64,000 nucleotides of DNA. Source: an uncultured Candidatus Saccharibacteria bacterium (GTDB lineage Bacteria; Patescibacteriota; Doudnabacteria; UBA920). The DNA is taken from contig CAZQMO010000003.1 in assembly GCA_964594755.1 (NCBI GenBank), positions 2,516 to 66,515 of the forward strand. Direction: 5' to 3'. This document shows positions 1 through 64,000 of this stretch, piece after piece; within the stretch, counting starts at the first letter, position 1; the number at the start of each line of letters is the position of its first letter. A program made the position numbers and the translations under genes. The notes below the pieces were generated by a model that searched no databases, was not told the DNA's origin, and was given only the letters and a program-made list of their open reading frames with translations.

Positions 1-443
1 CCGCGCGCGCTTCCTGAGCTGCTCGAGCACCCTGGCCAATATCACCAACCACTTGCTCACCTGTCTGCAGACCCCGACTTGTAATCCGGTTGTCCAACTT
101 CTTTCCAACATCCTTTGAGTAACTCTTGGCTCGCTCGCGAGCCTCTTCTTTTAACCGTTCGCGGTTTTCTTCAGTATCCTGACTTAACCCAGATAAAGCT
201 TCATTTGAAAACCCAGCTTTCTGGCCCAGCGTATTTAGTTTTTTATCAATCGGTCGATTAAGCCTTCGGATAGCTTGATCTTTAGCTTTTTGCTTCATGA
301 GTTCGCTGACTTGCAAACCAGAGCGTTCTTTAAAAGGTGAGTCTGGCGGTAACTGTTCATTTGCAAAAGAATCCCTCTCGTCTGGCAAGAGAGATTCATC
401 TGAATCTGAACCCTGAAAATTTGTAGCGTCTAAGTAGCGCATG
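1..443 (-). CDS. hypothetical protein, N-terminal part (gene runs off window edge)
   Basis: ATG at 443 on minus strand (MRYLDATNFQGSDSDESLLPDE...) with the frame open to position 1. Charged, coiled-coil-like. Absent from the ORF track because it is truncated. Lies downstream of the VirB4-like gene in the same orientation. Confidence 0.4.
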
Positions 444-446
444 TTA

Positions 447-2291
447 CTAGCTAGCTAATTCTTCTTTACTCTGTTCAATTTCTAATAGCTGTTTTGGGTC
501 GGTAGTAATAATTTGGTCTTCCACATAAGAAGCGTAAATTTTGATGGCCGCGTGCTTTAGGCCAGCAAAGAAAATGCCTTCGCCTACGTCGCTTTCTAGC
601 AACAGATACTTCTCCCCTTCAGTTAAGAAAAAGGTTTCTTGAACAATCTCAATCGCTGCTGGGCTCTGCTTGAGAAGTAATTGAATCGACGAGTTAGTCA
701 CAATTGGTTTACCGTAAGGACTAGCCATAAAATCAGCCACATCTTGCGTTATAGTAGTTAAGCCAAGATAGTATTTGCGGGCGCGCTTGGCAATCCCAAA
801 TACAAACCGAGCGCTATCTTCGTGCTGCATCATAATCCAAGCTTCATCAAGCACCATAATGCGCTTTTTTAGTTCACTACGTACAACGTTCCAGATGTGT
901 CCTAAAATGATATACATAGCGATTGGCCGTAACTGGTCTTCTAAATCTCGGATAGAAAATACTAGCAGCTGGTTCTTAAGCACAACGTTGGTTTGGTTAT
1001 TTAATAGTCCGGCAAAAGTGCCCTCAGTGAATTTTCCAAGTCTTTGAGCAAGGCTTTCCCCGCCTACCATACCAGAAAGTATCTCAATTAGATCACTCAT
1101 AATCGGCATCTCTACAGTAGCAAAATCCGAATTCTCGGTAATGTCTTTTTTAGCATAGGTGGCCCACAGTGCCTTATCCAAAATTGCTTCTTCGGTTGGA
1201 TCCAGCTTCCCAAGTACCAAGCCCATTAAACCAACTAAGTTGATAATGGCGCTGCGCAAAATGTCTGCCTTGTCTTCGTCTTCTAAGCCAATCGGCAAAT
1301 CAAACGGATTGATACGGAAATCAGAATTTAAAGAAATGTTAATATACGTTCCACCTACAGCTTCGGCCAAATGCTGATACTCATTTTCTGGATCAATAAC
1401 AATAACTTCTATTCCTACCATTAACGAACGCAAAATTTCTAACTTCACCGCATAAGATTTACCAGCACCGGACTTGGCAAACACAACAAAGTTAGCATTT
1501 TCCATTTGAAAACGATCAAACAAAATTAAACTGTTGTTGTGACGATTGATGCCGTATAGAATTCCGTCATTACCGGTTAAGTCCGAAGATACAAAAGGAA
1601 AAGTGCTGGACAACGGACTGGTGTTTAGATTACTGGCCACATCTAACTCATCCACGCCAAGAGGTAAAGTTGAGTTGAATCCAGCCTCAACTGCCAACAT
1701 AGCACGTTTAGTAACAACGAGCTTCGCACCTAAAGCGCTTTCCAAAATTTTGGAGTTCTTATCTAGCTCTTCTAGGCTGTCAGAGTACAAAGTGAAATAC
1801 AAACCAAAGCGGAAGAAGTGTTCGACACCCTGTTGGAGCTGATCGCGGAGCTCTTCCACGTCATGATAAGCCGTTTCGAGCAGTGGATTGCGGGCCAAAC
1901 CTTTTTCCTGTTCTATGGTAATCTGGGAACCGATTTCACCGATTTTACTCTTTAATTTTTTTAAAACCATACCGGAGTCAATCGGATAAATAAACATGGA
2001 GACATCTAAAGCACTCTCGGAATTGATAATGAATGATAGCCAGTTCGAAGCTAAAAATCTTGGATACGCCAAGACAAAGAAGCTCCGTCCAAATTTACCA
2101 TTAAGTTCAAAATACGAATTAGTAAATTTTAACGACGCTGGTGCCAATAAATCACGCAAGGTCGTAATACCTTCGCGGTATTGCTTCTCGACTTCGGCTA
2201 ACTTAGTGTCAGCAGATACTTGACCTTTGAGCTGTTCTAACTCAGCCTTTTTTTGGTCGATTTCACTTTTGTTGATAGAAAATAAGGACAT
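447..2291 (-). CDS. virB4: type IV secretion/conjugation ATPase, VirB4/TrbE/CagE family
   Basis: 614 aa. Walker A FAKSGAGKSY, the VirB4-typical DPENEY motif, Walker B MVLDEAW. Confidence 0.8.
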   Translation of the reverse strand: MSLFSINKSEIDQKKAELEQLKGQVSADTKLAEVEKQYREGITTLRDLLAPASLKFTNSYFELNGKFGRSFFVLAYPRFLASNWLSFIINSESALDVSMFIYPIDSGMVLKKLKSKIGEIGSQITIEQEKGLARNPLLETAYHDVEELRDQLQQGVEHFFRFGLYFTLYSDSLEELDKNSKILESALGAKLVVTKRAMLAVEAGFNSTLPLGVDELDVASNLNTSPLSSTFPFVSSDLTGNDGILYGINRHNNSLILFDRFQMENANFVVFAKSGAGKSYAVKLEILRSLMVGIEVIVIDPENEYQHLAEAVGGTYINISLNSDFRINPFDLPIGLEDEDKADILRSAIINLVGLMGLVLGKLDPTEEAILDKALWATYAKKDITENSDFATVEMPIMSDLIEILSGMVGGESLAQRLGKFTEGTFAGLLNNQTNVVLKNQLLVFSIRDLEDQLRPIAMYIILGHIWNVVRSELKKRIMVLDEAWIMMQHEDSARFVFGIAKRARKYYLGLTTITQDVADFMASPYGKPIVTNSSIQLLLKQSPAAIEIVQETFFLTEGEKYLLLESDVGEGIFFAGLKHAAIKIYASYVEDQIITTDPKQLLEIEQSKEELAS

Positions 2292-2292
2292 A

Positions 2293-3036
2293 TTATTCGG
2301 AAATGTCTCGAATGGTTACTTTGGGAAGCTGGCTCGCGTCTATGGCTGGACCAGAAGCAAAATTATAAGAATTATAGACTAACTCAATCAACTGATCAGT
2401 AGTTAGTCGCACTACTCGTAAACCACTACTTGCCAAAGTGGAAGAAATAGTATTTGTACGTTCGTCTAATTGTTTTTTTGCGCTTGCTAAATTAGCTTCA
2501 CGATCAGCAATTTGCTTGACTTTACCAGTGCCAAATAATTTTCCAAATAAACTAGTGGAAGCAGGGTTGATACTAATATCATAAGGTACAATCACATAAA
2601 AATTCTTATTCATGACATTCGCTGATTCTACCAGCCTATCGATGAACTCAATGTACTCCTGGGTCTGCATGCGTAACAGCTCATTGGTTTGCTTTTCGGC
2701 CATTACTTTAAGCTTACCCATATATTCTGCGATATCCATTTTGCGAGACTGAACTACGATCTGGATATGAAACTCCAATGAATTTAAAAATCGTTGATAG
2801 CTATAAATCAAAGCATTCTGCTCTTCTTCACTCTTTAAATCAAAGTTGGTAGAAGACACAGCTAAGATCGATCGCAGGGTTCCATCATTCATCACGATTA
2901 AATCATCTCGGATTTCCGAAAGTTTCAAAAATTGCTGAGTCGGTGTTCCTAATGATTTTTTGGTATTTGTTTGAGCCATATTAGCTTTCCCGCACCTTAA
3001 CGGAACCAAGCGAACTAAGACAAGACTAGAGATCAA
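2293..3036 (-). CDS. hypothetical protein, T4SS-cluster associated
   Basis: 247-aa ORF immediately upstream of virB4 in the same operon orientation, with a 1-nt gap. No recognisable motif. Confidence 0.5.
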   Translation of the reverse strand: MISSLVLVRLVPLRCGKANMAQTNTKKSLGTPTQQFLKLSEIRDDLIVMNDGTLRSILAVSSTNFDLKSEEEQNALIYSYQRFLNSLEFHIQIVVQSRKMDIAEYMGKLKVMAEKQTNELLRMQTQEYIEFIDRLVESANVMNKNFYVIVPYDISINPASTSLFGKLFGTGKVKQIADREANLASAKKQLDERTNTISSTLASSGLRVVRLTTDQLIELVYNSYNFASGPAIDASQLPKVTIRDISE

Positions 3037-3097
3037 TCGATATTATGTAGGTTCAAAGTTCTCTTTGGTTTGGCCTTATACGAAGGGGATTAAGGAT

Positions 3098-3634
3098 TTA
3101 ACTTTTATCTCGATTACTTTTAATTATTTGGATCAATTTGTTTTGCTCTGATTGCTGCTGTTGCAAAAGGTAATTTAGTTCCTTAATCTTAATCGCAGTT
3201 TCCTTGAGATCTTTTGGGGCATGTTGTTGTTGCTCGATCGGCACAGGGATTGTATCTTCAAAAAAATCTTTACCTTCCTTATGATAAACATACACCTTAG
3301 CCCCAAATAAATATTGAATAAAGTTCCCAGCGCTTGCATAAAGGGGGCGGCCATTAAGCTTCCCAAACACTAATGCCAACGCTGGTACACCAGTCACTGC
3401 CCCCACTGCTATGGTTATTGGTAAATTTTTACTAATCGTGTAAATCACGAAAGTAAAAGCACCTGCCCCGAACACGATTGCAAACTGTTTAAAAGTTAAG
3501 CCTGCAATAATCTTATCTTCGACATCAGTAAATTGTGGGACTGGAAACTGCATATAAATAGTGTGTAAGAAGTAGAAGGTAATTTGTAATAAGTTAAATT
3601 CCGCCTGTTTGTAAGCATTACTTATTAGTTTCAA
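3098..3634 (-). CDS. small membrane protein (VirB3/PrgI-like position and topology)
   Basis: 178 aa with two predicted TM helices (FAIVFGAGAFTFVIYTI and ITIAVGAVTGVPALALVFG), then a Q-rich C-terminus. Sits just upstream of virB4, as VirB3-like proteins do. Confidence 0.45.
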   Translation of the reverse strand: MKLISNAYKQAEFNLLQITFYFLHTIYMQFPVPQFTDVEDKIIAGLTFKQFAIVFGAGAFTFVIYTISKNLPITIAVGAVTGVPALALVFGKLNGRPLYASAGNFIQYLFGAKVYVYHKEGKDFFEDTIPVPIEQQQHAPKDLKETAIKIKELNYLLQQQQSEQNKLIQIIKSNRDKS

Positions 3635-3663
3635 CCTTCTACTATCTAATCAATTATACCAAA

Positions 3664-4464
3664 TTAAACCCGATTAATTTTTAAAGCTTGCAATAAATCG
3701 GCCACAAACTCAAACTCCTCTTGGGTGAGCGGTAAATTATCACCACTTGCTCCACTTAACAACAATTTTCCGTAATTTAAATAGTCTTGATATAACGGGC
3801 TTTCTTCAAAGTGACTTAAAACATTAAAGTAACCTTCCTTTTCTGCTATAACGCTGATTAGTTTAAAAAAGTTAGCACGATTTTGATGATGCAGAGCCTC
3901 CGCAGTCAAATGCTGAATATCACCTAGCTCTAACAGATTAAATCCTTTGGCAGCAGTGTCGGCGGAGGGTATAGGGTTCGAGTTGGTCAGAGGTTTGGCA
4001 CTAGGATCTGAAACTGGTGAAAACGGTTTAGCAGCTGGTTGAGATGTTATTTGCAAAGACGGTTCTCCAGTTTTTTGCTGGGTCTGCATGGGAGTTAACT
4101 TCGAGTTGCGGGCAAAATCACGTTCTGGCCCAGGTGGCATCATTGGCTTTGCCGGCTTTGGAGCCAATCGTGGATCACTCATCCGACTAGGAAGATTACT
4201 AATGTGTCCAAGTGATGGCGTTGGAGCTTCCATGATTGGCGAAGGTTTTGGAGTTGATGGTGGTTCTGGAGTTGTTGGGAGTGGCACCCCGCCTGATGAT
4301 TGCAGAATCGCTTCTAACTCAGAAATTTGTTTATCATTCATTAAGCCAATTAATGACAGCCACTCAGCTTTTTCCTGCGCGTTCAAAATGCTGGCGCTTT
4401 GTACCAGTTGGGTAATCTTTTGCATTTTGACCGGATCTAACATATTTGGTTCTCCCCTCCCCAT
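3664..4464 (-). CDS. proline-rich hypothetical protein
   Basis: 266 aa with a central low-complexity P/S/T-rich region (PTTPEPPSTPKPSPIMEAPTPS) in the T4SS-like cluster. Confidence 0.45.
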   Translation of the reverse strand: MGRGEPNMLDPVKMQKITQLVQSASILNAQEKAEWLSLIGLMNDKQISELEAILQSSGGVPLPTTPEPPSTPKPSPIMEAPTPSLGHISNLPSRMSDPRLAPKPAKPMMPPGPERDFARNSKLTPMQTQQKTGEPSLQITSQPAAKPFSPVSDPSAKPLTNSNPIPSADTAAKGFNLLELGDIQHLTAEALHHQNRANFFKLISVIAEKEGYFNVLSHFEESPLYQDYLNYGKLLLSGASGDNLPLTQEEFEFVADLLQALKINRV

Positions 4465-4488
4465 TTGGGTGAGGAGTTGAGGGAGGAG

Positions 4489-5391
4489 TTAATTTTCTTT
4501 ATCATTAATGCCTTGCTTTTGTTTGAGCGCTTCGAGCTTGGCTTGGATAGCAGATTCATTTCGTTTGCGTTCGGCTTGAGATTTCATTTCGTCATCTAAG
4601 TTTACATTGGTTGGTTGATCAAACACTAACCCACCGCGCTTAGCAGTCCCTAAATCTAAATTCTTCTGAAGCGGAATTTTGAAAGTTGGAGATTCTACTT
4701 CAACGGTTTCTACTGGTTCTTGGTAAGATTGATCTTCACCTGCTTCCTCGATTGGGTCACCGTTAGCGTCAACCCCTAAACTTGCTTGTAGGCTCGCGAG
4801 ATCTTGCGCCTCCATATTTTCTGGTAGCAACTCCCACATTTTTACAACCTCATTGCAGTAATCCTGTAGCCGTATCAAATCTTTCAAAATAGTCTTCTGG
4901 GGTTGTGTTAAAACTTTTAAATCAGGATTGGTATTGAAATATTTCATTACAGCCAACACATCATAAGAATCTCGGCTAGTAGAATGCAGAGCATAGTGAT
5001 TCAACCAATTACTGATAGTTGGTGGAACTTTTTTATCACCTAACAACACCGGCTGTTCGCCAAGCAATTCCTGACTATTGGTCAATAACGCAGGGATTTG
5101 ACCACACAAAGCAACCGCATCTGGTACATAATCATATTGCTCAACAAAGTCCTTTAATTTATCTGCCAATGAATAATCTGGGAGTCGGTACGCCACTAAA
5201 ATTGATTGCGATAGCAAAGAATTTACAGCTTCTACAGTAAGACTATTGAGACGAATATACATGAGCTGTAATCGATTCTCATCTGATAATGAAGGGGTTT
5301 GCTTATCAGCTGCTAACAACTCAGTAGCCAGCGAATAATCCTGCGCGCGTAAAGCTTCATCAACTAATTGTGGGGTGATCATAATACTCAT
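4489..5391 (-). CDS. hypothetical cytoplasmic protein, T4SS-cluster associated
   Basis: 300-aa ORF with no TM segments, tightly packed between the VirB6-like gene and the proline-rich gene. Confidence 0.5.
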   Translation of the reverse strand: MSIMITPQLVDEALRAQDYSLATELLAADKQTPSLSDENRLQLMYIRLNSLTVEAVNSLLSQSILVAYRLPDYSLADKLKDFVEQYDYVPDAVALCGQIPALLTNSQELLGEQPVLLGDKKVPPTISNWLNHYALHSTSRDSYDVLAVMKYFNTNPDLKVLTQPQKTILKDLIRLQDYCNEVVKMWELLPENMEAQDLASLQASLGVDANGDPIEEAGEDQSYQEPVETVEVESPTFKIPLQKNLDLGTAKRGGLVFDQPTNVNLDDEMKSQAERKRNESAIQAKLEALKQKQGINDKEN

Positions 5392-5393
5392 AA

Positions 5394-8300
5394 CTAGGCG
5401 GTTCCTGCTGCCTTCTTGAGGGCATCCACTACGTTTTTATCAAAAGCTTTGCTCATTACGTTCTTACCAGCCATCTTTTGTTCATGTAAATCTAACAAAT
5501 CAGATGCTGTTTTTGAACTCATACGTTCACTAACTCGTTTGAGCTGATCAGGATTCTTTGCCATCTTATGAATTTCTTCTTCTTCTCCTCGCAAGAATTC
5601 TTTCTGACCAGTATTAGTTTCGCGAAACAATTCACCTGATTTCTTTTCCCAAACTTTTTTCTTACTAGCAGACTTTGCCAATAAGGTTTCTTGTCGTTCT
5701 TTAGTGTTCCAATTTATCACCCCTTCGGAATTAACCGTTGTAGCGTGTCCTACTGCTCTGTTTCCATTTTGCAAATTCAAGCTTGAGAGTTCAGAAGCAA
5801 CCTGATTCCTTACAACCACTGGAGAACCTTTGAATTTCTCTGCCATAAACTTCTTAAAGTCATCAAGGTTATTCTTATACCCTTCGGCTGTCAGCAGTTT
5901 GTCGAAATTACCTGACTTGGACATCTGCTTAGCAATCGCTGAGGCCAAAGCAGTGTTATTTTTGGATATAGCAGTTTTAAACGCAGCAATTTGCGCTTCT
6001 GGATCATCAATACCATCCAATTTTTTGATTTCTTCATTCTCTTTAGCCATCCTTGCTGCCCTACCTTCAACCGTCTCTGGCCATTCTCGTTGTGAAATAA
6101 CCTTAGACATACCAGCTTCCACTTTCGCTCGATCGTCTTCATCCCACTTACTAATTTGGTTCTTTGACCTCAGGGCATCATCACTCTTTAATTGACCTTC
6201 TAGTTCATCAATATCGGCTTTAACATCTTTAGCTATCAAAGTTAACACACCTTTAGCTGTTCCCGAACTACCCAAACTAAATACAGTCCCATCTTCCGCA
6301 TCAGGTGGTAATTTAGCAAGTTCATCTTCCACATGCTTTTGAACCTTTCTACGGTCAACTCGGTCAGCCTCACTTTTTTCTTGAATATCTGTAATTTTCT
6401 TCTCTAATTCCGCCGCTTTTCCGGTTTGTCCTTTAGCCAAAGCCTTAGAACGTTGTTCTTCCAATGGAGCAATTGCCTCTACTTCTTCCTTGTCAATTCG
6501 TTCCAAATCTTTATCAATATTATTTCTAAACAACTCGGCTTGTTTCTTGGTAATAAATTTGTTATCAGGAACTATTAAACCAGCATTAATATCTCTCAAA
6601 TCCTCTTGTTGATCAGCTATCTTGTCTCTTATGTCCGTTCGTTCATTATCAGTAAGCATTTCTCCAAATATCGCTTGTCTTGCCCTCATCGCTGCTGCGG
6701 TATTGCCAGTCAATTTATAACCCAGCATTTTCATAGCCATCTTTTTGTTCGCACCAACATTCCCAGCAAACTCTTCCAGGTCACCTCTACCCTTAGCAAT
6801 TGTCTCAAGTTGTTTCTTTTTTGGTTGGGTGAATAATTTATCTCGCAAAGCTTTAGCAGTTGCTGTTGGCTGAGCCACTGCAGAAATGGTGTTAGCTAGT
6901 TTTGGACGATCTTTAACGTATTTTGACTCGAGTGCCCCGGCCGCCGCAGAATCCCTAGCATAACGGCCCAAACCCTTGGCACCACGCCAAGGATATTCGA
7001 AAGCTTTCTTAAATCCAGTTTGAGCTGCGTCCACAATTTTTTGGGAACCATAACCACCAAACTTCAAAGCAAATTGCATGCCGGCAAACATAAACACTAA
7101 TACCAAAAAATGTGACAACACTGTGGTTGCAAAACTCACCACACCTTCACCCAAGTTAGACACAGGGATTAACCCGCCTAACACAAACTTGGTAGTTCCG
7201 CCTGTATCTACAGTTTGACCAGTTGCTGCTGACATGTTTACTGCCAGCAAGGCAGCTATGTTCAAGAAGAAAGCCATAATCGGCACAGCAAAAGAATACT
7301 TTATAAACTCATTCCACCACTTTCCGGTATACTCTTGTGTCTTAGGTAGAATACTTGCCACATAAGCCAATGGTGAAATCATGTATAACAACCACAGAGC
7401 CACAAGCCGGACCACTAAAAACGCAATTAATGCCACAAAAGCAAAGAAAGCAGCAACCGCCAATATCAACAAGATAATTGCTTTTGGTAAATCACTCGCC
7501 AAACCAGTCGGGGTGTAATTTTTTTGTTCATCAGTTAATTTAAAGTCGTCAGGATTAGCGCCCTCAACTCCACGGAAAGTCTGAATCGGATCAACCATGA
7601 GCTTAAAACCAAGAGTCTCAATAACTTTCGTATTTCCCGGTAAAAACTGAGATTGTAATGTATCAGCGATCCCAACCACAGCCTGACCTATCACTAAACT
7701 AAAATTCACTAATAACGCCGCAAGGATTAACCTGAGAATAAATGTTCGGCTTTTAGCTGCATCTTCTAATTGGAAAATTGTTCTCAAACCAATCCATAAC
7801 AAGGCAACTATAAACAAAATATTAGAAACGTTACGTAGGATTATCCAGCCTGGATAAATAAAATTAACAAATCCATCCTGATACGGCCGCACTTTTATCA
7901 ATGCTACGATAACTGGGACCAAAATTACCGAGAAAATATAATAAATAAAACTAGTTATCAGTAAGACAACATAAGCAATCACCTGGCGAAGGAAATCAAA
8001 CAATGAACTCGTAAGACTATTTTGATTTGCCTCAACATTTCCTTGAACGGATGGAGCAAAATCAGGAGAAACTGCACCCGGAGGACCGACCGCAGCATCA
8101 AATCTAATCTCTCTGTTTAAGGCAAAGGCATCACCAGTAGGAATATATGTAAAATTGGTCGTACTATCACCAACCGAAATTTTATTACTAAAATACAAAT
8201 ACAATGTGTTTATGGCTGTATCCGGAACTGGTACAGGTTCTCCGCCATTAGCCGCTCTTAACACTGCACTAGCACTGGTTGGTTCGAATAAACCACCAAA

Positions 8301-8750
8301 ACCTATAACTTTCCCGCTTGAATCAGTAATTTGCTTGGCTGTGTCTGAAAGTGTTGCTGATGACCAAGCTACAACAGTAGCTCGACAAAAACCAGCCAAG
8401 CCACAAACATATAAATTCAATTCAGTGCTAATCTTTAAATTATTACTAGCCACACAAGCTTCAAGCATGGCCGGGTCAGTAAAGTCGGTAATTTTAATGC
8501 CTAGTTGAAAAACTTGAGTCGGATGAATTGCTGTATTCCTTGAGGGTTCAAACGCATAATCAGCCTTAACATTACTATTTGTAATTTTTGTTAAATCACA
8601 TGTTCCCGTTGTAGATGTCGGAGTTGGACTAGGAGTCGGTGTTGGTGACTGCGCCAATGCCAATGAGGGGACAAACAAAACAGCAAGCAAAATTGCCAGC
8701 GCAATTCGCTTGCTATAAATCTTAAGGTTTTTTCCTAGAAAATAAGACAA
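5394..8750 (-). CDS. VirB6/TrbL-like polytopic membrane protein with long C-terminal charged extension
   Basis: 1118 aa. Signal peptide (ALAILLAVLFVPSLALA), a PTPTPSPTPT linker and a roughly 200-aa extracytoplasmic domain. Several TM helices follow around residues 260-560, then about 550 aa of K/E/D-rich coiled-coil-like sequence. This architecture matches extended VirB6 homologues. The VirB6 assignment is inferred from architecture and from context next to virB4. Confidence 0.5.
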   Translation of the reverse strand: MSYFLGKNLKIYSKRIALAILLAVLFVPSLALAQSPTPTPSPTPTSTTGTCDLTKITNSNVKADYAFEPSRNTAIHPTQVFQLGIKITDFTDPAMLEACVASNNLKISTELNLYVCGLAGFCRATVVAWSSATLSDTAKQITDSSGKVIGFGGLFEPTSASAVLRAANGGEPVPVPDTAINTLYLYFSNKISVGDSTTNFTYIPTGDAFALNREIRFDAAVGPPGAVSPDFAPSVQGNVEANQNSLTSSLFDFLRQVIAYVVLLITSFIYYIFSVILVPVIVALIKVRPYQDGFVNFIYPGWIILRNVSNILFIVALLWIGLRTIFQLEDAAKSRTFILRLILAALLVNFSLVIGQAVVGIADTLQSQFLPGNTKVIETLGFKLMVDPIQTFRGVEGANPDDFKLTDEQKNYTPTGLASDLPKAIILLILAVAAFFAFVALIAFLVVRLVALWLLYMISPLAYVASILPKTQEYTGKWWNEFIKYSFAVPIMAFFLNIAALLAVNMSAATGQTVDTGGTTKFVLGGLIPVSNLGEGVVSFATTVLSHFLVLVFMFAGMQFALKFGGYGSQKIVDAAQTGFKKAFEYPWRGAKGLGRYARDSAAAGALESKYVKDRPKLANTISAVAQPTATAKALRDKLFTQPKKKQLETIAKGRGDLEEFAGNVGANKKMAMKMLGYKLTGNTAAAMRARQAIFGEMLTDNERTDIRDKIADQQEDLRDINAGLIVPDNKFITKKQAELFRNNIDKDLERIDKEEVEAIAPLEEQRSKALAKGQTGKAAELEKKITDIQEKSEADRVDRRKVQKHVEDELAKLPPDAEDGTVFSLGSSGTAKGVLTLIAKDVKADIDELEGQLKSDDALRSKNQISKWDEDDRAKVEAGMSKVISQREWPETVEGRAARMAKENEEIKKLDGIDDPEAQIAAFKTAISKNNTALASAIAKQMSKSGNFDKLLTAEGYKNNLDDFKKFMAEKFKGSPVVVRNQVASELSSLNLQNGNRAVGHATTVNSEGVINWNTKERQETLLAKSASKKKVWEKKSGELFRETNTGQKEFLRGEEEEIHKMAKNPDQLKRVSERMSSKTASDLLDLHEQKMAGKNVMSKAFDKNVVDALKKAAGTA

Positions 8751-8922
8751 AAATTTATAAAAATTTGATATTTGTTTCAGCCAACATTCCTTGGCAAAAT
8801 TTCATCCACAACCGCTATAACTTGTAATAATTATACCACATAGGCCTCCCAAACTCCAAGAAGTTTTAGACTACTAAAAAACTGCCTTCAGCGTTAGCCG
8901 AAAGGCAGTTTTGGATAAGTTA

Positions 8923-10857
8923 TTATCTGATTTGTAGTGGCTGGCGAGCCTCACCGCGAGGATTAAAGTTCGTAGTCAAAACGCCGCTTACCGTGCCTTG
9001 TACAAAGTATGCACCTGTAACAGTACTCAGGATTCTCGCGCCGTCACCATCACGTACAGACAGCTCTACCTCCCAGCGCACAGTTTTATTTTGTGCAGTA
9101 AAGTTATATTTCAAAATAGTACTAGCAGACAAATTGCTTATCGACTCATTGACAATTGCTTGCCCTGAATCACGATCGCGAATGACGATACGGTTTGGAG
9201 CTTCGCGACCAGCATTAAGGTGTCCACTTAAATCAATATTGAAAGTATATTGTTGTCCCGGACGCACATCGGAAATTTTTTCATTACTGCCAGCTGGAGT
9301 CATATAGACATTGACCCATTGATCGCCAAACTCTTGGCCAGTACCGGAACCAGAGTTTCCAATAATCGCTGGTACTGAGGCGATGCCCAGACCTAAGGCT
9401 TGCAGGCCGCCTTCTTTAAGAACTTTTGACCCGCTCTTTCCGCCTGTGAGCAAATTTGTCAAAAAGTTTCCGGTCAAATCAGCAAGGAAATTTGCGTAAA
9501 ATGGTAAGTTATCTGTCTGCAAAGAACTGCCTTGATCAAAATGCTGCTTAAGATAATCCTGGATAGAACCAGATACGAACTTCGCTGGTGAATCAATGGC
9601 TTCACAAATATCAATCACTGGGCTATCTACTTCGGAAGGCAGGTTGGCTAGCTTTTGCTCTGCTGCTTCGTAAGCAGCCTGCGCTTTGGCAAATTCTGCT
9701 TCATTGGTTTGCCCCGCTGCCAACGCATCGGTCATACGAACTACAACCGCCAAAGCTGCATCACGCTCGCTCACAGCGCTGTCAATTACCGAATCAATTT
9801 GCGCTTGCTGGCTCAACGAGCCTCCACAGTTGCGTGGCGGCGCATAACCTTCGCTCTGGCTAATTTCTGCCTGAGCAGTCTTTTGAGCCTCTGCTTTAAT
9901 CTTAGAAGAGGTATCTAAAGCATTGAGATATCTAAACATCGGGCTGGCCTGCTCATTACCATAAGAGGCTAAGCAATTAAGGGAAGACGCATTCGTTGCG
10001 TCTAATTGACCAGCACTACCACACTGAGCAACCACATACTCCTTAGCTTGCTGGTTGGCAAATGCCGCAGCTACGCGGGCCTTTTGTGGTGTTTTTTCAC
10101 TCTGAATCAGCGAGCGCATCATCATTTGGGTGCGAGCATCACCTTCAAAATTCTGATTAATGTACTTCATGGCGTAAACCTGTGTTGCCAAAGCATCGCC
10201 ATAAGCCAGATAGTCGTCAATCTTGTATTCGTTCATTAACTCGTTCACGACTTTAGTAGTGAGGCTTTTGTTTAAATTCAGTACAAGCTTTACCATGAAT
10301 GCCTTCATGATATCTTTAGCACTAGCGTTTTGCTGTTCACTCAAACTCTGAATTTGCTCACGAAGAGAATTACTAATCTTGGTAAACTTATCCTGTTCGC
10401 GAGAAACCTCATTAGAAATCTCAAAAGTCGTGCCAGGAATTGCACTTAGTGCCTCTACATATGTGTCCACACAACTTTTAGCAGCTGTGGCCTTAGCCAA
10501 TTTGGCGTTAACTTTTGTGAACTCAAATGGGCTACCGCCGATCACATTCAAAGTTGCGGAAGAAGTTGCATCAAGGTAACTATCCAAGGAATCTGCTGTT
10601 TGCAATGAGGTTAATAATGCAAGACAAGGCGCGCCAATACCGGCGCGAGCTAAATTAACAGTCGTCGCTCCTATCCCAGGGACACCACTAACCACAGCCG
10701 AGCTGGTTGTAGCTGTCAAAATCCCAGTGACCAAAGCGGTAGCGGCAGGTCCAAATTCTACAACAAATTGCGCTTCTGCTTTCTTAACAGGAAAATTACT
10801 CACAACGATAGTGAGTAAAATTAGCAAGCTTGTAATTATAGTAAAAACTTTCTTCAT
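8923..10857 (-). CDS. secreted protein of unknown function (T4SS cluster)
   Basis: 644 aa with an N-terminal signal peptide (MKKVFTIITSLLILLTIVVSNFPVKKAEA). A/Q-rich helical central region and a beta-rich C-terminal domain. Followed by an intrinsic terminator at 8884..8915. Confidence 0.6.
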   Translation of the reverse strand: MKKVFTIITSLLILLTIVVSNFPVKKAEAQFVVEFGPAATALVTGILTATTSSAVVSGVPGIGATTVNLARAGIGAPCLALLTSLQTADSLDSYLDATSSATLNVIGGSPFEFTKVNAKLAKATAAKSCVDTYVEALSAIPGTTFEISNEVSREQDKFTKISNSLREQIQSLSEQQNASAKDIMKAFMVKLVLNLNKSLTTKVVNELMNEYKIDDYLAYGDALATQVYAMKYINQNFEGDARTQMMMRSLIQSEKTPQKARVAAAFANQQAKEYVVAQCGSAGQLDATNASSLNCLASYGNEQASPMFRYLNALDTSSKIKAEAQKTAQAEISQSEGYAPPRNCGGSLSQQAQIDSVIDSAVSERDAALAVVVRMTDALAAGQTNEAEFAKAQAAYEAAEQKLANLPSEVDSPVIDICEAIDSPAKFVSGSIQDYLKQHFDQGSSLQTDNLPFYANFLADLTGNFLTNLLTGGKSGSKVLKEGGLQALGLGIASVPAIIGNSGSGTGQEFGDQWVNVYMTPAGSNEKISDVRPGQQYTFNIDLSGHLNAGREAPNRIVIRDRDSGQAIVNESISNLSASTILKYNFTAQNKTVRWEVELSVRDGDGARILSTVTGAYFVQGTVSGVLTTNFNPRGEARQPLQIR

Positions 10858-11573
10858 AGTTGGACCTGAAGCTTATCCCAAGTATCTGATTTAATCTGAT
10901 TAATTCTTTCTGTGATACTCAAAAAAATGGAAGTCTGATTCTGTAAATCCTGATTTTCATCGGAATTAATTAACGAGTCTGCAATGGCAACCAAATTTTG
11001 ATAATAAATCATTTTGTAGCGATGAAAGTCCGCTAGTTCACTAGGAACACTCAACGACTTTAGATTAGATACGGCTTTAGCTGCTGATACCTTGGCTTGA
11101 TTCAACACTGAAGGATCAGAACTGTTAAGATTCGCAATCGATATCATTGCCCCGCTCTCGGCTTCTGCCCCCAAAAGTAATTCAGAATAACGTTGGATTG
11201 CTTCTCTTGAATTATCTGATGACTTAATAACAGGAATCTGATCAAGCATCTCTCTAGTAAAAATTTGCTCTGAGTTAGGCACTGCACCAATACCAATAGC
11301 CTGGCCAAGTACTGCACCATCAACCTGCCCACGATCCAATAAGGCAAACTGGTTTTCTAATTCTGCGAGGTACTTTTCTTCATCAATAATTCCCATCTCT
11401 GCAAAGACCTCACCCTTAGCTTGTTCGTAAGTTAGCACTGGTTGAGTCTCGTCCGCTTTAGTAAACATGGCCGACAAAGACACGCCAGTTTTTGAGAAAA
11501 CTAACACCCCAAAAATCGCGACGGCTGTGAGTCCGATTAAGAAATGATTACGATTAAATCCTAGTTCTTTCAT
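10854..11573 (-). CDS. bitopic membrane protein (VirB8-like size and topology; unassigned)
   Basis: 239 aa with one N-terminal TM helix (FLIGLTAVAIFGVLVF) and an extracytoplasmic domain. Its stop overlaps the downstream gene start by 4 nt. Confidence 0.5.
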   Translation of the reverse strand: MKELGFNRNHFLIGLTAVAIFGVLVFSKTGVSLSAMFTKADETQPVLTYEQAKGEVFAEMGIIDEEKYLAELENQFALLDRGQVDGAVLGQAIGIGAVPNSEQIFTREMLDQIPVIKSSDNSREAIQRYSELLLGAEAESGAMISIANLNSSDPSVLNQAKVSAAKAVSNLKSLSVPSELADFHRYKMIYYQNLVAIADSLINSDENQDLQNQTSIFLSITERINQIKSDTWDKLQVQL

Positions 11574-11585
11574 AAATAAAACCCA

Positions 11586-11723
11586 CTACTGATTAACAGC
11601 AGCAGGGCTAGAGTTAGTTGATGTTTTGCCTGCTCGGGCATTTTGAACAGCCATAAAAAAGCTAACAAAAATACCGAGAATTAAAATCACTGACGCGATT
11701 TTTTGAACGAAATGATTAGACAT
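11586..11723 (-). CDS. small hydrophobic protein (45 aa), unannotated
   Basis: ATG at 11723 on the minus strand, translating to MSNHFVQKIASVILILGIFVSFFMAVQNARAGKTSTNSSPAAVNQ*. One TM helix. It is the first gene of the minus-strand T4SS-like operon and is below the ORF-track size cutoff. Confidence 0.35.
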   Translation of the reverse strand: MSNHFVQKIASVILILGIFVSFFMAVQNARAGKTSTNSSPAAVNQ

Positions 11724-11806
11724 ATTCAATTTTATTTTGATTTTTGTTTCAGAAATTCTGTATTTCTAGTATTATTATATCAGAAATTTATCATTTTGAC
11801 AAGAGC

Positions 11807-12298
11807 ATGAACACCAAAAATATAATTGTGATGCTTGCATCACTCTCACTCCTCTTCGCAGGGTGTACTGGTCCAACTTTCACAGAACCAACCCGTCCAA
11901 GCTTTAATGATTCAAGTTCACAACAAGCTCCTTATACGACTCCAATCCAAATCAACGACCAAACAATATTTGTAGAAATCGTAGATACTGATTCCAGCAG
12001 AGCACAAGGTTTGTCTGGACGTGAATTGTTAAAGGATGGTCAAGGAATGCTGTTTGATTTCACCAACACTTCACTCACACAACCAAGTTTTTGGATGAAG
12101 GATATGAAGATTGATATCGATATCATCTGGATTAACAACAATACAGTTATCGGCATTACTCCTAATGTCCCGAGGCCGACTGACTCGGAAAATCTACCAA
12201 CCTATCCTCCCCCATCAAACATTACCCACGTACTGGAAGTACCGAGCGGTTACGCAGAACGAGCCAAAATTAATGTGGGCGATCAAGTGAAACTTTAA
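11807..12298 (+). CDS. DUF192-family lipoprotein
   Basis: The track ORF starts at 11744, but the lipoprotein signal (MNTKNIIVMLASLSLLFAGC, a lipobox) begins at ATG 11807. The GMLFDF...MKDMKIDIDIIWI pattern is typical of DUF192/COG1430 proteins. Confidence 0.65.
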   Translation: MNTKNIIVMLASLSLLFAGCTGPTFTEPTRPSFNDSSSQQAPYTTPIQINDQTIFVEIVDTDSSRAQGLSGRELLKDGQGMLFDFTNTSLTQPSFWMKDMKIDIDIIWINNNTVIGITPNVPRPTDSENLPTYPPPSNITHVLEVPSGYAERAKINVGDQVKL

Positions 12299-12300
12299 AA

Positions 12301-12333
12301 CTCCCTTCCGCCATCTGGCGGAGGGAGTTTTTT
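12301..12333. terminator. bidirectional intrinsic terminator
   Basis: Hairpin ctccctTCCGCCatctGGCGGAgggag followed by TTTTTT, between convergent genes. Confidence 0.7.
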
Positions 12334-13153
12334 ATACATCAAGATTATTGTACAACTCAAGCCATTGCTCGATAGTCAGTTGTTGTGGTCGCGCTGAAGG
12401 TGAAATTTTTAGTTTTGATAAAATCTTTGCTGTATCTTTTTTACTCACGCCGAGATTATTAGTGAGCGTGTTGTGAATTTGTTTTCGCTTCCCTGCAAAG
12501 CAAGCTTTGAGAATTCTAAAAAATTTCTTTTCATCTTCAATATTATATTTTGGCTTCTCATAAAGTTTGATGTTAATCACCGCGCTATCAACTTTGGGTT
12601 TAGGATGAAACTTGTGTGTTGGTACAATCGTCACTAACTCCGCTTCCCCGTATAACTGTACCGATAACGCCAACAAATTTAACTGACCCGGTTTAGCTAC
12701 TACATTTTTTGCAACTTCTTTTTGAATCAACAATGTTAAACTTTCTGGTTTATGATCTTGTGCTAAAAACAATTGAATAATTTTTCCAGTGATGTAGTAA
12801 GGGATGTTGGCAACAACTTTGTAATTTTTTAACCCACTCTCGCTAAAATTATATTTCAATACATCCGTGAATTCGTATTCAAAATTTTTATATTGCTTTT
12901 TTAGAGTCCGCAAAACTCTTTCGAACTGCTCGTCTTTCTCCAAAGATAAAACTTCCGCACCACGTTGTAGTAAGCGCTCGGTGAGATTACCAATCCCTGG
13001 ACCAACCTCAACAACAGTATCCTGATCAGTAACTTTTGCAGCATCAATCATGTCTTCTAAAATAGTTTCGTCCATTAAAAAATGCTGGCCATAAGTTTTG
13101 TTTGGACTTAAGCCATAGTGCTGCAATAAATTTTTGAGAGTTTCAATTGTCAT
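12332..13153 (-). CDS. rsmA: 16S rRNA (adenine1518/1519-N6)-dimethyltransferase
   Basis: 273 aa. N-terminal GQHFL motif and SAM-binding VVEVGPGIGNLT, as in KsgA/RsmA. Confidence 0.9.
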   Translation of the reverse strand: MTIETLKNLLQHYGLSPNKTYGQHFLMDETILEDMIDAAKVTDQDTVVEVGPGIGNLTERLLQRGAEVLSLEKDEQFERVLRTLKKQYKNFEYEFTDVLKYNFSESGLKNYKVVANIPYYITGKIIQLFLAQDHKPESLTLLIQKEVAKNVVAKPGQLNLLALSVQLYGEAELVTIVPTHKFHPKPKVDSAVINIKLYEKPKYNIEDEKKFFRILKACFAGKRKQIHNTLTNNLGVSKKDTAKILSKLKISPSARPQQLTIEQWLELYNNLDV

Positions 13154-15291
13154 TATTCGAAAGGTTCATAGGTTACATCACTATCATTTAATTGCCGAAA
13201 GTTAGATGCCGCTGCATTGATAGCTGACTCTGGTAAGGCATGGAGAATCCGTGATGGTGAGTTAGCTTGAAAACTGCCGTACATTTGCCTTCCTTGGGCA
13301 TACAGTAAAAATAGGCGTTGGCGGGCCCGCGTTAGCCCGACATAAGCCAAACGAATCTCTTCGGCAAGCTCGTTGGGGTTAAATAAGCTATTGGTATGAG
13401 GCAAAATACCCTCTTCTAAGCCAACAAAGAACACTGTATCAAATTCCAGACCCTTGGCTGCGTGTAGCGTCATAAGTGTAACAGAATTCCGTTCATCAGT
13501 AAGATTATCCAAATCCGTAATTAAGGCAACTTCTTCTAAAAAGGTTTCCAGCCCTTCGTGCCATGGTAAGTGATCGAACTTGGCAGTCACATTGAAAAGT
13601 TCGCGAACATTTTCTCGACGGATTTCACCTTGATCAGTACCGTCTTGCAAATGCGCATCAATGCCGGTTAGTTTTACCAAAGTCTTTAGGACTTCGGATA
13701 AAGTTATTTGTGGCGTAATCCGATCAATGGTTAGTAAGATTTCTAGGAATTGCTTCAAGCCCTGAGCTTGTTTGGGAGGTAAGCGTAATTCAAAACTGGC
13801 ATCGCGGATAAATTCAACTTTACTATCTTTAGGTAGCCCCAGCATAAACTTGCGGATGGTATCAAAAGATTTTTCACCAATCCCGCGCGGCGGTAAATTG
13901 ATTACTCGACCCATGGATAACAAATCGAGTGGGTTAACTACCAACCGCAAATAAGCTAACACATCTTTGATTTCTTTTCGTTCGTAGAACTTTACTCCCC
14001 CAACGATGTGGTAAGGAATACCAGAGGCGATAAACACTTCTTCAATTTCACGACTTTGGGCATGAGTTCGATACAACACTGCAAACTCATTTAATGAAGA
14101 ATGATCTTTAGGCAATTGCGGAATCCCCAAATCACTGCGCAACCCTTTACCACCACGCTGCTTAGCTAAAAACTTATCTAAGATAGAAAACGGTTGCGTT
14201 GGCGCTTGCTCCTGTTCATACTCTAACTCATCATCCTCACCAGAACTAAACTGCACAATCTTCTTTGCCACAAATACCGCTTCAGCATGACCATCATAAA
14301 CTTCTTTAATCACCACTTTATCGCCATCATGATTATCAGTCCAGAGAGTTTTCGGTTTCTGCTCAGTATTAAGCTCAATGACTTTTTGCGCAGCTGCCAA
14401 AATATTTTTGGTTGAACGATAATTCTGTTCGAGCTTGATAACTTGAGCATTGGGAAAATCTTTTTCAAAGTTTAAGATATTAGCAATATTACTGCCGCGA
14501 AAACCATAGATACTTTGGGCATCATCACCAACCACAAAAATATTTCCCGACTTCGCCAACAAATGCAAAAACATATACTGTGCTTGATTAGTATCTTGAT
14601 ATTCATCAACTAATATATACTGCCACTGAGCTTGATACTTTCTAAGTACGTCTGGAAAATTTTGGAACAGAATAATAGGCAACATTAACAGATCATCAAA
14701 ATCTACGCTGTTTTGGCGAAACAAAAAATCTTGATAGCGCACATAAACTTGGGCCGCCAAATCACGAATATGGCCTTCTAGTCCTAAATCCATATTAGCC
14801 GGAGTCTGCAACAGATTTTTGGCCGAAGAGATATAAGCCCGAAACAAGGTTGGACCATATTGTTTTGGAATATCTAAATCCTTAAGTATGTCTTTGAGGA
14901 TTTTAACTTGATCGTCACTATCAATAATCACAAAGTTTGCACTATAACCAAGCTTTGGAATATGCTTCCGGAGAATTCTTACTCCAATCGAATGGAAAGT
15001 TCCCAATAAAGGTTGACTGGCTAGTTTGCGAGAAGCCTGGCCGCTTAACAATTGGTTAACCCGGCTCTGCATTTCCTTAGCTGCTTTATTGGTGAAGGTT
15101 ACAGCCAAAATCTGATCTGGAGCAAACAGACCCTGCTCTATAATATAGGCAATGCGAAAGGTTAAAACTCGAGTCTTACCACTGCCAGCACCAGCCAAAA
15201 CTAAAACCGGCCCCAAAGGAGCGGTCACTGCATCAGCCTGAGGTTTGTTCAAGGAAGATAAGTCCATTTCTTCTACTATTATAGCATTCAA
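13153..15291 (-). CDS. pcrA: ATP-dependent DNA helicase, UvrD/PcrA family
   Basis: 712 aa. Walker A AGAGSGKTRVLT and motif II VDEYQDTN, typical of SF1 UvrD/PcrA helicases. Confidence 0.9.
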   Translation of the reverse strand: MNAIIVEEMDLSSLNKPQADAVTAPLGPVLVLAGAGSGKTRVLTFRIAYIIEQGLFAPDQILAVTFTNKAAKEMQSRVNQLLSGQASRKLASQPLLGTFHSIGVRILRKHIPKLGYSANFVIIDSDDQVKILKDILKDLDIPKQYGPTLFRAYISSAKNLLQTPANMDLGLEGHIRDLAAQVYVRYQDFLFRQNSVDFDDLLMLPIILFQNFPDVLRKYQAQWQYILVDEYQDTNQAQYMFLHLLAKSGNIFVVGDDAQSIYGFRGSNIANILNFEKDFPNAQVIKLEQNYRSTKNILAAAQKVIELNTEQKPKTLWTDNHDGDKVVIKEVYDGHAEAVFVAKKIVQFSSGEDDELEYEQEQAPTQPFSILDKFLAKQRGGKGLRSDLGIPQLPKDHSSLNEFAVLYRTHAQSREIEEVFIASGIPYHIVGGVKFYERKEIKDVLAYLRLVVNPLDLLSMGRVINLPPRGIGEKSFDTIRKFMLGLPKDSKVEFIRDASFELRLPPKQAQGLKQFLEILLTIDRITPQITLSEVLKTLVKLTGIDAHLQDGTDQGEIRRENVRELFNVTAKFDHLPWHEGLETFLEEVALITDLDNLTDERNSVTLMTLHAAKGLEFDTVFFVGLEEGILPHTNSLFNPNELAEEIRLAYVGLTRARQRLFLLYAQGRQMYGSFQANSPSRILHALPESAINAAASNFRQLNDSDVTYEPFE

Positions 15292-15539
15292 AAATATGGT
15301 TCATTTAACCACGCAATATACGAAATTTCCCTTTTATTTAAGCGGATTGTGGAAAAAAAATGGCTTAGATACTGGCCCAAAAGACACTAATCCCCAGTCT
15401 CACTTGTATGTTTCTTTATGTCTTGTTAGACTGGCTTAGTATCGATGCTGAAGCAGTCGAATTTCAGCAAAAAAGCCTAATAAAATCACTATTTTAAATT
15501 AAAATTAATCCAAATTTTTGGTGGCTCTCGGGGGGAAGT

Positions 15540-16895
15540 TTGCGTTCAAACGAATGCTCTAGAGCTGATCGAAAAAGAGGTCGTATAAATTCCAGCAAAT
15601 CATACTTTCATTTTCGAGATTTGCTAGAAGGTCCAGCCATACCCGCTTCGCATTTAACTCAATACCTGATCAAAAGACTGAAACGATATTGGTTTATTAG
15701 CCAATACCTTTTTAAAAAATTATCCCACAGCCTAAAGGCTCATTATCCTAGAATCTCTAAGCTGTACACTGACCACCACCCATCGGTGCAACTTAACCAG
15801 AAACTTTCTGGTTGGGACTATAGCATTAACTTTTCCAGTGAAATCCTGGTCGGAGTTGTTGTAATAGTAGGCGCTGTAATCAACGTGGTTATTTTTAATC
15901 CCCTCTCTGCTGACTATAAACACAATGATAAAAGCTTGGCCAGCGAACTACTTCGCAACCATACCGGTCTTAATCAACAATTAGCTGACAAGCAAGATAC
16001 AATTAGTACTACTATTGCCAACCACAGTATCTTTTCTCAAGCGAATGCCAGCAACTACGATGAGTTTGGTTCTGTCTTGGGAGCTACCGACACTCTAATT
16101 GAAATCAATGAAGAAGCCCAGATTGATGACTCAGGTATTACTAAACCAAACCCTGATAGCATTAAAAGCTTAGTTGAACGCCAGGTTACTATTTATAAGA
16201 CTCAACCATTTGATACGGTTTACACTGTTGCTGAAAAGTTTGGTGTCTCTACTAAAACCATTCGCGAAACCAATAGCTTACCAAACAACGCTTTATTGGC
16301 AGATTGGGACTTAATAATCCCACCAGTTGATGGAATTGTGATTCAAGTGACTAACCCAAACCTCACCCTAACTGACGTAGCTGGTAAATACAACGCAGAC
16401 ATTAACAAAATTGTCTCCTACAACGGCTTGGCGGATGCGGAAGACATGGTGGAACTCAATGGTTATTTAATCATTCCTGGTGGTAGCTTACCACAAGCCC
16501 CTGCTCCTTCAACCTCAAGCTCTACTACTGCCAGCTCAAAAACTAAACCATCTGTACCTCGTGCAGCCACAATTGCTGGTAATCACAAATTCGCCCCTGG
16601 TTACTGTACTGACTACGTAGCGCGTAAAGTTGCTGGTATTACTTGGGGTGGAAATGCTAACCGCTGGATTGCTAACTCTAAAGCTCACGGCGCAACTGTA
16701 AACCGAACTCCGGCTCCTGGTGCAATTCTTGTAACCAGTGAAAACAACCGTTATGGTCATGTGGCTTACATCGAAAGTGTAAGTGGCACCAAAGTCACCA
16801 TCAGCGAATGGAATTACGAAGGTCTGTACAAAAAGACTGTGCGAACTCTCGATATCTCTGACAAGCGCATTCAAGGTGTGATTCACCCTAAATAA
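15540..16895 (+). CDS. LysM-CHAP peptidoglycan hydrolase (start uncertain)
   Basis: One TM anchor, two LysM-like repeats (YTVAEKFGVSTKTIRETN and TLTDVAGKYNADINKIVSYN) and a C-terminal CHAP domain (GYCTDYVARKV...GHVAYIE). The first ATG is at 15540, but the basic 100-aa N-terminus is of doubtful reality. An in-frame GTG at 15786 just before the TM helix is an alternative start. Confidence 0.7.
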   Translation: MRSNECSRADRKRGRINSSKSYFHFRDLLEGPAIPASHLTQYLIKRLKRYWFISQYLFKKLSHSLKAHYPRISKLYTDHHPSVQLNQKLSGWDYSINFSSEILVGVVVIVGAVINVVIFNPLSADYKHNDKSLASELLRNHTGLNQQLADKQDTISTTIANHSIFSQANASNYDEFGSVLGATDTLIEINEEAQIDDSGITKPNPDSIKSLVERQVTIYKTQPFDTVYTVAEKFGVSTKTIRETNSLPNNALLADWDLIIPPVDGIVIQVTNPNLTLTDVAGKYNADINKIVSYNGLADAEDMVELNGYLIIPGGSLPQAPAPSTSSSTTASSKTKPSVPRAATIAGNHKFAPGYCTDYVARKVAGITWGGNANRWIANSKAHGATVNRTPAPGAILVTSENNRYGHVAYIESVSGTKVTISEWNYEGLYKKTVRTLDISDKRIQGVIHPK

Positions 16896-16910
16896 TTCCG
16901 ACTACAAAAT

Positions 16911-16940
16911 AAAAACCGCCCAGCTTGGGTGGTTTTTTTA
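16911..16940. terminator. bidirectional intrinsic terminator
   Basis: aaaaACCGCCCAGCttGGGTGGTttttttt, between convergent genes. Confidence 0.6.
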
Positions 16941-16953
16941 TTAGCTTCAGTAT

Positions 16954-18852
16954 TTATTGCTGAACTCGACCATTCTGACCTTGAGGTAAAGCATTAGTAG
17001 AAATATCCTGACTGTTCAATTTAATGTCTTCACTAGTGAAATCATCGACTGCCTGAAACTCAATGCCACGCAGTAACTCCAAGGCTTGGCCAATCTGAGA
17101 ACTAGACGGAGTAACCCGCACTGTGAATTCTAGTGCCCGTTCTGGCCTGAGCACTCCGCTGTGGGCTAATAACTGGCCTAGTTCCCAAGTTACTCGACCG
17201 GTCGAAGAATCAAATTTTACCAAACTCTTTTCGCTTGCAGTAAAACTATTAGTATCTAATGTCACTCCAACCGGAATTAAAGCAGTTAACACTCCGTTTC
17301 GATAATCATTAGAGTTATTCTTTAGACTTAGCTTAACTACAAAGCTGCTCACTTGGCCAACTTTTGGCGGCAAAGGTCCATCTACATGACTTAAGCTATT
17401 TGTTAACGTTGATGGGCTAGAAATTTTTAGCTCAATATCACCGCCAGTAATATATTGCTCGTTCTGATTGGATTTAATCCGTGGACGTATTTTAATCGTC
17501 AGATTTTTTGCATCGGTTGTGGTCGCAGGGTTGGCTACATTAAAGTTCAATCGAACAGCTCCACTGGCTCCAACGGCTAATTGTTCAAGTAAAGGCGATG
17601 AAGAACCATTCCATGTAACTAACTGATCAGAAACAAACCCTGAATCAGCTTGGATTGAACCAGGCTGGACACTACCTGATTCGACCTCAGCTAACAACTG
17701 CAGGCCTGTATGGACAACATTACTATTATTCTGGAATTTTAATGTAACGTTGATACTGCTACCAGGCTTAACAATGCCACCTTGCGCCGAAGAGTTAACG
17801 GTTGCCTCAACAGACAAGGCTTGCTGACTGATCTCTAAAGGATACACATTGCTTGATTGGGTGAAATAATTACCTTCATCATCAGGCACTAAAAACTCAG
17901 CAACTAGTTCGTACTTTTGCCCGACTTGACCTGCACCAATGGTGCCATTAAAGGAAATTTTTCCAGCCTGATTTGGCGCTAGAGTACCAACATTCCAAAT
18001 ATTACTTCCTAAGGAAGGTGGTGGCTCGCTACTACCAAACTTGAAGCTACTCGGATAAGTGATTTGAATACGGCTATTTTCAATACTGCGAGTAGAGGTA
18101 TTGCGATACGATAAATCGAAACTAACCTGTTCTCCAGTATTAGCTTGATTCTTTCCCGAAAAATCCAATATGACATTGGCCGCGATTAATCGAGTTTGAT
18201 GGCTGGTTTCTGAAGTGAAGCTAGAGCTAAAATTATCAAAGCGGTAACGTAGTCTCGCGACTAGACGCTTTTGGTCGTTAACATTTCCTTGTGCCAAGGT
18301 TTTTACAATCACAACTGCGTTCTGACCATTAGCTAAATCAGGAACCTTAAAATTAGTCCCGGAAAGATTTTCTGCTTTTGGGGAACTGGAAACATAACTG
18401 ACCCCATCGTCATAAACTAATTCTAAGTTCATATCTACCAATTTCGCAGGATCCTGATTGAGTACTTGAATGCGGTAAATAACTTCTCCGCCGGCCTGAG
18501 TGGTTTCTGGTGCATCAATTGTTAATGAAACCTTAGCTTGTTCGCGACGCTGTTCTTGACGTGGCCAAAATGCAATCGCTGCTAGAATGCCAATAATCAG
18601 GAAACCTAAAACAATGGCAACCACGTACCACTTATTTTGTGAGAGAAAATTTTTAAAACCGCCAGAACTAGGTGGTTCTGGCGCAAGTGAACCTTCTTGC
18701 GCTGCAACTTGTGTTTCTGGTGGTTTGTTTCCGTCCGGTCCTTGTACAGATTGCGGTTGAAAGTCTTCCATAGCTGTATTTATTATATCACGGCTTGCCT
18801 TGAAAAAAATACTGAGCGGCGTTAAGCTGTCTTTCCAACTGGTAAGCACCAA
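16954..18852 (-). CDS. membrane-anchored surface protein with repeated beta-sandwich-like domains
   Basis: 632 aa with an N-terminal TM helix (WYVVAIVLGFLIIGILAAIAFW), then a long S/T/N/G-rich extracellular region. The likely true start is the second Met (MEDFQPQ, about 18771), because the first ATG overlaps recO by 65 nt. Confidence 0.6.
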   Translation of the reverse strand: MVLTSWKDSLTPLSIFFKASRDIINTAMEDFQPQSVQGPDGNKPPETQVAAQEGSLAPEPPSSGGFKNFLSQNKWYVVAIVLGFLIIGILAAIAFWPRQEQRREQAKVSLTIDAPETTQAGGEVIYRIQVLNQDPAKLVDMNLELVYDDGVSYVSSSPKAENLSGTNFKVPDLANGQNAVVIVKTLAQGNVNDQKRLVARLRYRFDNFSSSFTSETSHQTRLIAANVILDFSGKNQANTGEQVSFDLSYRNTSTRSIENSRIQITYPSSFKFGSSEPPPSLGSNIWNVGTLAPNQAGKISFNGTIGAGQVGQKYELVAEFLVPDDEGNYFTQSSNVYPLEISQQALSVEATVNSSAQGGIVKPGSSINVTLKFQNNSNVVHTGLQLLAEVESGSVQPGSIQADSGFVSDQLVTWNGSSSPLLEQLAVGASGAVRLNFNVANPATTTDAKNLTIKIRPRIKSNQNEQYITGGDIELKISSPSTLTNSLSHVDGPLPPKVGQVSSFVVKLSLKNNSNDYRNGVLTALIPVGVTLDTNSFTASEKSLVKFDSSTGRVTWELGQLLAHSGVLRPERALEFTVRVTPSSSQIGQALELLRGIEFQAVDDFTSEDIKLNSQDISTNALPQGQNGRVQQ

Positions 18853-19507
18853 AATTATTCATCAGTTTCAGGAGTTTCTGCCAAACTAACGAATCAGCCG
18901 TTGCTGAAGGGCTATTTTGATAAAGATTAGTGTATAAACTGTACACCTCGGATTCAACTGGTGATTGCTGGCCTAAGCCTGAGCGAATCACAAAGCTTCC
19001 ATCATCAAAACTTAACCAACCGCCGTTGGCAGGTATTGACTGATTAAGTAAGCGAGGGGCCAAGCCGATAGTAGTTAAGGTCTGCACAACAAATCTAGTC
19101 ACTACTTCCAAACATTGCGAATAATCTGCAGATCCTAGTTGTGTTAGTGCTTGTCCATAACACCAAAATAACTGCTCGTTAGGCTGTGCATCTGCTAAGG
19201 CTCGATTGGCATACTCTTGTAAGACCATCAGTGCTGCGATGCGATCTTCACTCAGAGTAATGTCGGGATAATTATTCTGTACTGTTACGCCTATCAATTT
19301 AGGTAGTGATCCATTCCCTGCCAAAATAATTTCTAATTTAGCAGTGGGTTGAATTCTGCCGGCCAATCGACTAGTGAGTTTCTTGGCAGATTTGACCATG
19401 ACGCGAACTTTTCCTTCCTCCAAAGAAAAAAAGGTGAGCAGCACATCTTGCTCACCAATATCTTGTGATTTTAGAATATAACCTTGTAAAGAAAGTTCTC
19501 TAGACAC
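18788..19507 (-). CDS. recO: DNA repair protein RecO
   Basis: 239 aa. N-terminal OB-fold pattern (GYILKSQDIGEQDVLLTFFSLEEGKVRVMVKSAKK) characteristic of RecO. Confidence 0.75.
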   Translation of the reverse strand: MSRELSLQGYILKSQDIGEQDVLLTFFSLEEGKVRVMVKSAKKLTSRLAGRIQPTAKLEIILAGNGSLPKLIGVTVQNNYPDITLSEDRIAALMVLQEYANRALADAQPNEQLFWCYGQALTQLGSADYSQCLEVVTRFVVQTLTTIGLAPRLLNQSIPANGGWLSFDDGSFVIRSGLGQQSPVESEVYSLYTNLYQNSPSATADSLVWQKLLKLMNNFGAYQLERQLNAAQYFFQGKP

Positions 19508-19512
19508 GGATA

Positions 19513-20220
19513 TTAGTTGGTTTTAGTTGGTAAATACTGGGGTTGGCTTTTACCGCGAAGAATATTTGGATCGGCAACATAAATAATACCTGCTATAAAA
19601 CCAACAATGAACAAGACTACCGTAGCCGTTAGCCAAATGTTAGCACGAGCTTTGGCAACATAGGCAAAACTGGAAGTAAAATGGCTCTGAGTGTAGTTAA
19701 CCTGGGAGTCAATCATACGCGGTTTAGGGACTGGGGCCTGCTCTGGTATGTAAGCTGAGCGGACCATACTTGGTGAGAAAAATTTGATCAAGTCACTTCG
19801 AGAAATAATACCTACTAATTTATTGGTACTGTCGGTGACTGGAATTGGATTGACGCGCTGCTCTGCGAACATTCTAGCCAACTCTTCAATAGGCGTGTCA
19901 GGTCGAGCAAAAGGCACGGATTGATTCATAATATCTTTAGCTTTAGCATTCACGACCTGCTCGACAACGTGTGGCAACTTTTTCTCTGCACCTTGTACGA
20001 AATCAACGTTGGATAACATTTGAATATATGTCGGCAAATATAAGTTTGAGTCAGCGGTAATAAAATCGCGTTCAGAAATTGTACCCAATACCCGACCATC
20101 GTTATTAACAACTGGTAAACCAGAGTAATGATACTTATGCAAAAGATCAGCCACCTCGCTAACGAGTGTGTCCGGGGTCACTGTGATTACTTTGCTGGTC
20201 ATTAAATCTTTGGCTTGCAT
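19513..20220 (-). CDS. CBS-pair domain protein with C-terminal membrane anchor
   Basis: Two CBS motifs (first MTSKVITVTPDTLVSEVADLL...GLPVVNNDGRVLGTISERDFI, second around PIPVTDSTNKLVGIISRSDLI) and a C-terminal TM helix. Confidence 0.8.
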   Translation of the reverse strand: MQAKDLMTSKVITVTPDTLVSEVADLLHKYHYSGLPVVNNDGRVLGTISERDFITADSNLYLPTYIQMLSNVDFVQGAEKKLPHVVEQVVNAKAKDIMNQSVPFARPDTPIEELARMFAEQRVNPIPVTDSTNKLVGIISRSDLIKFFSPSMVRSAYIPEQAPVPKPRMIDSQVNYTQSHFTSSFAYVAKARANIWLTATVVLFIVGFIAGIIYVADPNILRGKSQPQYLPTKTN

Positions 20221-20274
20221 AGCTATATTATATCAAACAAAAGAACCTCCTTGCGGAGGTTCTGAGTATCTAGA

Positions 20275-20529
20275 TTATTCACAAAGCCAAGAACAAACTT
20301 CACCATCAGCTGATGCTGATAAGGCTGCATCAGACTTGTTGGCATCATCCAAAAAATTGCGGATAACTTGCTTGGCTTGTTGTTCGGTTTCTGCCCTACC
20401 GATCCCTTCAGCAAAAGCTTCCATTTTATTATCAGCGCGACGTTCCAAGTAAGTGGTCCAGCCCAGCAAAACTGCACTGGTGATTAACACCAACACTAAC
20501 GCATATTTTAATCCTGTAGCTTGATTCAT
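20275..20529 (-). CDS. small membrane protein
   Basis: 84 aa with an N-terminal TM helix (YALVLVLITSAVLLGW), sitting in the gap between ileS and the CBS gene in the same orientation. The alternative overlapping frame at 20223..20477 looks less protein-like. Confidence 0.4.
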   Translation of the reverse strand: MNQATGLKYALVLVLITSAVLLGWTTYLERRADNKMEAFAEGIGRAETEQQAKQVIRNFLDDANKSDAALSASADGEVCSWLCE

Positions 20530-20544
20530 GTTTATATTATACCA

Positions 20545-23517
20545 CTAAACTTCGATTAGCCCGAGCCAAATCGCAGCGCCGTTAACACTAGCTTGGGTCT
20601 CATAATCAGCATCGACTTCCAGATTGGTCTTGATCTGATTGATGAAGGTCTTTTTACGGTCTACTAAGTTGGTTAACGCGTGAACTAATTGATCGTCAGT
20701 ACTGTTATAGTACAAATCAACTATCTGTCCGACTTTTAGACCGCTCTTCTTACGCAAATCCTGAATAGCGCGTTCCAAATCTCGAGCCACGCCTTCGGCT
20801 TTGAGCTCATCAGTAAGTTCGGTGTTCAAGGCCACCGACAAATTCCCGGCTTCCTTGCTCACCCAACCGGAACGAGAAATCAACTCAGTGTTAGTAACTT
20901 TCTTAACATTCAATTCTTCGGCAATAATCTGCTGAAGAGATTCATCTAGATTGAGTTCGTCTTCTTTGAATGAATACTGTAACTCAGCCAACGGTTGTCG
21001 TACTTTAAGATTTTGTTCTTTACGGAGTGAAAGCCCTAACTCTACGATTTGTCTAAGTGCAGTCATTTCATCCAGAATGCTCTGCCGATACTCGCGAACT
21101 TGGGTCCAAGATGACAAATGCACAGATTCTTGGCTCGATAAATCTCTATAGATGACTTCGCTCAGATACGGCATAAACGGTGCTAACATTTTACTGATCT
21201 CGACTAAGCTAAAACCAAGCACGCGCAAAGCTGTTCGAGAATCCTCTGTGCCAAGCTTAATGCGATCGCGACTACGACGCACATACCAAGTTGAAAGCTC
21301 AGTAATCAAGGCACTAATCGCCCGTCCTGCTTTGACTGTGTTGTAACTATCAAGATATTTGGTAACTTCGGCATGAGTTTCAAATAACTTTGCCAACATC
21401 CAGACATCAAGACTATGGGTAACAGTCGGTACTTCCGAACTTACTGTGTCTTTGCTGTACATACGGTAGAACTGCCAAGTGTTCCAAAAAATTAAGCTCA
21501 GCTTGCGATTCACCTCTGCTATGCCAGTTTCGGAAAAGTTTAAATCCTCCCCGACTACCACAGGACTGGTTAATAAATAGAAGCGCATCGGGTCTACGCC
21601 GTAACGCTCAATTAACAGGTTCGGGTCTTCAAAGTTCTTTTTGGATTTTGACATCTTGGCGCCATCTTCGGCCAAGACTGTTCCGGTAGTGACAACGTTG
21701 CGGAAAGGAGCTTTGTCAAAAATAATCGTGCTAAAGACATGCATGACGTAAAACCAAGCGCGAGTTTGCGGAATATATTCGGCCACAAAATCAGCAGGCA
21801 AGCGCTGTTCCAGCAAATCCTGATTCTCAAACGGCGCGTGCAATTCTGCAAACGGCATACTAGCTGATTCCACCCAGCAATCCACTACTTCTGGGATGCG
21901 AGCCATAGTACCTTCACACTTCTGACAACGAATTTTAATTTTATCTATATACGGACGATGTAAATCGAGTTGCTGTAACTCACTTGGTTTATAGTTAGGA
22001 TAAATTTCTTCAAAGTTTGTGCTTTGCGTTTTTAATTCCTCTACCGAACCAATACAAACTTTGTTATCACAATCTTCAGTCTCACACTTCCAAAACGGCA
22101 AAGCAGTGGCCCAGTAACGATTGCGGGAAATATTCCAATCCGGAGCATTCTGAATCCCTTGTGCGAATCGGCCCTGTTTAAGATGCTCAGGATACCAATT
22201 GATATCTTCATTGAGTTCTAGTAAGCGGGATTTAATCTGTTGGATATTAATAAACCATGCAGACAAAGCGGAATAATATAGAGGGGTACCGCAGCGCCAA
22301 CAGTGCGGATAACTATGGGTATAATTATGAGTTTTGTAAACTAGGTTGTTTGCGGACAACTCATCTAGCACAATCCGGTCAGCATCCTTAAAGAACTTGC
22401 CGCGCAAACTTTCTGGCGCAACATCCATGTACTCGCCTTTATTGTCCAGCATCTGCTGACGAGGTAAATTGCGGCGCTTGGCGGCGGCAAAATCTTCTTC
22501 ACCATACATAGCGGCGTTATGAACAATTCCTGTGCCGTCTTCGGTGGTTACAAAGTCCTCGATATAAATTTTATGAGCTGTATTGTTTTCATCAGTAATT
22601 ACGCCAGGGTAAAGTGGTTCGTAGGTTAAACCTTCCAAAGAACGAGCACTAACTTCGGCTTTAACTTCGTAATCACCTTCTAAGATTTCTAAACGATCTT
22701 TGGCTAAAATATATATTTCACCATTTTGCTCTACTATTACATAAGTAATGTCTGGTCCTACATTCAAGGCTGTATTACCCGGTAAAGTCCAGGGAGTAGT
22801 GGTCCAAGCCAAAGCATAAGTTAATTCATTGCTCATGAAATCTAAGATGCGTTGACCGGGTTGAAGTTTGAACTTCACAAACACAGATTCTTCAGTAACA
22901 TCTTGATAGCTGTTATCCATAGCTACCTCAAAATTAGATAGCGGGGTTTCGCAGCGACTACAATAGAGCAGCACTTTAAAATCTTCGTAGATTAAACCCT
23001 TATCCCAAACTTGTTTGATTCCCCACCAGACACTTTCCATGAAAGTTGTGTCCATGGTTTTATAAGAATTCTCGAAGTTAACCCAGCGACCCATACGCGC
23101 CACGGTCTTCCCCCATTCTTCAGCGTAAGTTAAAACGCTTTCGCGACAGGTGGCATTAAATTTATCTACACCAATTTCTTCGATTTGTTTTTTGCCAGAA
23201 ATACCCAGCTTGGCTTCTACAATGTTTTCGATTGGTAAACCGTGACAGTCCCAGCCCCAGACACGGCGTACATACTTACCTTTCATGGTTTGGTAACGAC
23301 CAATGGCATCCTTGACTGCAGAAATTAAAATATGGCCATGATGAGGCAAGCCCGTAGCAAAAGGTGGGCCATCGTAAAATACAAAGGGCGCTTTGTTTTT
23401 TGTTTGGTCTAGCGACTTCTCAAAAATATTGTTGGATTTCCAAAACTCAAGAACTGATAATTCTTGTTCATTAAAATCCGGGGCGTTTGAATGCGGTTTT
23501 TGATTCTGTTCTGACAT
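20545..23517 (-). CDS. ileS: isoleucine--tRNA ligase
   Basis: 990 aa. HIGH-class motif PFATGLPHHGH and KMSKS (AKMSKSKKN). A C-terminal zinc-finger Cys cluster is present. Confidence 0.95.
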   Translation of the reverse strand: MSEQNQKPHSNAPDFNEQELSVLEFWKSNNIFEKSLDQTKNKAPFVFYDGPPFATGLPHHGHILISAVKDAIGRYQTMKGKYVRRVWGWDCHGLPIENIVEAKLGISGKKQIEEIGVDKFNATCRESVLTYAEEWGKTVARMGRWVNFENSYKTMDTTFMESVWWGIKQVWDKGLIYEDFKVLLYCSRCETPLSNFEVAMDNSYQDVTEESVFVKFKLQPGQRILDFMSNELTYALAWTTTPWTLPGNTALNVGPDITYVIVEQNGEIYILAKDRLEILEGDYEVKAEVSARSLEGLTYEPLYPGVITDENNTAHKIYIEDFVTTEDGTGIVHNAAMYGEEDFAAAKRRNLPRQQMLDNKGEYMDVAPESLRGKFFKDADRIVLDELSANNLVYKTHNYTHSYPHCWRCGTPLYYSALSAWFINIQQIKSRLLELNEDINWYPEHLKQGRFAQGIQNAPDWNISRNRYWATALPFWKCETEDCDNKVCIGSVEELKTQSTNFEEIYPNYKPSELQQLDLHRPYIDKIKIRCQKCEGTMARIPEVVDCWVESASMPFAELHAPFENQDLLEQRLPADFVAEYIPQTRAWFYVMHVFSTIIFDKAPFRNVVTTGTVLAEDGAKMSKSKKNFEDPNLLIERYGVDPMRFYLLTSPVVVGEDLNFSETGIAEVNRKLSLIFWNTWQFYRMYSKDTVSSEVPTVTHSLDVWMLAKLFETHAEVTKYLDSYNTVKAGRAISALITELSTWYVRRSRDRIKLGTEDSRTALRVLGFSLVEISKMLAPFMPYLSEVIYRDLSSQESVHLSSWTQVREYRQSILDEMTALRQIVELGLSLRKEQNLKVRQPLAELQYSFKEDELNLDESLQQIIAEELNVKKVTNTELISRSGWVSKEAGNLSVALNTELTDELKAEGVARDLERAIQDLRKKSGLKVGQIVDLYYNSTDDQLVHALTNLVDRKKTFINQIKTNLEVDADYETQASVNGAAIWLGLIEV

Positions 23518-23540
23518 AATATTCCATTGTATATTACTTA

Positions 23541-23706
23541 CTTGTTTGAGCCAAGTTCGAGGAGCAAGCTGCGGATGGCGCGAGCCGTAGTAAAGCTACG
23601 GTGAGCGACAACGTAAAGATTGCGACAAAGAAATTGGCCAAACCCCGAAGGGGTGAGCTTGGCTGAAAGTCTGAATTTACTTCAGACTGAAGCCAGCGAA
23701 CAAGAG
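23541..23706. ncRNA. conserved structured noncoding element, copy A (between argS and ileS)
   Basis: Shares about 70% identity over roughly 100 nt with 44512..44620. Shared blocks: GTTCG, a hairpin CCGTAG-TAAAG-CTACGG followed by GTGAGC, and a near-identical 21-mer GCGACAAAGAAATtGGCCAAA. Copy A also contains CCCCGAAGGGG (a UUCG tetraloop hairpin on the minus strand). The strand of any transcript is unknown. Confidence 0.5.
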
Positions 23707-23714
23707 AGTAATAA

Positions 23715-25451
23715 TTACATTTCCTTTGGTGCCTGGACTCCTAATAAGGTGAGTCCATTGCTTAATACTGTTGCGGTAGAACGAATGATGGCAATACGGA
23801 AAAGCTGTTTCTGCTCATCGGTTTCTTTGAGAATTGGCACAGCCTCATAAAACGAGTTAAAAATTTGTGACAGCTCATAAAGATAATTACAAATCACGTT
23901 CGGCGTATAGTTGGTAGCGGCTTGTTCAACAACTTCGGCAAACTGGTTCAACTTTCGCAGCACACTGAGTTCTTGTTCACTAATTTCGTCAGGTTGAGCA
24001 ATCTGGCTATCTTCGGAAATCTGACCTTTGCGCAGAATCCCGTTGATTCGAGCGTGAGTATATTGTAAATAAGGGCCGGTATTTCCTTCAAATGATAGCG
24101 CTTTCTCCCAAGTGAATACAATGTCGCTCTTATAGTTATGGGACAGGTCAAAGTACTTGAGCGCCGCGCGCATCACCTGGCCAGCCACCTGCTCTTTTTG
24201 GGACAAAGCGGGATTCTTATCTTGAATAATCGCCAAAGCTTTTTCTTGGGCTTTGTTAATCAATTCTTTAGCGCCAATCATGGTTCCTTTGCGCGTGCTC
24301 ATCTGGCCTTCCGGAAGACTGAGAACGCCATAGGCGATATGAACTGCTTCTTCTGGCGAAGTAATGACCCCTAGTAATTCCAAAATCTTAAAGGTCTGAG
24401 CCAGGGTGTGAGTCTGGCGATTATCTACAACGTAAAGCTGCTTATCAAACCCTTCTTGCTTTCGAAAAATATAAGTTGCTAAATCGCGCAGTAAGTAAGT
24501 CGTGCCGCCGTCTCCTTTCACGACAACCGCAACACCTAAACCACGATCCTCCAAATCTACAATTTGCGCTCCTTGCGATTCCTTTAGCAAACCCTTAGCT
24601 CTGAGCATGTCCAAAACTTGAGGCATTTTGTCGGCATAAAAACTTTCTGGCCAATCATGATCAGACTTGCGGATCTCTAAATCATCATAGATAACCTTGT
24701 ACTCGCTCCAGCTCCAGTCCTTAAACTGCTGCCATAAAGCAATATTCTCCTCATCGCCCTGTTCTAGTTTTACAAACTCTTGTTTGCCTTGTTCACGCAA
24801 AGATTCATCGCCTTCCATTTCCGCATTAATCTTTATATAAAGTTTATTCAGCTCATTAATCGGATCGCTAGCAATCTGATTATCATCGCCCCACTTCTTA
24901 TAAGCTAAAATCAGCAAACCAAACTGCGTACCCCAATCGCCCAAATGGGTATCGCTCTCCACATCGTACCCCGTGAACTTCAAAATTCGAAAAATGCTGT
25001 CGCCGATGATTGCTGTGCGCAAGTGCCCCAAGTGAAGAGGCTTAGCAATGTTAGGCTGAAAATATTCAACTAAGATTTTTTTGCCAGCGCCAATATCGCT
25101 CTGCCCATAACTCTCGCCGCTTTGCTGAATCTTGCGCAAGTTATTAGCCAAATAAGATTCAGATAACCAAAAATTAAGAAACCCACCAGCTGATTCAATC
25201 TTGGAAAAAGTCTTTTGGTGATCAAGCGCAGCAACTTTTTCTGCTAACACGGCCGCAAATCCTGCCGGAGAGTCTGCCGGAGCGTTGTTAAATTTTTTAA
25301 ACAACACCATTGCGGCATTGGAAGCATAATCCCCAAAGCCAGGCTTGGGATAGGACACATCAATCAATCCCGAACCAAAAACCTCCTCTGCCTCTTGAGG
25401 AGAAATTTGCTCAACAGCTTCTTTAATTAGTGCCGAAATATAGGCTTTCAT
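23715..25451 (-). CDS. argS: arginine--tRNA ligase
   Basis: 578 aa. HIGH-like PLHLGHLR motif with ArgS-typical N-terminal and anticodon-binding arrangement. Confidence 0.95.
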   Translation of the reverse strand: MKAYISALIKEAVEQISPQEAEEVFGSGLIDVSYPKPGFGDYASNAAMVLFKKFNNAPADSPAGFAAVLAEKVAALDHQKTFSKIESAGGFLNFWLSESYLANNLRKIQQSGESYGQSDIGAGKKILVEYFQPNIAKPLHLGHLRTAIIGDSIFRILKFTGYDVESDTHLGDWGTQFGLLILAYKKWGDDNQIASDPINELNKLYIKINAEMEGDESLREQGKQEFVKLEQGDEENIALWQQFKDWSWSEYKVIYDDLEIRKSDHDWPESFYADKMPQVLDMLRAKGLLKESQGAQIVDLEDRGLGVAVVVKGDGGTTYLLRDLATYIFRKQEGFDKQLYVVDNRQTHTLAQTFKILELLGVITSPEEAVHIAYGVLSLPEGQMSTRKGTMIGAKELINKAQEKALAIIQDKNPALSQKEQVAGQVMRAALKYFDLSHNYKSDIVFTWEKALSFEGNTGPYLQYTHARINGILRKGQISEDSQIAQPDEISEQELSVLRKLNQFAEVVEQAATNYTPNVICNYLYELSQIFNSFYEAVPILKETDEQKQLFRIAIIRSTATVLSNGLTLLGVQAPKEM

Positions 25452-25552
25452 AAGCTAAATTATAGCTTTTTTATTAGAGAAATAAAAGTTGCTTCAAATT
25501 TGAGTTTTTCTTGGAATGGATTTGATAACTATTATGCCAAGCTATACGCAGT

Positions 25553-25626
25553 GGGGCGGGCTCATCGGTATGACGAAGCGGATCGTCACCCCTTTGCAGC
25601 GGGTTCGACTCCCGTCCGCTCCACCA
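25553..25626 (+). ncRNA. tRNA-like element resembling a tmRNA tRNA-like domain without the mRNA-like domain
   Basis: GGGGCGG...CCGCTCC-A-CCA forms a 7-bp acceptor stem with G3:U70 and discriminator A73 (alanine identity elements). T-arm is GCGGG-TTCGACT-CCCGT. The D-loop analogue GGTATGACG and the 3' end are nearly identical to E. coli and local tmRNA termini. The anticodon arm is replaced by a hairpin TGACGA-agcgga-TCGTCA with a 6-nt loop. Only 74 nt long. Confidence 0.5.
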
Positions 25627-25701
25627 CACTTGAAAAGGCGTTCATATGCATGGTATGATGTGCATGACGATCCGCTTCTCAAAATCTTACCGAGAGCCTG
25701 T

Positions 25702-25730
25702 AAAAAGCCGCCATGAGGCGGCTTTTGCTT
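25702..25730 (+). terminator. intrinsic terminator
   Basis: aaaaAGCCGCCatgaGGCGGCTtttgctttt. Confidence 0.6.
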
Positions 25731-25733
25731 TTC

Positions 25734-25742
25734 TGATATAAT
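25734..25742 (+). promoter_or_regulatory. extended -10 promoter (TGaTATAAT) giving a probable leaderless smpB mRNA
   Basis: TGnTATAAT at 25734..25742 ends 6 nt before the smpB ATG at 25749. No SD is possible at that distance. Confidence 0.35.
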
Positions 25743-25748
25743 AGACAT

Positions 25749-26186
25749 ATGAAATCTTTAGCCCAGAACAAGCGAGCCAAATTCGACTACGACATCAAAG
25801 ATACTTTTGATGCCGGTTTAATATTGGAAGGGCGAGAGGTTAAATCGGCAAAGGAAGGCAATATCTCGCTAGCCGGAAGCTATGTGAAAGTGTCAGCTAC
25901 TGGCGCTAGCTTAGTGAATGCCCACATTGGCCCTTATAAGTATGCGCCACAAGAAGGTTATGAACCAACCCAAAGCCGCAAGTTGTTGTTGAATAAGCGC
26001 GAACTTAATCAACTCCTAGGTAAAGAAAAAGGCACCGTAATTATTCCGCTAGAAATTTTCATTGGTCCTCGCAATCTGGTAAAGCTAAAAATCGGAGTTG
26101 GCCGCGGCCGCAAGAAAACCGACAAGCGCGAGTACATTAAAGAGCGCGATACCAAGCGCGAAGCCCGTAAGGCCACCGACCGATAA
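25749..26186 (+). CDS. smpB: SsrA-binding protein SmpB
   Basis: 145 aa. N-terminus LAQNKRAKFDY and a basic C-terminal tail (GRGRKKTDKREYIKERD) typical of SmpB. Confidence 0.9.
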   Translation: MKSLAQNKRAKFDYDIKDTFDAGLILEGREVKSAKEGNISLAGSYVKVSATGASLVNAHIGPYKYAPQEGYEPTQSRKLLLNKRELNQLLGKEKGTVIIPLEIFIGPRNLVKLKIGVGRGRKKTDKREYIKERDTKREARKATDR

Positions 26187-26202
26187 CTTGAAATAAAATT
26201 GA

Positions 26203-26227
26203 AACAGGATTTAGCAATCCTGTTTTA
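26203..26227 (+). terminator. intrinsic terminator
   Basis: AACAGGAtttagcaATCCTGTTTT. Confidence 0.6.
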
Positions 26228-26237
26228 CAATTAAACC

Positions 26238-26795
26238 ATGAAACTCAATCGCGATTTAATCTACATAACCATCATTGTCTGTTTAATCGCCGCGCTCGGC
26301 CAACTTTACTACTCTTTGGTTTGGCATCCAGCCTGGCAAGAAGCCCAAAGCCGCGAGGTACAGATTTATTATAACCGCGATGTCGCAGCCAATGAGTTAG
26401 TCATTGAGCAAATCCAACAAGCCGAAAAATTTGTATACTTTGCAATTTACACCTTTACCCGCGAAGATATTAAAGATGCTCTTATATCTGCCAAACAACG
26501 TGGCTTAGATGTTCATGGTTTAGTTGATAAAAAACAAAGCATGGAGCTACAACCCCAAGCTAAGATAATAGCAGAACTGCAAGGCGTCGGAATCCCAATT
26601 GAATTCAACGACCACAGTGCCATTATGCATCTTAAAACTTTAGTGACTGATAAAAGCTTTATTAGTGGTTCTTACAACTGGACAGCAAGCGCCACCGAGC
26701 GCAACGACGAAATTATAGAGATTGGCCGGGACGAAGAACTGCGGCGCAGCTATCAAAAATTACTAGAAACTTTGCTCCGTAAATATTCATACTAA
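26238..26795 (+). CDS. phospholipase D-like (HKD) domain protein, Nuc-like
   Basis: 185 aa with an N-terminal TM or signal segment and an HxK(x4)D motif (AIMHLKTLVTDKSFISGSYNWTASAT). Confidence 0.65.
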   Translation: MKLNRDLIYITIIVCLIAALGQLYYSLVWHPAWQEAQSREVQIYYNRDVAANELVIEQIQQAEKFVYFAIYTFTREDIKDALISAKQRGLDVHGLVDKKQSMELQPQAKIIAELQGVGIPIEFNDHSAIMHLKTLVTDKSFISGSYNWTASATERNDEIIEIGRDEELRRSYQKLLETLLRKYSY

Positions 26796-26816
26796 CTAGT
26801 GTGATATAATACAGCA

Positions 26817-27095
26817 ATGGACACTATTACACTCACAGATTTATTTTTCATCGTAACTGGTATCGCCGTAATTTTTATTACAGCTTTTATTGTCATCGCG
26901 CTAATCTACTTCATTATGTTCTTGCGCACCTTAAAAGCAATTGCTGACCAAGCCAGCCGAGCAGGAAAATTCATTGTTGATGATCTTGGTGAATTAAGTA
27001 AAAACATTAAACAAGAAGGTTTTAAGTTAGGTTCGTTCCTAAAATTTATTTTCAGGATGAAATCTAAAGTTAAACAAGCTAAAGGAAAGAAGTAA
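26817..27095 (+). CDS. small membrane protein
   Basis: 92 aa with a TM helix (FFIVTGIAVIFITAFIVIALIYFIMFL). Its stop overlaps the next start. Confidence 0.5.
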   Translation: MDTITLTDLFFIVTGIAVIFITAFIVIALIYFIMFLRTLKAIADQASRAGKFIVDDLGELSKNIKQEGFKLGSFLKFIFRMKSKVKQAKGKK

Positions 27096-27096
27096 T

Positions 27097-27522
27097 ATGA
27101 AAAAATCACAAAAACAAGCTATCGCAGTTGGCGCCGGGGTTGCAGCCATCGCTGCAGCAGCAACTGCTGCCTATTTTCTGACTGGTAAGAACGCTAAAAA
27201 TCGCAAAAAAATAGCCAAGTGGGCAAAAGACATGCAGGCTGATGTAGCCAAAGAAGTCGGCAAAGCCAGTAAGCTTACTAAAGCTACCTACAGCAAAACT
27301 ATTGACCAGGTTGCCAAGCACTACAAGAATCTCAAAAATGTTGATACCCCTGAATTAGCTCAACTTGTTGCTGAACTTAAGGCACATTGGGATGTCATCA
27401 ACGAAGAAATCCAAAGTGCGAGTAAGAGCGTAAAGAAAGTTGTTCCAAAGGCAGTAAGATCAGTTGCCAAAAAAGTAAAGGTTGCAAGCACCAAGAAACC
27501 TGTTAAGAAATCTCGCCGCTAA
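27097..27522 (+). CDS. Lys/Ala-rich membrane-anchored protein
   Basis: 141 aa with an N-terminal TM helix (AIAVGAGVAAIAAAATAAYFL), then a K/A-rich helical region. Confidence 0.5.
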   Translation: MKKSQKQAIAVGAGVAAIAAAATAAYFLTGKNAKNRKKIAKWAKDMQADVAKEVGKASKLTKATYSKTIDQVAKHYKNLKNVDTPELAQLVAELKAHWDVINEEIQSASKSVKKVVPKAVRSVAKKVKVASTKKPVKKSRR

Positions 27523-27526
27523 ATTC

Positions 27527-27556
27527 AAACTCCCGAAAGGGAGTTTCTTTTTTTTA
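27527..27556 (+). terminator. intrinsic terminator
   Basis: AAACTCCCgaaaGGGAGTTTcttttttttt. Confidence 0.7.
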
Positions 27557-27583
27557 CTTTCACTGACAACCAAGTAGTATGCC

Positions 27584-27612
27584 TTGACAAAACCCTTATT
27601 TTACCGTACAAT
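27584..27612 (+). promoter_or_regulatory. sigma70-type promoter for ssrA
   Basis: TTGACA (27584..27589), a 17-nt spacer, then TACAAT (27607..27612). The tmRNA 5' end lies 9 nt downstream. Confidence 0.6.
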
Positions 27613-27621
27613 ATTGGCTAC

Positions 27622-28004
27622 CGGGGATGCCGGATTTTGACAGAACTTTGACATCATTTCATATACAAGCCGAGCCAGCTTGCAAGCTCGTAAATCTTAC
27701 AAGCATTCATACGTGCTAACGCATGGAACAAGGTCGTAGCAGCATTTTCTGCTGACTACGCACCTGCTGTAGCCTAACTTAGGTGAAAGCGCAGTCCTGT
27801 TGTCTACTCCGGCCACAGAGTCACTGCTTTATTAGGAGTTATAGCTGCGTCGTTTGATTAACGCGACTCAGCCGAATAGTTGTTAATCAACCTTTAGTTT
27901 AGTTGTCCGTTGTTAGACTAAAGGCACTTAAACGGACTAAGCTTGTGACCAATGAGATGGTGAACCAGTTTTGGACGCGGGTTTAACTCCCGCCATCTCC
28001 ACCA
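27622..28004 (+). ncRNA. ssrA: transfer-messenger RNA (tmRNA)
   Basis: 5' GGGGATG pairs with 3' CATCTCC-A-CCA, including G3:U70. The 3' end GGACGCGGGTTTAACTCCCGCCATCTCCACCA is nearly identical to E. coli tmRNA. An internal tag-like frame ends ...AAFSADYAPAVA-TAA. Flanked by a consensus promoter and a terminator. Confidence 0.85.
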
Positions 28005-28012
28005 CTAAAATT

Positions 28013-28036
28013 GCGCTTATATGAGCGCTTTTTTTA
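28013..28036 (+). terminator. intrinsic terminator of ssrA
   Basis: GCGCTTATatgAGCGCtttttttt. Confidence 0.7.
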
Positions 28037-28061
28037 TTAACACTTTTCTAATGCAAATTTA

Positions 28062-28550
28062 TTGAATAAAATAATAACAATTAATACAAAACATATGGAT
28101 TGTATATTTTGCAAAATTGTTTCAGGTGAATCTTCATCGTTTAAAGTTTGGGAGGACGAAAAACACGTAGCGTTTCTATCAATCTTTCCCAATACTGTTG
28201 GTGTAACAGTTGTTATTCCTAAACAACATTACCCGAGTTACATTTTTGATCTACCTGAAGATGTAATGATTGACTTAATCAAAGCTGCAAAGAAAGTAGC
28301 TAAAATTTTAGATACAAAACTAGATGATGTAGGTAGGACAGCAATGGTGTTTGAAGGATTTGGAGTTGACCATATACACGCCAAACTGTTTCCTATGCAT
28401 GGCACAAAGATAGATAATTGGAAACCAGTCAACTCTAATTTAAAAAAATACTTCGATAAATATGAAGGATATATTTCTTCCCACGATGCTGACCAAGCTG
28501 ATGAAAAAGAATTAGAAAAGCTAGCCAAAACTCTATTCGAATTAAAGTAA
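28062..28550 (+). CDS. HIT-family (histidine triad) hydrolase
   Basis: 162 aa. N-terminal CIFCKI and a histidine triad region (GVDHIHAKLFP). Confidence 0.75.
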   Translation: MNKIITINTKHMDCIFCKIVSGESSSFKVWEDEKHVAFLSIFPNTVGVTVVIPKQHYPSYIFDLPEDVMIDLIKAAKKVAKILDTKLDDVGRTAMVFEGFGVDHIHAKLFPMHGTKIDNWKPVNSNLKKYFDKYEGYISSHDADQADEKELEKLAKTLFELK

Positions 28551-28552
28551 GG

Positions 28553-29143
28553 TTATAACTTTCTAGCAATTATATCGAACACATGCCAATGCTTTGCTGA
28601 GCCATCAGCTGTTTTACCATCAAATTCCTTTTCTTCGAAATGAATCATATCCATATCCCCTAGGATAGCCATTGCAGTTTCTTTGGTAACAAAAGTTAGG
28701 TTAGGATTGTCTTTCCATCCATCACGGTCACCAAAAAACTGACCGCAAAAAATTCCATGTTCAACTAAAGAAGATTTAACTTTTTCAAATACTTTTTCGA
28801 AATCACTTTGGGGGGTGAAAGGTAATGAATATATTGCGGCAGCCACATCAAACTCATCCTTTGGAAAATCAAAATTCGAGAACGAACTAATAAAATAATG
28901 TAATTTATCTGATTCCACCTTGCTAGCTGCTTCTGCTATCACCTCTTCTTTATCAATGATAGTAGTTTCAAAACCTTTAGATAGCAAGAACAGAGTATCC
29001 TTCAAAGTTGCACCGCCGCCGATATCGATAGCCTTACCTATTGTTTCTACGTACTCCAAAGCTTTAATCAGCAAAGGGGATGGAGGATAATTTTTAGTGT
29101 TTTCGTAATAATTATCCCAGTTGTTTATAGATTTATTATTCAT
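28553..29143 (-). CDS. SAM-dependent methyltransferase (class I)
   Basis: 196 aa with a glycine-rich SAM motif (KAIDIGGGATLKDTLFLLSKGFETTIIDKE). It is the last gene of the minus-strand peptide operon. Confidence 0.7.
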   Translation of the reverse strand: MNNKSINNWDNYYENTKNYPPSPLLIKALEYVETIGKAIDIGGGATLKDTLFLLSKGFETTIIDKEEVIAEAASKVESDKLHYFISSFSNFDFPKDEFDVAAAIYSLPFTPQSDFEKVFEKVKSSLVEHGIFCGQFFGDRDGWKDNPNLTFVTKETAMAILGDMDMIHFEEKEFDGKTADGSAKHWHVFDIIARKL

Positions 29144-29211
29144 ATATTAAGTATATATTAAAATTGGGCGCAGCACATATTGAATGTACCACGCCCGCTA
29201 GCTTTTCAGCT

Positions 29212-29295
29212 TCATGATGTGCAGCCCTGACAGGCAGCGCACTTAGCTGCGCAAAGCTTCTCAGCAATGCGCCTGATTCGCTCTTTACGAGTCAT
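29212..29295 (-). CDS. 27-aa Cys-rich peptide (candidate precursor peptide or metal-binding peptide), unannotated
   Basis: Minus-strand ATG at 29295, preceded by a strong SD (AAGGAGGTG) 7 nt upstream. Translation: MTRKERIRRIAEKLCAAKCAACQGCTS*. It sits 23 nt after the oxygenase-like gene and is followed by a weak hairpin (GGGCG...CGCCC plus AATTTTAA) before the methyltransferase. Confidence 0.45.
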   Translation of the reverse strand: MTRKERIRRIAEKLCAAKCAACQGCTS

Positions 29296-29318
29296 TTGCT
29301 TTCACCTCCTTTTATGAT

Positions 29319-29996
29319 TTATTTAACGTATTCTATGAACGCCCTTACCTGAAAACGTTTGCTTGTCTCCTTCAGTTTATCACGACCGTGGAGCATAACA
29401 AAGTTATCGAACCAAATTGCCTCACCAGCTTTCAGTTTTAGAGAAATATGATTCCCCCTCTCCCGTTTGTCCAGAAGTACCTGATTAAATCGCTCGACTG
29501 ATTTAGCCTGACGATCCTCAAGTTTTTCTAGATTTGCGAGAGTAAAAGCTGGTAGCCAATAAACATGAGGGCGTTGATTGTCATTCACGCTCAATACTGG
29601 AAGGGTTTCTTCACTCCTAGGTAAAGGCACATTTACTTGTTTTAGCGCCTCAACTTCAGAATAAGATAATTCTTTCAGAATTTCGCGAGTGTCAACCAAA
29701 AGGTTTTCACCGCCATCATCGTCAGCGTGTTCACAGAACAACCCGACGACATTCACCAAAGGATAATCTGTGTGAAATGGGACTTCCTCTGGCAGATGAG
29801 AGTAACCAGTGAATTTTTCAACCGTATCCCTTGGCTTAAGAAAGATTTCTCTAGTATGTGTAACGCGGCCGAGTTGGTTACAAATTGCCAGATAATTCTC
29901 TCGAGTATGGACATTCTCAACAACAAATCCTTGGGAATCAAGCCTGTTAAGAATATCCGCAACATTAATAAATCTCTCAACTTGTAAATCGCTCAT
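29319..29996 (-). CDS. Fe(II)/2-oxoglutarate-dependent oxygenase-like protein (TauD/TfdA-like)
   Basis: 225 aa. HTD (an HxD facial-triad motif) near residue 75 and a distal HGRDK...R near the C-terminus. The assignment rests on motifs only. Confidence 0.5.
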   Translation of the reverse strand: MSDLQVERFINVADILNRLDSQGFVVENVHTRENYLAICNQLGRVTHTREIFLKPRDTVEKFTGYSHLPEEVPFHTDYPLVNVVGLFCEHADDDGGENLLVDTREILKELSYSEVEALKQVNVPLPRSEETLPVLSVNDNQRPHVYWLPAFTLANLEKLEDRQAKSVERFNQVLLDKRERGNHISLKLKAGEAIWFDNFVMLHGRDKLKETSKRFQVRAFIEYVK

Positions 29997-30520
29997 TATG
30001 TCAACGCCTCACATGGTTGATCAAAAAGCCTTGGCTTCTGTAACTGAGTAAGTATCTCGGCCGAGTACTTCTCAGGATATTCTTCATACCATCGCACAAC
30101 AGTATCTTCACCGACCACGTCCCAAATGTAGTTCAACTGAAGTTCGGTTTCATCAACACCGATTGGTTGAAAATCTGGTGTTGCTGGTGAGTGATGTATG
30201 AAGCTCCCTAAATATTTTTTGCAGAATTCTTCGTAGTCTCTAGTATGCAATATGAAGGTGTGCCAATACTCATCGATCACCACCATACCGCTATGAACCA
30301 CCAACATCTGTGGTATACCTTCGACTTTGTCTCTTCTGTCTTGTTTGAGCCTGGCGTTCAACCAAAGCCATCTGTGCGCCTCAGAAGCAATCTCTTGAGC
30401 TTCCTGGTGCGTTACGTTGTACAGCACTCTGAATTTGTTCAGAACCGTGTTATTCTGGTAGCCTAATGTCTTTTCAAGGCTAAGCATATTTACCTGACCT
30501 CCTTTAATTTGCTTAGCCAT
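29996..30520 (-). CDS. hypothetical protein (first gene of the peptide operon)
   Basis: 174 aa. Its stop overlaps the start of the oxygenase-like gene (ATGA). No recognised motif. Confidence 0.55.
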   Translation of the reverse strand: MAKQIKGGQVNMLSLEKTLGYQNNTVLNKFRVLYNVTHQEAQEIASEAHRWLWLNARLKQDRRDKVEGIPQMLVVHSGMVVIDEYWHTFILHTRDYEEFCKKYLGSFIHHSPATPDFQPIGVDETELQLNYIWDVVGEDTVVRWYEEYPEKYSAEILTQLQKPRLFDQPCEALT

Positions 30521-30796
30521 ATCGGCTAATTTAGGCCCATTATATCTATTTTATTAAGTTTTGTCAAGAGTATTATTACGTTTAAATACCTGTATGTGAT
30601 ATCTCTAACCTTATACTGTTTATTAAATATTGGTATTCTCTAATGTCTGGAGCATACCATAACTCCTCATCACCCATTCATATATTGGGTTTAAAGTTTT
30701 TTGCACTATGTCCACCAAAATAAATACCATTGTTATATTCTTTTTAGCTAAGGATGTAAGAATGGTATTTATTTTTTAATCAATTGGAGGATGCTA

Positions 30797-31012
30797 ATGA
30801 AAGATCAAAACTTTGTCGGGCCGCAGCGCACTTGGCGATGCGAATCTGGCCAGCATGAATCAATTATCCCTGACGGTTCGGTCTTCGCTTGGGCTTGGGC
30901 TGTTCAACAAGAACAAGGCCCAGTCGGGCCGCTAATAATCCCTGATTATAGCTGTGAACTCTGCCACCCTCAAAGATATAAACTTAGGTTATCGGATGAG
31001 GAAATCGCCTGA
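30797..31012 (+). CDS. small Cys/His-containing hypothetical protein
   Basis: ATG at 30797 preceded by GGAGG. Translation: MKDQNFVGPQRTWRCESGQH...CELCHP... (71 aa). It is a GC-rich island inside a 750-nt AT-rich intergenic region. The track's start at 30791 is 2 codons longer. Confidence 0.4.
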   Translation: MKDQNFVGPQRTWRCESGQHESIIPDGSVFAWAWAVQQEQGPVGPLIIPDYSCELCHPQRYKLRLSDEEIA

Positions 31013-31094
31013 CCCTGCGATAAAAGGGTCATTTTTATTTGCTCAAAATTAATGAATATCCTAGCAATTAGCGCTAAAATGATGTTTTATTCTA

Positions 31095-31123
31095 TTGACA
31101 AAAGTATGATTTTATAGTATAAT
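31095..31123 (+). promoter_or_regulatory. consensus sigma70 promoter
   Basis: TTGACA, a 17-nt spacer, then TATAAT, a perfect match to consensus. Followed by a roughly 145-nt leader before the ATG at 31270. Confidence 0.65.
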
Positions 31124-31269
31124 TATATGTTATAGTTGAACTTCGGTTTTCCTGGAAAACGATTATATAGTAGTCTTTTTCCAGTAGAACCGAACTCGGG
31201 CATGCGAGGGTTTCCACCCCTGGTCCCCCGACTTGGCCATCTACTATTTCAATACACAGGAGGCAAAGG

Positions 31270-32514
31270 ATGAAAAATCTTTGCACTTTTATGATGGCGA
31301 TCGTGCTCGTCATCTCGGCAACCGTCTTAGTTTGGGCTCAAACGCCTAATACAAATTCGGTAGAAACCACTCTGTCGCAGGACGACGTTTATACGATCGT
31401 ATCTGGCGATAGCTTGGCGGCTCTGTCTCCCGACAAGTGGAGACAGCTCAAAGCCATGAACCCTTTTCTAGACGCTCCAAACCGAACGCAAGTTCGGGCG
31501 GACGGCTGGACCAAGGTTCTGATCTATCCCGGAGAGAAACTAAAAGGACTCCGCGCCTTGGGAATAGAAGTTGAAAATGCGGCAGCTTCAACTGTTGCTC
31601 AATCACCTTCTCCGTCCGCGGCAGCTACTCCGAATGCCCAAACAGGGCAGACTGAGGAGCAAGGACTTCTTTCGTGGATCTTCTGGACGACGCTTGGATG
31701 GTTTCCTTGGTTGCTAGCAATTCTCTTCGGAGCAGGGCTTGCAATTCTCGGCTACCTCTTTTGGTTCTCACGCAACCGCGGCAACGCGGCAGCAGCCGGA
31801 CCGAAATACGCACCGAACGGAATAACCGATCGAACAGCGGCAGACGAATTCCTTCGCCAAGCTCAACGAAGCTTCGGCACAGGAACTGCCCTAATCGAAA
31901 GCTTCCGAATAGAGAACTTGCGGCGACGCAGAGCTACCGGAACAATCAATGTCAGCTACAAAGATGGTACTACCCAAAGTCGAATTCTCGACAATGAAGT
32001 AGTCTATCTTGCAGACTTGTATTATCCGGACGGAACGGTTCGTCGCGACGAGATGCTTCTGTCCGCTTGCGGCAATCCGCTTCGGGCTTCGGGTAATGTC
32101 GCATCCTATGTTCCGGGATTAAACTTCCGGTTCGTAGACGAACAACCCCAAGTCATCCGAATCACGGAACCCGAACCGGACCAGAACTCGGCACCGACGG
32201 TCGCAAAGCCAGCCAAAGCGGAATCTCGTGACGGCGTCTTCTTTACCGAAGACGGCACTGGAGCAGTTGTTGAACTCAATGGTAAAGCTGTTGAGCTCGC
32301 GATTACTTCGGACATGAGCTTTCAACTCGGGACGAACTCCGAGGAAGAAAAATCGGTGATTGTTCGCAGAAATTGGGTTCAGCTCAAATTCGAAAACGGA
32401 CGGATCACTGATTTCGGTCTGGATGGCGAGCCGAAAAGGGTAGTTCCGATAGAGCAGACTTCGGAAGAAGTTCGCTCCGAGGAAGACAACGAAGCAGCTG
32501 CGGCAGCTTCATAA
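31270..32514 (+). CDS. LysM-domain secreted/membrane protein
   Basis: 414 aa. Signal peptide, then a LysM-like motif (YTIVSGDSLAALS), then a TM helix (WFPWLLAILFGAGLAILGYLFWF), then a cytoplasmic or extracellular domain. Confidence 0.65.
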   Translation: MKNLCTFMMAIVLVISATVLVWAQTPNTNSVETTLSQDDVYTIVSGDSLAALSPDKWRQLKAMNPFLDAPNRTQVRADGWTKVLIYPGEKLKGLRALGIEVENAAASTVAQSPSPSAAATPNAQTGQTEEQGLLSWIFWTTLGWFPWLLAILFGAGLAILGYLFWFSRNRGNAAAAGPKYAPNGITDRTAADEFLRQAQRSFGTGTALIESFRIENLRRRRATGTINVSYKDGTTQSRILDNEVVYLADLYYPDGTVRRDEMLLSACGNPLRASGNVASYVPGLNFRFVDEQPQVIRITEPEPDQNSAPTVAKPAKAESRDGVFFTEDGTGAVVELNGKAVELAITSDMSFQLGTNSEEEKSVIVRRNWVQLKFENGRITDFGLDGEPKRVVPIEQTSEEVRSEEDNEAAAAAS

Positions 32515-32544
32515 CGTAACTCAATCAGTGCAAATTGATTGTGC

Positions 32545-32579
32545 GAACCGACTCAACTTAGGGTCGGTTCTTTTTTTTT
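32545..32579 (+). terminator. intrinsic terminator
   Basis: GAACCGACtcaacttagGGTCGGTTCttttttttt. Confidence 0.75.
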
Positions 32580-32597
32580 GATATAAAATCTGCCAAA

Positions 32598-33608
32598 ATG
32601 CGTTATAGTAACTATATGAAGTATATTATCCTAATTTTTATAGCTATCTCTATGATAGCAGTGGGCTGCAGCCAGCAATCTACCGACAGTAGCCAAACAG
32701 CGAACCCAGATCAGCAAATTAAAACCGAGGGCGGTGAAATTGTGAACCCCACTTCCTTGCAAGCTTTGATGCAAAAACAATTTGACGGCCGAGAGTTTCA
32801 GATTGGCCAAGTGCAGTCTGAAACCGCTACCTACACTCGATACTACATTACATACAAAAGCGGCGAGCTTACTATCTCGGGAATCATGAACGTACCGAAG
32901 GGCACCGGTCCCTTCCCAGTCGTAATCATGAATCACGGGTACATTGATCCTGCCATCTACACCAATGGTCGCGGCTTGCGTCGCGAACAAGATTACTTCG
33001 CTGCTCGTGGTTACATTGTAATCCATCCTGACTATCGCAATCACGCACAGTCATCCAAGGACGACAATGTAGAAGGCGACATCCGAATCGGATACATAGA
33101 GGATGTGATTAATACTATCTATGCAATCAAGTCAGCAAACCTGACTTACGCTGACACCAACCGCATAGCTATGATAGGACACTCCATGGGCGGTGGCATT
33201 GCTCAAGCTGTCATGGTGGTACAGCCAGAATTGGTAGACGCTTACATGCTGTATGCTCCAGTGTCCTCCGACGTGCGCGAAAGCTACTACCGCTGGACAA
33301 AAAGCCGACCAGAAGCAGTTGAGCAAATCAAACAGCAGCATGGAGATCCGGAAACCAATCCAGAATTTTGGGACAACATGTCGCCGGTCAACTTTTTTGA
33401 TCGCATTAAGTCCCCTGTGATGATTAACCATGGCACCAATGATGCAGACGTACCTCTAGAGTGGAGCTACCGCACGCGCGATGCTCTAGAGGCCGCAGGC
33501 AAAGAAGTGATTCTGCACGAGTACCCTGGCGAAGGGCATGAGTTTGGTCCTGCCTGGGGCACGGTCATGCAGCGCACAATCAATTTCTTCAATCAGAACC
33601 TTAAATAA
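32598..33608 (+). CDS. alpha/beta-hydrolase lipoprotein (S9 peptidase / dienelactone-hydrolase-like)
   Basis: 336 aa. Lipobox (ISMIAVGC), nucleophile elbow (IGHSMGGG), and Asp and His placed appropriately downstream. Confidence 0.75.
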   Translation: MRYSNYMKYIILIFIAISMIAVGCSQQSTDSSQTANPDQQIKTEGGEIVNPTSLQALMQKQFDGREFQIGQVQSETATYTRYYITYKSGELTISGIMNVPKGTGPFPVVIMNHGYIDPAIYTNGRGLRREQDYFAARGYIVIHPDYRNHAQSSKDDNVEGDIRIGYIEDVINTIYAIKSANLTYADTNRIAMIGHSMGGGIAQAVMVVQPELVDAYMLYAPVSSDVRESYYRWTKSRPEAVEQIKQQHGDPETNPEFWDNMSPVNFFDRIKSPVMINHGTNDADVPLEWSYRTRDALEAAGKEVILHEYPGEGHEFGPAWGTVMQRTINFFNQNLK

Positions 33609-33610
33609 AA

Positions 33611-33640
33611 ACGAACCCGAGAATGTTCTCGGGTTCGATT
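33611..33640. terminator. bidirectional intrinsic terminator
   Basis: CGAACCCGAGAAtgtTCTCGGGTTCGattg, between convergent genes. Confidence 0.7.
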
Positions 33641-33641
33641 G

Positions 33642-34055
33642 TTAATGAGTACCAGCGGCCATCGCTTTCAGAATTTTAGGCTCTTCATATTCGGGTCTAG
33701 GATCAGAATCGTCGTCGTCATCAGGGCCAGGATCAAAATCTGGAGGTATAGGACTCATTGTCATAAACCAAATTCCATGATCATCCAACTCAATCTTTAG
33801 TTCCTTACCATGACGCAAACCAACTGCTTCAAAGAGATCATCAATCATATCCAATTCAAGATCATTTAAAGCATTTAGCTGACTCTGAATCCGATCATTA
33901 AGCGGCACCCAGACTGGATAGAAATGTAAAACGGCTTCTTCAGAGTCTTGGGAGAAAAAATTTCTCACAGAAACTACGATTAATCTGAAAATGCCTGCAA
34001 CCTTAACTATAGAATCTAAGTCCGATTGCACATCCATACAGCACCTCCTTTGCAA
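33642..34055 (-). CDS. hypothetical acidic protein
   Basis: 137 aa with an acidic C-terminal tail (DPGPDDDDDSDPRPEYEEP). Lies downstream of mntH in the same orientation. Confidence 0.45.
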   Translation of the reverse strand: MQRRCCMDVQSDLDSIVKVAGIFRLIVVSVRNFFSQDSEEAVLHFYPVWVPLNDRIQSQLNALNDLELDMIDDLFEAVGLRHGKELKIELDDHGIWFMTMSPIPPDFDPGPDDDDDSDPRPEYEEPKILKAMAAGTH

Positions 34056-34094
34056 TATCAGTATGTTAACCGTAAACTCACAAAATTGTCAAAG

Positions 34095-35459
34095 CTAGAC
34101 CAAAGCAACTAAAGCACCCACTGCCGCGACAGTCATCAACGCCACAATCCCGTAACCAAACCAGCTTAAACCTTTCCGATTGACCCAACGACCCATCAGC
34201 ACTTTATCGCCACTCAGCTTGACGATGAAATACAAAATAATTGGAGCAACAATACCATTCAGTACAGCAGAATAAACTAAAGCCTGTATTGGATTAATGC
34301 CAATGAAATTAATTAACATTCCAAGCAACATCGCAAAGATAATTACTCCGTAGAAAGCATGAGCATGACTTAACCCACGAGACAAGCCAGACCGCCAACT
34401 AAAACTTTCTGCTAAAGCGTAAGCGGCACTCCCCGCTAATACCGGCACAGCTAATAAACCAGTTCCAATAATTCCAAGGGCGAACAGAATATACGCTTGC
34501 TCACCAGCCAGTGGCCTTAATGCCAAAGCAGCTTGCTCGGCTGATTCAATTGCCATACCCTGAGGGAACAAAACCGCAGCACATGTCACAATAATGAAAA
34601 ACATCACTAAGTTGGACAAAAACATTCCCACTACAACATCAAAGCGCATTCTGCGAACTTCTTTTTTGGTCACTATTTGATGACGAAGTTTAGGAGATAG
34701 CTTACCGGCCAACTTTCTAGATTCAACTTCCTGAGAAGTTTGCCAAAAGAACAAATAAGGCGAAATGGTCGTACCGAGTACAGCACATATCATGATGATA
34801 ATACTTTTTGACCAAGTGATGTTTGGCCAGATGGTTTGCGTCCAAATCTCTCGCCAAGGCAAGTTATCTAAGCTAAGCGCTGTGGCGACGTATAGCAACA
34901 ACACTAAAGTTAGATACTTTAAGAATCTCGCGTAATTAGCATAAGAAATAAAAATCTGCATACCCAAACTAACAATTGTGAATAGCAGGAGGAAAGTTAA
35001 AAAGTTAAACGAAGGGAAAATTAATTGTGCGGCTGCGGCCATTGCCCCAAGATCAGCACCAATGTTAAAAGTATTTGTAACAAAAATAATAGCCGTTAAT
35101 ACATAGAGTACACTAGCTCGATATTGAGTGCGAATATTAGCTGCCAAACCTTGACCAGTTGCTAAACCAATTCGGGCGCACATTTCCTGCACAGCCACCA
35201 TAAGCGGGAAGGTGAGCGGTGCTAGCCAGAGCAATGAATAGCCGAATAAAGCTCCTGCCTGAGAATAGGTCGCAATTCCTGAAGGGTCATCATCTGAAGC
35301 GCCGGTGGTAATCCCTGGGCCTAACGAATACCAATAATCCTCAGCCTCGCGCAAAGGCTTGTTAATACTGTGCAAGGCATGCTGGCTTTCTAACATAGCA
35401 GTTTCAAGCGCCTTAGCAGGAGCCTCGGCAACCTCGGTAATTATTTCTTTTGCATTCAT
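34095..35459 (-). CDS. mntH: Nramp-family divalent metal (Mn2+/Fe2+) transporter
   Basis: 454 aa, about 11 TM helices. Nramp signature region GPGITTGASDDDPSGIATYSQAGA. Confidence 0.85.
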   Translation of the reverse strand: MNAKEIITEVAEAPAKALETAMLESQHALHSINKPLREAEDYWYSLGPGITTGASDDDPSGIATYSQAGALFGYSLLWLAPLTFPLMVAVQEMCARIGLATGQGLAANIRTQYRASVLYVLTAIIFVTNTFNIGADLGAMAAAAQLIFPSFNFLTFLLLFTIVSLGMQIFISYANYARFLKYLTLVLLLYVATALSLDNLPWREIWTQTIWPNITWSKSIIIMICAVLGTTISPYLFFWQTSQEVESRKLAGKLSPKLRHQIVTKKEVRRMRFDVVVGMFLSNLVMFFIIVTCAAVLFPQGMAIESAEQAALALRPLAGEQAYILFALGIIGTGLLAVPVLAGSAAYALAESFSWRSGLSRGLSHAHAFYGVIIFAMLLGMLINFIGINPIQALVYSAVLNGIVAPIILYFIVKLSGDKVLMGRWVNRKGLSWFGYGIVALMTVAAVGALVALV

Positions 35460-35514
35460 TTTGTTTCTAAATATAGAAGGAATCTTTTTTTATTATCTCA
35501 TAGATTTGGGGGTT

Positions 35515-35543
35515 TTGACAAAATCGCTAAGAAAAGCTATAAT
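35515..35543 (+). promoter_or_regulatory. consensus sigma70 promoter for infC-rpmI-rplT
   Basis: TTGACA, a 17-nt spacer, then TATAAT, a perfect match to consensus. Confidence 0.65.
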
Positions 35544-35578
35544 TTTGGCTAGTTAAGGTTAGTAATAAACTCAACAAT

Positions 35579-36085
35579 TTGCAAAAAACCAGAATTAATC
35601 GGCAAATTACTGCCCCAGAAATCCGTCTCCTGAATGATCAGGGCGAACAGCTGGGTATTATGCCAATTGCTCAAGCCCTCGCTCTTGGCGAGGAACATGG
35701 TCTGGATCTAGTGGAAATCTCTCCTGGAGCAAAACCACCAGTAGTTAAACTGATCAGTTTTGATAAGTTTAAGTACCAGCAAAAAAAACTTGAGCAACAA
35801 CAAAAAAAGCGTGTCAAAAAAGTCGAAGTTAAGACTATTCGCTTAAGTGCCAAAATCGCTTCTCACGATATTGCCACTAAAGCTAAGCGCGCTGATGAAT
35901 TTTTGCAAGACGGTGACTGGGTCAAGCTAGAACTGCGCATGCGCGGCCGCGAACAGGCCTTTCTGGATGTCGCCAACCAGCAATTAGAAACTTTTAAAGC
36001 GGCTTTAACCGTCCCCTATCGGATTGAAGTAGCTCCAAAGAAAGCTGGGAATACCATAAGCATGACCTTAGCCCCTACTAAATAA
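35579..36085 (+). CDS. infC: translation initiation factor IF-3
   Basis: 168 aa. IF-3 N-domain (INRQITAPEIRLLNDQGEQLGIM) and C-domain. The start at 35579 is a TTG; non-AUG starts are characteristic of infC. Confidence 0.9.
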   Translation: MQKTRINRQITAPEIRLLNDQGEQLGIMPIAQALALGEEHGLDLVEISPGAKPPVVKLISFDKFKYQQKKLEQQQKKRVKKVEVKTIRLSAKIASHDIATKAKRADEFLQDGDWVKLELRMRGREQAFLDVANQQLETFKAALTVPYRIEVAPKKAGNTISMTLAPTK

Positions 36086-36118
36086 CAGAGAACTTCAAAG
36101 TTCTTAACTATATATAAG

Positions 36119-36313
36119 ATGCCTAAATTGAAAACTCACCAAGGAACTGCCAAGCGGTTCCGCAAGACTAAAACTGGAAAAATCATGCACCGCACTAGTG
36201 GGCAAGATCACTTTAACACTCGGGAAACCGGTAAAGTCTCCAAAAATAAGCGTCGCGATACCCAACTTAGCTCTGCTAACCGAAGGATCAAGACTCTTAT
36301 TGTTCACAAGTAA
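36119..36313 (+). CDS. rpmI: 50S ribosomal protein L35
   Basis: 64 aa. MPKLKTHQGTAKRFRKTKTGKIMHR is a classic bL35 sequence. Confidence 0.9.
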   Translation: MPKLKTHQGTAKRFRKTKTGKIMHRTSGQDHFNTRETGKVSKNKRRDTQLSSANRRIKTLIVHK

Positions 36314-36328
36314 TTTTATTTATCATAT

Positions 36329-36676
36329 ATGACAAGAGTTAAACGCGGCGTAGGTCATACCAAGCGTCGTAAAAATATTCTTAAGCGAGCCAAAGGGTTC
36401 GACAACCGTCGTTCCACCAACTTGCGCCAAGCTCGTGAAGCTTTGCTCAAGGCAGAAAGCTACGCTTACCGTGATCGCCGCAACAAAAAGCGCGATCAAC
36501 GCGCCCTCTGGCTAGTCCGTCTAGGAGCTGCCCTTCGCGAAAATGGCACCACTTGGAGCAAGTTCGCAGCAGTTCTTAAAAAAGAAGGTGTTACTGTTAA
36601 CCGCAAAATGCTTTCCGAAATGGCTATCAAAGCCCCTGCTGGTTTTGACAAAATGGTCACCGACCTTACCAAATAA
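36329..36676 (+). CDS. rplT: 50S ribosomal protein L20
   Basis: 115 aa. MTRVKRGVGHTKRRKNILKRAKGF is a classic bL20 sequence. Confidence 0.9.
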   Translation: MTRVKRGVGHTKRRKNILKRAKGFDNRRSTNLRQAREALLKAESYAYRDRRNKKRDQRALWLVRLGAALRENGTTWSKFAAVLKKEGVTVNRKMLSEMAIKAPAGFDKMVTDLTK

Positions 36677-36680
36677 ACTA

Positions 36681-36708
36681 AAACCCCGGCCCTGTGCCGG
36701 GGTTTTGA
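36681..36708 (+). terminator. intrinsic terminator of rplT
   Basis: aaaCCCCGGCcctgtGCCGGGGttttg. Confidence 0.7.
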
Positions 36709-36735
36709 TTACCCAGATTTTCTTTGATGAAATAA

Positions 36736-36760
36736 AAACCTCCCTTGCGGGAGGTTTTAA
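36736..36760 (-). terminator. intrinsic terminator for the convergent minus-strand gene
   Basis: On the minus strand: AAAACCTCCCgcaaGGGAGGTTTTTATTT. Confidence 0.6.
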
Positions 36761-36768
36761 ACTAGCTG

Positions 36769-37395
36769 TTAGCGTTGTGGCTGAGTAGCTGGAGCCTGTT
36801 GCTGAGGCTGAGTAGCTGGAGCCTGTTGCTGAGGCTGAGTAGCTGGAGCCTGTTGCTGTTGACCAGACTGCTGATTGTTAGCTGGCGGATTCTTTTGGTA
36901 TTCACGAATCGCTTGCATAACTCGACCGTCTTCTTTGATATCTTCATAGAACAAAATTTGTTCTCGATTAATCTTCATTTCATCAACTGGTCCGTGAAGT
37001 TCTTGACCAAGCTTTACCAAAGAAAGTTGAGGTTGCTGTTGCTGTGCACCTTCTGGTTGTGAACCTTGCAAAGGTGGCTGGGTTACTTGAAGATAATAAA
37101 TATCGTTCAAAGTAGCGTAAGTAGCGCTCACATCTGACAACTTACCAAAGTATACTTGTCCATTAGTCAAGAACACTGCTTGATACCCAGATAAAGTTTC
37201 TTCTTGTGCTGTACCAGTCTGAGCTTCATCCTGGCTAGGGAATAAACTGTCACGGAACAATACTGCTCCAATAATTACCAATAATACTACTACTGCCAAG
37301 ATAATCCAAGGCATGTTGTTACGAGAACCATTACGAGAACCCATAGGATTCATTTGGCGTTCAGGGCCGCCACCAACCCGAATATCTTCATTCAT
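36769..37395 (-). CDS. membrane-anchored protein with C-terminal Q/P/A-rich tandem repeats
   Basis: 208 aa with an N-terminal TM helix (MPWIILAVVVLLVIIGAVLF). The C-terminus is (QQQAPATQP)x3. Confidence 0.6.
   Translation of the reverse strand: MNEDIRVGGGPERQMNPMGSRNGSRNNMPWIILAVVVLLVIIGAVLFRDSLFPSQDEAQTGTAQEETLSGYQAVFLTNGQVYFGKLSDVSATYATLNDIYYLQVTQPPLQGSQPEGAQQQQPQLSLVKLGQELHGPVDEMKINREQILFYEDIKEDGRVMQAIREYQKNPPANNQQSGQQQQAPATQPQQQAPATQPQQQAPATQPQR
36775..36860. repeat. 3 x 27-nt perfect tandem repeat inside CDS (encodes QQQAPATQP x3)
   Basis: GGCTGAGTAGCTGGAGCCTGTTGCTGA repeated three times head-to-tail. Confidence 0.85.
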
Positions 37396-37440
37396 GATAA
37401 ATAAATTATTTAATTAATTAAGCCTGTCCTCCGTCGTGCA

Positions 37441-37974
37441 TCAGCAGCGCATGACGATATACTTTTGTGAACTGTCGATACTTACCAAGTCTAACTCTTC
37501 CTGGGCCAAAACCATAGAAGCGGGCAGGTGAGACACTATGGAACTATTGGTCTTAGATACCGAATGAGCTATAAGAGCAACATCAGGTTGAGCATGGGAT
37601 TTCCAAAACTCCGCATGATGGGATAGTTGATGAGAGTCGAAGCGCGCAACAGTTACCTGTGGCAAATTTGGTAGCTCTGTGACCACTGACAGCTTGGGGG
37701 CATTAACCCTACCGAGACTCAGAGTGAAATTACAATTACTCCAGAGCAACAAATCAAATCGATCAAAGCTTTCAGTCGAATCACTACAGACAGAAGTGTG
37801 AACCAGGTTGATCTGAACCTGAGACTCAGAACTAACTACTCGCAGTTGTGGTCCAGCCTTAACTGCGGTCTCAACAACGGGTTCTAGTTCCAAATAACCT
37901 TGAGCTACATGAGGACCAAGGGAACTCAGCAAAATGCTGACTACAGCGCTAATTTTCCAAAAAACTGATTTCAT
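37441..37974 (-). CDS. secreted hypothetical protein
   Basis: 177 aa with a signal peptide (MKSVFWKISAVVSILLSSLGPHVAQG). Confidence 0.5.
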   Translation of the reverse strand: MKSVFWKISAVVSILLSSLGPHVAQGYLELEPVVETAVKAGPQLRVVSSESQVQINLVHTSVCSDSTESFDRFDLLLWSNCNFTLSLGRVNAPKLSVVTELPNLPQVTVARFDSHQLSHHAEFWKSHAQPDVALIAHSVSKTNSSIVSHLPASMVLAQEELDLVSIDSSQKYIVMRC

Positions 37975-37977
37975 AGA

Positions 37978-38940
37978 TTAGGGTTCTATATTGATACTAG
38001 CACTGTCTTGGGACTGCAAACTATTAGTGTTATCCCCAGCTACCAGACCGTTCTGAACCCCAGCTAGAGGTGCATATTTAATCGTGCTAAGTGAATTTTG
38101 ACCACCTGGCAAATTACTTAAAACCAGCCAACCAGTTACCGCTGAGACTAAAAGCACTGCTAAAGCTGGCGCTGCCCAGACTTGCCAGACACTCACCTGG
38201 ACAGGAGTAGAATTGTCCTCCAAAGACAATAATGCTGATTCCTGTTCTGCTCTTTTCGGGAACATATCGATACTAGCTGCATAAGTCGTGGCTAAATCCT
38301 TACGATGGCGTAACACCTGGTCATGTTTAGCAACGATTTCTTTTACTGCTGCTAGCTCATCTGACATAGTTTGCACAACTTCGGAAACTTGAATCACTTC
38401 ATTGCGCAAAGAATCTAATTTTAAACGAGTCACTAAGGACTGAATGGTGTGATGCTGGCGCGCCGCGTTCTCGGCCGCTAACCGAATAGGAATTCCATCG
38501 ACTTCACTAATCACGTAGTTATCAATCACTACTGGGGTGGCAATGATCGGCTCGACTCTTGCTGGTTTCTGAATTTCGTCGGTGTCCAAACTGGTAGTTT
38601 TCTCGTCAAGTTTTATGTCAGAAATTACTGCTGCTTGGACTGCATCCATACTTGGGGCATTCTCTGCCTCAGGGGCCGAGAAATCAAACAAACCTTTCTC
38701 TTCTTCGTCTGCAACTTGGTTATTAAAGCTCCCATTTTCCTCTTCGATAGCCCCGGTAAAGCTCAACAAAGACTGTAACTCACTCTGGGTGGTATACCAA
38801 TTGCGCCCAATTTTGGACGCTTTAATCTTACCTAGACGACAAAGCTGGCCTAGGTAGTCTTGATGATAACCGCTAAGTGCTGCGGCCTGGGACAACGAAA
38901 TCCGATGCGGAAATTGATTGTCAGATGTATCTGAATTCAA
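37978..38940 (-). CDS. HTH-domain membrane protein
   Basis: 320 aa. N-terminal MerR/excisionase-like HTH (ISLSQAAALSGYHQDYLGQLCRLGKIKASKIGRNWY) and a TM helix near residue 255 (WAAPALAVLLVSAVTGWLVL). Confidence 0.55.
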   Translation of the reverse strand: MNSDTSDNQFPHRISLSQAAALSGYHQDYLGQLCRLGKIKASKIGRNWYTTQSELQSLLSFTGAIEEENGSFNNQVADEEEKGLFDFSAPEAENAPSMDAVQAAVISDIKLDEKTTSLDTDEIQKPARVEPIIATPVVIDNYVISEVDGIPIRLAAENAARQHHTIQSLVTRLKLDSLRNEVIQVSEVVQTMSDELAAVKEIVAKHDQVLRHRKDLATTYAASIDMFPKRAEQESALLSLEDNSTPVQVSVWQVWAAPALAVLLVSAVTGWLVLSNLPGGQNSLSTIKYAPLAGVQNGLVAGDNTNSLQSQDSASINIEP

Positions 38941-39304
38941 AGCTTGATGTTTATTTCTTACCTTTAACGTTGGAATAATTATAACATATTTGTTAACTTA
39001 AAGTGAAACCTTTCCGAAAATCTTTTTTGCTGCAATTTACGAGCTTTCGGCTATCTTGGCCAAAGAATTTTTCCGCTTAGTTTCCAACTAAACGTCAAAA
39101 TTTGTTTGACCAAGCTAGCTCGAAAGTAGTAAATTTCGCTAAAAAAAATATTTTCGGGCAAGCCTTCACAGAAGAATTGTCAACTGGTTTTACCCGCACA
39201 CCTTTACTGATGATTATATAAAGAAAAGGTACTGAGATCAGTCAATTGTCATTAGTTTAACCTAGCTTTAGGTTGGAAAAGGTGTGCTGGTAAACTTTTT
39301 ATGC

Positions 39305-39334
39305 TTGACGGAATCAAAATTTAAAATGTATGAT
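39305..39334 (+). promoter_or_regulatory. sigma70-type promoter
   Basis: TTGACG, an 18-nt spacer ending in TG, then TATGAT, 33 nt before the ATG at 39367. Confidence 0.5.
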
Positions 39335-39366
39335 GAATTTACGCGCAATTAACTAAGATTTTATTC

Positions 39367-39849
39367 ATGCCACGACCCTTATCAAAATTTTCACAAGAGA
39401 TCCTATTGCTGCTCAATGAGCGTGGTCCACAGATGCTCCACCAATTGTATGAAGAATTTGGTGATAAAGCCAGTAAGAAGAAAATCTATGACACTATGTT
39501 CCGACTAACTAACCAAGGGGTGGCTGAACTAGTTAATGACCGCTACAAAGTTAGTGAAGATGCCAACATTCTAATGCACACTATTGCCAAAGAGAAAGAT
39601 GGGGTTTGGAAATTAGTAATTTTTGACATCCCAGAAAAGCAGCGCCAAGTACGCAATGTGATTCGAGCCAAGTTAGTAAGCCTAGGCTTTCAGAAATGGC
39701 AAAATAGCATCTGGATCTCTCCCTATACCCTAGCGCCAGAGATTGAAGAAGAACTCAACGAACTAGCCAAACACTATTTTATTAGACTAATCAAAACTAC
39801 GGACATTAACGTAACCGCAGATTTAGAAAAAATGTTCGCCAACGAATAA
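39367..39849 (+). CDS. PaaX-like winged-helix transcriptional regulator (tentative)
   Basis: 160 aa. N-terminal wHTH-like region and a C-terminal VWKLVIFDIPEKQRQVRNVIRAKLVSLGF...W.SIWISPY pattern reminiscent of the PaaX C-terminal or Cas2-like fold. No search was run. Confidence 0.45.
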   Translation: MPRPLSKFSQEILLLLNERGPQMLHQLYEEFGDKASKKKIYDTMFRLTNQGVAELVNDRYKVSEDANILMHTIAKEKDGVWKLVIFDIPEKQRQVRNVIRAKLVSLGFQKWQNSIWISPYTLAPEIEEELNELAKHYFIRLIKTTDINVTADLEKMFANE

Positions 39850-39865
39850 CCAACAGAAAATAAAA

Positions 39866-39892
39866 AAGCAGCTCAGAGAGCTGTCTTTTTTT
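39866..39892 (+). terminator. intrinsic terminator
   Basis: aaGCAGCTCagaGAGCTGTCttttttt. Confidence 0.7.
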
Positions 39893-40297
39893 ACAGTCCT
39901 TGAAACATTCTCCAAATACCTACCGTGTAACGAAAAGCCTGTACGGGGTGTATTATTGAGAATGCCAGAAAATGGATACAGTTATACACTATTTCCAAAA
40001 AGTCATACAATTTTATCATAAATACCTCCGCTGAACTGGGATTAAATTATATCTGAATATACAAAATTATCAAGTAAATAAAAACACCCTTGATCAGCGA
40101 CAGAGTGTTTTAGGCATCGAACTAATGAGACAGAACTAAGGGGTTCTGCAGCATTATTGACTTTGGGTTTGGTGTCCAAAGACCGATTGTCAGAGACTTC
40201 ATCGTACCCACAAAATACTCCATCACTGACTGCTAATGATAATCCTACTTCAAGTTTTAGCTTCCCATTGAGTGAGGAAAGTAATTATATTATAGCA

Positions 40298-40328
40298 AAT
40301 TTAAAACCCCAGCATAGCCGGGGTTTGT
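40298..40328 (-). terminator. intrinsic terminator of nrdB (minus strand)
   Basis: Minus strand: aaaCCCCGGCtatGCTGGGGtttt, immediately after the nrdB stop. Confidence 0.55.
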
Positions 40329-40329
40329 T

Positions 40330-41364
40330 TTACCAGTCCAAGGTGCCACCGGTTTGATATTCGATGACACGGGTTTCAAAGAAATTCTTTTCTTTATTAA
40401 GATCCACTGCTTCGCTCATCCAAGGGAATGGATTGGCAACGTTGAATTGAGGTGCTAAACCAATACTGTTAAGACGACGGTCAGCAATGTGTTCAATGTA
40501 CTGCTTAAAGCCTTCTGCATTCATGCCAAAGATGCCTTTCGGGAATACGGTTTGAGCAAACGTGTACTCAAGGACAGCAGCTTCTTTTACTAAATCGATG
40601 ATGTGCTGTTGGAATTCCGGGGTCCAAATTTCCGGTTGCTCTTCGCGGATAGTATTAATGAGCCAAATTCCAAAGTTAAGGTGCATAGATTCGTCGCGCA
40701 TAATGTATTGAATCTGCTCAGCACTACCAACCATTTTCTTCTGGCGTTGGAAACCAAACATTACGGCAAACGCGCTGTAGAAGAAAATCCCTTCCATGAT
40801 CAGCGAAAAGACCACTATATTTTCGACAAACTTTTGGTCAGCTTCTAAAGTGCCGGTCTTGAAGTCAGGGTTAAAGATACCTTCGTTAAAGGTTAAGACA
40901 AAGGAAGCTTTGTTATAAATAGAATCAATCTCGCGGTACATGTTAAAGATTTTACCTTCGTCCATGCCCAAGCTTTCGACAATGTACTGATAAGCGTGAG
41001 TATGGATGGCTTCTTCAAAAGCTTGGCGAAGCAAATACATGCGGACTTCCGGAGAAGTGACGTGCTTGTAAGCAGCCATCACAATATTATTAGCAGCGAT
41101 TGAATCAGCTGTGGTAAAAAATCCTAACACGGTTTCAAAAGCTTGGCGTTCGTCCGCTGATAATACAGTTGAACTCTTCCACTGCTCAATGTCGAGTTGC
41201 ATGCCGATTTCGGTCGGTAGCCAGTGATTAGCATTGGCAGCTAGATAAGACTCCCAAGCAAACGTGTGCTTCATTGGGTAAAGCTGAATAACGTCAGCGT
41301 CTTTTCCATTAATGACGCGGCGATCGTTGATATTTACTCTTTGGTTGGTTTTCTGGATTGGCAT
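40330..41364 (-). CDS. nrdB: ribonucleotide reductase class I beta (R2) subunit
   Basis: 344 aa. Ferritin-like diiron ligand motifs (FEEAIHTHAY, a second ExxH) and a tyrosyl-radical region. Confidence 0.9.
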   Translation of the reverse strand: MPIQKTNQRVNINDRRVINGKDADVIQLYPMKHTFAWESYLAANANHWLPTEIGMQLDIEQWKSSTVLSADERQAFETVLGFFTTADSIAANNIVMAAYKHVTSPEVRMYLLRQAFEEAIHTHAYQYIVESLGMDEGKIFNMYREIDSIYNKASFVLTFNEGIFNPDFKTGTLEADQKFVENIVVFSLIMEGIFFYSAFAVMFGFQRQKKMVGSAEQIQYIMRDESMHLNFGIWLINTIREEQPEIWTPEFQQHIIDLVKEAAVLEYTFAQTVFPKGIFGMNAEGFKQYIEHIADRRLNSIGLAPQFNVANPFPWMSEAVDLNKEKNFFETRVIEYQTGGTLDW

Positions 41365-41424
41365 ATGTTTCTTACTTAATTTCTTAGGGTGTTACATTTT
41401 GAGTAAAACAAAATTTCACGCCCT

Positions 41425-44400
41425 CTATTGGCAGGCTTCACAGTCTGGATCTTCCAAACGGCATACTTTAAAGTCAGTTTGTTGGAGAACCCTAGTCATG
41501 GGCTTTTCTTCAGTAACTGGAGTAGCAGATTCGGTAGCGACAGCTTCAGTGGAATTTAAACCAAGCTTCTCGGCTAAATTCACTTCTTGGGTAGAAACCT
41601 GAGTGACTGTCTCGGTTACAGACACAGGGGCCATACCAGGCGCTGAGGCGGTCACAGAGGCAGTTTCAGACACAACTTCTGTTACGGTAGCCATTACTGG
41701 GACTTGCTGTGGCTGAGGCTGTTTTTGCTCGACTTCTTGAGCAACTGCATCTTCGGTTGATTGCTGACCGCGTAAGTGGGTTTTACCAAATTCAGAAGTA
41801 TTTACAGTAGACTTTTCAACTTGAGAAGCAGCTAAAGTACGGAGATAGTAAGTGGTCTTTACGCCCATGTCCCAAGCGTACAAGTAGATGTCATTAATAT
41901 CTTTACCAGACTTACCGCCGTAGAAAATGTTGAGCGACTGAGACTGATCAATCCACTTACCACGGTAAGCTGCAGCTTTAATTAACCAACGCGCATCAAT
42001 CTCGAACACTTCTTTATATTTATCTTTAAGATCTTGTGGCACTTCTGGAATCTCTGTGACCCGGCCATCATAAAACTTTAGTTTAGAGAGCATGTCGTCA
42101 TTCCAGAGTCCTCGATCTTTGAGTTCCTTCACTAGATAATGGTTCACGACTACGAAGTCACCAGAGATGTTAGCTTTAACGTAAATGTTTTTGTAAATTG
42201 GTTCGATTGATGGGATGGCACCAGAAATGTTAGAGATAGTAGCAGTCGGAGCAATCGCCATAGTGTTAGAGTTGCGCATGCCGTACTCTTTGATCGCTTC
42301 CCGAACTGGGGTCCAATCCATTTTACCGGTACGAGAAACAGGGATTTCGGTACCACGTTCGCGTTCGAGCAAAGCAATGGTATCCACTGGCAAAATACCT
42401 CGGTCCCATTTGCTACCCCGGAAGGATGCATAAGCGCCACGTTCCTTTGCTAATTGGGTTGATGCCAAAATCGCGTAGTAAGCAATAGCTTCCTGGCTTT
42501 CATCGGCCAACTGCACCATTTGATCGCTATCAAAATTCACGTTCATTTGGTAAAGCATGTCTTGGAAACCCATTACACCAAGACCAACTGGGCGGTGCTT
42601 GAGGTTAGAATTCTTACCCTCGATAGTTGGGTAGAAGTTAAGGTCAATTACGTTATCAAGCATGCGCATCGCGACAGTTACAGTGTACTGAATCTTTTCT
42701 AGATCCATCTGACCTTGGCGCACGTGGCGGGCTAAGTTAATTGAACCTAAGTTACAAACCGCGGTTTCTTCAGCAGAGGTGTTGAGAGTAATTTCAGTAC
42801 AAAGGTTAGAGCTGTGCACTACCCCAACGTGATCTTGCGGACTGCGAATATTGGATGGGTCTTTGAAGGTTACCCAAGGGTGACCGGTTTCAAAGAGCAT
42901 GGTCAACATTTTCTTCCATAAATCCTTGGCTGGAATTTGGCGGAACAAGCGCAATCCTCCAGCTAAACCTTGCTGTTCGTATTGTTCATAACGCTTTTTG
43001 AACTCCTGCCCATAAATTTCGTGAAGTTCTGGAGTTTCATCCGGTGAGAACAATGACCACATTCCCCCTTCTTTCACGCGTTGCATAAATAAATCAGGGA
43101 TCCAATTGGCAATGTTCATATCGTGAGTTCGGCGACGTTCATCACCAGTGTTTTTGCGAAGCTCTAAGAAGTCTTCGATGTCCCAGTGCCAGGTTTCCAT
43201 GTAAGCGCAAGTTGCGCCACGGCGGCGACCACTGCGATTAATCGCTACCGTTGTGTCGTTAGCAACTTTCAAGAAAGGAATCACACCTTGACTTTCGATA
43301 CCTACCCGCTTAATTAGCGCGCCAGTACCACGAAGCTTAGTCCAGTCATTAGCAACCCCACCAGCCCACTTAGACATTTGCGCGTTGTCACCCAAACACT
43401 TGTAGATGTGGTGTAAATCGTCTTCGATAGTGGTGAGATAACAAGAAGACAACTGAGAATGAATTGTGCCGGCATGAAACAAGGTTGGCGAAGAAGGCAC
43501 AAAGTGCAAAGTTGAAGTAATCCTGTAAAATTCAACCGCGCGTGCTTCTTTGTCTTGTTCATTAAGTGCTACCCCCATGGCCACACGCATCCAAAACATT
43601 TGTGGAGTTTCTAAAACCTGCTTGGTTTGTGGATTCTTAGTAAGATAACGATCGTATAAAGTTTGTACACCGAGATAATTGAGCAAGTTATCCCGCTCTA
43701 ACACTAACTCGGAAGCAATATACTCTAAATTAAAAGTTAACATGCGAGGATCCAAACGACCAATAGAAACAGCTTCTTGAATTCGGTGGATGAAGGCTTG
43801 GCGAATCTGAGTTTCTAGTTTCTCTGGAGTAAAGTCAATCTGATCACTCCCAATAACTTCCTTGTAAATGCGGTTAGCCATGGCGCGAGCTGCGACATAA
43901 GAATAGGCAGGATCTTTTTCGATATAGGCGCGAAGCACCATAATTAGAGCTCGTTCGATCTCTGCGGTGGTGATGTCTTCGTATAGTTCTAGACGAACCT
44001 GATTGAGAACAGTCGGTGTATCAATATCGGTAGCGTAGTCACCAAGAATAGCTTCTAGGCTCTTTTTTAACTTTTCAGCAGAGAACGCTTCTTTGCGGCC
44101 ATCTCGCTTGGTAATCATTAATTGATTAGCCTCAACTTTTTGCAAAACTTCTGCTTTTTGCTGTTCGCGTACTTTGGTGTGTTCGTAGCGATAAATGATG
44201 TAAGATTTGGCGACTTCAAACAAACCTTGCTCCATCAATTTACGCTCAACTGTGTTCTGGACATCTTCTACTCCTGGAACCCGATCCACAAAAGTCTTGT
44301 CTAAATCAGCAATAACAGCTTTGGCGATTTCGCGGGTTAAAGTCTGATTTGTCTTGAAGTTAACTTCGACATAAGCTTTACTGATTGCGACTTCTATTTT

Positions 44401-44469
44401 GACAGGATCAAAATCGACAATTTGGCCGCTACGCTTTTTGATTTGCAGGAGGTTGTTTGATTGGATCAT
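41425..44469 (-). CDS. nrdA: ribonucleotide reductase class I alpha (R1) subunit with N-terminal ATP-cone domains
   Basis: 1014 aa. Active-site SNLCTEI, a C-terminal redox Cys pair (DPDCEACQ), and N-terminal ATP-cone repeats. Confidence 0.95.
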   Translation of the reverse strand: MIQSNNLLQIKKRSGQIVDFDPVKIEVAISKAYVEVNFKTNQTLTREIAKAVIADLDKTFVDRVPGVEDVQNTVERKLMEQGLFEVAKSYIIYRYEHTKVREQQKAEVLQKVEANQLMITKRDGRKEAFSAEKLKKSLEAILGDYATDIDTPTVLNQVRLELYEDITTAEIERALIMVLRAYIEKDPAYSYVAARAMANRIYKEVIGSDQIDFTPEKLETQIRQAFIHRIQEAVSIGRLDPRMLTFNLEYIASELVLERDNLLNYLGVQTLYDRYLTKNPQTKQVLETPQMFWMRVAMGVALNEQDKEARAVEFYRITSTLHFVPSSPTLFHAGTIHSQLSSCYLTTIEDDLHHIYKCLGDNAQMSKWAGGVANDWTKLRGTGALIKRVGIESQGVIPFLKVANDTTVAINRSGRRRGATCAYMETWHWDIEDFLELRKNTGDERRRTHDMNIANWIPDLFMQRVKEGGMWSLFSPDETPELHEIYGQEFKKRYEQYEQQGLAGGLRLFRQIPAKDLWKKMLTMLFETGHPWVTFKDPSNIRSPQDHVGVVHSSNLCTEITLNTSAEETAVCNLGSINLARHVRQGQMDLEKIQYTVTVAMRMLDNVIDLNFYPTIEGKNSNLKHRPVGLGVMGFQDMLYQMNVNFDSDQMVQLADESQEAIAYYAILASTQLAKERGAYASFRGSKWDRGILPVDTIALLERERGTEIPVSRTGKMDWTPVREAIKEYGMRNSNTMAIAPTATISNISGAIPSIEPIYKNIYVKANISGDFVVVNHYLVKELKDRGLWNDDMLSKLKFYDGRVTEIPEVPQDLKDKYKEVFEIDARWLIKAAAYRGKWIDQSQSLNIFYGGKSGKDINDIYLYAWDMGVKTTYYLRTLAASQVEKSTVNTSEFGKTHLRGQQSTEDAVAQEVEQKQPQPQQVPVMATVTEVVSETASVTASAPGMAPVSVTETVTQVSTQEVNLAEKLGLNSTEAVATESATPVTEEKPMTRVLQQTDFKVCRLEDPDCEACQ

Positions 44470-44511
44470 GGTTGTTAGATTTTTAGTTAGTTATTGTTTG
44501 TTATTTTATAT

Positions 44512-44620
44512 AGACTTTCAGATTGGTGTCGAGTTCGCGAAGCCAGCGAACACTGAGTGAAGCGTAATGAAAGTTACGGTGAGCAAGGAGCGGAGCTGGC
44601 GACAAAGAAATCGGCCAAAT
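44512..44620. ncRNA. conserved structured noncoding element, copy B (between nrdR and nrdA)
   Basis: Paralogue of 23541..23706. Shares GTTCG, a hairpin CGTAA-TGAAAG-TTACG followed by GTGAGC, and the 21-mer GGCGACAAAGAAATCGGCCAAA. The hairpin differs from copy A by a compensatory AG/CT to AA/TT change. Confidence 0.5.
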
Positions 44621-44635
44621 CTGGAAGTCTCGTGT

Positions 44636-45127
44636 TCAAAGCTTGAGTATCTCTTGTTTGAACTCATGGATATCTTCGAACTGCCGGTAAACGCTGGCGA
44701 AACGGATGTAGGCGACTTTGTCGACCTTGCGGATAACCTTCATCACGATTTCTCCAATTTGTTCGCTGGTGATTTCACCACCATTCTTTCGCTGAATTTC
44801 TTGTTCAACTTCGGACACAACTTTGCGGAACATGTAATCAGTTAAGTTGCGTTTTTCGAAAGCCCGTCTGAGACCTCGTTCCAGTTTCTCTCTAGAGTAA
44901 GGTTGCTTAGTACCGTCTCGCTTAGTAACTGCTAAGTCGAGAATTTCGATTTGCTCATAAGTAGAGAACCGGAAGTTGCACTTTTCACATTCACGCCTTC
45001 GCCGGATGGCCCCAGCTTCTTCTACAGGCCGGGAATCAACTACTTTAGTATCAATATTTAAACATTTGGGGCATTTCATGTATTCAAAGGGTAAAGAGTA
45101 GAAGGAAGTACTAAAATCCTTGTTCAA
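44636..45127 (-). CDS. nrdR: transcriptional repressor NrdR
   Basis: 163 aa. N-terminal Zn-ribbon (MKCPKCLNIDTKVVDSRP...CEKCNFRFSTYE) and an ATP-cone. Confidence 0.9.
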   Translation of the reverse strand: MNKDFSTSFYSLPFEYMKCPKCLNIDTKVVDSRPVEEAGAIRRRRECEKCNFRFSTYEQIEILDLAVTKRDGTKQPYSREKLERGLRRAFEKRNLTDYMFRKVVSEVEQEIQRKNGGEITSEQIGEIVMKVIRKVDKVAYIRFASVYRQFEDIHEFKQEILKL

Positions 45128-45309
45128 GATAGCTCTATTACTCTTGACCTTGTACTTTGTACTTTTTTTCTAAATTACTACAAATTGTGTGCGTATAAAA
45201 ATTATACCCCTATATGTTGTGGCAGCCAAACCAAAGCGATATTTCCTAAACCTGCCATGCTTTACCTACTTTTTATTTTTGAGCGTCCGTCGATGGCCTA
45301 GTTATCCCC

Positions 45310-45340
45310 ACGTAAACAAAACAGTCTCTGGTGAGAGACT
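45310..45340 (-). terminator. intrinsic terminator after the dehydrogenase gene
   Basis: Minus strand: CAGTCTCTcaccAGAGACTGttttgttt, a perfect 8-bp stem. Confidence 0.6.
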
Positions 45341-45383
45341 GTCTAGGAGCTTACACAACTTACCACAACTTAACAAACCAATT

Positions 45384-46364
45384 TTAGATAATTGCCGAAA
45401 TCTTTTTTCCGCTACGATAGGAGCGGATTACTTCATTAGTGTGTTCAAGGATTCTGAGCTCTGACTCGGTCGTCGCATGGGCGACATGTGGGGTGACCAA
45501 AACCTGGGGGTGCTTAGAAAGTTGTTTTTGCCACCGAATCACTAACCGATCCTTGGCACTGGTTCTACCATGTAGATAGAGCTGCTGTTCTTTGTCCAAC
45601 ACATCTGTAAGGTAAGCCGACAGCTTTTTTGAATTCAAAGCCCAGAGAATAGCTTTGGTATCCACCACACTACCCCGTGCTGTGTTAATCAAAATACTAC
45701 CAGCCTTCAAATTACTGAGTAAGGAACGGTTAAACATCTGATCTGTAAGCGGGGTAGCAGGAACATGGATAGAAATAATGTCAGAACGCTGGAGGAGCTG
45801 TTTAAGACCAAGGTAAGTAAGGCCTAATTTTTTGGCGGCTTTCAGATTCCGCTTGGCATCATAGCCAATTAAGTTCATCCCAAAACCAGACCCAATTTGT
45901 GCCACCTTTAATCCGATTGCTCCAGTACCAACAATTCCTAAAGTTTTACCAGCTAACTCAAGACCGGAAAGTTTTTGAGTATTAAAATTCAATTTTTTAC
46001 CTGCTTCTAACGCTTCTGGAAGATTACGTAAATACGATAGTAATAGGCCAAAAGCAAATTCTGCCACCGAAGTTGCATTCAAACCGGGTGAATTTACTAC
46101 AGCCACTTTTCGTCGATGACAAGCTGCCAAATCAATGTGATCAACCCCAGCAGTCCGGGTCACAATTAATTTTAAATTAGGTAACTGTGCTAACAGCTCT
46201 GAGGTAATCCGGCTATCGGTATGAATGGATATAATCTCTGTCTTTTCTGGTGGCAAATTTCGTGACGAAATCGGCCCGGACATTGCTCGCCAATCATACT
46301 TAGGCGCATGGGTCTTGAGCCACAACTTTTGCTTAGAATTCAAACTGAAATAAACAACTTTCAT
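45384..46364 (-). CDS. D-isomer-specific 2-hydroxyacid dehydrogenase (hydroxypyruvate/glycerate or D-lactate dehydrogenase family)
   Basis: 326 aa. NAD-binding GxGxxG (LGIVGTGAIGLKVAQIG), a catalytic His near the C-terminus, and R/E in the expected spacing. Confidence 0.8.
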   Translation of the reverse strand: MKVVYFSLNSKQKLWLKTHAPKYDWRAMSGPISSRNLPPEKTEIISIHTDSRITSELLAQLPNLKLIVTRTAGVDHIDLAACHRRKVAVVNSPGLNATSVAEFAFGLLLSYLRNLPEALEAGKKLNFNTQKLSGLELAGKTLGIVGTGAIGLKVAQIGSGFGMNLIGYDAKRNLKAAKKLGLTYLGLKQLLQRSDIISIHVPATPLTDQMFNRSLLSNLKAGSILINTARGSVVDTKAILWALNSKKLSAYLTDVLDKEQQLYLHGRTSAKDRLVIRWQKQLSKHPQVLVTPHVAHATTESELRILEHTNEVIRSYRSGKKISAII

Positions 46365-46372
46365 AGATTTTT

Positions 46373-47656
46373 TTAATGATGAATTACTACGACTAAATCT
46401 GAAACATTAATGCCAGTTAAACCAGTCATTATTGAAGCACCCAAATCTGATAACACTCCATATTCATCATGGTGATCCAAATAAGTATTTAAATCAAGGC
46501 CGAGTTTTTTTGCTTTTTCTAGGTTACTATAATCAACTATCGCCCCAGCCACATCGCTGTTATCATGACCATCGGAATTGAGAGTAGCAAAAGTCACACC
46601 TTTAGGTAAATTAACTAATGCTGCTAAAGCCATTTCTTGGTTCCGACCACCACTCCCTTTTTGATGGCTTTTGATGGTGACAACACTCTCGCCCACTGCT
46701 ACTAAACATTCCCCTGGCTTAAGTGAATGCATAAACTCTTTCGCCAAATCACGTGCTTCACCACTAAATGAGCCTGGCCAAACTTTTACCTTAAGACCAA
46801 AGTCATGAGCTTGTCGTTCCATAGCTTGTAAAGCGACCTGATTACTACAAAATAGTAAGTTTGTCACTTTTTTAAAATACTTGGATTCTTTAGGTGTCTC
46901 TCTCATTCCGCAATGATCCATACGGCAACGGTCCAAGATTTGATATTTATGCATAATTTCCATGGCATCATTTACTGTAGTTTTATCTGGCACAGTTGGA
47001 CCACTGGCAACTTGTGCTAAATCATCGCCTGGAATGTCACTAAAGATTAAACTAATTACTGAAGCCGGGTAAGCGTACTTTGCCAATCCTCCGCCTTTGA
47101 CTGAGCTTAAATGCTTGCGCACTACGTTCATTTCCGAAATGTTAGCACCAGCATCCATGAGAGCTTGTGTAATTTTACGTTCCTCGTCTAAAGAAATAAC
47201 TTGAGGGTTAGTGAGTAAGCTACTACCGCCGCCACTAATAACCATTATCACTAAATCTTCCTCGGTGAGGTTTTCAAGCATAGAGATAATTTCATTGGTC
47301 GCTGATACGTTGGCTGTGGATGGTAACGGATGCGTACCCACTCGACTGACGATAGTTTTAGTATTAGCCGGCACTACATCAATCACAACACCACCAGTAA
47401 TCCGCGACAGCATCTGTGATTCGACAAATTCTGCTACTTTAGCTGAGACCTTACCAATCCCAACAAACACCACGTGACGATACTGATTTAATGGGTATTT
47501 TTTTCCCTGAATATAAAGAATGTCTTTTTTCGCATCATAAAAAAAGCCATTCTGCATCAATTGTTTGGTCTCGACAGCTGCGAGGCCGGCTTCTAAGATC
47601 CGCAAAATTTGTTTTCGGCTAATGGTGGTACCTAATTGTAGAGAATTACGAATCAT
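46373..47656 (-). CDS. glycerate kinase, MOFRL family (glycerate 2-kinase-like)
   Basis: 427 aa. DUF4147/MOFRL pattern (VAVGESVVTIKSHQKGSGGRNQEMALAALV). Adjacent to the 2-hydroxyacid dehydrogenase, suggesting a glycerate-pathway pair. Confidence 0.75.
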   Translation of the reverse strand: MIRNSLQLGTTISRKQILRILEAGLAAVETKQLMQNGFFYDAKKDILYIQGKKYPLNQYRHVVFVGIGKVSAKVAEFVESQMLSRITGGVVIDVVPANTKTIVSRVGTHPLPSTANVSATNEIISMLENLTEEDLVIMVISGGGSSLLTNPQVISLDEERKITQALMDAGANISEMNVVRKHLSSVKGGGLAKYAYPASVISLIFSDIPGDDLAQVASGPTVPDKTTVNDAMEIMHKYQILDRCRMDHCGMRETPKESKYFKKVTNLLFCSNQVALQAMERQAHDFGLKVKVWPGSFSGEARDLAKEFMHSLKPGECLVAVGESVVTIKSHQKGSGGRNQEMALAALVNLPKGVTFATLNSDGHDNSDVAGAIVDYSNLEKAKKLGLDLNTYLDHHDEYGVLSDLGASIMTGLTGINVSDLVVVIHH

Positions 47657-47939
47657 GTCTTGATAATTTCGGTGCCTTAGTTTTCGACTTCACCGGGGTG
47701 ATCGGATGCTTCACTTGTTTAGTTAATAATGTTGAAGGAATCTCATTAGAGCGAAACCTTTTAATTGCCCATACAGCTACGCCAATCAATAACAGAGCTA
47801 ACATGAAATACACAAAACTAGGTACAGGTTTCGTAACCTGACCAGGTTGAGAAGTAACCTCCTCTTCGCTCGTAATTATTCGTTGCTCTATAACCTCAGG
47901 CTGATTACTTTGTGACTGCGCTAAGAAAATTGAATTCAT
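47646..47939 (-). CDS. small bitopic membrane protein
   Basis: The track ORF is 47646..48011. The first ATG overlaps the PilX-like gene by 70 nt, so the internal Met (MNSIFLAQ) at 47939 is more likely. One TM helix (FVYFMLALLLIGVAVWAI). Confidence 0.4.
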   Translation of the reverse strand: MNSIFLAQSQSNQPEVIEQRIITSEEEVTSQPGQVTKPVPSFVYFMLALLLIGVAVWAIKRFRSNEIPSTLLTKQVKHPITPVKSKTKAPKLSRHDS

Positions 47940-47940
47940 A

Positions 47941-49707
47941 CTAAGGCAATATGATATAAGTACCATCAACTTTAGCCCAACTACCACCTGGACCATTAGA
48001 AAAAGTAGCACTGGCTAAACCTGATTGATAGGTAATAGTGGAGTTATTGCTCATATTTATTCCGTAACCCGTCAGTTGTGATGCGCCAGCATTATTCGAA
48101 ACCATAATATATCCGCTGGTAGTGTAATAGATTGCACCAGCAGTGTTATTGCTTAAATTGATGGCTCCCGAACCACTCTTAGCTGAGATTACTAGAGGAA
48201 AACTGTTTGGAAAATTATTCCCAACAATCTGCGCATTATTGGAAATTGTGATAGCACCAGAACCGGAAGGATTATCAGGATTGTCGGCCAGTAACACGGT
48301 CCCATTATTACCCAGACTGGCATCAATTCTCACAAAAGAATTATTACTTAAATTAATATTTCCTTTAACCCAAACCGGACCAGTTAAATACAACACGGAA
48401 TTATTTGATAGCGTTAAATTACCATTGATATATAACGGACCAATTGTCTGAGTAGAGCCACCAGAAATATTATAGTCACCATTATGAGTTCCACCACTTT
48501 GCGCTACTGCCTTCCATTCATCTATTTGCGCTTGAGAGATAGGCATATTTTGTTTAGGCGAGTCCGGGGTACCCGAATAACTATTACCCGAAACACTACA
48601 TGAATTCGATGATGCATAATACGCATCCCCTCCAATACTACAACTTGGTCCAATTAAAGTATTTGCTCTCACATTTCCTGTTACATTAACGCTTTGTAAG
48701 CTAGTGGTAACTCCACCAATATAAATTTGGAAATTAGCATCACGATTAATCGCGGTCCAAGGTGGTGACGACCAGCTACTTGCATGCTTTGCAGTTCCAT
48801 TCGTACAACCATCAGCAGCATCCACGGCCCAACTGTAATAGTTACTCGTACTACTTGAAGTATCTAGTACCAACCAATAATTAGTACCGGCGGTAAGGTT
48901 AGGTGAACTAGAAAAGGTAGCGTTAATCCAACCATAACTCGTAGTAACCGAGGAGCTGGTGATAGTACCCGAACCTCCTACTTGACTAGAACTTGGTGAA
49001 CCACTGCTATCAGTAGTAACTCGAACTGTAATATTGCTAGGTGAACCGGTTTTTTTTAGATAAACACTTACCTGGGTTAACGGACCGCTAATAGTTGGGG
49101 TAAATCTTTGGGCAACATCGCGGCGGCTTGTTGCATTAAAGTCAAAATTGCCATTATTAGTGTTACACTGTTGGTCTAAAGTTGGTGAACCTCCCCCTGC
49201 TACAGTAGCATCGCCACTAATAGTAGCGGCCCAGCCAGAGATATTACCATTAGAGTAAACATTACCGTTCACAATGGAGTTATTATTCATCACTAACCCA
49301 CCTTCTCCGACTTGCACACCAAAGTTAAAAGCCACGCTCGACAGATCAATACTTACGTTCATCTTTACACTCACCTGAACCTGTGGATCGCTCATGGAAG
49401 GTATATATCCAGTGGACAAAATTTGTTTGTTATTCGAATCAATAGTAGTGACAGTAGTAGTATATTCCCCTGGACCAAGGGTATCTGACTCCCCGTTAAA
49501 TGAAGAATCATTATTTAGCTCTGCGATAGCTTTATCAATGCCAGCCTCTGCTAACTGCAAAGCCTGACTGCGTTCTACTGCCTGACGACTAGCCTTCACT
49601 TGAATATGGGTGTATCCCCAAAGTGAGGCGGACATGGTCATTAAAATAGACATAATTACTATACCCAGAATTAAGACCTGACCTTGTTGCGATTGCATAT
49701 GTGTCAT
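47941..49707 (-). CDS. PilX_N-domain pilus-associated protein with Asn/Ser-rich beta-helix-like body
   Basis: 588 aa. N-terminal TM plus PilX_N-like segment (GQVLILGIVIMSILMTMSASLW...LQLAEAGIDKAIAELN), then repetitive N/S/G-rich sequence. Confidence 0.55.
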   Translation of the reverse strand: MTHMQSQQGQVLILGIVIMSILMTMSASLWGYTHIQVKASRQAVERSQALQLAEAGIDKAIAELNNDSSFNGESDTLGPGEYTTTVTTIDSNNKQILSTGYIPSMSDPQVQVSVKMNVSIDLSSVAFNFGVQVGEGGLVMNNNSIVNGNVYSNGNISGWAATISGDATVAGGGSPTLDQQCNTNNGNFDFNATSRRDVAQRFTPTISGPLTQVSVYLKKTGSPSNITVRVTTDSSGSPSSSQVGGSGTITSSSVTTSYGWINATFSSSPNLTAGTNYWLVLDTSSSTSNYYSWAVDAADGCTNGTAKHASSWSSPPWTAINRDANFQIYIGGVTTSLQSVNVTGNVRANTLIGPSCSIGGDAYYASSNSCSVSGNSYSGTPDSPKQNMPISQAQIDEWKAVAQSGGTHNGDYNISGGSTQTIGPLYINGNLTLSNNSVLYLTGPVWVKGNINLSNNSFVRIDASLGNNGTVLLADNPDNPSGSGAITISNNAQIVGNNFPNSFPLVISAKSGSGAINLSNNTAGAIYYTTSGYIMVSNNAGASQLTGYGINMSNNSTITYQSGLASATFSNGPGGSWAKVDGTYIILP

Positions 49708-50276
49708 ATATTTCGTAAAAATATTGTTTGTTGCAAGTTAACTGTCACAGATTGATTACCACGATAATACGACCGGGTGGTTAAATTAATTGACACCTGA
49801 CTCGCTGCAGTTGGTGAAGGATTGTTATATGTTAAAGAAAAGGTTTCTAAGCTACCGGTGAGTAATTTAGTACTAGCTGGTCGGTCACTACCAACAGCTG
49901 GATCAATAATCTGATACAAACTCACTCCATCAGCAGTATAGACAATATAATCCGAGCTGCCAGAAATTAAATTGCCACTGCTATCGTAGGATGGTACTTG
50001 CACAATAACTGTAGAACTACTAGTGGAATAATCTGTACCACCGATATTCCGGCTGGCAACGATAGCGCTACCCTGGGCAAGACCAAAAGTCAAAGCGTTC
50101 ATAGCATTACGAGCACTACCAGTTGCTGCTATTTCTGCCTGCTCTAAATTGTAAACCTTTTGCTGCCAATCAAACATGTTGAGCAGTCCGAGAAGTAATA
50201 CTGCCATCAAAAAAATCACTATAATCATTTCAAACAAAGTAAACCCATTTTGTTTGTTTAGGCGGCCCAAAGTCAT
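49704..50276 (-). CDS. type IV pilin-like minor pilin/pseudopilin
   Basis: 190 aa. Prepilin cleavage/methylation motif GFTLFEMIIVIFLMAVLLLGL. Confidence 0.7.
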   Translation of the reverse strand: MTLGRLNKQNGFTLFEMIIVIFLMAVLLLGLLNMFDWQQKVYNLEQAEIAATGSARNAMNALTFGLAQGSAIVASRNIGGTDYSTSSSTVIVQVPSYDSSGNLISGSSDYIVYTADGVSLYQIIDPAVGSDRPASTKLLTGSLETFSLTYNNPSPTAASQVSINLTTRSYYRGNQSVTVNLQQTIFLRNI

Positions 50277-50671
50277 TTACCTAATCCTCCCTGCCATAAA
50301 TAAGTTGATAGACTAATCTGTTGGTTACCACTTGCTGAAGGATTACGCCAACTAACTGTCACAGTAGCTTGAGATAAACCAGTACTGATCTCACTAATAT
50401 CTAAACTGGCTGAACCTTGCGGTATAGAATTTAACTGACTATTGGTAAGTGGGCCTGACGAAGGTAGATTAGCGTAAGGAGTTGTGCGTAGCGCCTGTAA
50501 TTCATGTTCGGCCACCCTTAATGCAACCTCTTTATACCGGTTGTACTTGTTAAGAACTACTGCATTAGAAACAATGGCAAACATCAGTAAGGTTACGCCA
50601 ATAATGAATAAGGTCACCACGACTTCAAGGATTCCAAATCCTCGCTGCTGATTGTGATTTTTGATTAGCAC
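50273..50671 (-). CDS. type IV pilin-like minor pilin
   Basis: 132 aa. Prepilin motif RGFGILEVVVTLFIIGVTLLMFAIV. Confidence 0.7.
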   Translation of the reverse strand: MLIKNHNQQRGFGILEVVVTLFIIGVTLLMFAIVSNAVVLNKYNRYKEVALRVAEHELQALRTTPYANLPSSGPLTNSQLNSIPQGSASLDISEISTGLSQATVTVSWRNPSASGNQQISLSTYLWQGGLGK

Positions 50672-50789
50672 TTTTGTTTCCTAAGTAAATTCTCTCTATA
50701 TAATACCACAAAATCAGCCTAAAATCTAAGCTTTACTAGGTTGAATTATTTGTCAGATTTTGTTAAACTGTCTAAGTAAAATTGAATAT

Positions 50790-50840
50790 TCGGGAGTAGC
50801 TCTCCGCCAGCTGGCGGAGGTAGAGCTATCGGTGTATAAC
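50790..50840 (+). pseudogene. degenerate 5' fragment of tRNA-Asn (acceptor 5' strand, D-arm with inserted palindrome, anticodon 5' stem/loop)
   Basis: TCGGGAGTAGCTC[tccgccagctggcgga]GGTAGAGCTATCGGtgtataac matches positions 1 to about 38 of the tRNA at 51091, with a 16-nt palindromic insertion in the D-loop. It diverges after the anticodon loop. Confidence 0.55.
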
Positions 50841-50848
50841 AGTCTCTT

Positions 50849-51100
50849 ATGTATACCGTTTATGCAATCTACAATCGAAAACATGATAAAATCTACATTG
50901 GACAAACTCAGAACCTCAAAGAAAGGTTAAGGTTGCACCAATCCAAAATTTTCTTAGGATACACGTCACGGTACGATGGTAAATGGGAACTGATTTACCG
51001 TGAGTCATCTGCGACCAGACAGGATGCCTTGATAAGAGAAAAACAATTGAAAAGTTACCGAGGTAGGGTATTTATCAAACAATTTATTAATCGGGAGTAG
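50849..51100 (+). CDS. GIY-YIG domain nuclease (small, UPF0213/YhbQ-like)
   Basis: 83 aa. GIY-YIG motif YTVYAIYNRKHDKIYIGQTQNLKERLRLH. The last three codons (NRE-stop) are encoded by the 5' end of tRNA-Asn. Confidence 0.75.
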   Translation: MYTVYAIYNRKHDKIYIGQTQNLKERLRLHQSKIFLGYTSRYDGKWELIYRESSATRQDALIREKQLKSYRGRVFIKQFINRE

Positions 51101-51165
51101 CTCAGCGGTAGAGCTATCGGCTGTTAACCGATCGGTCCTGGGTTCGAATCCCAGCTCCCGAGCCA
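51091..51165 (+). tRNA. tRNA-Asn (anticodon GTT)
   Basis: Cloverleaf: acceptor TCGGGAG/CTCCCGA, D-arm GCTC-AGCGGTA-GAGC, anticodon arm ATCGG-CTGTTAA-CCGAT, T-arm CTGGG-TTCGAAT-CCCAG, discriminator G and CCA encoded. A terminator hairpin (51172..51196) lies downstream. Confidence 0.9.
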
Positions 51166-52848
51166 AGATAGAACATCAACATCAGAGTTGGTGTTTTTTC
51201 TTTTATTTACAACACGCTTTCCAGGTTCTAACTTGTCGTTATCATCTTCTTGTTCAAATACAGCTTTCTCAATCAATTTAAATGGTTGGGGTGCGTCTAT
51301 GCTAAGTATTCCGTCTTTCAGGACAATGTTCTGACCTAACGCTTTCAGAATAGCCTTCTGACGCTTTAAATCCTTACTCTTACGTGCTTCTTCAAACGAT
51401 GCCGAAGCTTTGCAAGCAAATGTTAATGTTTGCTCTGCAACTTCAAGCCATTGGTTCGGATTTGAATCCTCCTTATTGAGTTGTTCAAAATATCGCTGTT
51501 TATCCTTTTCTAATACAACCTTTTTATCCGCAAATTCTGCCTCATTAATCTCACCGCTAATTCTGAGGTCTAACAGCTTATCCAACTTTTTTACTGTCTC
51601 GTCATAAATGTTCTGCTGATTCTGTTTGATGCTTACCTGTGACTGATGCTGTAATTCATTCGATGCCCTCAAATGTTTAATGCCCCAATCTAAATATTTC
51701 TGATTTATTGTGATGCGCTTCAAATAACTTGCAATCTGACTTTCTAAATCCTCAGCTAAAATTGTCTTTTGGGAGCACTTATAATTTAGCTTTCGTTTAG
51801 TGCAGTGGTAATACTCATAATGAAGGCGCTTGGCAGTAACCATTTCCTCTATTTTTGATTTGCACTTGGGACACTCCGACTTGTTTTCGTAAGCAAACTT
51901 AAACTTGCACTCAGAGCAAATCAGCTGGTTCTTTATTTCAGCTGTTATCTGACAACCACATTCACCGCATAATATCTGACCCGTAAAAGCGAACTCTCTA
52001 TTTCTTGGTCTTGGTTTACCCTTGCCTCCTAATAATTCTTGAACTCTTTCAAACTCAGCTTTCGTAATCATGGGTTCGTGCGCTCCCTTAAACCACTCTC
52101 CACTGCCTTTTGGAAACTCAAACTCCCCGTAGTAAAACTCATTCGTGAAAATCTTATACAGAGCACTTAGTGATAACGGATTGTTACCGACCTTCCTCCG
52201 TTTCATTGTCCTGTAACCCCACTTGTTGTTAGCGGTATGCCAAATCTGCCTGACTGTATAATTTTCACTTAGCATCATGTCCCACATCCTTCTAACCATT
52301 ACAAACCTTACAGGGTCTCTTACTATAATTTTCGTGCCTTTCTGGCGGTCAGGCGTATTATCGTATCCACTCGGAGCAACCCCTGTTATCCAGCCATCTA
52401 AAACTTTCCTTCTAAAACCTCGCTTCACATTGTCAGACAAGTCCCGAACAAATTGGTTTGCCATGCCAAGCTCTACTGCCATCGTTAGCACATTATCTGA
52501 AGGCTTATAAACACTACTCAGGCTTTGGATTTGTTTAATTACCGATGTCTGTAACATCCAACTAACCCTGCCGCCGTCTATCGGGTTTCTGGAAAGGCGG
52601 TCTAATTTCCAACATAATATTCCCTGTGCCTCACCTTGTTCAATCCTGTCCAACACTTGGGCAAAAAGTGGGCGCCCTGGTTTTGTTGCTGACCTCTCTT
52701 CACTCACTACATCAATGACATTGAGCTCCATTCTATTTGCAAATACTTTAAGCTCTTCAATCTGAGATTCAACAGAAAGAACCTGACGGTCTTCCGCCTC
52801 GCTACTTTTTCGTGCATACAGAATGTATTTGATGGCTTCATTTTTCAT
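51124..52848 (-). CDS. large serine recombinase (resolvase/invertase N-domain + recombinase domain + zinc ribbon + coiled coil)
   Basis: 574 aa. Catalytic N-domain (YILYARKSSEAEDRQVLSVESQ...WKLDRLSRN) and a Cys4 zinc ribbon (CGECGC...CSECKFK..CPKCKSK). The last 14 codons (LSWLGSWDSNPGPIG) are antisense to the tRNA-Asn T-arm and acceptor, and the terminal codons before that overlap the tRNA's terminator hairpin. Confidence 0.85.
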   Translation of the reverse strand: MKNEAIKYILYARKSSEAEDRQVLSVESQIEELKVFANRMELNVIDVVSEERSATKPGRPLFAQVLDRIEQGEAQGILCWKLDRLSRNPIDGGRVSWMLQTSVIKQIQSLSSVYKPSDNVLTMAVELGMANQFVRDLSDNVKRGFRRKVLDGWITGVAPSGYDNTPDRQKGTKIIVRDPVRFVMVRRMWDMMLSENYTVRQIWHTANNKWGYRTMKRRKVGNNPLSLSALYKIFTNEFYYGEFEFPKGSGEWFKGAHEPMITKAEFERVQELLGGKGKPRPRNREFAFTGQILCGECGCQITAEIKNQLICSECKFKFAYENKSECPKCKSKIEEMVTAKRLHYEYYHCTKRKLNYKCSQKTILAEDLESQIASYLKRITINQKYLDWGIKHLRASNELQHQSQVSIKQNQQNIYDETVKKLDKLLDLRISGEINEAEFADKKVVLEKDKQRYFEQLNKEDSNPNQWLEVAEQTLTFACKASASFEEARKSKDLKRQKAILKALGQNIVLKDGILSIDAPQPFKLIEKAVFEQEDDNDKLEPGKRVVNKRKNTNSDVDVLSWLGSWDSNPGPIG

Positions 52849-52878
52849 ATCGCAACAAATCGTATCAGGTCTTAGGTT

Positions 52879-53097
52879 CTAATCAAGTCTATCTTCCTGT
52901 CTAACCTGTCGAACAAACCATAGACCATAAGTTAAACCTGAAAAATTATCGACTATAAACATTTCGGCTTCCTCTATACTCCCGAACCTTTTGTCAAAGC
53001 ACAGGTAAGCACCGCTCCATACACGGCACACCACTTCAAACTCGAAGTTTTCTGTTATGGGCACATATCTCAACTTAGTTGGTTTTTTTCGCTTCAT
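52879..53097 (-). CDS. hypothetical protein (mobile-element cargo)
   Basis: 72-aa ORF in the operon with the recombinase. Confidence 0.45.
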   Translation of the reverse strand: MKRKKPTKLRYVPITENFEFEVVCRVWSGAYLCFDKRFGSIEEAEMFIVDNFSGLTYGLWFVRQVRQEDRLD

Positions 53098-53100
53098 ATT

Positions 53101-53250
53101 TCACTCCATACGGCCATCATAGACAGCCTTAATTGCTCTTAAAACGGTCTCTGCTGCCTTTTTCAGCTCTGCATCGGTCAGCATTACTCCGTTATGTTCT
53201 TCCGCCCAAATCTGGGCGAATTCTTTTATCGCTTCATCGCTTATTTTCAT
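53101..53250 (-). CDS. small hypothetical protein (49 aa), unannotated
   Basis: Minus-strand ATG at 53250, translating to MKISDEAIKEFAQIWAEEHNGVMLTDAELKKAAETVLRAIKAVYDGRME*. The stop is 3 nt before the next ATG, and the start overlaps the upstream ORF by 4 nt (ATGA). Confidence 0.35.
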   Translation of the reverse strand: MKISDEAIKEFAQIWAEEHNGVMLTDAELKKAAETVLRAIKAVYDGRME

Positions 53251-53480
53251 TCCTTTTTAGTGTTAAAATTGTCCAAATTGTCCACTTGGTTGGAGTTTTT
53301 ATTGTCAGAATTGTCAGGTTTGTCAGTTTTTGGCTCTAATAGGTGTTCTGTCAGAAACAGATTCCAAGACAACCCTGATTTAGCCCTAAGCCGCTTCAGT
53401 GCCTCCCATGTATTTAGTGGTAAACGAATACTCCTGTTTGTGTATTGCTCATTTCTCATATACGCCATTACCATAGCCAT
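53247..53480 (-). CDS. ribbon-helix-helix-like small DNA-binding protein (tentative)
   Basis: 77 aa. SIRLPLNTWEALKRLRAKSGLSWN resembles RHH/CopG-type beta-strand-helix-helix. It is the first gene of the recombinase operon. Confidence 0.45.
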   Translation of the reverse strand: MAMVMAYMRNEQYTNRSIRLPLNTWEALKRLRAKSGLSWNLFLTEHLLEPKTDKPDNSDNKNSNQVDNLDNFNTKKE

Positions 53481-53864
53481 TACATATCAACATTCAGGCG
53501 CCACTTTTCCCTCTGATATCTAATAGCGATGGAATTAAATAGATTTATGAATGGTTAGAAGTTTAATCCATTACGAGGCATATCAGATGGCTGGGCAAGA
53601 GTGGCCAACTTGTTTTCCCAGCTTTCGCATATGACCCTTAATGACGGTAGGACTATGTTTTACAAGTAAGTCGCTAAGAAACTTGGTTTTAACCATTTTT
53701 TAAAACAACAACCCGTTAGCGAAAGACGACTTAACGCTGAACGGGTTGCTATTCTGTGTCGTCTTTCGAATTGCACTGCAAAAATAAAAATGCAGTGTTA
53801 TAACTGCATTCTTACATCAACTACCTATGGTTTATAGACACATTGATTGACCCTCAATGAATGT

Positions 53865-54464
53865 CTATCGAGTCTTGTTTCTTTTCCTGTAGACCCTTGC
53901 TTTAACAGCACCAGACCAATCCTTACGCTTCGATGGAGGTGGAACTTTTTTTGCCACCAGGATTTCTTTATATCCTTTGCCTTGTTTTTTACCCCATTCA
54001 GCCAAAAGCTTTTCGGTTGTCTCTGGGTCTCTTTCTGGTTGTATTTTCTTTCTCGTTCCTGGTATATGTGCGGGTGTCACTATGAACCATTTTTTCAAAA
54101 GGTAGTCTAAATCTCGTTGGGCAATGCCATAGTAAAAACGCCATTCAGTATAACCCCCATTGTCACGATTAACTCGTTTCAAAAAACCGATGAACGGGTG
54201 ACCCATATCAGGCTCAATGACTTCATTGCTTTCGATGTAGTCGGCAAGTATTTTATGCCACCAATAAGTGTTTGGTAATTTTAGCTCATCGATTAGCTTT
54301 ACTACATCCCGCTCAAAGCTAATCTTCTTCCTGCCAAGCTCATTGTAAGGCTTATTGTATTTGGCTCTAATTTCTTTAACTCCACTTTCGAAAGCACGCG
54401 ACCCAACCAAACTCCGAAATAATTTTAAACCTCTGCCAGCGAGGTTATTGTCGTCTTTTTTCAT
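53865..54464 (-). CDS. basic hypothetical protein (mobile-element cargo)
   Basis: 199 aa with a Lys/Arg-rich C-terminus. No motif recognised. Confidence 0.5.
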   Translation of the reverse strand: MKKDDNNLAGRGLKLFRSLVGSRAFESGVKEIRAKYNKPYNELGRKKISFERDVVKLIDELKLPNTYWWHKILADYIESNEVIEPDMGHPFIGFLKRVNRDNGGYTEWRFYYGIAQRDLDYLLKKWFIVTPAHIPGTRKKIQPERDPETTEKLLAEWGKKQGKGYKEILVAKKVPPPSKRKDWSGAVKARVYRKRNKTR

Positions 54465-54665
54465 AGGCCAATGATAACAGAAAGTCCAAACACCTGCGAG
54501 CCGATTTTACCCATAATTATTAACTTTTTTCACTACATTCCCATATACTTCGGCATATACTTTTTGCCCAAAAAAGCTTATAATAAAGCATATATCACAA
54601 GTTTAGTTTCTGAGCTTTAACTTTCAAAGAAATACCTGAAGCAGTCATTCTATCGATTTAATACT

Positions 54666-56339
54666 ATGCCAAAAAATTACGAAAACTGGGACAAAGAACA
54701 ACTTATTAACGAATTGAAACAACTTAGTAAGCGGAAAAAATATGGATTGGTTTGGGAGGACAAGCCAGAAGATGTAGTGGAGCAATGTAAATCAGAGCTT
54801 CCCGTGCTAAAAGAGGTTCGTAATAAAGCCATAAGCAAAAATAAATCAGGGGCTCAAAATATAATAATCGAAGGTGATAATTACCACGCTTTGTCAGTCC
54901 TCAATTACACACATCAGGGCAAGATTGATGTAATTTACATTGACCCCCCTTACAACACTGGCGCTAAGGATTGGAAATACAACAACGACTATGTGGACAT
55001 AAACGATGGCTATAGACACAGTAAATGGCTTTCAATGATGAGCAGTCGTCTTCGACTTGCTAAAAATCTTCTTAAGAAGAATGGAGTGCTCATATGTGCA
55101 ATAGACGAAAATGAGCTGGCACATCTGGGTGTTCTATTAGAAGAAATTTTTATAAATAAGCAGATAACCCCAGTAACGGTTGTGCATAATCCCAGTGGGA
55201 TTCAAGGAAAAAATTTTTCAAACAATAACGAGTTTTTATATTTTGTTTATGACGGCAAGAAAAAAAGTATCGCTTTAGAAGAGCGAGATGATGACGCAGC
55301 AGATGTTAGACCTTTTATCAATGGAGCTAAGGGAAATTCCAAAGGTTATTTAAGAGAGTCTGGCAATAATTCTTTTTATCCGATTTTAGTTCAGGATAAT
55401 AGAGTTATTGGTTTTGGTGATGTTTGCGACATAAATTTTCACCCTGGCTCACGGGTAATAAAAAAGGGGGAGGTTTCCGAGGTTTACCCTGTTGACGGTG
55501 ACGGTATTGAAAGAAAATGGCTTTTTTCTCGAAACTCGGTTGAGGAAATAATCAATGAACTAAGTGTCAAGATAAACTCTAAAACTAAAGAGCCTCAAAT
55601 CATCCGCACAAAAAATAGAATTAATTATAAGACAGTTTGGACTTCCTCGAAGTTTAACGCAAAAAAATACGGAACAGAATTAGTTAAGCACCTTCTCAAT
55701 AAGGATTTCCCGTTCCCTAAATCCGTATTTGCAGTGAGAGAAGCACTCAAAGCAGTAATACATCCGCAAGACGCACTAATACTTGATTTTTTTGCCGGGT
55801 CTGGCACCACAGGACACGCTGTAGCTCTGATGAACAAAGAAGACGGAGGTCAGAGAAGATTTATTTTATGCACTAACAATGAAGGCAATATAGCAACAGA
55901 GATAACTTATCCTCGTATCAAGGCGGTAATAGAGGGGCATAAATCATTACCAGAAATCACAAATGTGCCCAGTAACTTGAGGTATTATAAAACGAGCTTT
56001 GTCGGTGCTGGGCCTACTGATAAAAATAAAGTTTCTCTAACCAAGCAAGCTGTAGAAATGCTTTGTTTGAAAGAAAACATTTTTGACCCTATCAAAGAAA
56101 CTGACGAGATTAAGATATATAATAACCAAGGCAAATATTTAGGTGTCGCGTTAAGCGAGGATGATATCCCATTGCTAAAAAAGGAGATAAAGAAGCTTGG
56201 TGGCGAGTGGAGTGTATATGTTTTTTCATTGACTGACGATAATTACGAAGATGAATTCGCAGATTTATCTGACTTGGTTTCTGTAACACCAATACCAGAA
56301 GCTATTTTAAGAGTCTACCGAAGAATATTTAAGCGATAA
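54666..56339 (+). CDS. mod: Type III restriction-modification system methyltransferase (Mod), beta-class N6A/N4C MTase
   Basis: 557 aa. Motif IV IYIDPPYNTG precedes motif I LDFFAGSGTTGHA, the beta-class order. Directly followed by a helicase-type Res gene. Confidence 0.8.
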   Translation: MPKNYENWDKEQLINELKQLSKRKKYGLVWEDKPEDVVEQCKSELPVLKEVRNKAISKNKSGAQNIIIEGDNYHALSVLNYTHQGKIDVIYIDPPYNTGAKDWKYNNDYVDINDGYRHSKWLSMMSSRLRLAKNLLKKNGVLICAIDENELAHLGVLLEEIFINKQITPVTVVHNPSGIQGKNFSNNNEFLYFVYDGKKKSIALEERDDDAADVRPFINGAKGNSKGYLRESGNNSFYPILVQDNRVIGFGDVCDINFHPGSRVIKKGEVSEVYPVDGDGIERKWLFSRNSVEEIINELSVKINSKTKEPQIIRTKNRINYKTVWTSSKFNAKKYGTELVKHLLNKDFPFPKSVFAVREALKAVIHPQDALILDFFAGSGTTGHAVALMNKEDGGQRRFILCTNNEGNIATEITYPRIKAVIEGHKSLPEITNVPSNLRYYKTSFVGAGPTDKNKVSLTKQAVEMLCLKENIFDPIKETDEIKIYNNQGKYLGVALSEDDIPLLKKEIKKLGGEWSVYVFSLTDDNYEDEFADLSDLVSVTPIPEAILRVYRRIFKR

Positions 56340-56341
56340 TT

Positions 56342-58576
56342 ATGGCAATAAAACTTACGAATTATCAGGAAGAAGCTACGCAGGAGCTATTACAGGATAC
56401 ATCCAGACTTCTGCGTCAAAGTGGCAATAAAAAACTTGTGTTCAAAGCACCGACAGGCTCAGGCAAAACAATCACAATGGCTGAGTTCCTTGCACGATTC
56501 GCTGATGATAAGACACACGCTCCTTGTGCTTTCATTTGGACAGCCCCTCGACAATTACACGAACAAAGCAAGACTAAACTTGAACGCTATTTCGAGGACA
56601 CGAGAGCCATTGAATGTTCATTTTTTGAGGATTTAGAAGACCGACAAATCCAAGAAAACGAAGTCCTCTTTTTTAACTGGGAAAGTATCCGTCAAGAAAA
56701 TAACATTTATATCAAAGAAAACGAACAGGATAATAACCTGTCCAGCATTATCGAAAGAACGCGCGATGAAGGCAGGGCTATTGTGTTAATAATTGACGAA
56801 AGCCACTATCACGCACAAGCCGAAACCTCCCAAAATCTCATCACTGCAATATCACCGAACCTAACAATAGAAGTATCAGCCACTCCCGTAATGCAAAACC
56901 CTGACAAAATTGTCAGTGTTGATATCGAAGATGTGAAATCGGAGGAGATGATTAAAAAAGCAGTGGTCCTGAATGAAGATTTTAAAAATGTAATCAATAG
57001 AGGACGCACAGAAACTATAAATAGCGAACTTTCTAATAGCACTGATGACATCGTGCTGGCCGAAGCACTGAAAAAACGCCAAGAACTTGTTAAGGCTTAT
57101 AAAAAAGAAGGTGTCGATGTTAACCCATTGCTTCTCATACAGCTTCCAGACCGAAGAGGACAAGCTGACGAGGATAGGCAGACATTAATCATACAAACTC
57201 TGAGAGATAAACACGGCATAACTACTGACAACGGTAAGTTAGCTATTTACCTATCTGAAAACAAAGAAAACCTTGAAAATCTTTCACGCAACGACAATGA
57301 AGTGGAGGTGTTAATTTTCAAACAAGCTATTGCATTAGGTTGGGATTGTCCTCGTGCACACATCCTTGTCTTATTCCGTGAATGGCATAGTCCCGCATTT
57401 TCAATTCAGACACTCGGAAGAATTATGCGAGTATCTGACCCTGAGCAAGGATATTACAATACAGATATCCTAAACTATGGATATGTATATACAAATATTG
57501 ACGATATCGAAATCAAAGACGATATTGGTAAAAATTATGTCGTTACCAACACTTCCCATAGGATTCCTTCTTATAAACCAATCTCACTAATTTCATACCA
57601 TACAAAACGCCAGCGCGAGCAAACTCGTCTTAGCCCTGCTTTCACTAACATATTTATGAATGAAGCAAAAAAGAATAAGCTGGCGGCTAAAATCAAAGTA
57701 AAAGGTCAAAGTGTTCATCCAGCATTTATTACAGACTGGAAAGCGGGCAATGTCGATGAAGTATCAGGTCAACACTTAAAGGCTAACGCGAAAATAGACA
57801 CCGCAAGCGAAATTGATTTGCAAAGGTTGTTTGATTATTTCGCAAGGACAAGCCTAAGCCCTTTCCACCCCGAAGACCGTTCTGTTGGCAGAATGAAGGA
57901 AAGCATATACAAGTTTTTCGAAAAAGAGATGGATATGGATAGAACTACGGATTTTGCAACCATAATCAACTGTGCTCTGAGTGAGGATAACAAACCTCAC
58001 ATCTTAGCTATTATCGAGAATACGAAGCGTGAATACATCTCAGCAACACAACAGCAACAGAAGGAGCTGGTTGAAGAAAGTGGATGGGAAATACCTGAAA
58101 AAATTGTATTAAATGGTGATTACACGGAGCTGGATGCTAAAAAATCCGTGCTCAGTCCGACTTTCACCAACGAAAAGTGGAAATCCGAAAAATCCTTTAT
58201 CAGCTTTTTAGAGCAAAAAGGCAACAATGTAACTTGGTGGTTTAAAAACGGAGACCGTGATGCCACATACTTTGCAGTGCCATATAAAATGGGAAAAGAT
58301 TATTCTCCATTCTATGTCGACTTTGTCGTTCAAATGAAAGATGGAAGCATTGGTCTGTTTGACCCACACGGCATCCACCTAAGTGACTTCGGTGCCAAAT
58401 CTAACGGATTAAAGGTGTATGCTGAAAAAATGCGTAAGGAAGGCCGTGAAATTACTGCAGGCATAGTTGCAAACACTGATAGCAAAAACTATACAGGTCA
58501 ATGGATGATTTATGAGGGTGATGGTAAAGATGTCGTTGAAGGTGACTGGACTAACTGGAAACCACTGGAGTTATAA
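56342..58576 (+). CDS. res: Type III restriction enzyme Res subunit (SF2 helicase-nuclease)
   Basis: 744 aa. Walker A KAPTGSGKT and a DEAH-box (LIIDESHYHAQ). Start is 2 nt after the mod stop. Confidence 0.75.
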   Translation: MAIKLTNYQEEATQELLQDTSRLLRQSGNKKLVFKAPTGSGKTITMAEFLARFADDKTHAPCAFIWTAPRQLHEQSKTKLERYFEDTRAIECSFFEDLEDRQIQENEVLFFNWESIRQENNIYIKENEQDNNLSSIIERTRDEGRAIVLIIDESHYHAQAETSQNLITAISPNLTIEVSATPVMQNPDKIVSVDIEDVKSEEMIKKAVVLNEDFKNVINRGRTETINSELSNSTDDIVLAEALKKRQELVKAYKKEGVDVNPLLLIQLPDRRGQADEDRQTLIIQTLRDKHGITTDNGKLAIYLSENKENLENLSRNDNEVEVLIFKQAIALGWDCPRAHILVLFREWHSPAFSIQTLGRIMRVSDPEQGYYNTDILNYGYVYTNIDDIEIKDDIGKNYVVTNTSHRIPSYKPISLISYHTKRQREQTRLSPAFTNIFMNEAKKNKLAAKIKVKGQSVHPAFITDWKAGNVDEVSGQHLKANAKIDTASEIDLQRLFDYFARTSLSPFHPEDRSVGRMKESIYKFFEKEMDMDRTTDFATIINCALSEDNKPHILAIIENTKREYISATQQQQKELVEESGWEIPEKIVLNGDYTELDAKKSVLSPTFTNEKWKSEKSFISFLEQKGNNVTWWFKNGDRDATYFAVPYKMGKDYSPFYVDFVVQMKDGSIGLFDPHGIHLSDFGAKSNGLKVYAEKMRKEGREITAGIVANTDSKNYTGQWMIYEGDGKDVVEGDWTNWKPLEL

Positions 58577-58592
58577 CAGTGCTGCTTAAATT

Positions 58593-59222
58593 ATGGAATA
58601 CAATCAAGTAATCGAAATTATCAATATAATTATAAAACTGTTAGATGTAGTGGCCTGGCCTTTGGCGGTCGGTATTATAATTTTTCTATTCCGGAAAGAG
58701 CTTACTGAATTGTTTAATGATTTAGTTGATATGAAGTTTCGCGCACCAGGAGGGGCAGAGTTTACTTTGGCAAGGAAACAAATGGAACGGGTAAAAACCA
58801 AACCTGATGATGTGCAAGAAAATACAGTGCGAAATGAAGAGCACAATGATACATCTAATTCTGCTGATGTGAAGGATTTGGAAAAGCAATTAGAGGAAAC
58901 CAAAGAATGGGTAGAGTTCGAGCAAATATACCGGGAAATCCTTGGGAGTCAAATTTCGTTGTTAGAAGATATGTTAACTTTCTTCATCAAAAAAAGCGGT
59001 GTATTTTACTTATTTTTTGAAAACCATTTTCGTTCTGTAAGTAAATCCAACCCTGCTCTATCCTCTTGGACTACTTCAGATTATTTACAATATCTATTCC
59101 TGAACGGTCTAATAACCCAAACCCAAGGTGACCCTGTCCCTATTTATAATTTGACTGAGAAGGGATTTAACTTCATCCATTACTTAAATTGGAGAGGGTA
59201 TTCCAAGCAAAAGTTATTCTAA
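58593..59222 (+). CDS. membrane-anchored hypothetical protein adjacent to the R-M pair
   Basis: 209 aa. N-terminal TM helix (VVAWPLAVGIIIFLF) and a coiled-coil middle. Starts 16 nt after res. Confidence 0.5.
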   Translation: MEYNQVIEIINIIIKLLDVVAWPLAVGIIIFLFRKELTELFNDLVDMKFRAPGGAEFTLARKQMERVKTKPDDVQENTVRNEEHNDTSNSADVKDLEKQLEETKEWVEFEQIYREILGSQISLLEDMLTFFIKKSGVFYLFFENHFRSVSKSNPALSSWTTSDYLQYLFLNGLITQTQGDPVPIYNLTEKGFNFIHYLNWRGYSKQKLF

Positions 59223-59289
59223 TAAATTAGGTAAATGTGGAAGTGGCTCCTGAATTAAATAAGTTCGAATATTCTCGACAGTTCCGAGC

Positions 59290-59328
59290 CAAAAGTAAAA
59301 GTCCGATTCATTCGGGCTTTTACTTTTG
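59290..59328 (+). terminator. long hairpin / putative terminator
   Basis: AAAAGTAAAAGTCCGattcattCGGGCTTTTACTTTTGttttg, a 15-bp stem with one mismatch. Confidence 0.45.
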
Positions 59329-59456
59329 TTTTGCGCTGGGATTCGAACATTAATAAAAAGGTTAGACTACTCAATCACAGCTCCACACTTTCATCCACAT
59401 CAATAAAATCATAATTGTTAATTTTAAATAATCTAAAGTTCAACTATAATTAAAGT

Positions 59457-59669
59457 ATGAATATTATGTCTGTGTTTACCACTGGACTTATCATCCTCTG
59501 CGGCGCAATTCTGTTAAATTATTTAGCAAATATTTTGGGCTTAACCTCGTGGTACGAATTTCTAAAACAACCTCGGCAGCCGGGTTTATTGAATTTATTG
59601 TGGCTATTTATAATTTACCCATTCTGCCTTGGGATAATTGCATTCTATTCAGCGAAATTATTTAACTAA
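59457..59669 (+). CDS. small membrane protein
   Basis: 70 aa with two hydrophobic helices. Confidence 0.4.
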   Translation: MNIMSVFTTGLIILCGAILLNYLANILGLTSWYEFLKQPRQPGLLNLLWLFIIYPFCLGIIAFYSAKLFN

Positions 59670-59700
59670 GTTATCGGATTATACTAGTTGGCCAATTAAT

Positions 59701-60006
59701 ATGAATCAACCTATTTTAGCCGGTACTGTTCACATAGTTCCCAAAGATCTTAAAACTGCGATTGCATCAAATAACACCATTCTTACAAAGTGGAATAATC
59801 TGACCCCACTGGCACGCAACGAATGGATTTGCTGGGTAACTTTTGTTAAGCAGGAAAAAACCAGGGCGAATCACATTAAGCGAGTTATAAACGAACTGAA
59901 GCAAGGCAAACGCCGACCCTGCTGTTGGATAGGATGTATTCACAGAAAAGATAAAAAATTAAGTCCTTCAATTAAAGCATTGTTATCAAAAACCGCTAGA
60001 CACTAA
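59701..60006 (+). CDS. YdeI/OmpD-associated family-like protein
   Basis: The track ORF starts at 59638, overlapping the previous ORF. The internal Met at 59701 (MNQPIL) is more likely. The pattern W..LTPLARNEWICWVTFVKQEKTRANHIKRVINELKQGKRRP resembles the YdeI/DUF1801-like C-terminal domain. Confidence 0.5.
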   Translation: MNQPILAGTVHIVPKDLKTAIASNNTILTKWNNLTPLARNEWICWVTFVKQEKTRANHIKRVINELKQGKRRPCCWIGCIHRKDKKLSPSIKALLSKTARH

Positions 60007-60034
60007 ACCCTTTACGATACCCAAAACAAACAAC

Positions 60035-60946
60035 ATGGAAGTCATCAATATTATACTACCTGTCTTTGCCGTTATCGGCCTGGGTTACCTGCTCGCGAGA
60101 TACAAAATTATCAGGCCAACCTGGACTAATGCCCTAAACAAATTCGTTTATTATGTTTCACTACCAGCACTAATCATCACCAGCTTTGAAACAATCACTT
60201 GGGGAGCAGATACCTTGCAGTTTTTGCTGTTTCACTTTGTTTTAATAGCCGCATCATCGGTTATTCTATTGGCACTACTCTCAGGCTTACGGCTCAACGC
60301 CAAAACCAAGGTAACCGCAATAATCGCTGGGTTAATTGGTAACACAGCATATATGGGCTTTCCAATCTTGAATAGCACCATACCCGAAGCCAATCTGGCG
60401 CAAGCTATGGCCGCGGCCACCATCCAGCTCATTTCCGGTATCATCGTGGCGATTTTAATCATTGAATACTTCATCTTAAAAAGCAAACGGCTGAGTACCT
60501 ACTCAACCGACATCTTTAAAAATCCCTTAATGATATCTGTGGCAGCTGGAGTACTCTTGAGCGCATTGCCGCACAGCATCTTACCAAATGGAGCTTGGGA
60601 ACCCATCAGAATGCTCGGGACCACAGCCAGTCCACTTGCGCTGTTCACTTTAGGCTCCTTCATGTTCGGCAAATTCCATAAACTGCAGTTATCAGGCACA
60701 ACTGCAGTGATAGTGATCAAATTAATCCTCTTACCGCTAGTCACATGGCAGCTCGTCAATTGGTTGGGTTTTACTGGACCCGAAATCAGCGCCTCAGTTA
60801 TTATCTCTGCTATGCCGGCCGCGGTAACTACTTTCATCCTTGCTGAAAAATACCAACTTAACCAAGAACTAGCTGCTAACTCAATTTTATTTGGCACTCT
60901 GCTTTCTGCCATCACATTGCCATTCTTGCTGCATTGGTTAATTTAG
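60035..60946 (+). CDS. AEC-family (auxin efflux carrier-like) transporter
   Basis: 303 aa, about 8-10 TM helices. N-terminus MEVINIILPVFAVIGLGYLLARYKI is typical of AEC/malate permeases. Confidence 0.75.
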   Translation: MEVINIILPVFAVIGLGYLLARYKIIRPTWTNALNKFVYYVSLPALIITSFETITWGADTLQFLLFHFVLIAASSVILLALLSGLRLNAKTKVTAIIAGLIGNTAYMGFPILNSTIPEANLAQAMAAATIQLISGIIVAILIIEYFILKSKRLSTYSTDIFKNPLMISVAAGVLLSALPHSILPNGAWEPIRMLGTTASPLALFTLGSFMFGKFHKLQLSGTTAVIVIKLILLPLVTWQLVNWLGFTGPEISASVIISAMPAAVTTFILAEKYQLNQELAANSILFGTLLSAITLPFLLHWLI

Positions 60947-61019
60947 AACCAAGTAGTCATAGATGTATTCTGCTAAACATCAACACCCTCTGCCTAATAA
61001 TATTTAATCTCAATCTATT

Positions 61020-62321
61020 ATGAAAACCTTTTACCAACTTTTAGTTAACACGCTGCTCGCTGGAGTGACTAATATGTACGTCTGGTTCGCTCTAGTGTTC
61101 TGGGCCTATCTGGAAACAAATTCAGTTATTGCCACTTCGGTGATAGGTGGAATTTTTTTAGTTAACATGGCTTTCTCGAGTTTTTGGCTGGGGTCAGTTG
61201 TAGACCACAACAAGAAGAAACACGCCATGATGTTGTCCAGCTTAGCCACTTTATTACTATTTGCTTCGGCTCTCGGAATTTACCTTCATGCCCCTACTGG
61301 TGCGTTTCAATCCTTAAACAGTGTTTGGCTATGGGTCTTAGTGGTGACCTTAATGCTCGGGGTTGCGGCTGGCAACATTCGCAACATTGCCCTACCAACC
61401 GTCGTAACTTTACTAGTTCCACCAGAGAATCGCGATAAAGCCAACGGTCTGATTGGTACGATGATGGGTATCAGCTTTGCCATCACATCAGTAGCCAGCG
61501 GATTTATCTTGGCATACGGAGGTATGGGTTGGGTGCTAAGTATTGCGGTTAGTGTCACAGCGCTCGCGATTATCCATTTGGCGTTTGTAACAGTGCCAGA
61601 AGAACAAATTATTCATACCGAAACAAAACCCAAAAAGTTAGATATTCGAGGCACCATCAAAGTGGTTGGTGCTATCCCAGGCTTGTTTGCATTAATTTTC
61701 TTTACCACCTTTAATAATTTTCTAGGAGGGGTATTTATGGCTTTAATGGATGCATACGGATTATCGTTAGTTTCGGTGCAGACTTGGGGTACTATGTTTG
61801 CCGTGCTCAGCTCTGGATTCATTTTAGGAGGATTGATTGTCGCCAAAAAAGGTCTTGGTGCAAATCCCTTAAAAACTTTATTCAAAGCAAGTATTGTGAT
61901 GTGGATTTCTTGCATCTTCTTTACCATTCAACCATCAATAATCTTGTTGGCAGCTGGTATGCTGCTTTGGATGACCTTATCGCCCTTTATTGAAGCCACT
62001 GAGCAAACGATTATCCAAAAAGTTGTTCCTTATGAACGTCAAGGTCGAGTGTTTGGTTTTGCTCAGAGCATCGAACAGGCTGCTTCACCGATTACTGCCT
62101 TTCTAATTGGTCCAATCGCACAATTCTTTTTTATCCCCCTAATGACCAATGGTCTAGGTACAGAGTTAATTGGAAGCTGGTTCGGCACTGGACCAGCCCG
62201 TGGAATCGCACTAGTGTTTACTACTACTGGAATCATTGGTTTAATTGTTACGCTACTGGCCATGCGGTCTAACTCGTATAAACTTCTATTTCAAAAATAC
62301 TCAGAGCCATCAACTAATTGA
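61020..62321 (+). CDS. MFS transporter
   Basis: 433 aa, 12 predicted TM helices. MFS loop motif near TM2-3 (GSVVDHNKKKHAM). Confidence 0.75.
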   Translation: MKTFYQLLVNTLLAGVTNMYVWFALVFWAYLETNSVIATSVIGGIFLVNMAFSSFWLGSVVDHNKKKHAMMLSSLATLLLFASALGIYLHAPTGAFQSLNSVWLWVLVVTLMLGVAAGNIRNIALPTVVTLLVPPENRDKANGLIGTMMGISFAITSVASGFILAYGGMGWVLSIAVSVTALAIIHLAFVTVPEEQIIHTETKPKKLDIRGTIKVVGAIPGLFALIFFTTFNNFLGGVFMALMDAYGLSLVSVQTWGTMFAVLSSGFILGGLIVAKKGLGANPLKTLFKASIVMWISCIFFTIQPSIILLAAGMLLWMTLSPFIEATEQTIIQKVVPYERQGRVFGFAQSIEQAASPITAFLIGPIAQFFFIPLMTNGLGTELIGSWFGTGPARGIALVFTTTGIIGLIVTLLAMRSNSYKLLFQKYSEPSTN

Positions 62322-62390
62322 GCAAGTGAGTTCATGCTGTCAAACCATTCAAACTAACACGCCAGCAATTTTTTTGTTAAAATAACTATA

Positions 62391-62555
62391 TGGAGAAAAT
62401 TAAAATTGAACAACACAGTTCGCTGGGAGTATTGTGGTTCGCTGGTTGGTTATTTACCATCGGTTACCTACAACTCGCCTTCGGACAAGGCCTGTTGGCT
62501 CTGATTGTTTGGCCATACTACATTGGCCGACACTTAGCTAATCTAGCTATGTAGC
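62391..62555 (+). CDS. small hydrophobic protein (54 aa), unannotated, low confidence
   Basis: MEKIKIEQHSSLGVLWFAGWLFTIGYLQLAFGQGLLALIVWPYYIGRHLANLAM*. Weak RBS. Confidence 0.25.
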
Positions 62556-62585
62556 CAAGAGTTGCTATATATTTTTTTATAAACC

Positions 62586-62652
62586 ACAGCCCAGTTGGCT
62601 GTATTTAAGATTTTTTAATAACGTAAACACCGCCCTACTGGCGGTGTTGTGT
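62586..62652. terminator. pair of intrinsic terminators between convergent genes
   Basis: ACAGCCcagttGGCTGT followed by atttaagatttttt, and AACACCGCCctactGGCGGTGTT followed by gtgttt. Confidence 0.6.
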
Positions 62653-63870
62653 TTAACGAGAGTTTCGCTCAGGCCAAGTTAAGTATCTTGCAGCTACTAA
62701 GGTAGCAATCGGGACTGCTAGAATTAACGCTGTGCTTCCAGCCAAAGCCCGTACAATCTCTTCGGCCATAAATTCGCTGTTTAATAAAACCCAAAGTGGC
62801 TGATCTGTAGCCGAGACTATCAATAAAAATAGTGGTAAACTGGCTCCTACATACACCAAGATCAATGTGTTTATCAACGATGCAATATGTTCTTTACCTA
62901 CGGACATCCCTGCCAAAAATAACTCTTTCTTAGTTAAATATGGATTGGCCTTCGATAATTCTTCTATTGCTGCGGTTTGGGTTGTAGTCACATCATCAAG
63001 AACTCCAAGTAAAGAAATAATTAAACCACCGAGCAATAGTCCACGCAAATCTATGTTTCCTAAAAAGCCAGCTTGCAAAACAAAAGCATCACTTTGCCCA
63101 AGTCCAAACAGTTGAGTTAATGTGATAAACATATACGAAAGTACAACTGCTGTCACTAAAGCCAGTAAAGTACTTAGAACAGCAAGTTTTGTCCTTCTAT
63201 TAAATCCATGTGCGATAAACATAGTGAGTATTACAATTAGCCCAGATGAAACTAGAGATACAGCTAATGCATTTTTTCCTGCCAAGAGTTGCGGAGCAGT
63301 GAAGAAAATTAATATTAAACCTACAACAAGTAATCCAACTAAAGACAACGCTCCTTGGCGGCGACCTATCAATATCGCTAGTAAAACAAATATCACAACG
63401 ACGATAAGTAATCCTGAGGTTCGCAGTCTGTCAACTACAATGTATTCACCTTCTGCGACTTCACCAAATAACAATTCATCACTCTCTGATGGAGGTAAAT
63501 AACCAAGCACGATTTTGTCGCCAGCACGAAGTTGATTAACATTTTTCGAATCTAATAATCTCGTAAAGTCAGTTTCAAAAGTTTTACCTGTACTTCCTCC
63601 AGAAGTAATTCGAACTAACAACCGTTGATAAAGCGTATTCGCTTGAAGCGCTTCGTCTATGCGTTCCTCTTGAACTGAGATCACCTCACCTTTTTCAAAC
63701 GAAGAAAAACTTTGCGTATCAAACTGGCCTTTATCAGAAGCCAGTTCTGAAGCTGAAGGTTTCATCCAAACTAAAATCCCTGACAAAAATGACAATATTA
63801 GGAAGCCAACCAGAATATGATTTATAAAGAAATAGTTTTTCACCAGCTTATTATAACAAAAAACAGCCAC
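62653..63870 (-). CDS. YibE/F-like polytopic membrane protein
   Basis: 405 aa. An N-terminal TM helix, a roughly 110-aa extracytoplasmic domain, then about 8 TM helices, matching YibE/F family architecture. Confidence 0.5.
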   Translation of the reverse strand: MAVFCYNKLVKNYFFINHILVGFLILSFLSGILVWMKPSASELASDKGQFDTQSFSSFEKGEVISVQEERIDEALQANTLYQRLLVRITSGGSTGKTFETDFTRLLDSKNVNQLRAGDKIVLGYLPPSESDELLFGEVAEGEYIVVDRLRTSGLLIVVVIFVLLAILIGRRQGALSLVGLLVVGLILIFFTAPQLLAGKNALAVSLVSSGLIVILTMFIAHGFNRRTKLAVLSTLLALVTAVVLSYMFITLTQLFGLGQSDAFVLQAGFLGNIDLRGLLLGGLIISLLGVLDDVTTTQTAAIEELSKANPYLTKKELFLAGMSVGKEHIASLINTLILVYVGASLPLFLLIVSATDQPLWVLLNSEFMAEEIVRALAGSTALILAVPIATLVAARYLTWPERNSR

Positions 63871-64000
63871 TTGGGCTGTTAGTGTTTGTGTTCAAGATTA
63901 ACGTTTAAAACATGTAAAAAATATACCAATAGCTGCTGAAGAATTATGAATACGAATCTTAAGCTTTGGGTAAGAAAAGCGATTGCCATCCAACTCAAAA

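What the first reader, a model, noticed from the sequence alone, without database searches (positions are those of the whole stretch)
23541..23706. Paralogous conserved noncoding element (copy A) in the argS-ileS intergenic region
About 100 nt share roughly 70% identity with 44512..44620, which lies upstream of nrdA. Both include a perfect 20/21 match, GCGACAAAGAAAT(T/C)GGCCAAA. A hairpin next to GTGAGC differs between copies by a compensatory change that keeps it paired: CCGTAG/CTACGG in A and CGTAA/TTACG in B. That pattern argues for RNA-level structure rather than coincidence. The element is not a T-box, since no AGGGTGGNACCGCG motif is present. A second shared module, GAAGCCAGCGAACA, occurs at opposite ends of the two copies, suggesting modular or permuted architecture.
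Basis: seen in the sequence. Interest (0 to 1): 0.7.

Follow-up and report, generated by a model that had tools for sequence, protein, structure and literature searches.

The report
Mobile hairpin repeat, not a regulator
The two similar noncoding stretches are copies of a roughly 120-base hairpin-forming mobile DNA repeat that has inserted between housekeeping genes of this small (Saccharibacteria-like) genome; it is not a shared control element for ileS and nrdA.

Summary
Both copies exist, share a 20/21 core, and are far beyond chance. A model built from homologues finds exactly two full copies in the window: A at 23534-23655 and B at 44512-44632, both on the + strand.

Across 42 copies from candidate-phyla-radiation bacteria, Vulcanimicrobiota and unnamed GC-rich lineages, the element is a rod-like hairpin. 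It has a conserved asymmetric internal loop (GCGAA / GACAAA) and strong covariation: 91.5% of cells paired versus 64% in shuffles, and 37 of 42 pairs with double changes. G-U pairs outnumber A-C 98:14, so one strand folds. In the window that strand is antisense to ileS and nrdA.

The element is not a regulator of those genes.
- In close relatives, argS and ileS are 1 nt apart and nrdR-nrdA 25 nt apart. Both window copies are lineage-specific insertions.
- Other intergenic gaps are filled or empty in different relatives.
- Copies occur in both orientations next to unrelated genes.
- In GC-rich lineages the repeat is a tail-to-tail doublet inside 28-33 bp terminal inverted repeats.

Best reading: a new family of REPIN/MITE-like structured mobile repeats. 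The mobilising enzyme is unknown, and whether the folded form is RNA or single-stranded DNA is unresolved.

The parts
23534..23655 (+). Copy A of the hairpin repeat (rod). The conserved core runs from GAGCCAAG (23549) to GGCCAAA (23642).
   Evidence: cmsearch gives 69.6 bits (model R1) and 88.0 bits, E 7e-26 (model R2, filters off). The fold of 23530-23714 on the + strand is -78.6 kcal/mol, z -9.4, versus -64.3 for the minus strand.
23518..23714 (.). The whole 197-nt argS|ileS spacer, which is the inserted segment. It contains an outer stem (23532-23548 with 23697-23713), rod A, the hairpin CCCCGAAGGGG (23643-23653) and remnants of a second copy.
   Evidence: In relatives with 93%, 92% and 77% ArgRS identity (L133-L136), the argS stop and the ileS ATG are 1 nt apart (..ATGTAA A ATGTCAGAA..). 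The outer stem comes from the fold.
23663..23702 (+). Remnants of a second, B-like copy. CTGAAAGTCT (23663-23672) is the reverse complement of B 44512-44521. The hairpin AGTCTGAA/TTCAGACT follows. GAAGCCAGCGAACA (23689-23702) equals B 44539-44552.
   Evidence: Exact matches. Reading them as remnants of a copy is an inference.
44512..44632 (+). Copy B of the hairpin repeat. The closing stem 44513-44525 pairs with 44618-44630.
   Evidence: cmsearch gives 123.5 bits (R1) and 110.8 bits, E 3e-33 (R2). The + strand fold is -57.9 kcal/mol versus -42.8 for the minus strand.
44470..44635 (.). The 166-nt nrdR|nrdA spacer that holds insertion B.
   Evidence: The same spacer is 25 nt with no element in L130/L131 (NrdR 95% identical). 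In L126/L127/L132 it is filled by a different subfamily copy that is 63% identical to B.
23622..23642 (+). Conserved 21-mer of copy A. It forms the 3' strand of the internal loop (GACAAA) plus the 3' strands of helices GAA and UUGGC.
44599..44619 (+). Conserved 21-mer of copy B, with the same structural role as in A.
23526..23554 (-). Promoter-like site facing ileS. The -35 TTGGCT lies inside the element end; 17 nt on, the -10 TACAAT also lies in the inserted segment. Low confidence.
   Evidence: Consensus scan found 1 site against 0.7 expected. Family-wide, only about 5 of 44 copies score >=8/12.
44503..44532 (-). Promoter-like site facing nrdA: -35 TCGACA inside the element end, 18 nt, then -10 TAAAAT. 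Low confidence.
   Evidence: Consensus scan found 1 site against 0.6 expected.

Best explanation
Copies A and B belong to a dispersed family of non-coding repeats, about 100-125 nt long, that form hairpins and behave as small non-autonomous mobile DNA. The closest known analogues are REPINs and structured MITEs.

Anatomy. One strand folds into a rod made of the following, from base to tip:
- a variable closing stem;
- helices AUUUG/CAAAU, GCCAA/UUGGC and UUC/GAA;
- a conserved asymmetric internal loop (GCGAA opposite GACAAA);
- a covarying 6-bp helix;
- a helix with tandem G.A pairs;
- an apical hairpin (..GUA/UAC..).

Behaviour. The element lands in the very short spacers between genes, often directly against a stop codon, in either orientation. 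It is gained and lost between closely related genomes.

Shown:
- repetition;
- conserved strand-specific structure;
- insertion polymorphism at five sites;
- a doublet form with terminal inverted repeats in other lineages.

Inferred:
- The unit that is copied is recognised through its folded single strand rather than through double-stranded terminal sequences. This is because the termini covary instead of being conserved.
- An enzyme acting on folded single-stranded DNA, such as a HUH/Y1 transposase (as for REP/RAYT and IS200/IS605) or another structure-specific recombinase supplied in trans, is the most likely motor.

Consequences in the window:
- The insertion split the formerly abutting argS-ileS pair.
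- It lengthened the nrdR-nrdA spacer.
- It placed stable hairpins, and possibly -35-like hexamers, in front of ileS and nrdA.
For: Repetition and breadth:
- There are 13 true homologues among 73 pattern hits in species-representative genomes.
- There are 31 model hits in metagenome loci.
- Copies lacking the search pattern were found by the model alone.
- Genome GC ranges from 0.26 to 0.67.
- Named hosts are Saccharibacteria, Doudna-, Zambryski- and Yanofskybacteria, and Vulcanimicrobiaceae.

Structure:
- Single-sequence folds agree with one another.
- On 42 copies, 91.5% of cells are paired versus 64.4% in shuffles and 34-42% in slid controls.
- 37 of 42 pairs show double-sided changes. The covariation score is 0.598 versus 0.172, with 0 of 500 shuffles reaching it.
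- The core helix UUC/GAA becomes UGC/GCA in L126.

Strand:
- G-U 98 versus A-C 14 in paired cells.
- Model scores are about 124 bits on one strand versus about 34 on the other.

Mobility:
- argS|ileS is 1 nt in L133-L136 versus 197 nt in the window.
- nrdR|nrdA is 25 nt and empty in L130/L131. It is filled by B in the window and by a different subfamily in L126/L127/L132.
- B is 83% identical to L037, which sits elsewhere, but only 63% identical to the copy at its own position in the relative.
- nrdA|nrdB is filled in L126/L127 and empty in the window.
- MOFRL|2-Hacid_dh is filled in L128/L129 and empty in the window, L124 and L126.
- L099 has four copies in four consecutive gaps of lepB-hisS-HIT-..-yqeY-ftsA. 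These gaps are tight or empty in the syntenic L056.

Repeat unit in other lineages:
- Units of 273-314 nt carry 28-33 bp terminal inverted repeats and two tail-to-tail rods.
- They are inserted at different sites, for example upstream of accC and eno.

Context:
- Both orientations occur, with 16 opposite/opposite and 9 same/same cases.
- The element's 3' end lies within -13..+4 nt of a convergent stop codon in 10 copies.

Analogue: REPINs have two conserved arms, a variable spacer that keeps the hairpin through compensatory changes, and extragenic dispersal (PMC3116915).
Against: - No transposase of any kind lies in the window. Pfam over all 55 ORFs found only a large serine recombinase at 51127-52848.
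- None was seen next to any copy, so the motor is unidentified.
- Target-site duplications are not demonstrable. TA is frequent at both ends but is self-complementary, and only single CA..CA and AC..AC cases exist.
- Copy number is low: 2 in 64 kb, and 0-2 per 20 kb in relatives.
- The interior core is conserved across phyla while the termini vary. This is the reverse of a classical MITE and is also what a functional RNA would show.
- Filled and empty sites could in principle reflect repeated precise loss rather than gain.
Confidence: 0.75

Rival explanations
1. A family of stand-alone small RNA genes, or an RNA module carried by the repeat. The plus-strand rod would be transcribed from its own promoter and act as RNA, for example as a protein-binding, antisense or self-processing RNA. 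Its spread would be secondary.
For: - Covariation is strong and one strand folds.
- Unpaired loop nucleotides are conserved from 26% to 67% GC.
- G.U positions are conserved and tandem G.A pairs are present.
- The closing stem covaries like that of an RNA gene.
- Some copies are preceded by -10-like boxes (L024, L066) or followed by a terminator-like hairpin (L056).
Against: - No promoter or terminator is consistent across copies.
- In the window, the space between the rod's 5' end and the divergent start codon is 16-42 nt.
- Sites are filled or empty between genomes whose flanking proteins are 92-95% identical.
- Four copies sit within one operon in L099.
- There are no expression data.
Confidence: 0.15
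2. A classical MITE mobilised by a DDE transposase (IS630/Tc1-mariner-like or IS5-like) that binds double-stranded terminal inverted repeats and duplicates TA or TNA.
For: - GC-rich lineages have perfect 28-33 bp terminal inverted repeats.
- Their flanks are compatible with TA/TTA/TAA duplication.
- TA|GAAC..GTTC|TA ends occur in several solo copies.
- The element has no coding capacity and shows insertion polymorphism.
Against: - Terminal sequences differ between copies of one genome yet stay complementary: L099 copies, A versus B, and L084 versus L087 with 7 compensated positions.
- The conserved part is internal.
- The G-U versus A-C asymmetry is not expected if the element were recognised as double-stranded DNA.
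- No autonomous partner was found.
Confidence: 0.08
3. A cis-regulatory leader RNA (riboswitch, T-box-like or attenuator) shared by ileS and nrdA.
For: Both copies lie directly upstream of large essential genes. Both are structured.
Against: - The strand that folds is antisense to both genes.
- The element is absent from the same spacers in close relatives.
- Homologues flank unrelated genes in either orientation.
- There is no Rfam match.
Confidence: 0.02

Closest known systems
[quoted passage not shown]
   Same: Both are hairpins of about 100-120 nt with two conserved arms separated by a spacer whose pairing is kept by compensatory changes. Both are extragenic, dispersed and non-coding, and are predicted to fold in ssDNA or mRNA (PMC3116915). 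The doublet organisation in GC-rich lineages recalls inverted REP pairs.
   Different: The arms are not themselves short REP palindromes. No GTAG/CGTC tag sits at the foot. No RAYT was found in the window and none was searched for genome-wide. Copy number is far lower. The core is conserved across phyla, whereas REP sequences are lineage-specific (own knowledge).
Structured bacterial MITEs (Correia/NEMIS, ERIC/IRU, RUP, bcr1, Rickettsia palindromic elements)
   Same: Both are small, non-coding and inverted-repeat bounded. Both insert in intergenic spacers of operons in either orientation, fold into long hairpins, vary in presence between strains, and can carry outward promoter elements (own knowledge; reviews PMC3184786 and PMC2229807 listed).
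   Different: Here the termini vary and the interior asymmetric loop is conserved. The fold is strand-specific. The family spans several phyla. No partner IS is known.
IS200/IS605 ends and their ORF-less derivatives (PATEs)
   Same: Recognition of imperfect hairpins on one DNA strand by a HUH enzyme would explain both the covariation and the G.T asymmetry (own knowledge; PMC6006769 listed).
   Different: Those elements have two small subterminal hairpins on the same strand and no inverted-repeat symmetry. Here there is one long rod, or two rods on opposite strands. The folded strand lies on the C-rich strand in 26 of 34 copies, and the window's + strand has negative GC skew throughout, as a lagging strand typically does. 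On that reading the folded strand would be the leading-strand template, which is not the IS608 preference.
Integron attC sites
   Same: Both are strand-specific folded recombination sites of 57-141 nt, with an unpaired central spacer, extrahelical bases and a variable terminal structure. Both lie directly after the stop codon of the upstream ORF, with the folded strand antisense to it (own knowledge).
   Different: There are no RYYYAAC/GTTRRRY boxes and no integrase or cassette array. The flanking genes are core genes in conserved synteny, and only the rod, not gene plus rod, is gained or lost.
T-box and other aminoacyl-tRNA synthetase leaders
   Same: The position is upstream of ileS.
   Different: The strand is wrong. 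There is no T-box motif or Rfam match. The element is absent in relatives.

Membership tests
REPIN / REP-RAYT system | Hairpin made of two conserved inverted arms and a variable spacer, with compensatory changes | tested here: met
   The arms GAGCCAAGUUCGCGAAGC and GCGACAAAGAAAUUGGCC are conserved. The apical part varies but stays paired.
REPIN / REP-RAYT system | Each arm is a short REP palindrome with a GTAG or CGTC tag | tested here: not met
   The alignments show no conserved GTAG/CGTC at the foot. The arms pair with each other, not with themselves.
REPIN / REP-RAYT system | Cognate RAYT (Y1/HUH transposase) gene in the same genome | tested here: inconclusive
   No Y1_Tnp or other transposase appears among the 55 ORFs of the 64-kb window. 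The rest of the genome and the other carriers could not be searched.
MITE | Terminal inverted repeats, small size, no coding capacity | tested here: met
   The closing stem is 9-17 bp in solo copies. Doublet units have 28-33 bp perfect inverted repeats. No conserved ORF is present.
MITE | Target-site duplication | tested here: inconclusive
   TA at both ends in several copies, one CA..CA, one AC..AC, and TTA/TAA in doublets. TA is self-complementary and cannot be told from stem extension. Spacers of filled and empty sites are too diverged to align.
MITE | Presence/absence polymorphism at orthologous sites | tested here: met
   Five sites show it: argS|ileS, nrdR|nrdA, nrdA|nrdB, MOFRL|2-Hacid_dh, and the gaps of the lepB-hisS-HIT-..-yqeY-ftsA operon of L099.
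MITE | Autonomous IS with the same termini | not tested
No ORF-carrying version was seen in the loci held.
Any described RNA family (Rfam 15) | Covariance-model match at or above the gathering score | tested here: not met
   Only tmRNA and tRNA matched in the window. At E<=10 there were only sub-threshold hits, e.g. group-II-D1D4-7 at 14.4 bits against 34 required.
T-box leader | Stem I/specifier, T-box sequence, sense orientation upstream of an aaRS gene | tested here: not met
   No Rfam T-box hit. The folded strand is antisense to ileS. The spacer is absent in relatives.
Integron attC | R''/R' boxes (RYYYAAC / GTTRRRY) and a cassette array next to intI | tested here: not met
   The consensus lacks these boxes. 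The neighbours are core genes, and no integrase lies beside the copies.

The most novel reading that the evidence does not exclude
The rod could be the cis-acting substrate (as folded single-stranded DNA) or the RNA component of a structure-specific mobilisation or processing system that has not been described. On this reading the conserved asymmetric loop GCGAA/GACAAA is a recognition or catalytic site. That would explain why the interior, not the termini, is conserved from candidate-phyla-radiation bacteria to Vulcanimicrobiota. Possibilities include a new class of HUH- or recombinase-dependent hairpin element, or a self-processing RNA that spreads.
Probability: 0.2. Interest if true: 0.8.

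Novelty: new member of a known kind. Interest (0 to 1): 0.5.

Why it matters
- It prevents a misreading. These intergenic 'conserved structured elements' next to ileS and nrdA are not riboswitch-like regulators.
- It documents an active, or recently active, small mobile repeat in ultra-small Saccharibacteria-type genomes, which are usually thought poor in mobile DNA.
- The repeat breaks translationally coupled gene pairs (argS-ileS) and varies between near-identical strains. It is therefore a useful strain marker and a source of regulatory change.
- The deep conservation of an internal asymmetric loop, the strand-specific fold and the variable termini point to a structure-recognising partner that is still unknown. 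The covariance model built here makes that partner searchable by co-occurrence.

Tried and rejected
- Rfam at gathering score and at E<=10 on both regions gave nothing meaningful. The best hit was group-II-D1D4-7 at 14.4 bits, taken as chance.
- tRNA and tmRNA scan: neither region is involved.
- BLASTN of copy B against the plasmid and phage collections found no match.
- The IMG/VR pattern scan gave 3 hits, none confirmed by the model.
- Own-promoter idea for the plus-strand rod: upstream regions show no box at a fixed distance.
- Outward hybrid-promoter idea: it fits A, B, L039, L099 (2687) and L098 only, so it is not a family property.
- Target-site duplication analysis was inconclusive.
- Conserved neighbour-gene search: there are only local syntenies. 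RNR genes recur (B, L052, L025, L054, L126), but as neighbours of polymorphic insertions, not as a regulon.
- Integron attC, K-turn, hammerhead, hairpin-ribozyme and SRP/6S resemblances were considered from memory. Each was dropped because its defining motif is absent from the consensus.
- Literature searches for a description of such an element in Patescibacteria or Saccharibacteria found none.
- The exact source record of the window could not be retrieved. The 100% ArgRS match (P0121) is not on record for contig look-up.

Full report
**Observation**

Both stretches are present as described.
- The 21-mer GCGACAAAGAAATYGGCCAAA occurs only at 23622-23642 and 44599-44619. That is 2 matches at up to 3 mismatches, with 0.01 expected by chance.
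- The 14-mer GAAGCCAGCGAACA occurs at 23689 and 44539.
- The two intergenic regions align at 70% column identity. The model-defined elements are 65% identical.
- Pfam confirms the neighbours: IleRS (20545-23517), ArgRS (23715-25451), NrdA with two ATP-cones (41425-44469), NrdR (44636-45127) and NrdB (40330-41364). All are on the minus strand.
- Rfam finds only tmRNA and tRNA-Asn in the window. It finds nothing above noise in the two regions at E<=10.

**Structure**

Each copy folds as a long imperfect hairpin. The plus strand is much more stable than the minus strand:
- A: -78.6 versus -64.3 kcal/mol.
- B: -57.9 versus -42.8 kcal/mol.

A pattern scan of one genome per species returned 73 loci. 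In 13 of them the whole element, not just the pattern, is present. The hosts are Saccharibacteria, Doudna-, Zambryski- and Yanofskybacteria, a Vulcanimicrobiaceae genome and two unnamed bacteria.

Independent single-sequence folds of 15 copies give the same rod. From base to tip it has:
- a variable closing stem;
- AUUUG/CAAAU, then a bulged A;
- GCCAA/UUGGC, then a G.A mismatch;
- UUC/GAA;
- a conserved 5x6 internal loop, GCGAA opposite GACAAA;
- a 6-bp helix;
- a helix with two tandem G.A pairs, which are Watson-Crick pairs in L025/L052;
- an apical hairpin.

I built a covariance model from five copies and a second from 42 copies. These found further copies that lack the search pattern. A two-part pattern scan of metagenomes added 31 model hits.

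Covariation on 42 distinct copies:
- 91.5% of cells are paired, versus 64.4% in shuffles and 34-42% when partners are slid.
- 37 of 42 pairs show changes on both sides.
- The covariation score is 0.598 versus 0.172, and 0 of 500 shuffles reach it.

The alignment was fitted to the model, which favours the structure. However, the slid controls and the independent folds agree with it. Even the core helix covaries: UUC/GAA becomes UGC/GCA in L126.

**Which strand folds**

In paired cells, G-U outnumbers A-C by 98 to 14. The model scores about 124 bits on one strand and about 34 on the other. The folded strand is therefore the strand of the 21-mer, which is the plus strand in the window and antisense to ileS and nrdA. 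The asymmetry holds in copies that are antisense to their neighbours, so it belongs to the element and not to the host mRNA.

**It is not a regulator of ileS or nrdA**

- In relatives with ArgRS 93%, 92% and 77% identical (L133-L136), the argS stop and the ileS start are 1 nt apart (..ATGTAA A ATGTCAGAA..). The window has 197 nt at exactly that junction.
- In the closest NrdR relatives (95%, L130/L131), the nrdR-nrdA spacer is 25 nt with no element. In the window it is 166 nt with copy B.
- In L126/L127/L132 (93-94%), the same spacer holds a copy of another subfamily. That copy is 63% identical to B, while B is 83% identical to a copy located elsewhere in L037.
- The nrdA-nrdB gap is filled in L126/L127 and empty in the window.
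- The gap between the glycerate-kinase-like gene and the 2-hydroxyacid dehydrogenase gene is filled in L128/L129. It is empty in the window, L124 and L126.
- L099 carries four copies in four consecutive gaps of lepB-hisS-HIT-..-yqeY-ftsA. These gaps are tight in the syntenic L056.

Across 47 copies both orientations occur, with 16 opposite/opposite and 9 same/same cases. In 10 copies the element's 3' end lies within -13..+4 nt of the stop codon of a convergent gene.

**The repeat unit in other lineages**

In two GC-rich metagenomic lineages, and in L017 and L107, the rod is one half of a larger unit.
- The units measured (L123, L084) are 273-314 nt long.
- In those two lineages it is bounded by perfect 28-33 bp terminal inverted repeats.
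- It contains two tail-to-tail rods of different classes.
- The units are inserted at different places, for example upstream of accC and eno.
- The outer repeats of L084 and L087 differ at about 7 positions, all compensated.

Copy A has a comparable layout: an outer stem (23532-23548 with 23697-23713) encloses the rod and two small hairpins. The sequence after the rod holds two exact pieces of a B-like 5' arm in opposite orientations, CTGAAAGTCT and GAAGCCAGCGAACA. That reading is an inference.

**Mechanism**

Shown: the element is repeated, structured on one strand, and gained or lost between close relatives.

Inferred: the termini differ between copies, even within one genome, yet remain complementary, while the interior loop is conserved. 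Recognition is therefore more likely to act on a folded single strand than on double-stranded end sequences. This is the logic of REP/REPIN-RAYT and IS200/IS605 (PMC3116915; PMC6006769 listed).

The motor is unknown. None of the 55 ORFs of the window is a transposase. There is only a large serine recombinase beside tRNA-Asn.

Target duplications are suggestive (TA, and single CA..CA and AC..AC cases) but unproven.

The folded strand lies on the locally C-rich strand in 26 of 34 copies. The window's plus strand has negative GC skew throughout. This bias cannot be separated from the bias against the gene-sense strand, and copies within one locus are not independent.

Whether the folded form that matters is single-stranded DNA or an RNA remains open.

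**Side effects in the window**

On the minus strand, both copies provide a -35-like hexamer at the element end with a well-spaced -10 facing the downstream gene:
- TTGGCT/TACAAT before ileS, almost leaderless.
- TCGACA/TAAAAT before nrdA.

Only about 5 of 44 family members show this, so it is a local possibility and not a family function.

**Novelty**

There is no Rfam family. There is no match in the plasmid, phage or IMG/VR collections. Three literature searches found no description. The kind of element, a small structured palindromic mobile repeat, is well known. This family, its conserved asymmetric loop and its spread across phyla appear undescribed.

Noticed in passing
window 39025-39142 (-): A third rod-like palindrome lies in the 426-nt divergent spacer 38941-39366. 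It folds at -47.5 kcal/mol (z -7.5) on the minus strand and contains CUUGGUCAAA/UUUGGCCAAG. It is a weak hit to model R2 (26.3 bits, E about 8e-6) but lacks the GACAAA loop. It may be a distant relative or another repeat family.
   Followed up: partly
window 41387-41425 (+): A small hairpin (..GTGAAATTTTG..CAAAATGTAAC..) lies in the 60-nt nrdA|nrdB gap. It is a weak model hit (12.4 bits, E 0.28) aligned as a rod with its interior deleted. The same gap holds a full copy in L126/L127. It may be a relic of a lost copy.
   Followed up: partly
window 50849-58573: tRNA-Asn (51091-51165) is flanked by a GIY-YIG protein gene (50849-51097) and a large serine recombinase (51127-52848, -). A DNA methylase (54666-56336) and a type III restriction helicase subunit (56342-58573) follow. 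This looks like an integrated element carrying a restriction-modification system.
   Followed up: no
window 450-3634 (-): VirB4/TraG-like ATPase and PrgI-like genes are present, forming a type IV secretion-like cluster at the start of the window.
   Followed up: no
window 36776-36858: Three tandem copies of a 27-nt unit (TGAGGCTGAGTAGCTGGAGCCTGTTGC) lie inside the ORF 36772-37395 (-), which has no Pfam match.
   Followed up: no
window 25749-28004: smpB (25749-26183) and tmRNA (27623-28004, tag ANAWNKVVAAFSADYAPAVA) lie about 1.4 kb apart on the + strand, next to the argS-ileS pair.
   Followed up: no
L124 10448-10646; L128 10448-10584 and 13648-13830: In other relatives the same nrdR|nrdA and nrdA|nrdB spacers hold different long palindromes or hairpins that the model does not recognise. 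One has a GAGCG..GAAAG..CGCGAGC flavour. Intergenic spacers of these genomes seem to be a general landing zone for hairpin repeats.
   Followed up: partly
L099 1901-5137: Four copies on one strand sit in four consecutive gaps of a housekeeping operon (lepB, hisS, HIT, small ORF, yqeY, ftsA), each abutting the stop codon of the upstream gene.
   Followed up: yes
window 23584-23608 and homologues: The apical module GAGCCGUAn..nUACGGUGAG, with a conserved G.U pair, resembles the lower helix of group II intron domain V (recollection only). The only Rfam signal is a sub-threshold D1-D4 hit of 14.4 bits.
   Followed up: partly
L124 13696-14232: A 178-aa ORF without a Pfam hit sits between nrdA and nrdB in one relative. 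In the window and in L126 these two genes are adjacent.
   Followed up: no

Follow-up and report, generated by a model that had tools for sequence, protein, structure and literature searches.

To our knowledge, few bacterial tRNA mimics have a known role: tmRNA, YrlA and a handful of pseudo-tRNAs. In tmRNA there is neither a D stem nor an anticodon-type arm, and SmpB fills that space. The main AlaRS identity element of tRNA-Ala is the G3·U70 pair; the anticodon is not needed. YrlA does not possess a complete linear acceptor stem with CCA. Among antisense RNAs, IS10 RNA-OUT/RNA-IN and hok/Sok form pairs whose interaction starts by contact between a loop and a 5′ end. One pseudo-tRNA, tRNA-Other of Bacillus cereus, has regulatory effects and is near-canonical, with an anticodon loop (PMC3399842).

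The locus at positions 25511–25726 of the window analysed here (a 64,000-nucleotide stretch of DNA from an uncultured Candidatus Saccharibacteria bacterium) is a stand-alone non-coding RNA locus outside the smpB unit. It represents a new RNA family and is neither a second tmRNA nor a piece of smpB. It consists of two parts, a tRNA look-alike with the marks of alanine charging and, directly behind it, a complementary RNA segment. We favour, with a probability of roughly 0.55, the reading that the locus encodes a tRNA mimic, probably chargeable with alanine, together with its own cognate antisense, which would unfold the mimic.

Like tmRNA (RF00023) and the ORF-less mitochondrial ssrA of jakobids, the element has a 7-bp acceptor stem, G3·U70, A73, CCA and a canonical T arm. 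tmRNA is also its best, though sub-threshold, Rfam match, and the element often lies near smpB. A D hairpin and a long central arm set it apart from tmRNA; it also lacks the P2 helix, the pseudoknots and the tag frame, and occurs alongside a normal tmRNA with a putative promoter and a terminator of its own. It has the acceptor identity set, the T arm, the cloverleaf and the encoded CCA in common with tRNA-Ala and the alanine minihelix substrates of AlaRS, but it has no alanine anticodon and no U8, and shows a longer central stem, a C at 'position 37' and a tiny D loop. YrlA (RF02553) resembles the long-range fold of the element, a stem of distant segments bearing a tRNA-like multi-helix junction that contains the T arm. 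However, the element scores 16 bits with the YrlA model against a threshold of 69, has no Rsr (TROVE) gene nearby and possesses a complete linear acceptor stem with CCA. The likeness to IS10 RNA-OUT/RNA-IN and hok/Sok lies in a 5′-terminal single strand that is complementary to the putative U-turn loop and to the stem strand next to it, in pairing that can be extended to a duplex of more than 30 bp and in an antisense promoter predicted to be strong. In contrast to those systems, both partners lie on the + strand as an inverted repeat instead of being read from opposite strands, a tRNA mimic takes the place of an mRNA as target, no protein gene is controlled, and the separate transcript, from the internal promoter P2 described below, is a prediction. 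tRNA-Other is likewise a bacterial tRNA-like RNA thought to be non-decoding, but is not of the alanine type and has no co-encoded antisense partner (PMC3399842). Such an RNA is not described in the literature searched, and the arrangement of a mimic with a matched antisense is absent there and from Rfam 15.

Distribution of the RNA family

Nine full copies and one decayed copy (L100) were found among related CPR genomes and metagenomes, the hosts being a small set of uncultured Saccharibacteria-like bacteria. The sequence-only reading of this DNA had named conservation in related genomes as a check on the element, and it is present in eight further full copies, which score 118–181 bits with a covariance model. 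Full-length homologues at these scores, with covarying paired regions, argue against a chance resemblance. The same reading had listed a relic among the possible roles; covariation excludes this. All covariation and conservation counts given below come from nine related sequences only, so that the shuffle controls overstate significance.

The Rfam search at gathering and E-value thresholds returned only sub-threshold matches to tmRNA, permuted tmRNA, YrlA, mascRNA and terminator-type models. ARAGORN, run on the window and on 22 loci, never called the element; its only call in the window is the real tmRNA. The covariance model with filters off found no second copy in the window. Nor did the window contain any other target of the 14-mer described below with fewer than three mismatches, and a three-mismatch search also found none. 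A pattern scan of viral contigs gave 14 matches, all inside coding sequence, and BLAST against plasmid and phage collections gave no match to the element. No tRNA-Ala gene occurs among the loci examined. A protein-coding reading of the locus was rejected: the overlapping ORFs (66 and 68 aa) have no Pfam match, and the stems covary.

The tRNA-like RNA

The tRNA-like RNA occupies 74 nt of the + strand (25553–25626); across the family its length is 71–74 nt, with CCA at the end. Almost all the sequence features listed in the sequence-only reading are there. The acceptor stem GGGGCGG (25553–25559)/CCGCTCC (25616–25622) with its G3·U70 pair, A73 at 25623, the encoded CCA at 25624–25626 and the T arm GCGGG-TTCGACT-CCCGT at 25599–25615 are all present as the sequence-only reading had described them. 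The element is a genuine tRNA-like module under selection and carries the alanine identity set, with G3·U70, A73 and CCA in all nine copies. Acceptor pairs are kept in 97% of cells, and pair 4, next to G3·U70 (numbered both 4:67 and 4:69 in our analysis), is GC in five copies and CG in four. One copy (L095) has U1·C72 in this stem, and a U(-1) precedes G1 in 8/9 copies. The T arm is 100% paired, with compensatory changes in three of its five pairs, and the T loop reads TTCRAnn in every copy.

Between acceptor and T arm, the earlier reading had placed a 'tmRNA-like D-loop analogue' (GGTATGACG) and a single hairpin, TGACGA-AGCGGA-TCGTCA. The former is peculiar to this window and is not conserved. 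The latter does occur in the minimum-energy fold of the 74-mer, but is again peculiar to this window. What is conserved instead is a D-like hairpin, TCAT-CGGT-ATGA (25562–25573), with an invariant GG (25567–25568), followed by a central arm (25574–25596). The D-hairpin stems vary and yet always pair (TCAT/ATGA, TCAT/ATGG, GGTT/AACC, CCGA/TCGG, GGCA/TGCC, GACA/TGTC, CCAA/TTGG and ATC/GAT), and the hairpin is predicted in 8/9 copies. The central arm is formed by a stem with one internal mismatch (25574–25581/25589–25596) and a 7-nt loop, AUCGUCA (25582–25588). Its stem is 73% paired, with a covariation score of 0.61 against 0.24 in shuffles. The loop measures 7–9 nt across copies, its size hanging on a weak closing pair, and follows the pattern N-U-Y-R-N-C-A, in which U, C and A are invariant. 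U-N-R is found in all nine loops, preceded by a pyrimidine in two; this is a putative U-turn loop, distinct from an anticodon loop. The triplet at the 'anticodon' position varies among copies and is never an alanine anticodon, and 'position 37' is a C. A loop with U-N-R and an invariant U is also what is seen in the recognition loops of antisense systems.

For the isolated RNA, the four-arm cloverleaf is the minimum-energy structure in 7/9 copies; in the remaining two it is no more than 1.3 kcal/mol above the minimum. The acceptor, central and T arms also come out of the RNAalifold prediction. In the alignment, 93% of cloverleaf cells are paired and 14 pairs have changed on both sides, a result that none of 500 shuffles reached for these nine sequences. 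The tertiary core shows a D loop of 3–5 nt, an invariant G8 and a variable region of 2–4 nt; given these values, an L-shaped fold of the mimic is not assured. The mimic is probably chargeable with alanine, and it may be a processing substrate.

The complementary segment and the long-range helix

The antisense core (25666–25678, + strand) comprises 13 nt complementary to 25575–25587, or 14 if T25665 pairs with A25588. The 14-nt match between 25575–25588 and 25665–25678 noticed in the sequence-only reading is thus real, 100% complementary and a perfect inverted repeat. It does not end there, however: an extended imperfect segment (25679–25698, + strand) is complementary to the D hairpin and to bases 5–9 of the tRNA-like RNA, that is, part of the 5′ acceptor strand. 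Over its first 13–16 nt the antisense is an exact complement of the central arm (loop and 5′ strand); over the next 20 nt or so it matches the D hairpin and the 5′ acceptor strand imperfectly. The extended segment was delimited from minimum-energy folds and duplex structures; RNAalifold pairs alignment columns 15–17 with 133–135 and 21–22 with 128–129. In relatives this segment additionally forms a hairpin of its own.

Across the nine sequences, 91% of core-helix cells are paired and 11 of the 13 pairs show changes on both sides. The covariation score, 0.81 against 0.22, was not reached in any of 500 shuffles. Within the cores, which measure 13–16 bp, the exceptions are four G·U on the + strand against one A·C, one A·A and one A·G. 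Extended exact complementarity has thus been kept through compensatory change, as in antisense control pairs, and the compensatory changes in the core indicate that the long-range complementarity is functional. Moreover, each antisense is matched to its own mimic: with RNAduplex, cognate duplexes average -46 kcal/mol compared to -32 for non-cognate ones, and the cognate partner is the best in every row. The minimum-energy fold of the full-length transcript is always the long-range form, 9.7–20.9 kcal/mol below the cloverleaf form, and RNAalifold predicts the long-range helix independently. Covariation supports two mutually exclusive folds, a cloverleaf and a long-range helix.

Candidate promoters, internal hairpin and terminator

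A promoter-like block, P1 (TTGGAA-16 nt-TATGCC, 25511–25538, + strand), lies 14 nt upstream of the first base of the mimic. A TTTACn-16-TATGYA block is found at constant distance from G1 in 7–8 of the nine copies. P1 is weak and non-consensus and was missed by the promoter scan; we infer from its sequence and position that it may act as a promoter. The second candidate, P2 (25630–25659, + strand), is internal to the locus. Its -35 box TTGAAA (25630–25635) is separated by an 18-nt spacer from an extended -10 box, TGgTATGAT (25651–25659), giving a near-consensus site with 10/12 sigma-70 matches and the TG motif. In the nine copies the -35 box is TTGAAA or TTGCAA, the spacer 17–18 nt and the -10 box TAnnAT. 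This pattern of conservation (TTG.AA, 17–18 nt, TA..AT) is that of a promoter, and the site is presumably used as one. In all nine copies the start predicted for P2 (25666 in the window) is also the base at which complementarity begins, and in each copy analysed with RNAduplex, pairing begins at base 1 of the predicted P2 RNA. A TTGACA-17-TACAAT site precedes the tmRNA of this organism, which indicates that promoters of this type are used by it.

An intrinsic terminator, AAAAGCCGCC-ATGA-GGCGGCTTTT (25703–25726, + strand), closes the locus. It is conserved, with compensatory changes, and 97% paired. The locus had been regarded as a single transcription unit ending at this terminator; the terminator stands, but a promoter-like site lies inside the unit. 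The P2 -10 box is itself enclosed in a hairpin, ATGCAT-GGTATGAT-GTGCAT (25646–25665, + strand), which is 100% paired and has compensatory changes in three of six pairs. In 6/9 copies the loop is closed by U·G, a sign that pairing takes place in the + strand RNA. Because the hairpin covaries with G·U pairs, this region appears to be selected as RNA as well, and the 'promoter' could instead be an RNA structure.

This last point introduces the foremost alternative, in which the whole transcript of about 175 nt is one structured RNA, functional in its long-range fold; the P2 'promoter' would then be RNA structure and the cloverleaf a folding intermediate. Such a fold would resemble the bacterial Y RNA YrlA, a long stem of the 5′ half and the 3′ segment being topped by a four-way junction that bears the T arm, one hairpin of the GNRA type and another with GGTATGAT as its loop. 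The long-range fold is indeed the minimum-energy structure in 9/9 copies and the RNAalifold consensus, U·G pairs occur in the covarying hairpin that encloses the -10 box, the hairpin beyond the CCA carries a GAAA or GCAA loop, both of the GNRA type, and the YrlA model aligns end to end with that topology. We nevertheless consider it doubtful. The YrlA score is the low one given above, and no TROVE/Rsr gene is listed among the neighbours in the window or in the gene tables covering 20 kb in relatives. Conservation and covariation are seen in the acceptor stem, G3·U70, A73 and CCA, which that fold leaves unpaired. Finally, the conserved positions of the hairpin loop are exactly those of the -10 box, the -35 box and the spacing are kept, and the +1 position falls at the start of complementarity in every copy.

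Relation to smpB and tmRNA

The smpB start codon lies at 25749, 122 nt past the CCA of the element, with a -10 box of its own 6 nt ahead of the ATG and the strong terminator in between. The resident tmRNA is encoded at 27623–28004. Its termini (GGGGATG/CATCTCC) and its T loop (TTTAACT) differ from those of the element, which is thus not a copy of it, in agreement with the sequence-only reading. That reading had nevertheless framed the element as a mini-tmRNA and possible SmpB partner, and in this it did not hold up: the tmRNA model scores 16.9–29.7 bits against a threshold of 47, and the D hairpin and the long central arm are conserved. Only about 35 nt separate the D hairpin from the T arm, and a tag frame and pseudoknots are absent. 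The permuted two-piece tmRNA model (RF04321) scores 10.6–17.2 bits against 47, and its match takes the terminator as the partner strand.

The tmRNA/SmpB interpretation is accordingly weak. It would have the alanylated domain bind SmpB, and also EF-Tu, and either tune or compete with trans-translation or autoregulate smpB. In its favour, smpB is the gene immediately downstream of six of the nine copies, tmRNA uses the same alanine identity set, and of the Rfam models it is the tmRNA covariance model that fits the 74-mer best, at about 17–30 bits. However, these six copies were found by searching around smpB, whereas the three found with an smpB-independent DNA pattern adjoin csoR-like, dinB and rpsT/NUDIX genes. 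The closest relatives, with SmpB 88–97% identical, have smpB and an intact tmRNA and lack the element. In addition, smpB is set apart by its -10 box and the terminator, the D hairpin and central arm sit where SmpB sits on tmRNA, the 'D-loop analogue' is not conserved, and neither RNA showed a conserved tag frame when the frames were checked by hand. An SmpB decoy is therefore quite unlikely in our judgement.

Two further arrangements were considered and rejected. For a two-piece tmRNA made of the mimic and a downstream tag frame, the copies share a UAA ahead of the terminator but not the frames that lead up to it. For a T-box-like element or attenuator of smpB, terminator stem and acceptor show no covariation with each other (one copy, L081, has a different terminator and the same acceptor), and three copies have either no co-oriented downstream gene or a different one.

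Comparison with decoding tRNAs and DNA-level features

In line with the sequence-only reading, neither ARAGORN nor Rfam calls a canonical tRNA. The Rfam tRNA model (RF00005) gives no match at its gathering score and ARAGORN is silent at 9/9 copies. An anticodon arm of the canonical kind, with a 5-bp stem and a 7-nt loop carrying U33 and a purine at position 37, is not found: the loop does have an invariant U, but the stem has about eight layers and a mismatch, 'position 37' is C and some copies have a 9-nt loop. The canonical core (U8, A14, a D loop of 7–11 nt and a variable region of at least 4 nt) is not found either.

These results bear on the proposal of a deliberately mistranslating tRNA, charged with alanine through G3·U70 and reading Thr, Val, Ile or Ser codons with its loop triplet. 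The cloverleaf fold, the encoded CCA and a central stem able to close a loop of 7 nt, in which the U at 'U33' is invariant and '38' is an A, would suit this role. Yet the central stem has about eight layers in place of 5–6, the invariant C at 'position 37' is no purine, the D loop, G at position 8 and variable region depart from a decoding tRNA, no copy is called by ARAGORN or the Rfam tRNA model, and the 'anticodon' varies among orthologous copies (CGU, CAC, UAC, UAU, UGU, UGA, CGA, AAU). This variability is better explained by the antisense segment, which matches the triplet base for base, and a decoding role is very improbable.

Equally far-fetched is a DNA-level feature or relic, namely an invertible promoter switch bounded by its inverted repeats, or else a quasipalindrome, with a degenerating tRNA-Ala or tmRNA fragment inside: perfect 14-bp inverted repeats do flank a 76-bp promoter-containing segment, and template switching could maintain the perfect identity of the arms, but the orientation is the same in 9/9 copies (although the search pattern lay wholly within the segment), the arms differ chiefly by G·U on the + strand, covariation is seen in the acceptor, D, central and T stems, which are situated outside the repeats or span them, the truly decayed copy L100 looks quite unlike the others, and no recombinase is linked. 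The single orientation and the + strand G·U pattern led us to reject an invertible switch.

Proposed action of the mimic and its antisense

In the reading that we prefer, of a tRNA mimic with a cognate antisense, read-through transcripts would contain the antisense in cis, as their 3′ trailer, and it would probably also be made in trans, as a small RNA of about 60 nt whose synthesis begins at 25666 from the internal promoter. With its 5′ end the antisense would dock on the bases presented by the putative U-turn loop of the mimic, and the helix would then zip towards the 5′ end of the mimic, converting the cloverleaf into a duplex of 35–45 bp. This duplex would no longer be recognised by RNase P and AlaRS, and RNase III could cut it. 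Because the antisense would thereby unfold the mimic into a duplex, the mimic would be the effector, most likely in alanylated form, and the antisense its lineage-specific off-switch.

The mimic retains precisely the features needed by AlaRS, drops the anticodon and carries a matched antisense partner. Charging, if it occurs, would suggest that organisms with minimal genomes put alanyl-RNA to a use beyond normal decoding. If the antisense acts as predicted, the locus would be a compact natural on/off switch of a tRNA fold by strand invasion. At about 175 nt, the system is small enough for direct work in vitro.

A broader reading, which we regard as unlikely, is that of a protein-free two-RNA module in which the anticodon-less, alanine-charged mimic is the active component and the antisense its antidote, forming an all-RNA cassette of the toxin-antitoxin or addiction type. 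The mimic might act as a dead-end substrate, sequestering AlaRS, EF-Tu, SmpB or stalled ribosomes, or else serve as a dedicated alanine donor outside translation, and the antidote would carry a lineage-specific recognition sequence of 13–16 nt. Such a cassette would enter and leave intergenic slots such as argS-smpB. The distribution of the element is patchy, its recognition sequence is specific to the lineage and the promoter predicted for the antisense is the stronger of the two, three features that hint indirectly at an RNA toxin-antitoxin system.

A conserved family of tRNA-like elements

The element upstream of smpB carries an acceptor stem GGGGCGG/CCGCTCC with G3·U70 (25553-25559/25616-25622, + strand), A73 (25623), an encoded CCA (25624-25626) and a T arm GCGGG-TTCGACT-CCCGT (25599-25615), all where the sequence-only reading had placed them. 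The perfect 14-nt complementarity that it described between 25575-25588 and 25665-25678 was recovered by inverted-repeat comparison; this 14-mer has no further near match anywhere in the window. The terminator expected downstream of these arms was predicted as an intrinsic terminator at 25703-25726, and smpB (SmpB, PF01668) starts at 25749.

Conservation was examined in relatives of the source organism, a CPR bacterium; these are MAGs labelled Saccharibacteria or Doudnabacteria. The element was found upstream of smpB in three loci by searching around this gene (L003, L006 and L008), in three metagenome contigs using a DNA pattern made of the T arm, CCA and the box after CCA (L081, L084 and L086), and in two loci via SmpB homologue look-up (L095 and L098). 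A covariance model trained on seven copies scored all nine copies at 118-181 bits and everything else below 28 bits, and detected a single copy in the window. The element is a conserved family and the finding is real.

Pairing in the acceptor stem reaches 97% across the nine sequences. Every copy has G3·U70, next to a 4:69 pair that is G-C in five of them and C-G in the other four. In the T stem pairing is 100%, and three of its pairs change on both sides. The acceptor stem is followed by a short D hairpin whose 3-5-nt loop contains an invariant GG and whose stems vary yet always pair (TCAT/ATGA, GGTT/AACC, CCGA/TCGG, GGCA/TGCC, GACA/TGTC, CCAA/TTGG). The TGACGA/TCGTCA hairpin, previously taken to replace the anticodon arm, is present but peculiar to the window; the conserved central stem is a different one (25574-25581/25589-25596; covariation 0.61 vs 0.24), which is interrupted by an internal mismatch and carries a loop of 7-9 nt with the pattern N-U-Y-R-N-C-A. 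The four-armed cloverleaf is the minimum-energy structure of the isolated RNA in seven of nine copies and lies at most 1.3 kcal/mol above the minimum in the other two; RNAalifold on the 5′ module alone likewise returned the cloverleaf arms. Upstream of G1, which is preceded by U in 8/9 copies, a block TTTACn-16-TATGYA is conserved at a fixed distance. These features would fit a weaker promoter of its own and RNase P processing.

A proposed antisense partner on the same strand

In all nine copies CCA is followed by TTGAAA (TTGCAA once), a 17-18-nt spacer and TAnnAT, usually preceded by TG. The predicted promoter in the window (TTGAAA-18-TGgTATGAT, 25630-25659) has 10 of 12 consensus matches. 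Six bases after TAnnAT, again in 9/9 copies, a G opens a stretch of 13-16 nt that is the exact complement of central-arm and loop sequence in the 5′ module. Within the 13-bp core, 91% of cells are paired and changes on both sides occur at 11 of 13 pairs; covariation, also computed in a seven-sequence version, was 0.81 vs 0.22, a value reached by 0/500 shuffles, and slid controls gave 28-47% pairing. Beyond the core, imperfect complementarity extends to the D hairpin and to bases 5-9 of the acceptor strand. The unit ends at the conserved terminator.

In the full-length RNA a long-range hairpin is the minimum-energy fold in every copy, lying 9.7-20.9 kcal/mol below the structure obtained when the cloverleaf is enforced (z-score of -5.6 in the window), and RNAalifold on the full alignment returned the long-range helix. 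The two folds exclude each other, and selection acts on both. Duplex energies were calculated for each 5′ module against each predicted 3′ RNA of seven copies. The mean was -46 kcal/mol for cognate and -32 kcal/mol for non-cognate pairs, and the cognate partner was best in every row; thus the recognition sequence is lineage-specific, the rest of the locus being well conserved.

On the best-supported reading, the element encodes a tRNA mimic that probably accepts alanine, together with an antisense RNA directed against it. The antisense segment would act as the 3′ trailer of read-through transcripts, and also as a separate RNA of ~60 nt made from the internal promoter. It would dock on the central loop and unzip the cloverleaf, which would block recognition by RNase P and AlaRS and may create an RNase III substrate.

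The main alternative is that the whole transcript works in one piece as a structured RNA, the apparent promoter being part of its structure. The hairpin at 25646-25665, with the -10 box in its loop, is 100% paired; three pairs change on both sides, and in 6/9 copies a U·G pair closes the loop, so the -10 box region is under selection as + strand RNA too. In the window, the -35 box doubles as a hairpin CCTT-GAAA-AAGG directly after CCA (25629-25638), whose loop is GAAA or GCAA in the window and its homologues, both GNRA tetraloops. This hairpin could be a 3′-processing or docking element in the read-through RNA.

Genomic context

Six copies are flanked by divergently oriented argS and smpB, and each of these was obtained by searching near smpB. 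The smpB-independent pattern retrieved three copies, all located elsewhere: upstream of a CsoR-type repressor gene (L081), adjoining dinB (L084), and between rpsT and a convergent NUDIX-polA pair (L086). In the closest relatives (SmpB 88-97% identical) the argS-smpB spacer lacks the element, being empty or occupied by an 82-87-aa ORF of unknown family, while smpB and tmRNA are kept. The smpB gene has its own TGaTATAAT downstream of the element's terminator, ending 6 nt before ATG (25734-25751), and relatives without the element share this layout (GGTAnAAT, 6 nt, ATG). An extended -10 box this close to the ATG suggests that the smpB mRNA is leaderless or nearly so. Non-smpB copies, the separate smpB promoter and the conserved upstream block together indicate that the element is an autonomous RNA locus. 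A decoy for SmpB is weakened by these context data; the earlier description of the element was largely right, its tmRNA/SmpB framing probably wrong.

The argS-smpB spacer (window 25452-25748; L022, L002, L004, L088 and L090-L094 around 9690-9960; L001, L096, L099) varies across the clade, even between genomes with 88-97% identical SmpB. It can be empty or hold the element, a decayed copy, or the 82-87-aa ORF, which has no Pfam match and comes with a promoter and terminator of its own. The decayed copy (L100 9813-9938, also in L101 and L102) occupies the same place as the element and aligns to L095 with a score of 71 (shuffles 34 ± 5). What still aligns is the promoter box, 3′ segment and terminator together with the 3′ strand of T arm and acceptor; the tRNA-like part has lost its 5′ half. 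The distribution of the family, judged from these sequences, is patchy, and the decayed L100 copy is evidence of loss. No copy was found in plasmid and phage collections or viral contigs.

Comparison with known RNAs

The element received no call from ARAGORN and none from Rfam at gathering score. Its best Rfam match is the tmRNA model, which gives 17-30 bits (threshold 47). The resident tmRNA (27623-28004) scores 115.6 bits and, as had been noted, differs in its termini. The tag frame, pseudoknots and open D region of tmRNA are all absent. Finder detection, core nucleotides and the anticodon arm also set the element apart from canonical tRNA, the U of its central loop being the only likeness to an anticodon loop. 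A decoding tRNA is unlikely: the central stem exceeds the expected length by about three layers, C occupies position "37", and the triplet varies by copy (CGU, CAC, UAC, UAU, UGU, UGA, CGA, AAU) and is never an alanine anticodon. A DNA switch is also improbable, since the exceptions within the 13-16-bp cores, counted over nine copies, are mostly G·U (four, with one each of A·C, A·A and A·G), a mix that favours RNA pairing on the + strand over a DNA palindrome. That the element is a relic, as once suggested, is unlikely for a family conserved in nine copies.

The long-range fold shares with YrlA the topology of a long stem and a junction carrying the T arm, but the YrlA model gave 16 bits (threshold 69), and no Ro/TROVE gene was found among the neighbouring genes of the window and relatives. 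The pairing design resembles that of IS10 RNA-IN/RNA-OUT and hok/Sok, where contact between a U-turn loop and the 5′ end of the partner RNA is followed by helix extension along one stem strand. In the element, however, the two partners share a single DNA strand, and the RNA targeted is a tRNA mimic. No account of an RNA of this kind was found in the literature searched and, to the extent checked, the RNA is undescribed and, as a bacterial tRNA mimic, unprecedented in having an antisense partner built in. Conceptually, the pseudo-tRNA tRNA-Other of B. cereus (PMC3399842) comes nearest.

Other features of the loci

In the window, a consensus promoter TTGACA-17-TACAAT (27584-27622) ends 10 nt before the mature tmRNA 5′ end, indicating that standard sigma-70-type promoters are in use in this organism. 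Two relatives have serine recombinase genes immediately downstream of their tmRNA gene (L092 12559-14175 and 17023-18449; L098 13096-14700), and L092 also carries a reverse transcriptase and bAvd pair of the diversity-generating retroelement type. These regions are probably islands integrated at the ssrA 3′ end. ARAGORN assigned a short tmRNA tag, ESAVLKLTPA*, to L090 (12210-12591) and L092 (12218-12599), probably through a frame mis-call, all others being of the ANAWNKVVAAF... type. Finally, in a complete genome (L096 5168-9909, CP064996.1) the gene calls give two ORFs for ileS and two for argS; these may be frameshifted or split genes, or reflect sequencing errors.

Follow-up and report, generated by a model that had tools for sequence, protein, structure and literature searches.

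On the minus strand of the window analysed here (the whole stretch of DNA, 64,000 nucleotides, from an uncultured Candidatus Saccharibacteria bacterium), a 27-codon reading frame rich in cysteine lies between the genes for an all-helical protein and a short oxygenase on one side and a methyltransferase gene on the other. The locus raises the questions of whether so short a frame is a gene and, if it is, whether its product is a precursor peptide that the neighbouring proteins modify or a peptide with some other role, such as binding a metal, acting as a toxin, carrying a signal or controlling the gene behind it. An earlier note on this DNA had proposed a RiPP-like operon, and comparative genomics supports that reading, with no chemistry shown.

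Layout of the Locus

The features, in their order along the minus strand, are:

30539..30567, minus strand: sigma-70-type promoter-like stretch (TTGACA, 17 nt, TATAAT; 12/12 consensus), upstream of the PF27765 gene
29996..30487, minus strand: gene for an all-alpha PF27765 ("UCP032817-like") protein, 163 aa; the ORF runs to 30520, and the start is probably M12
29319..29996, minus strand: gene for a short TauD/TfdA-family Fe(II)/2-oxoglutarate oxygenase, 225 aa (PF02668)
29303..29311, minus strand: Shine-Dalgarno (SD) sequence of the peptide gene, AAGGAGGTG, 7 nt 5′ of the start codon, read directly
29212..29295, minus strand: precursor-like peptide gene, MTRKERIRRIAEKLCAAKCAACQGCTS, 27 codons; leader approximately residues 2-14, core C19-x2-C22-x-G-C25-x-S
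29156..29196, minus strand: intrinsic-terminator-like hairpin with AATTTTAATA (stem 29166-29196), between the peptide and methyltransferase genes
28553..29143, minus strand: gene for a class I SAM methyltransferase, TehB-like subfamily, 196 aa (Methyltransf_25/11)

All four minus-strand ORFs claimed for the locus are present (29996..30520, 29319..29996, 29212..29295 and 28553..29143), the last of them, the methyltransferase ORF, lying beyond the span 29212-30520 to which the earlier note had assigned the group. The first ORF had been read as a 174-aa protein; it most likely starts at M12 instead, judging from an ATG at 30487 with an SD sequence, AAGGAGGT, at 30497-30504 and from homologues that are all 163-166 aa, and its product would then have 163 aa. 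This SD matches in strength the one before the peptide gene, which had been described as the strongest in the region. The PF27765 and TauD genes overlap, as had been noted, by 1 nt (TAATG) in the window and not by ATGA; at orthologous loci the overlap is 4 nt, with ATGA at some of them. Tight coupling had been claimed for all four genes and holds for this overlapping pair, while the methyltransferase gene, which lies behind a terminator and is kept by relatives without the rest, is more loosely attached. The stretch at 30539..30567 is called promoter-like here on the strength of its consensus match only, transcription not having been shown. A related stretch precedes the cassette at one other locus (L004), and another lies immediately before the methyltransferase gene at a locus (L170) where that gene stands alone and the cassette is absent. 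Promoter, SD and the conserved terminator behind the peptide gene are all consistent with an operon layout.

No exporter or leader peptidase was found in the four-gene cassette, and none is conserved at the Patescibacteria orthologues inspected; an S9 peptidase gene 2 kb from the cassette is not conserved at other Patescibacteria loci. Likewise, LanB/C/M, radical SAM, YcaO and DUF692 proteins were not found among the cassette proteins or the scanned neighbours (25.7-35.5 kb). An Rfam scan of the intergenic region returned no known RNA, a nearby tmRNA being the sole match, and integration of an island at the tmRNA gene was rejected, no direct repeat of the 3′ end of that gene having been found. 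A defence or phage origin was also rejected, the PF27765 and TauD proteins having no PADLOC or PHROGs match; the methyltransferase has weak generic methyltransferase-domain matches only (PADLOC mad2, E 5e-4; PHROG tRNA methyltransferase, E 1e-5).

A Conserved 27-Codon Gene

Judged by comparison among related genomes, the 27-codon ORF is a genuine gene whose amino-acid sequence is under selection, because its length, SD and hairpin are kept and substitutions fall mostly at third positions. A search for the peptide motif at the same locus in related genomes, which had been proposed as a check, recovered 11 distinct orthologues, each of exactly 27 codons; ten of these ORFs were compared codon by codon, the eleventh (L093) having been recovered later. 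GGAGG lies 6-9 nt 5′ of the start in all orthologous ORFs compared. Differences between orthologues number 277, 239 and 643 at the first, second and third codon positions, and differing codon pairs are synonymous in 437 cases and non-synonymous in 357, vs. 68 and about 750 for the same tally in the two other frames. Non-conservation of the small ORF would have refuted the RiPP-like reading; the frame is in fact kept at every syntenic Patescibacteria locus with the oxygenase. Public gene calls omit the peptide at 6/6 syntenic loci inspected, just as it had been reported missing from the ORF track of the window.

Orthologues share the core C19-x2-C22-x-G-C25-x-[ST]-stop. A basic helical N-terminal half followed by C-x3-C-x2-C-x2-C had been described, of which the CxxC core stands and the C-x3-C part does not, C15 being variable among orthologues (C/Y/S/M/H). 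A 33-nt likeness of the peptide gene to positions 30823-30855, considered as a decayed second copy, was treated as chance: an 11-mer seed is expected by chance, and substitutions there favour a plus-strand ORF of 73 aa.

The peptide ORF ends 16 nt before the hairpin. This structure, previously called weak, has a 13-bp stem with seven GC pairs and AATTTT directly after it, and the region folds at -27.6 kcal/mol (z = -4.7). Hairpin and T-run occur at the same position in 12/12 loci compared, among which nine pairs have changed on both sides. The peptide could conceivably be a cis-regulatory leader, with ribosome stalling at Cys codons controlling terminator read-through into the methyltransferase gene as a cysteine-sensing attenuator. 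The short ORF has three Cys codons, precedes a conserved terminator and lies directly upstream of the methyltransferase gene, and TauD-family enzymes are classically tied to sulfur supply. Moreover, ORF, hairpin and methyltransferase gene survive as a unit in the closest relative (L174), where a DUF2268-like gene stands in place of the PF27765 and TauD genes and homology to the window starts exactly at the peptide SD; the peptide can thus persist without those two proteins, at least for a while. However, a conserved antiterminator pairing was not found at the loci compared, and the entire peptide, N-terminus included, shows amino-acid conservation accompanied by synonymous changes. In other phyla the leader motif lies on either side of the PF27765 gene without a methyltransferase of the window's type, and at two loci (L015, L016) the peptide is encoded 5′ of the PF27765 gene with the methyltransferase absent. 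We give the attenuator hardly any credence.

A Peptide Family Linked to PF27765

Cluster representatives of PF27765 number 6,555 and come from many phyla. The peptides beside these genes share a helical leader motif, K-x2-L-I-x2-L-L-x-K-N, followed by a short CxxC-containing core, and the leader of the window peptide, R-I-x2-I-A-x2-L, is a local version of it; a leader HMM places the window peptide in this PF27765-linked family. Within 900 bp of a PF27765 gene, and on its strand, the HMM has 53 matches scoring 9 bits or more (50 loci); the remainder of the 2.2 Mb of strand searched contains only three, a density difference of approximately 170-fold. A laxer search found a leader-type peptide at 64 of 101 PF27765 loci; at least 23 of the peptide-bearing loci had been left out of HMM building. 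Additional leader-type peptides beside PF27765 genes were spotted by eye. In 52 PF27765-peptide pairs from many phyla, conservation is 90% or higher at I7, C22 and C25. The cores are hypervariable, ranging from about 6 to 60 residues with varying numbers of cysteines and CxxC retained, in contrast to the conserved N-terminal motif. This combination, a constant leader followed by a highly variable core, is what RiPP precursors typically show.

PF27765 clusters in other phyla contain C39-peptidase ABC exporters, HlyD, MatE, S9 peptidases, P450s, glycosyltransferases (GT), methyltransferases and TauD enzymes. The earlier note would have been refuted had the neighbours proved to be unlinked housekeeping enzymes; PF27765 genes instead lie beside leader/Cys-core peptides in many phyla, together with accessory genes of RiPP or bacteriocin type. 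PF27765 is also fused to TauD (P0199, L105/L106) and to GT4-like domains (L037, L064, P0144, P0149), each fusion adjoining a peptide wherever DNA was available, and separate TauD-then-PF27765 gene pairs recur. These fusions argue that the enzymes are aimed at the peptide.

The same neighbourhoods bear on whether peptide and PF27765 protein form a bacteriocin and immunity pair, in which an unmodified Cys-rich toxin would be matched by a cytoplasmic, all-helical immunity protein. Class II bacteriocin loci likewise have a small peptide gene beside one for a small cytoplasmic helical protein, and GG-type leaders with C39-ABC/HlyD exporters, a class II feature, occur at many PF27765 loci in other phyla, including some distant family members. 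The window peptide, however, has no GG site and its cassette no exporter. Unlike class II immunity proteins, PF27765 is conserved with the leader and not with the variable core, has polar residues invariant across phyla, and is fused to GT and TauD enzymes. We consider such a pair quite unlikely.

A pheromone-like peptide signal with PF27765 as its intracellular sensor is very unlikely in our estimation. It would account for a helical protein beside a small peptide, and at 13 Fulvivirga-type loci a large sensor histidine kinase is the sole conserved neighbour. On the other hand, no DNA-binding or output domain was found in the PF27765 protein, which is fused to enzymes instead, and the window peptide lacks a secretion signal and its cassette an exporter.

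The PF27765 Protein

The first protein of the locus, which the earlier note had left unassigned, is central to the system; its PF27765 match is recorded (precomputed) for an identical protein (P0001) and for all close homologues. Structure prediction, which had been suggested as a way to look for a RiPP recognition element (RRE) or a cupin fold, gave neither for this protein: the model has eight helices and no beta-strands (pLDDT 91.7). The protein had no Pfam match, to an RRE or otherwise, at E up to 1 in a Pfam copy without the PF27765 model, and a PDB fold search with the predicted structure returned no structural relative. A D-E-x-W-H ... C ... H-H cluster is conserved in the protein, which may bind metal and act on cysteines itself; whether it is an adaptor or a catalyst is undecided. 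Many PF27765 loci have a peptide without a recognisable enzyme beside it, which leaves open whether their peptides are unmodified or PF27765 is itself the enzyme. A WHxH..L motif, which we take to be similar to DUF1399/GRDP, and the NCBI name of one distant homologue ("glycine-rich domain-containing protein") pointed to another family; given no Pfam DUF1399 match even at E up to 5, that link was rejected and no relationship to GRDP is claimed.

The Oxygenase and the Methyltransferase

The second protein had been read as a TauD/TfdA-like oxygenase with an HxD...H...R site, which the data bear out: PF02668 scores 53.7 bits (cut-off 27; E 3.6e-14), and across 29 relatives H75, H203 and R214 are invariant and D77 nearly so. 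Its closest solved relatives in a profile search are a PIsnB/PvcB-type TauD-family desaturase, PDB 7tcl (E 1e-17) (PMC9467999), and gamma-butyrobetaine dioxygenase (E 1e-13). These share the iron/2-oxoglutarate site with the 225-aa oxygenase and act on small molecules, with lengths of 281-388 aa, whereas the cassette type is short (216-235 aa) and, next to a peptide gene, is either coupled with a PF27765 domain or fused to one.

Those small-molecule substrates are one reason to consider that the peptide is an unmodified metal ligand, binding Zn, Cu or Fe via CxxCxxC with PF27765 as a stable partner, perhaps sharing a metal site at its Asp/His cluster, while the oxygenase and methyltransferase act on small molecules. 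The family-wide CxxC, the D/H/H/C cluster of the PF27765 protein, the many loci with a peptide and no obvious enzyme, and the lack of an exporter or protease in the cassette are all compatible with this. However, hypervariable core length and cysteine number beside a conserved N-terminal motif are the reverse of what would be required of a structural metal site; the GG motifs, C39 exporters and S9 peptidases of many clusters imply cleavage and export; and the GT and TauD fusions speak for peptide-directed enzymes. We regard a purely metal-binding peptide as unlikely, though not negligible.

The identification of the fourth protein as a class I SAM methyltransferase is upheld by a Methyltransf_25 score of 31 bits (cut-off 27) and conservation of the SAM motif AIDIGGGA, together with D64. 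Its gene follows the peptide gene in 10/10 TauD-type Patescibacteria loci, and its subfamily (C-terminal DG..KHWH..ARK) adjoins PF27765 genes in Kofleriaceae, Bacteroidota and Hymenobacter, being their neighbour across three phyla. Homologues far outnumber the cassette and also occur without it. It is probably a tailoring enzyme less firmly linked to the cassette, since its gene is located past the terminator and is retained by close relatives that lack the other genes. The flanking enzymes had all been offered as plausible tailoring enzymes; for the methyltransferase the linkage is weaker than that proposal assumed.

Comparison With Known Peptide Systems

PqqA/PqqD/PqqE and MftA/MftB/MftC are peptide-derived cofactor pathways. 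Like the cassette, they have a very short precursor (20-30 aa) in a small operon, often with overlapping genes, and need no exporter. In both, the peptide is bound by a small protein dedicated to it and passed to an adjacently encoded enzyme, a role to which the one proposed for PF27765 can be likened. The binding protein there is a PqqD-like winged-helix RRE, whereas the partner protein in the cassette is all-alpha and of unknown fold. Those pathways use a radical SAM enzyme, whereas the cassette has a TauD-type oxygenase and no radical SAM gene.

MNIO (DUF692) systems, including methanobactin (MbnABC) and bufferins, use a partner protein that binds the leader, and their products bind metals. 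They resemble PF27765 systems in short precursors, a conserved leader, key Cys residues and a partner protein, but differ from the cassette in catalytic fold and in unrelated partner proteins; no DUF692 was found in the scanned window proteins or the scanned neighbours of related loci.

A TOMM-like extension at one locus (L003; downstream ThiF, a 479-aa protein and a nitroreductase) was set aside, the 479-aa protein having no YcaO match and the arrangement being confined to that locus.

In the SmaA/SmaO/SmaX aminomalonate RiPP system, a GG-leader precursor is modified by an Fe(II)/2-oxoglutarate oxygenase that acts together with an adjacently encoded all-alpha metalloprotein, and the Sma cluster includes a peptidase-containing ABC transporter (PCAT) (PMC12186529). 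Many PF27765 clusters likewise include a PCAT.

A Proposed RiPP-Type Cassette

On balance, we favour a compact cassette for a RiPP-type peptide, in which the PF27765 protein would engage the leader and present the core to the oxygenase; this is inferred from sequence and gene context, and no modification has been observed. Of the features generally expected of RiPP loci, a short precursor with a conserved leader and variable core is present (11 orthologues; 64 loci), as are co-encoded, linked modifying enzymes (intact TauD residues, fusions and a recurring methyltransferase subfamily); a leader peptidase or exporter, common though not obligatory, is missing from the window cassette. In the proposed mechanism, the peptide's N-terminal helix, which is basic and amphipathic, would dock as the leader on the PF27765 protein, which would present the C-x2-C-x-G-C-x-[ST] core for oxidative tailoring, and the methyltransferase would probably modify the core as well. 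The hairpin should yield more precursor transcript than methyltransferase transcript. Lacking exporter and leader peptidase, the cassette may make a product that acts intracellularly or is used full-length.

PF27765 apparently marks a large and undescribed family of candidate modified-peptide clusters; a literature search, including Patescibacteria RiPPs and helical-bundle leader binding, found nothing on the family. A broader proposal, put forward only tentatively, is that PF27765 defines a widespread, undescribed RiPP class of thousands of clusters, from Patescibacteria to myxobacteria, cyanobacteria, Bacteroidota, Pseudoalteromonas, Legionella and Streptomyces. The domain would be a metal-binding, leader-dependent enzyme or docking domain of new fold that works on CxxC and recruits interchangeable TauD, GT, methyltransferase or P450 enzymes. 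The Patescibacteria form would be a minimal, export-free version with a 27-residue peptide that could be cofactor-like or metal-handling inside the cells of these ultra-small bacteria.

Comprising three or four genes and a substrate of 27 residues, the system is small enough to be tested directly by co-expression and mass spectrometry. If the reading is correct, PF27765 would allow thousands of peptide clusters to be mined that are unannotated and whose precursors escape gene callers, and it would add a leader-engaging domain unlike the PqqD-like RRE and a short, peptide-dedicated oxygenase of TauD type. Patescibacteria, despite their reduced genomes, would then also be seen to invest in a modified peptide.

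The cassette and its surroundings

The window carries on its minus strand a cassette of four genes and a hairpin, as follows.

Features of the cassette
30567..30539, minus strand: sigma-70 promoter consensus, 12/12 positions by sequence match
29996..30520, minus strand: first ORF, PF27765 protein; gene most likely 29996..30487 (homologue starts and SD)
29319..29996, minus strand: second ORF, short TauD/TfdA-family oxygenase (PF02668, 53.7 bits)
29212..29295, minus strand: third ORF, 27-codon peptide gene (conserved reading frame)
29196..29166, minus strand: 13-bp hairpin, then AATTTT, between the peptide and methyltransferase genes
28553..29143, minus strand: fourth ORF, class I SAM methyltransferase (MT; Pfam match)

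The first ORF had no match in local copies of Pfam and NCBIfam; PF27765 ('UCP032817-like') is recorded for an identical protein in a public collection. Its homologues are all 163-166 aa long and start at the second Met, which in the window (30487) is preceded by AAGGAGGT, and the shorter gene is therefore preferred. The earlier note was right that the first two genes overlap, although by one base (TAATG) and not by ATGA. The peptide gene has AAGGAGGTG seven bases 5' of its ATG, and the hairpin region folds with -27.6 kcal/mol (z = -4.7). Rfam found no RNA family in the cassette region besides the nearby tmRNA. The closest homologues are from Patescibacteria (Doudnabacteria, Andersenbacteria, and Colwellbacteria).

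A tmRNA gene (tag ANAWNKVVAAFSADYAPAVA; 27623-28004, plus strand), smpB (25749-26186, plus strand), and a HIT-family gene (28062-28550, plus strand) adjoin the cassette; a search for an att-like repeat of the tmRNA 3' end found none. In three related genomes (window 34095-35459, minus strand; L007 9706-11079; L174 170-1540) an Nramp metal transporter is encoded no more than a few kb away from the cassette or its MT, which may be plain synteny. Two kb from the cassette, 32598-33608 (plus strand) encodes a protein with a lipoprotein-like N-terminus that is either an S9-family peptidase or an alpha/beta hydrolase. Similar S9 hydrolases (E 1e-12 to 3e-7) are found within PF27765 clusters in Bacteroidota and in Janthinobacterium (L056, L018, L021, L073). 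The gene is not conserved where other Patescibacteria carry the cassette.

The small ORF is a gene

At every oxygenase-bearing Patescibacteria locus, the oxygenase and MT genes are separated by about 200 nt that always contain a 27-codon ORF, without any public gene call. There are eleven distinct peptide sequences in all.

Peptides encoded between the oxygenase and MT genes, by locus
Window: MTRKERIRRIAEKLCAAKCAACQGCTS
L002: MTRKERIKRIVKKLYASKCAACQGCLS
L003: VTRKERIKRIVKKLSASDCSACQGCTS
L004: MTRQQRIKKIAARLMASTCAACQGCTS
L007: MTRKERIKRIAEKLCAANCAACQGCIS
L009: MTREERIKQIAAKLHSSNCAACQGCTS
L010: MTRQERIKRIAEMLCATNCAACQGCQS
L011: MTRQERIKRIAEKLYSAKCASCQGCTT
L012: MTREQRIETIAATLHESTCAACQGCTS
L017: MTRQERIKYIAENLYAAKCAACTGCTS
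L093: MTRQERIERIADKLCAANCSACQGCTS

T2, R3, R6, I7, I10, L14, C19, C22, G24, and C25 are invariant, the last residue is S or T, and position 15 varies (C/Y/S/M/H). Among ten of the eleven ORFs (L093 was left out), differences by codon position numbered 277/239/643, and differing codon pairs were 437 synonymous vs 357 non-synonymous in frame, compared with 68 vs about 750 in the two other frames. GGAGG precedes the start at all loci, and the stop is followed at all loci by the hairpin and a T-run, with nine hairpin pairs changed on both sides. The earlier note, which proposed a RiPP-like operon, held that it would be refuted if the small ORF were not conserved in syntenic loci; the frame, its coding substitution pattern, the SD, and the hairpin are all kept, and this ground for refutation falls away. 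A chance ORF is excluded by the substitution data.

The L012 cassette, of typical Patescibacteria type, is on a contig labelled 'uncultured Gammaproteobacteria' (CAZOCX010000004.1) that is probably mis-binned. Within the window, 29234-29266 and 30823-30855 are 73% identical over 33 nt, the minus-strand frame of the second reading GQIRIAKCAAA. This similarity is probably due to chance, to judge from its seed, an 11-mer expected by chance in the span, and from a substitution pattern favoring an ORF on the opposite strand.

Leader-type peptides accompany PF27765 genes across phyla

A scan of one genome per species gave 196 loci encoding a relative of the 163-aa protein, in Bacteroidota (Saprospiraceae, Fulvivirga, Tenacibaculum), Pseudoalteromonas luteoviolacea, myxobacteria, Bdellovibrionales/Oligoflexales, cyanobacteria, Streptomyces ipomoeae, Legionella, Rickettsiaceae, and 'Candidatus Uabimicrobium'. 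Cluster representatives found in an exhaustive profile search number 6,555 with an E-value cut-off of 1e-3 and 1,254 with one of 1e-10. In these loci the PF27765 gene has a small ORF beside it, usually on its own strand and no more than 150 bp away. These ORFs share an N-terminal motif (KKEALIKELLAKKLEGG, SKAQLIDSLIKKNVKGG, NKKALIAQLLKNNVV, MKATLIERLIQKNVV, MKQQLIQKIVRKKI, QKDQVIARILAQLKAG), followed by a short, variable, Cys-containing part (PPPFCLGGCS, ACICCHVPV, RFCGCVICL, IACIACIGEGDFPG, GACQGCES); certain cores extend to about 60 residues with 10-14 Cys. An HMM built from 19 leaders (cut-off at least 9 bits) matched 53 times within 900 bp of a PF27765 gene on its strand, in 50 loci, at least 23 of them outside the training set, and only three times elsewhere in 2.2 Mb of strand. 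With laxer pairing, 64 of 101 loci were positive. Tandem precursors occur in L086 (4184-4771, three with identical cores) and L020 (5538-6794, three different Cys-rich precursors), and two or three tandem PF27765 domains occur within single proteins (P0065, P0076, P0100).

Across 52 aligned protein-peptide pairs, residues I7, C22, and C25 of the window peptide were at least 90% conserved, the two cysteines forming a C-Q-G-C motif. The window peptide is thus a family member in minimal form; its leader is TRKERIRRIAEKL and its core ends C-x2-C-x-G-C-x-S. The small ORF was also considered as a Cys-sensing attenuator for the MT; no conserved antiterminator was found, and such a device fails to explain why the leader motif is conserved in different phyla, before or after PF27765 genes and without this MT.

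Proposed role of the PF27765 protein

In other phyla, PF27765 genes recurrently neighbor C39-peptidase ABC exporters, HlyD, MatE, S9 peptidases, P450, glycosyltransferase-like proteins, methyltransferases, and TauD-type oxygenases. Such neighbors are the usual accessory genes of RiPP and bacteriocin clusters. In L037, L064, P0144, and P0149, PF27765 is joined to a GT4-like glycosyltransferase at the latter's C-terminus, and the L037 and L064 fusion genes each lie directly 3' of a leader-type peptide gene. PF27765 is fused to TauD in P0199, in the order of the window genes, and in L105/L106, preceded there by ...AKKVIEEVSEKYNV...ECNQCHGNCDDCGYDR. Separate TauD-then-PF27765 gene pairs recur in distant relatives.

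Because of these fusions, the gene overlap, and the conservation of PF27765 with the leader and not the core, we propose that the PF27765 protein engages the leader and couples the peptide to whichever enzyme is present. The same features speak against its being an immunity protein or a receptor. The peptide might otherwise be an unmodified metal-binding partner, a bacteriocin paired with its immunity protein, or a signal paired with its receptor; all three are disfavored by the PF27765-enzyme fusions and by a conserved leader with a variable core, and none is excluded.

Beyond coupling, the protein may be the class-defining catalyst in its own right and act on CxxC, TauD, GT, MT, and P450 then being accessories, since many loci hold only the peptide and the PF27765 protein. 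D72, W75, H76, L80, T82, Y85, and H99 are invariant and E73, C89, and H98 nearly so; D72 and H76 are one helical turn apart. The D-E-x-W-H ... C ... H-H pattern looks like a metal site, by inference only.

Oxygenase and methyltransferase

In 29 relatives of the oxygenase, H75, H203, and R214 never vary and D77 almost never does. Its closest solved relatives are 7tcl (E 1e-17), from work on Fe/2OG enzymes forming vinyl isonitrile and isocyanoacrylate (PMC9467999), and gamma-butyrobetaine dioxygenase. Hydroxylation or desaturation/decarboxylation is conceivable, with the attacked residue undetermined.

The MT is of a TehB-like subfamily recognisable by its C-terminus (DG..KHWH..ARK). Members of this subfamily adjoin PF27765 genes in Kofleriaceae, Bacteroidota, and Hymenobacter, and this shared neighborhood supports a functional link. 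The subfamily is much more numerous than the cassette and is also found without it. Divergent from one seemingly 'solo' MT homologue, L172 encodes a 169-aa ORF (3400-3909, minus strand) with the motif DVIWHTHIEDTARYRADCSAYFGYFLDH that belongs distantly to the PF27765 superfamily (E 9e-6); public annotation places a gene on the other strand here. In one Doudnabacteria genome (L003 7562-12672), the genes after the cassette encode an aromatic amino-acid lyase, ThiF, an unknown protein of 479 aa without a YcaO match, and a nitroreductase-like protein, and may form a separate pathway.

Presence and absence of the cassette

L170 is syntenic with L004, with an MT 85% identical at the DNA level, and lacks (at 3883-3995) the PF27765 gene, TauD, and peptide of L004 5390-6838; what is left is 19 nt from the left arm of the hairpin, immediately 5' of the MT start codon. 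The closest syntenic relative of the window, L174 (GCA_964597895.1), has flanking genes about 82% identical and keeps the peptide gene (83/84 nt identical) together with its SD, the MT, and the hairpin, which shows compensatory changes. In place of window 29310-30707 (TauD, PF27765 gene, promoter), L174 3377-4835 has a DUF2268-like ORF and a small ORF. The two sequences become homologous precisely at the SD of the peptide gene, and 30708-31036 on the other side is 97% identical. Replaced between near-identical arms, the PF27765-TauD pair looks like an exchangeable module. The peptide can thus persist without the pair, at least for a while; this is the chief reservation about a strict three-enzyme pathway.

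Features within the 97%-identical stretch
30791-31012, plus strand: 73-aa ORF with three Cys
31010-31031: terminator-like hairpin after the 73-aa ORF

Three of the five substitutions in the 73-aa ORF are synonymous. The ORF had no Pfam match and no homologue in any other locus retrieved.

Relation to known systems

The cassette resembles the Pqq and mycofactocin pathways in its tiny precursor, dedicated binding protein, and enzyme; MNIO systems in its Cys-containing core and partner protein; and SmaO/SmaX, where an Fe/2OG enzyme works with an all-alpha metalloprotein on a GG-leader peptide (PMC12186529). In contrast to all of these, their defining proteins are absent here. NCBIfam has no model for the PF27765 protein, the Pfam name denotes only an uncharacterised protein, and our literature search found nothing on the family. 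On comparative genomics alone, and with chemistry and product unknown, the cassette is a candidate for a new RiPP class defined by a new protein.
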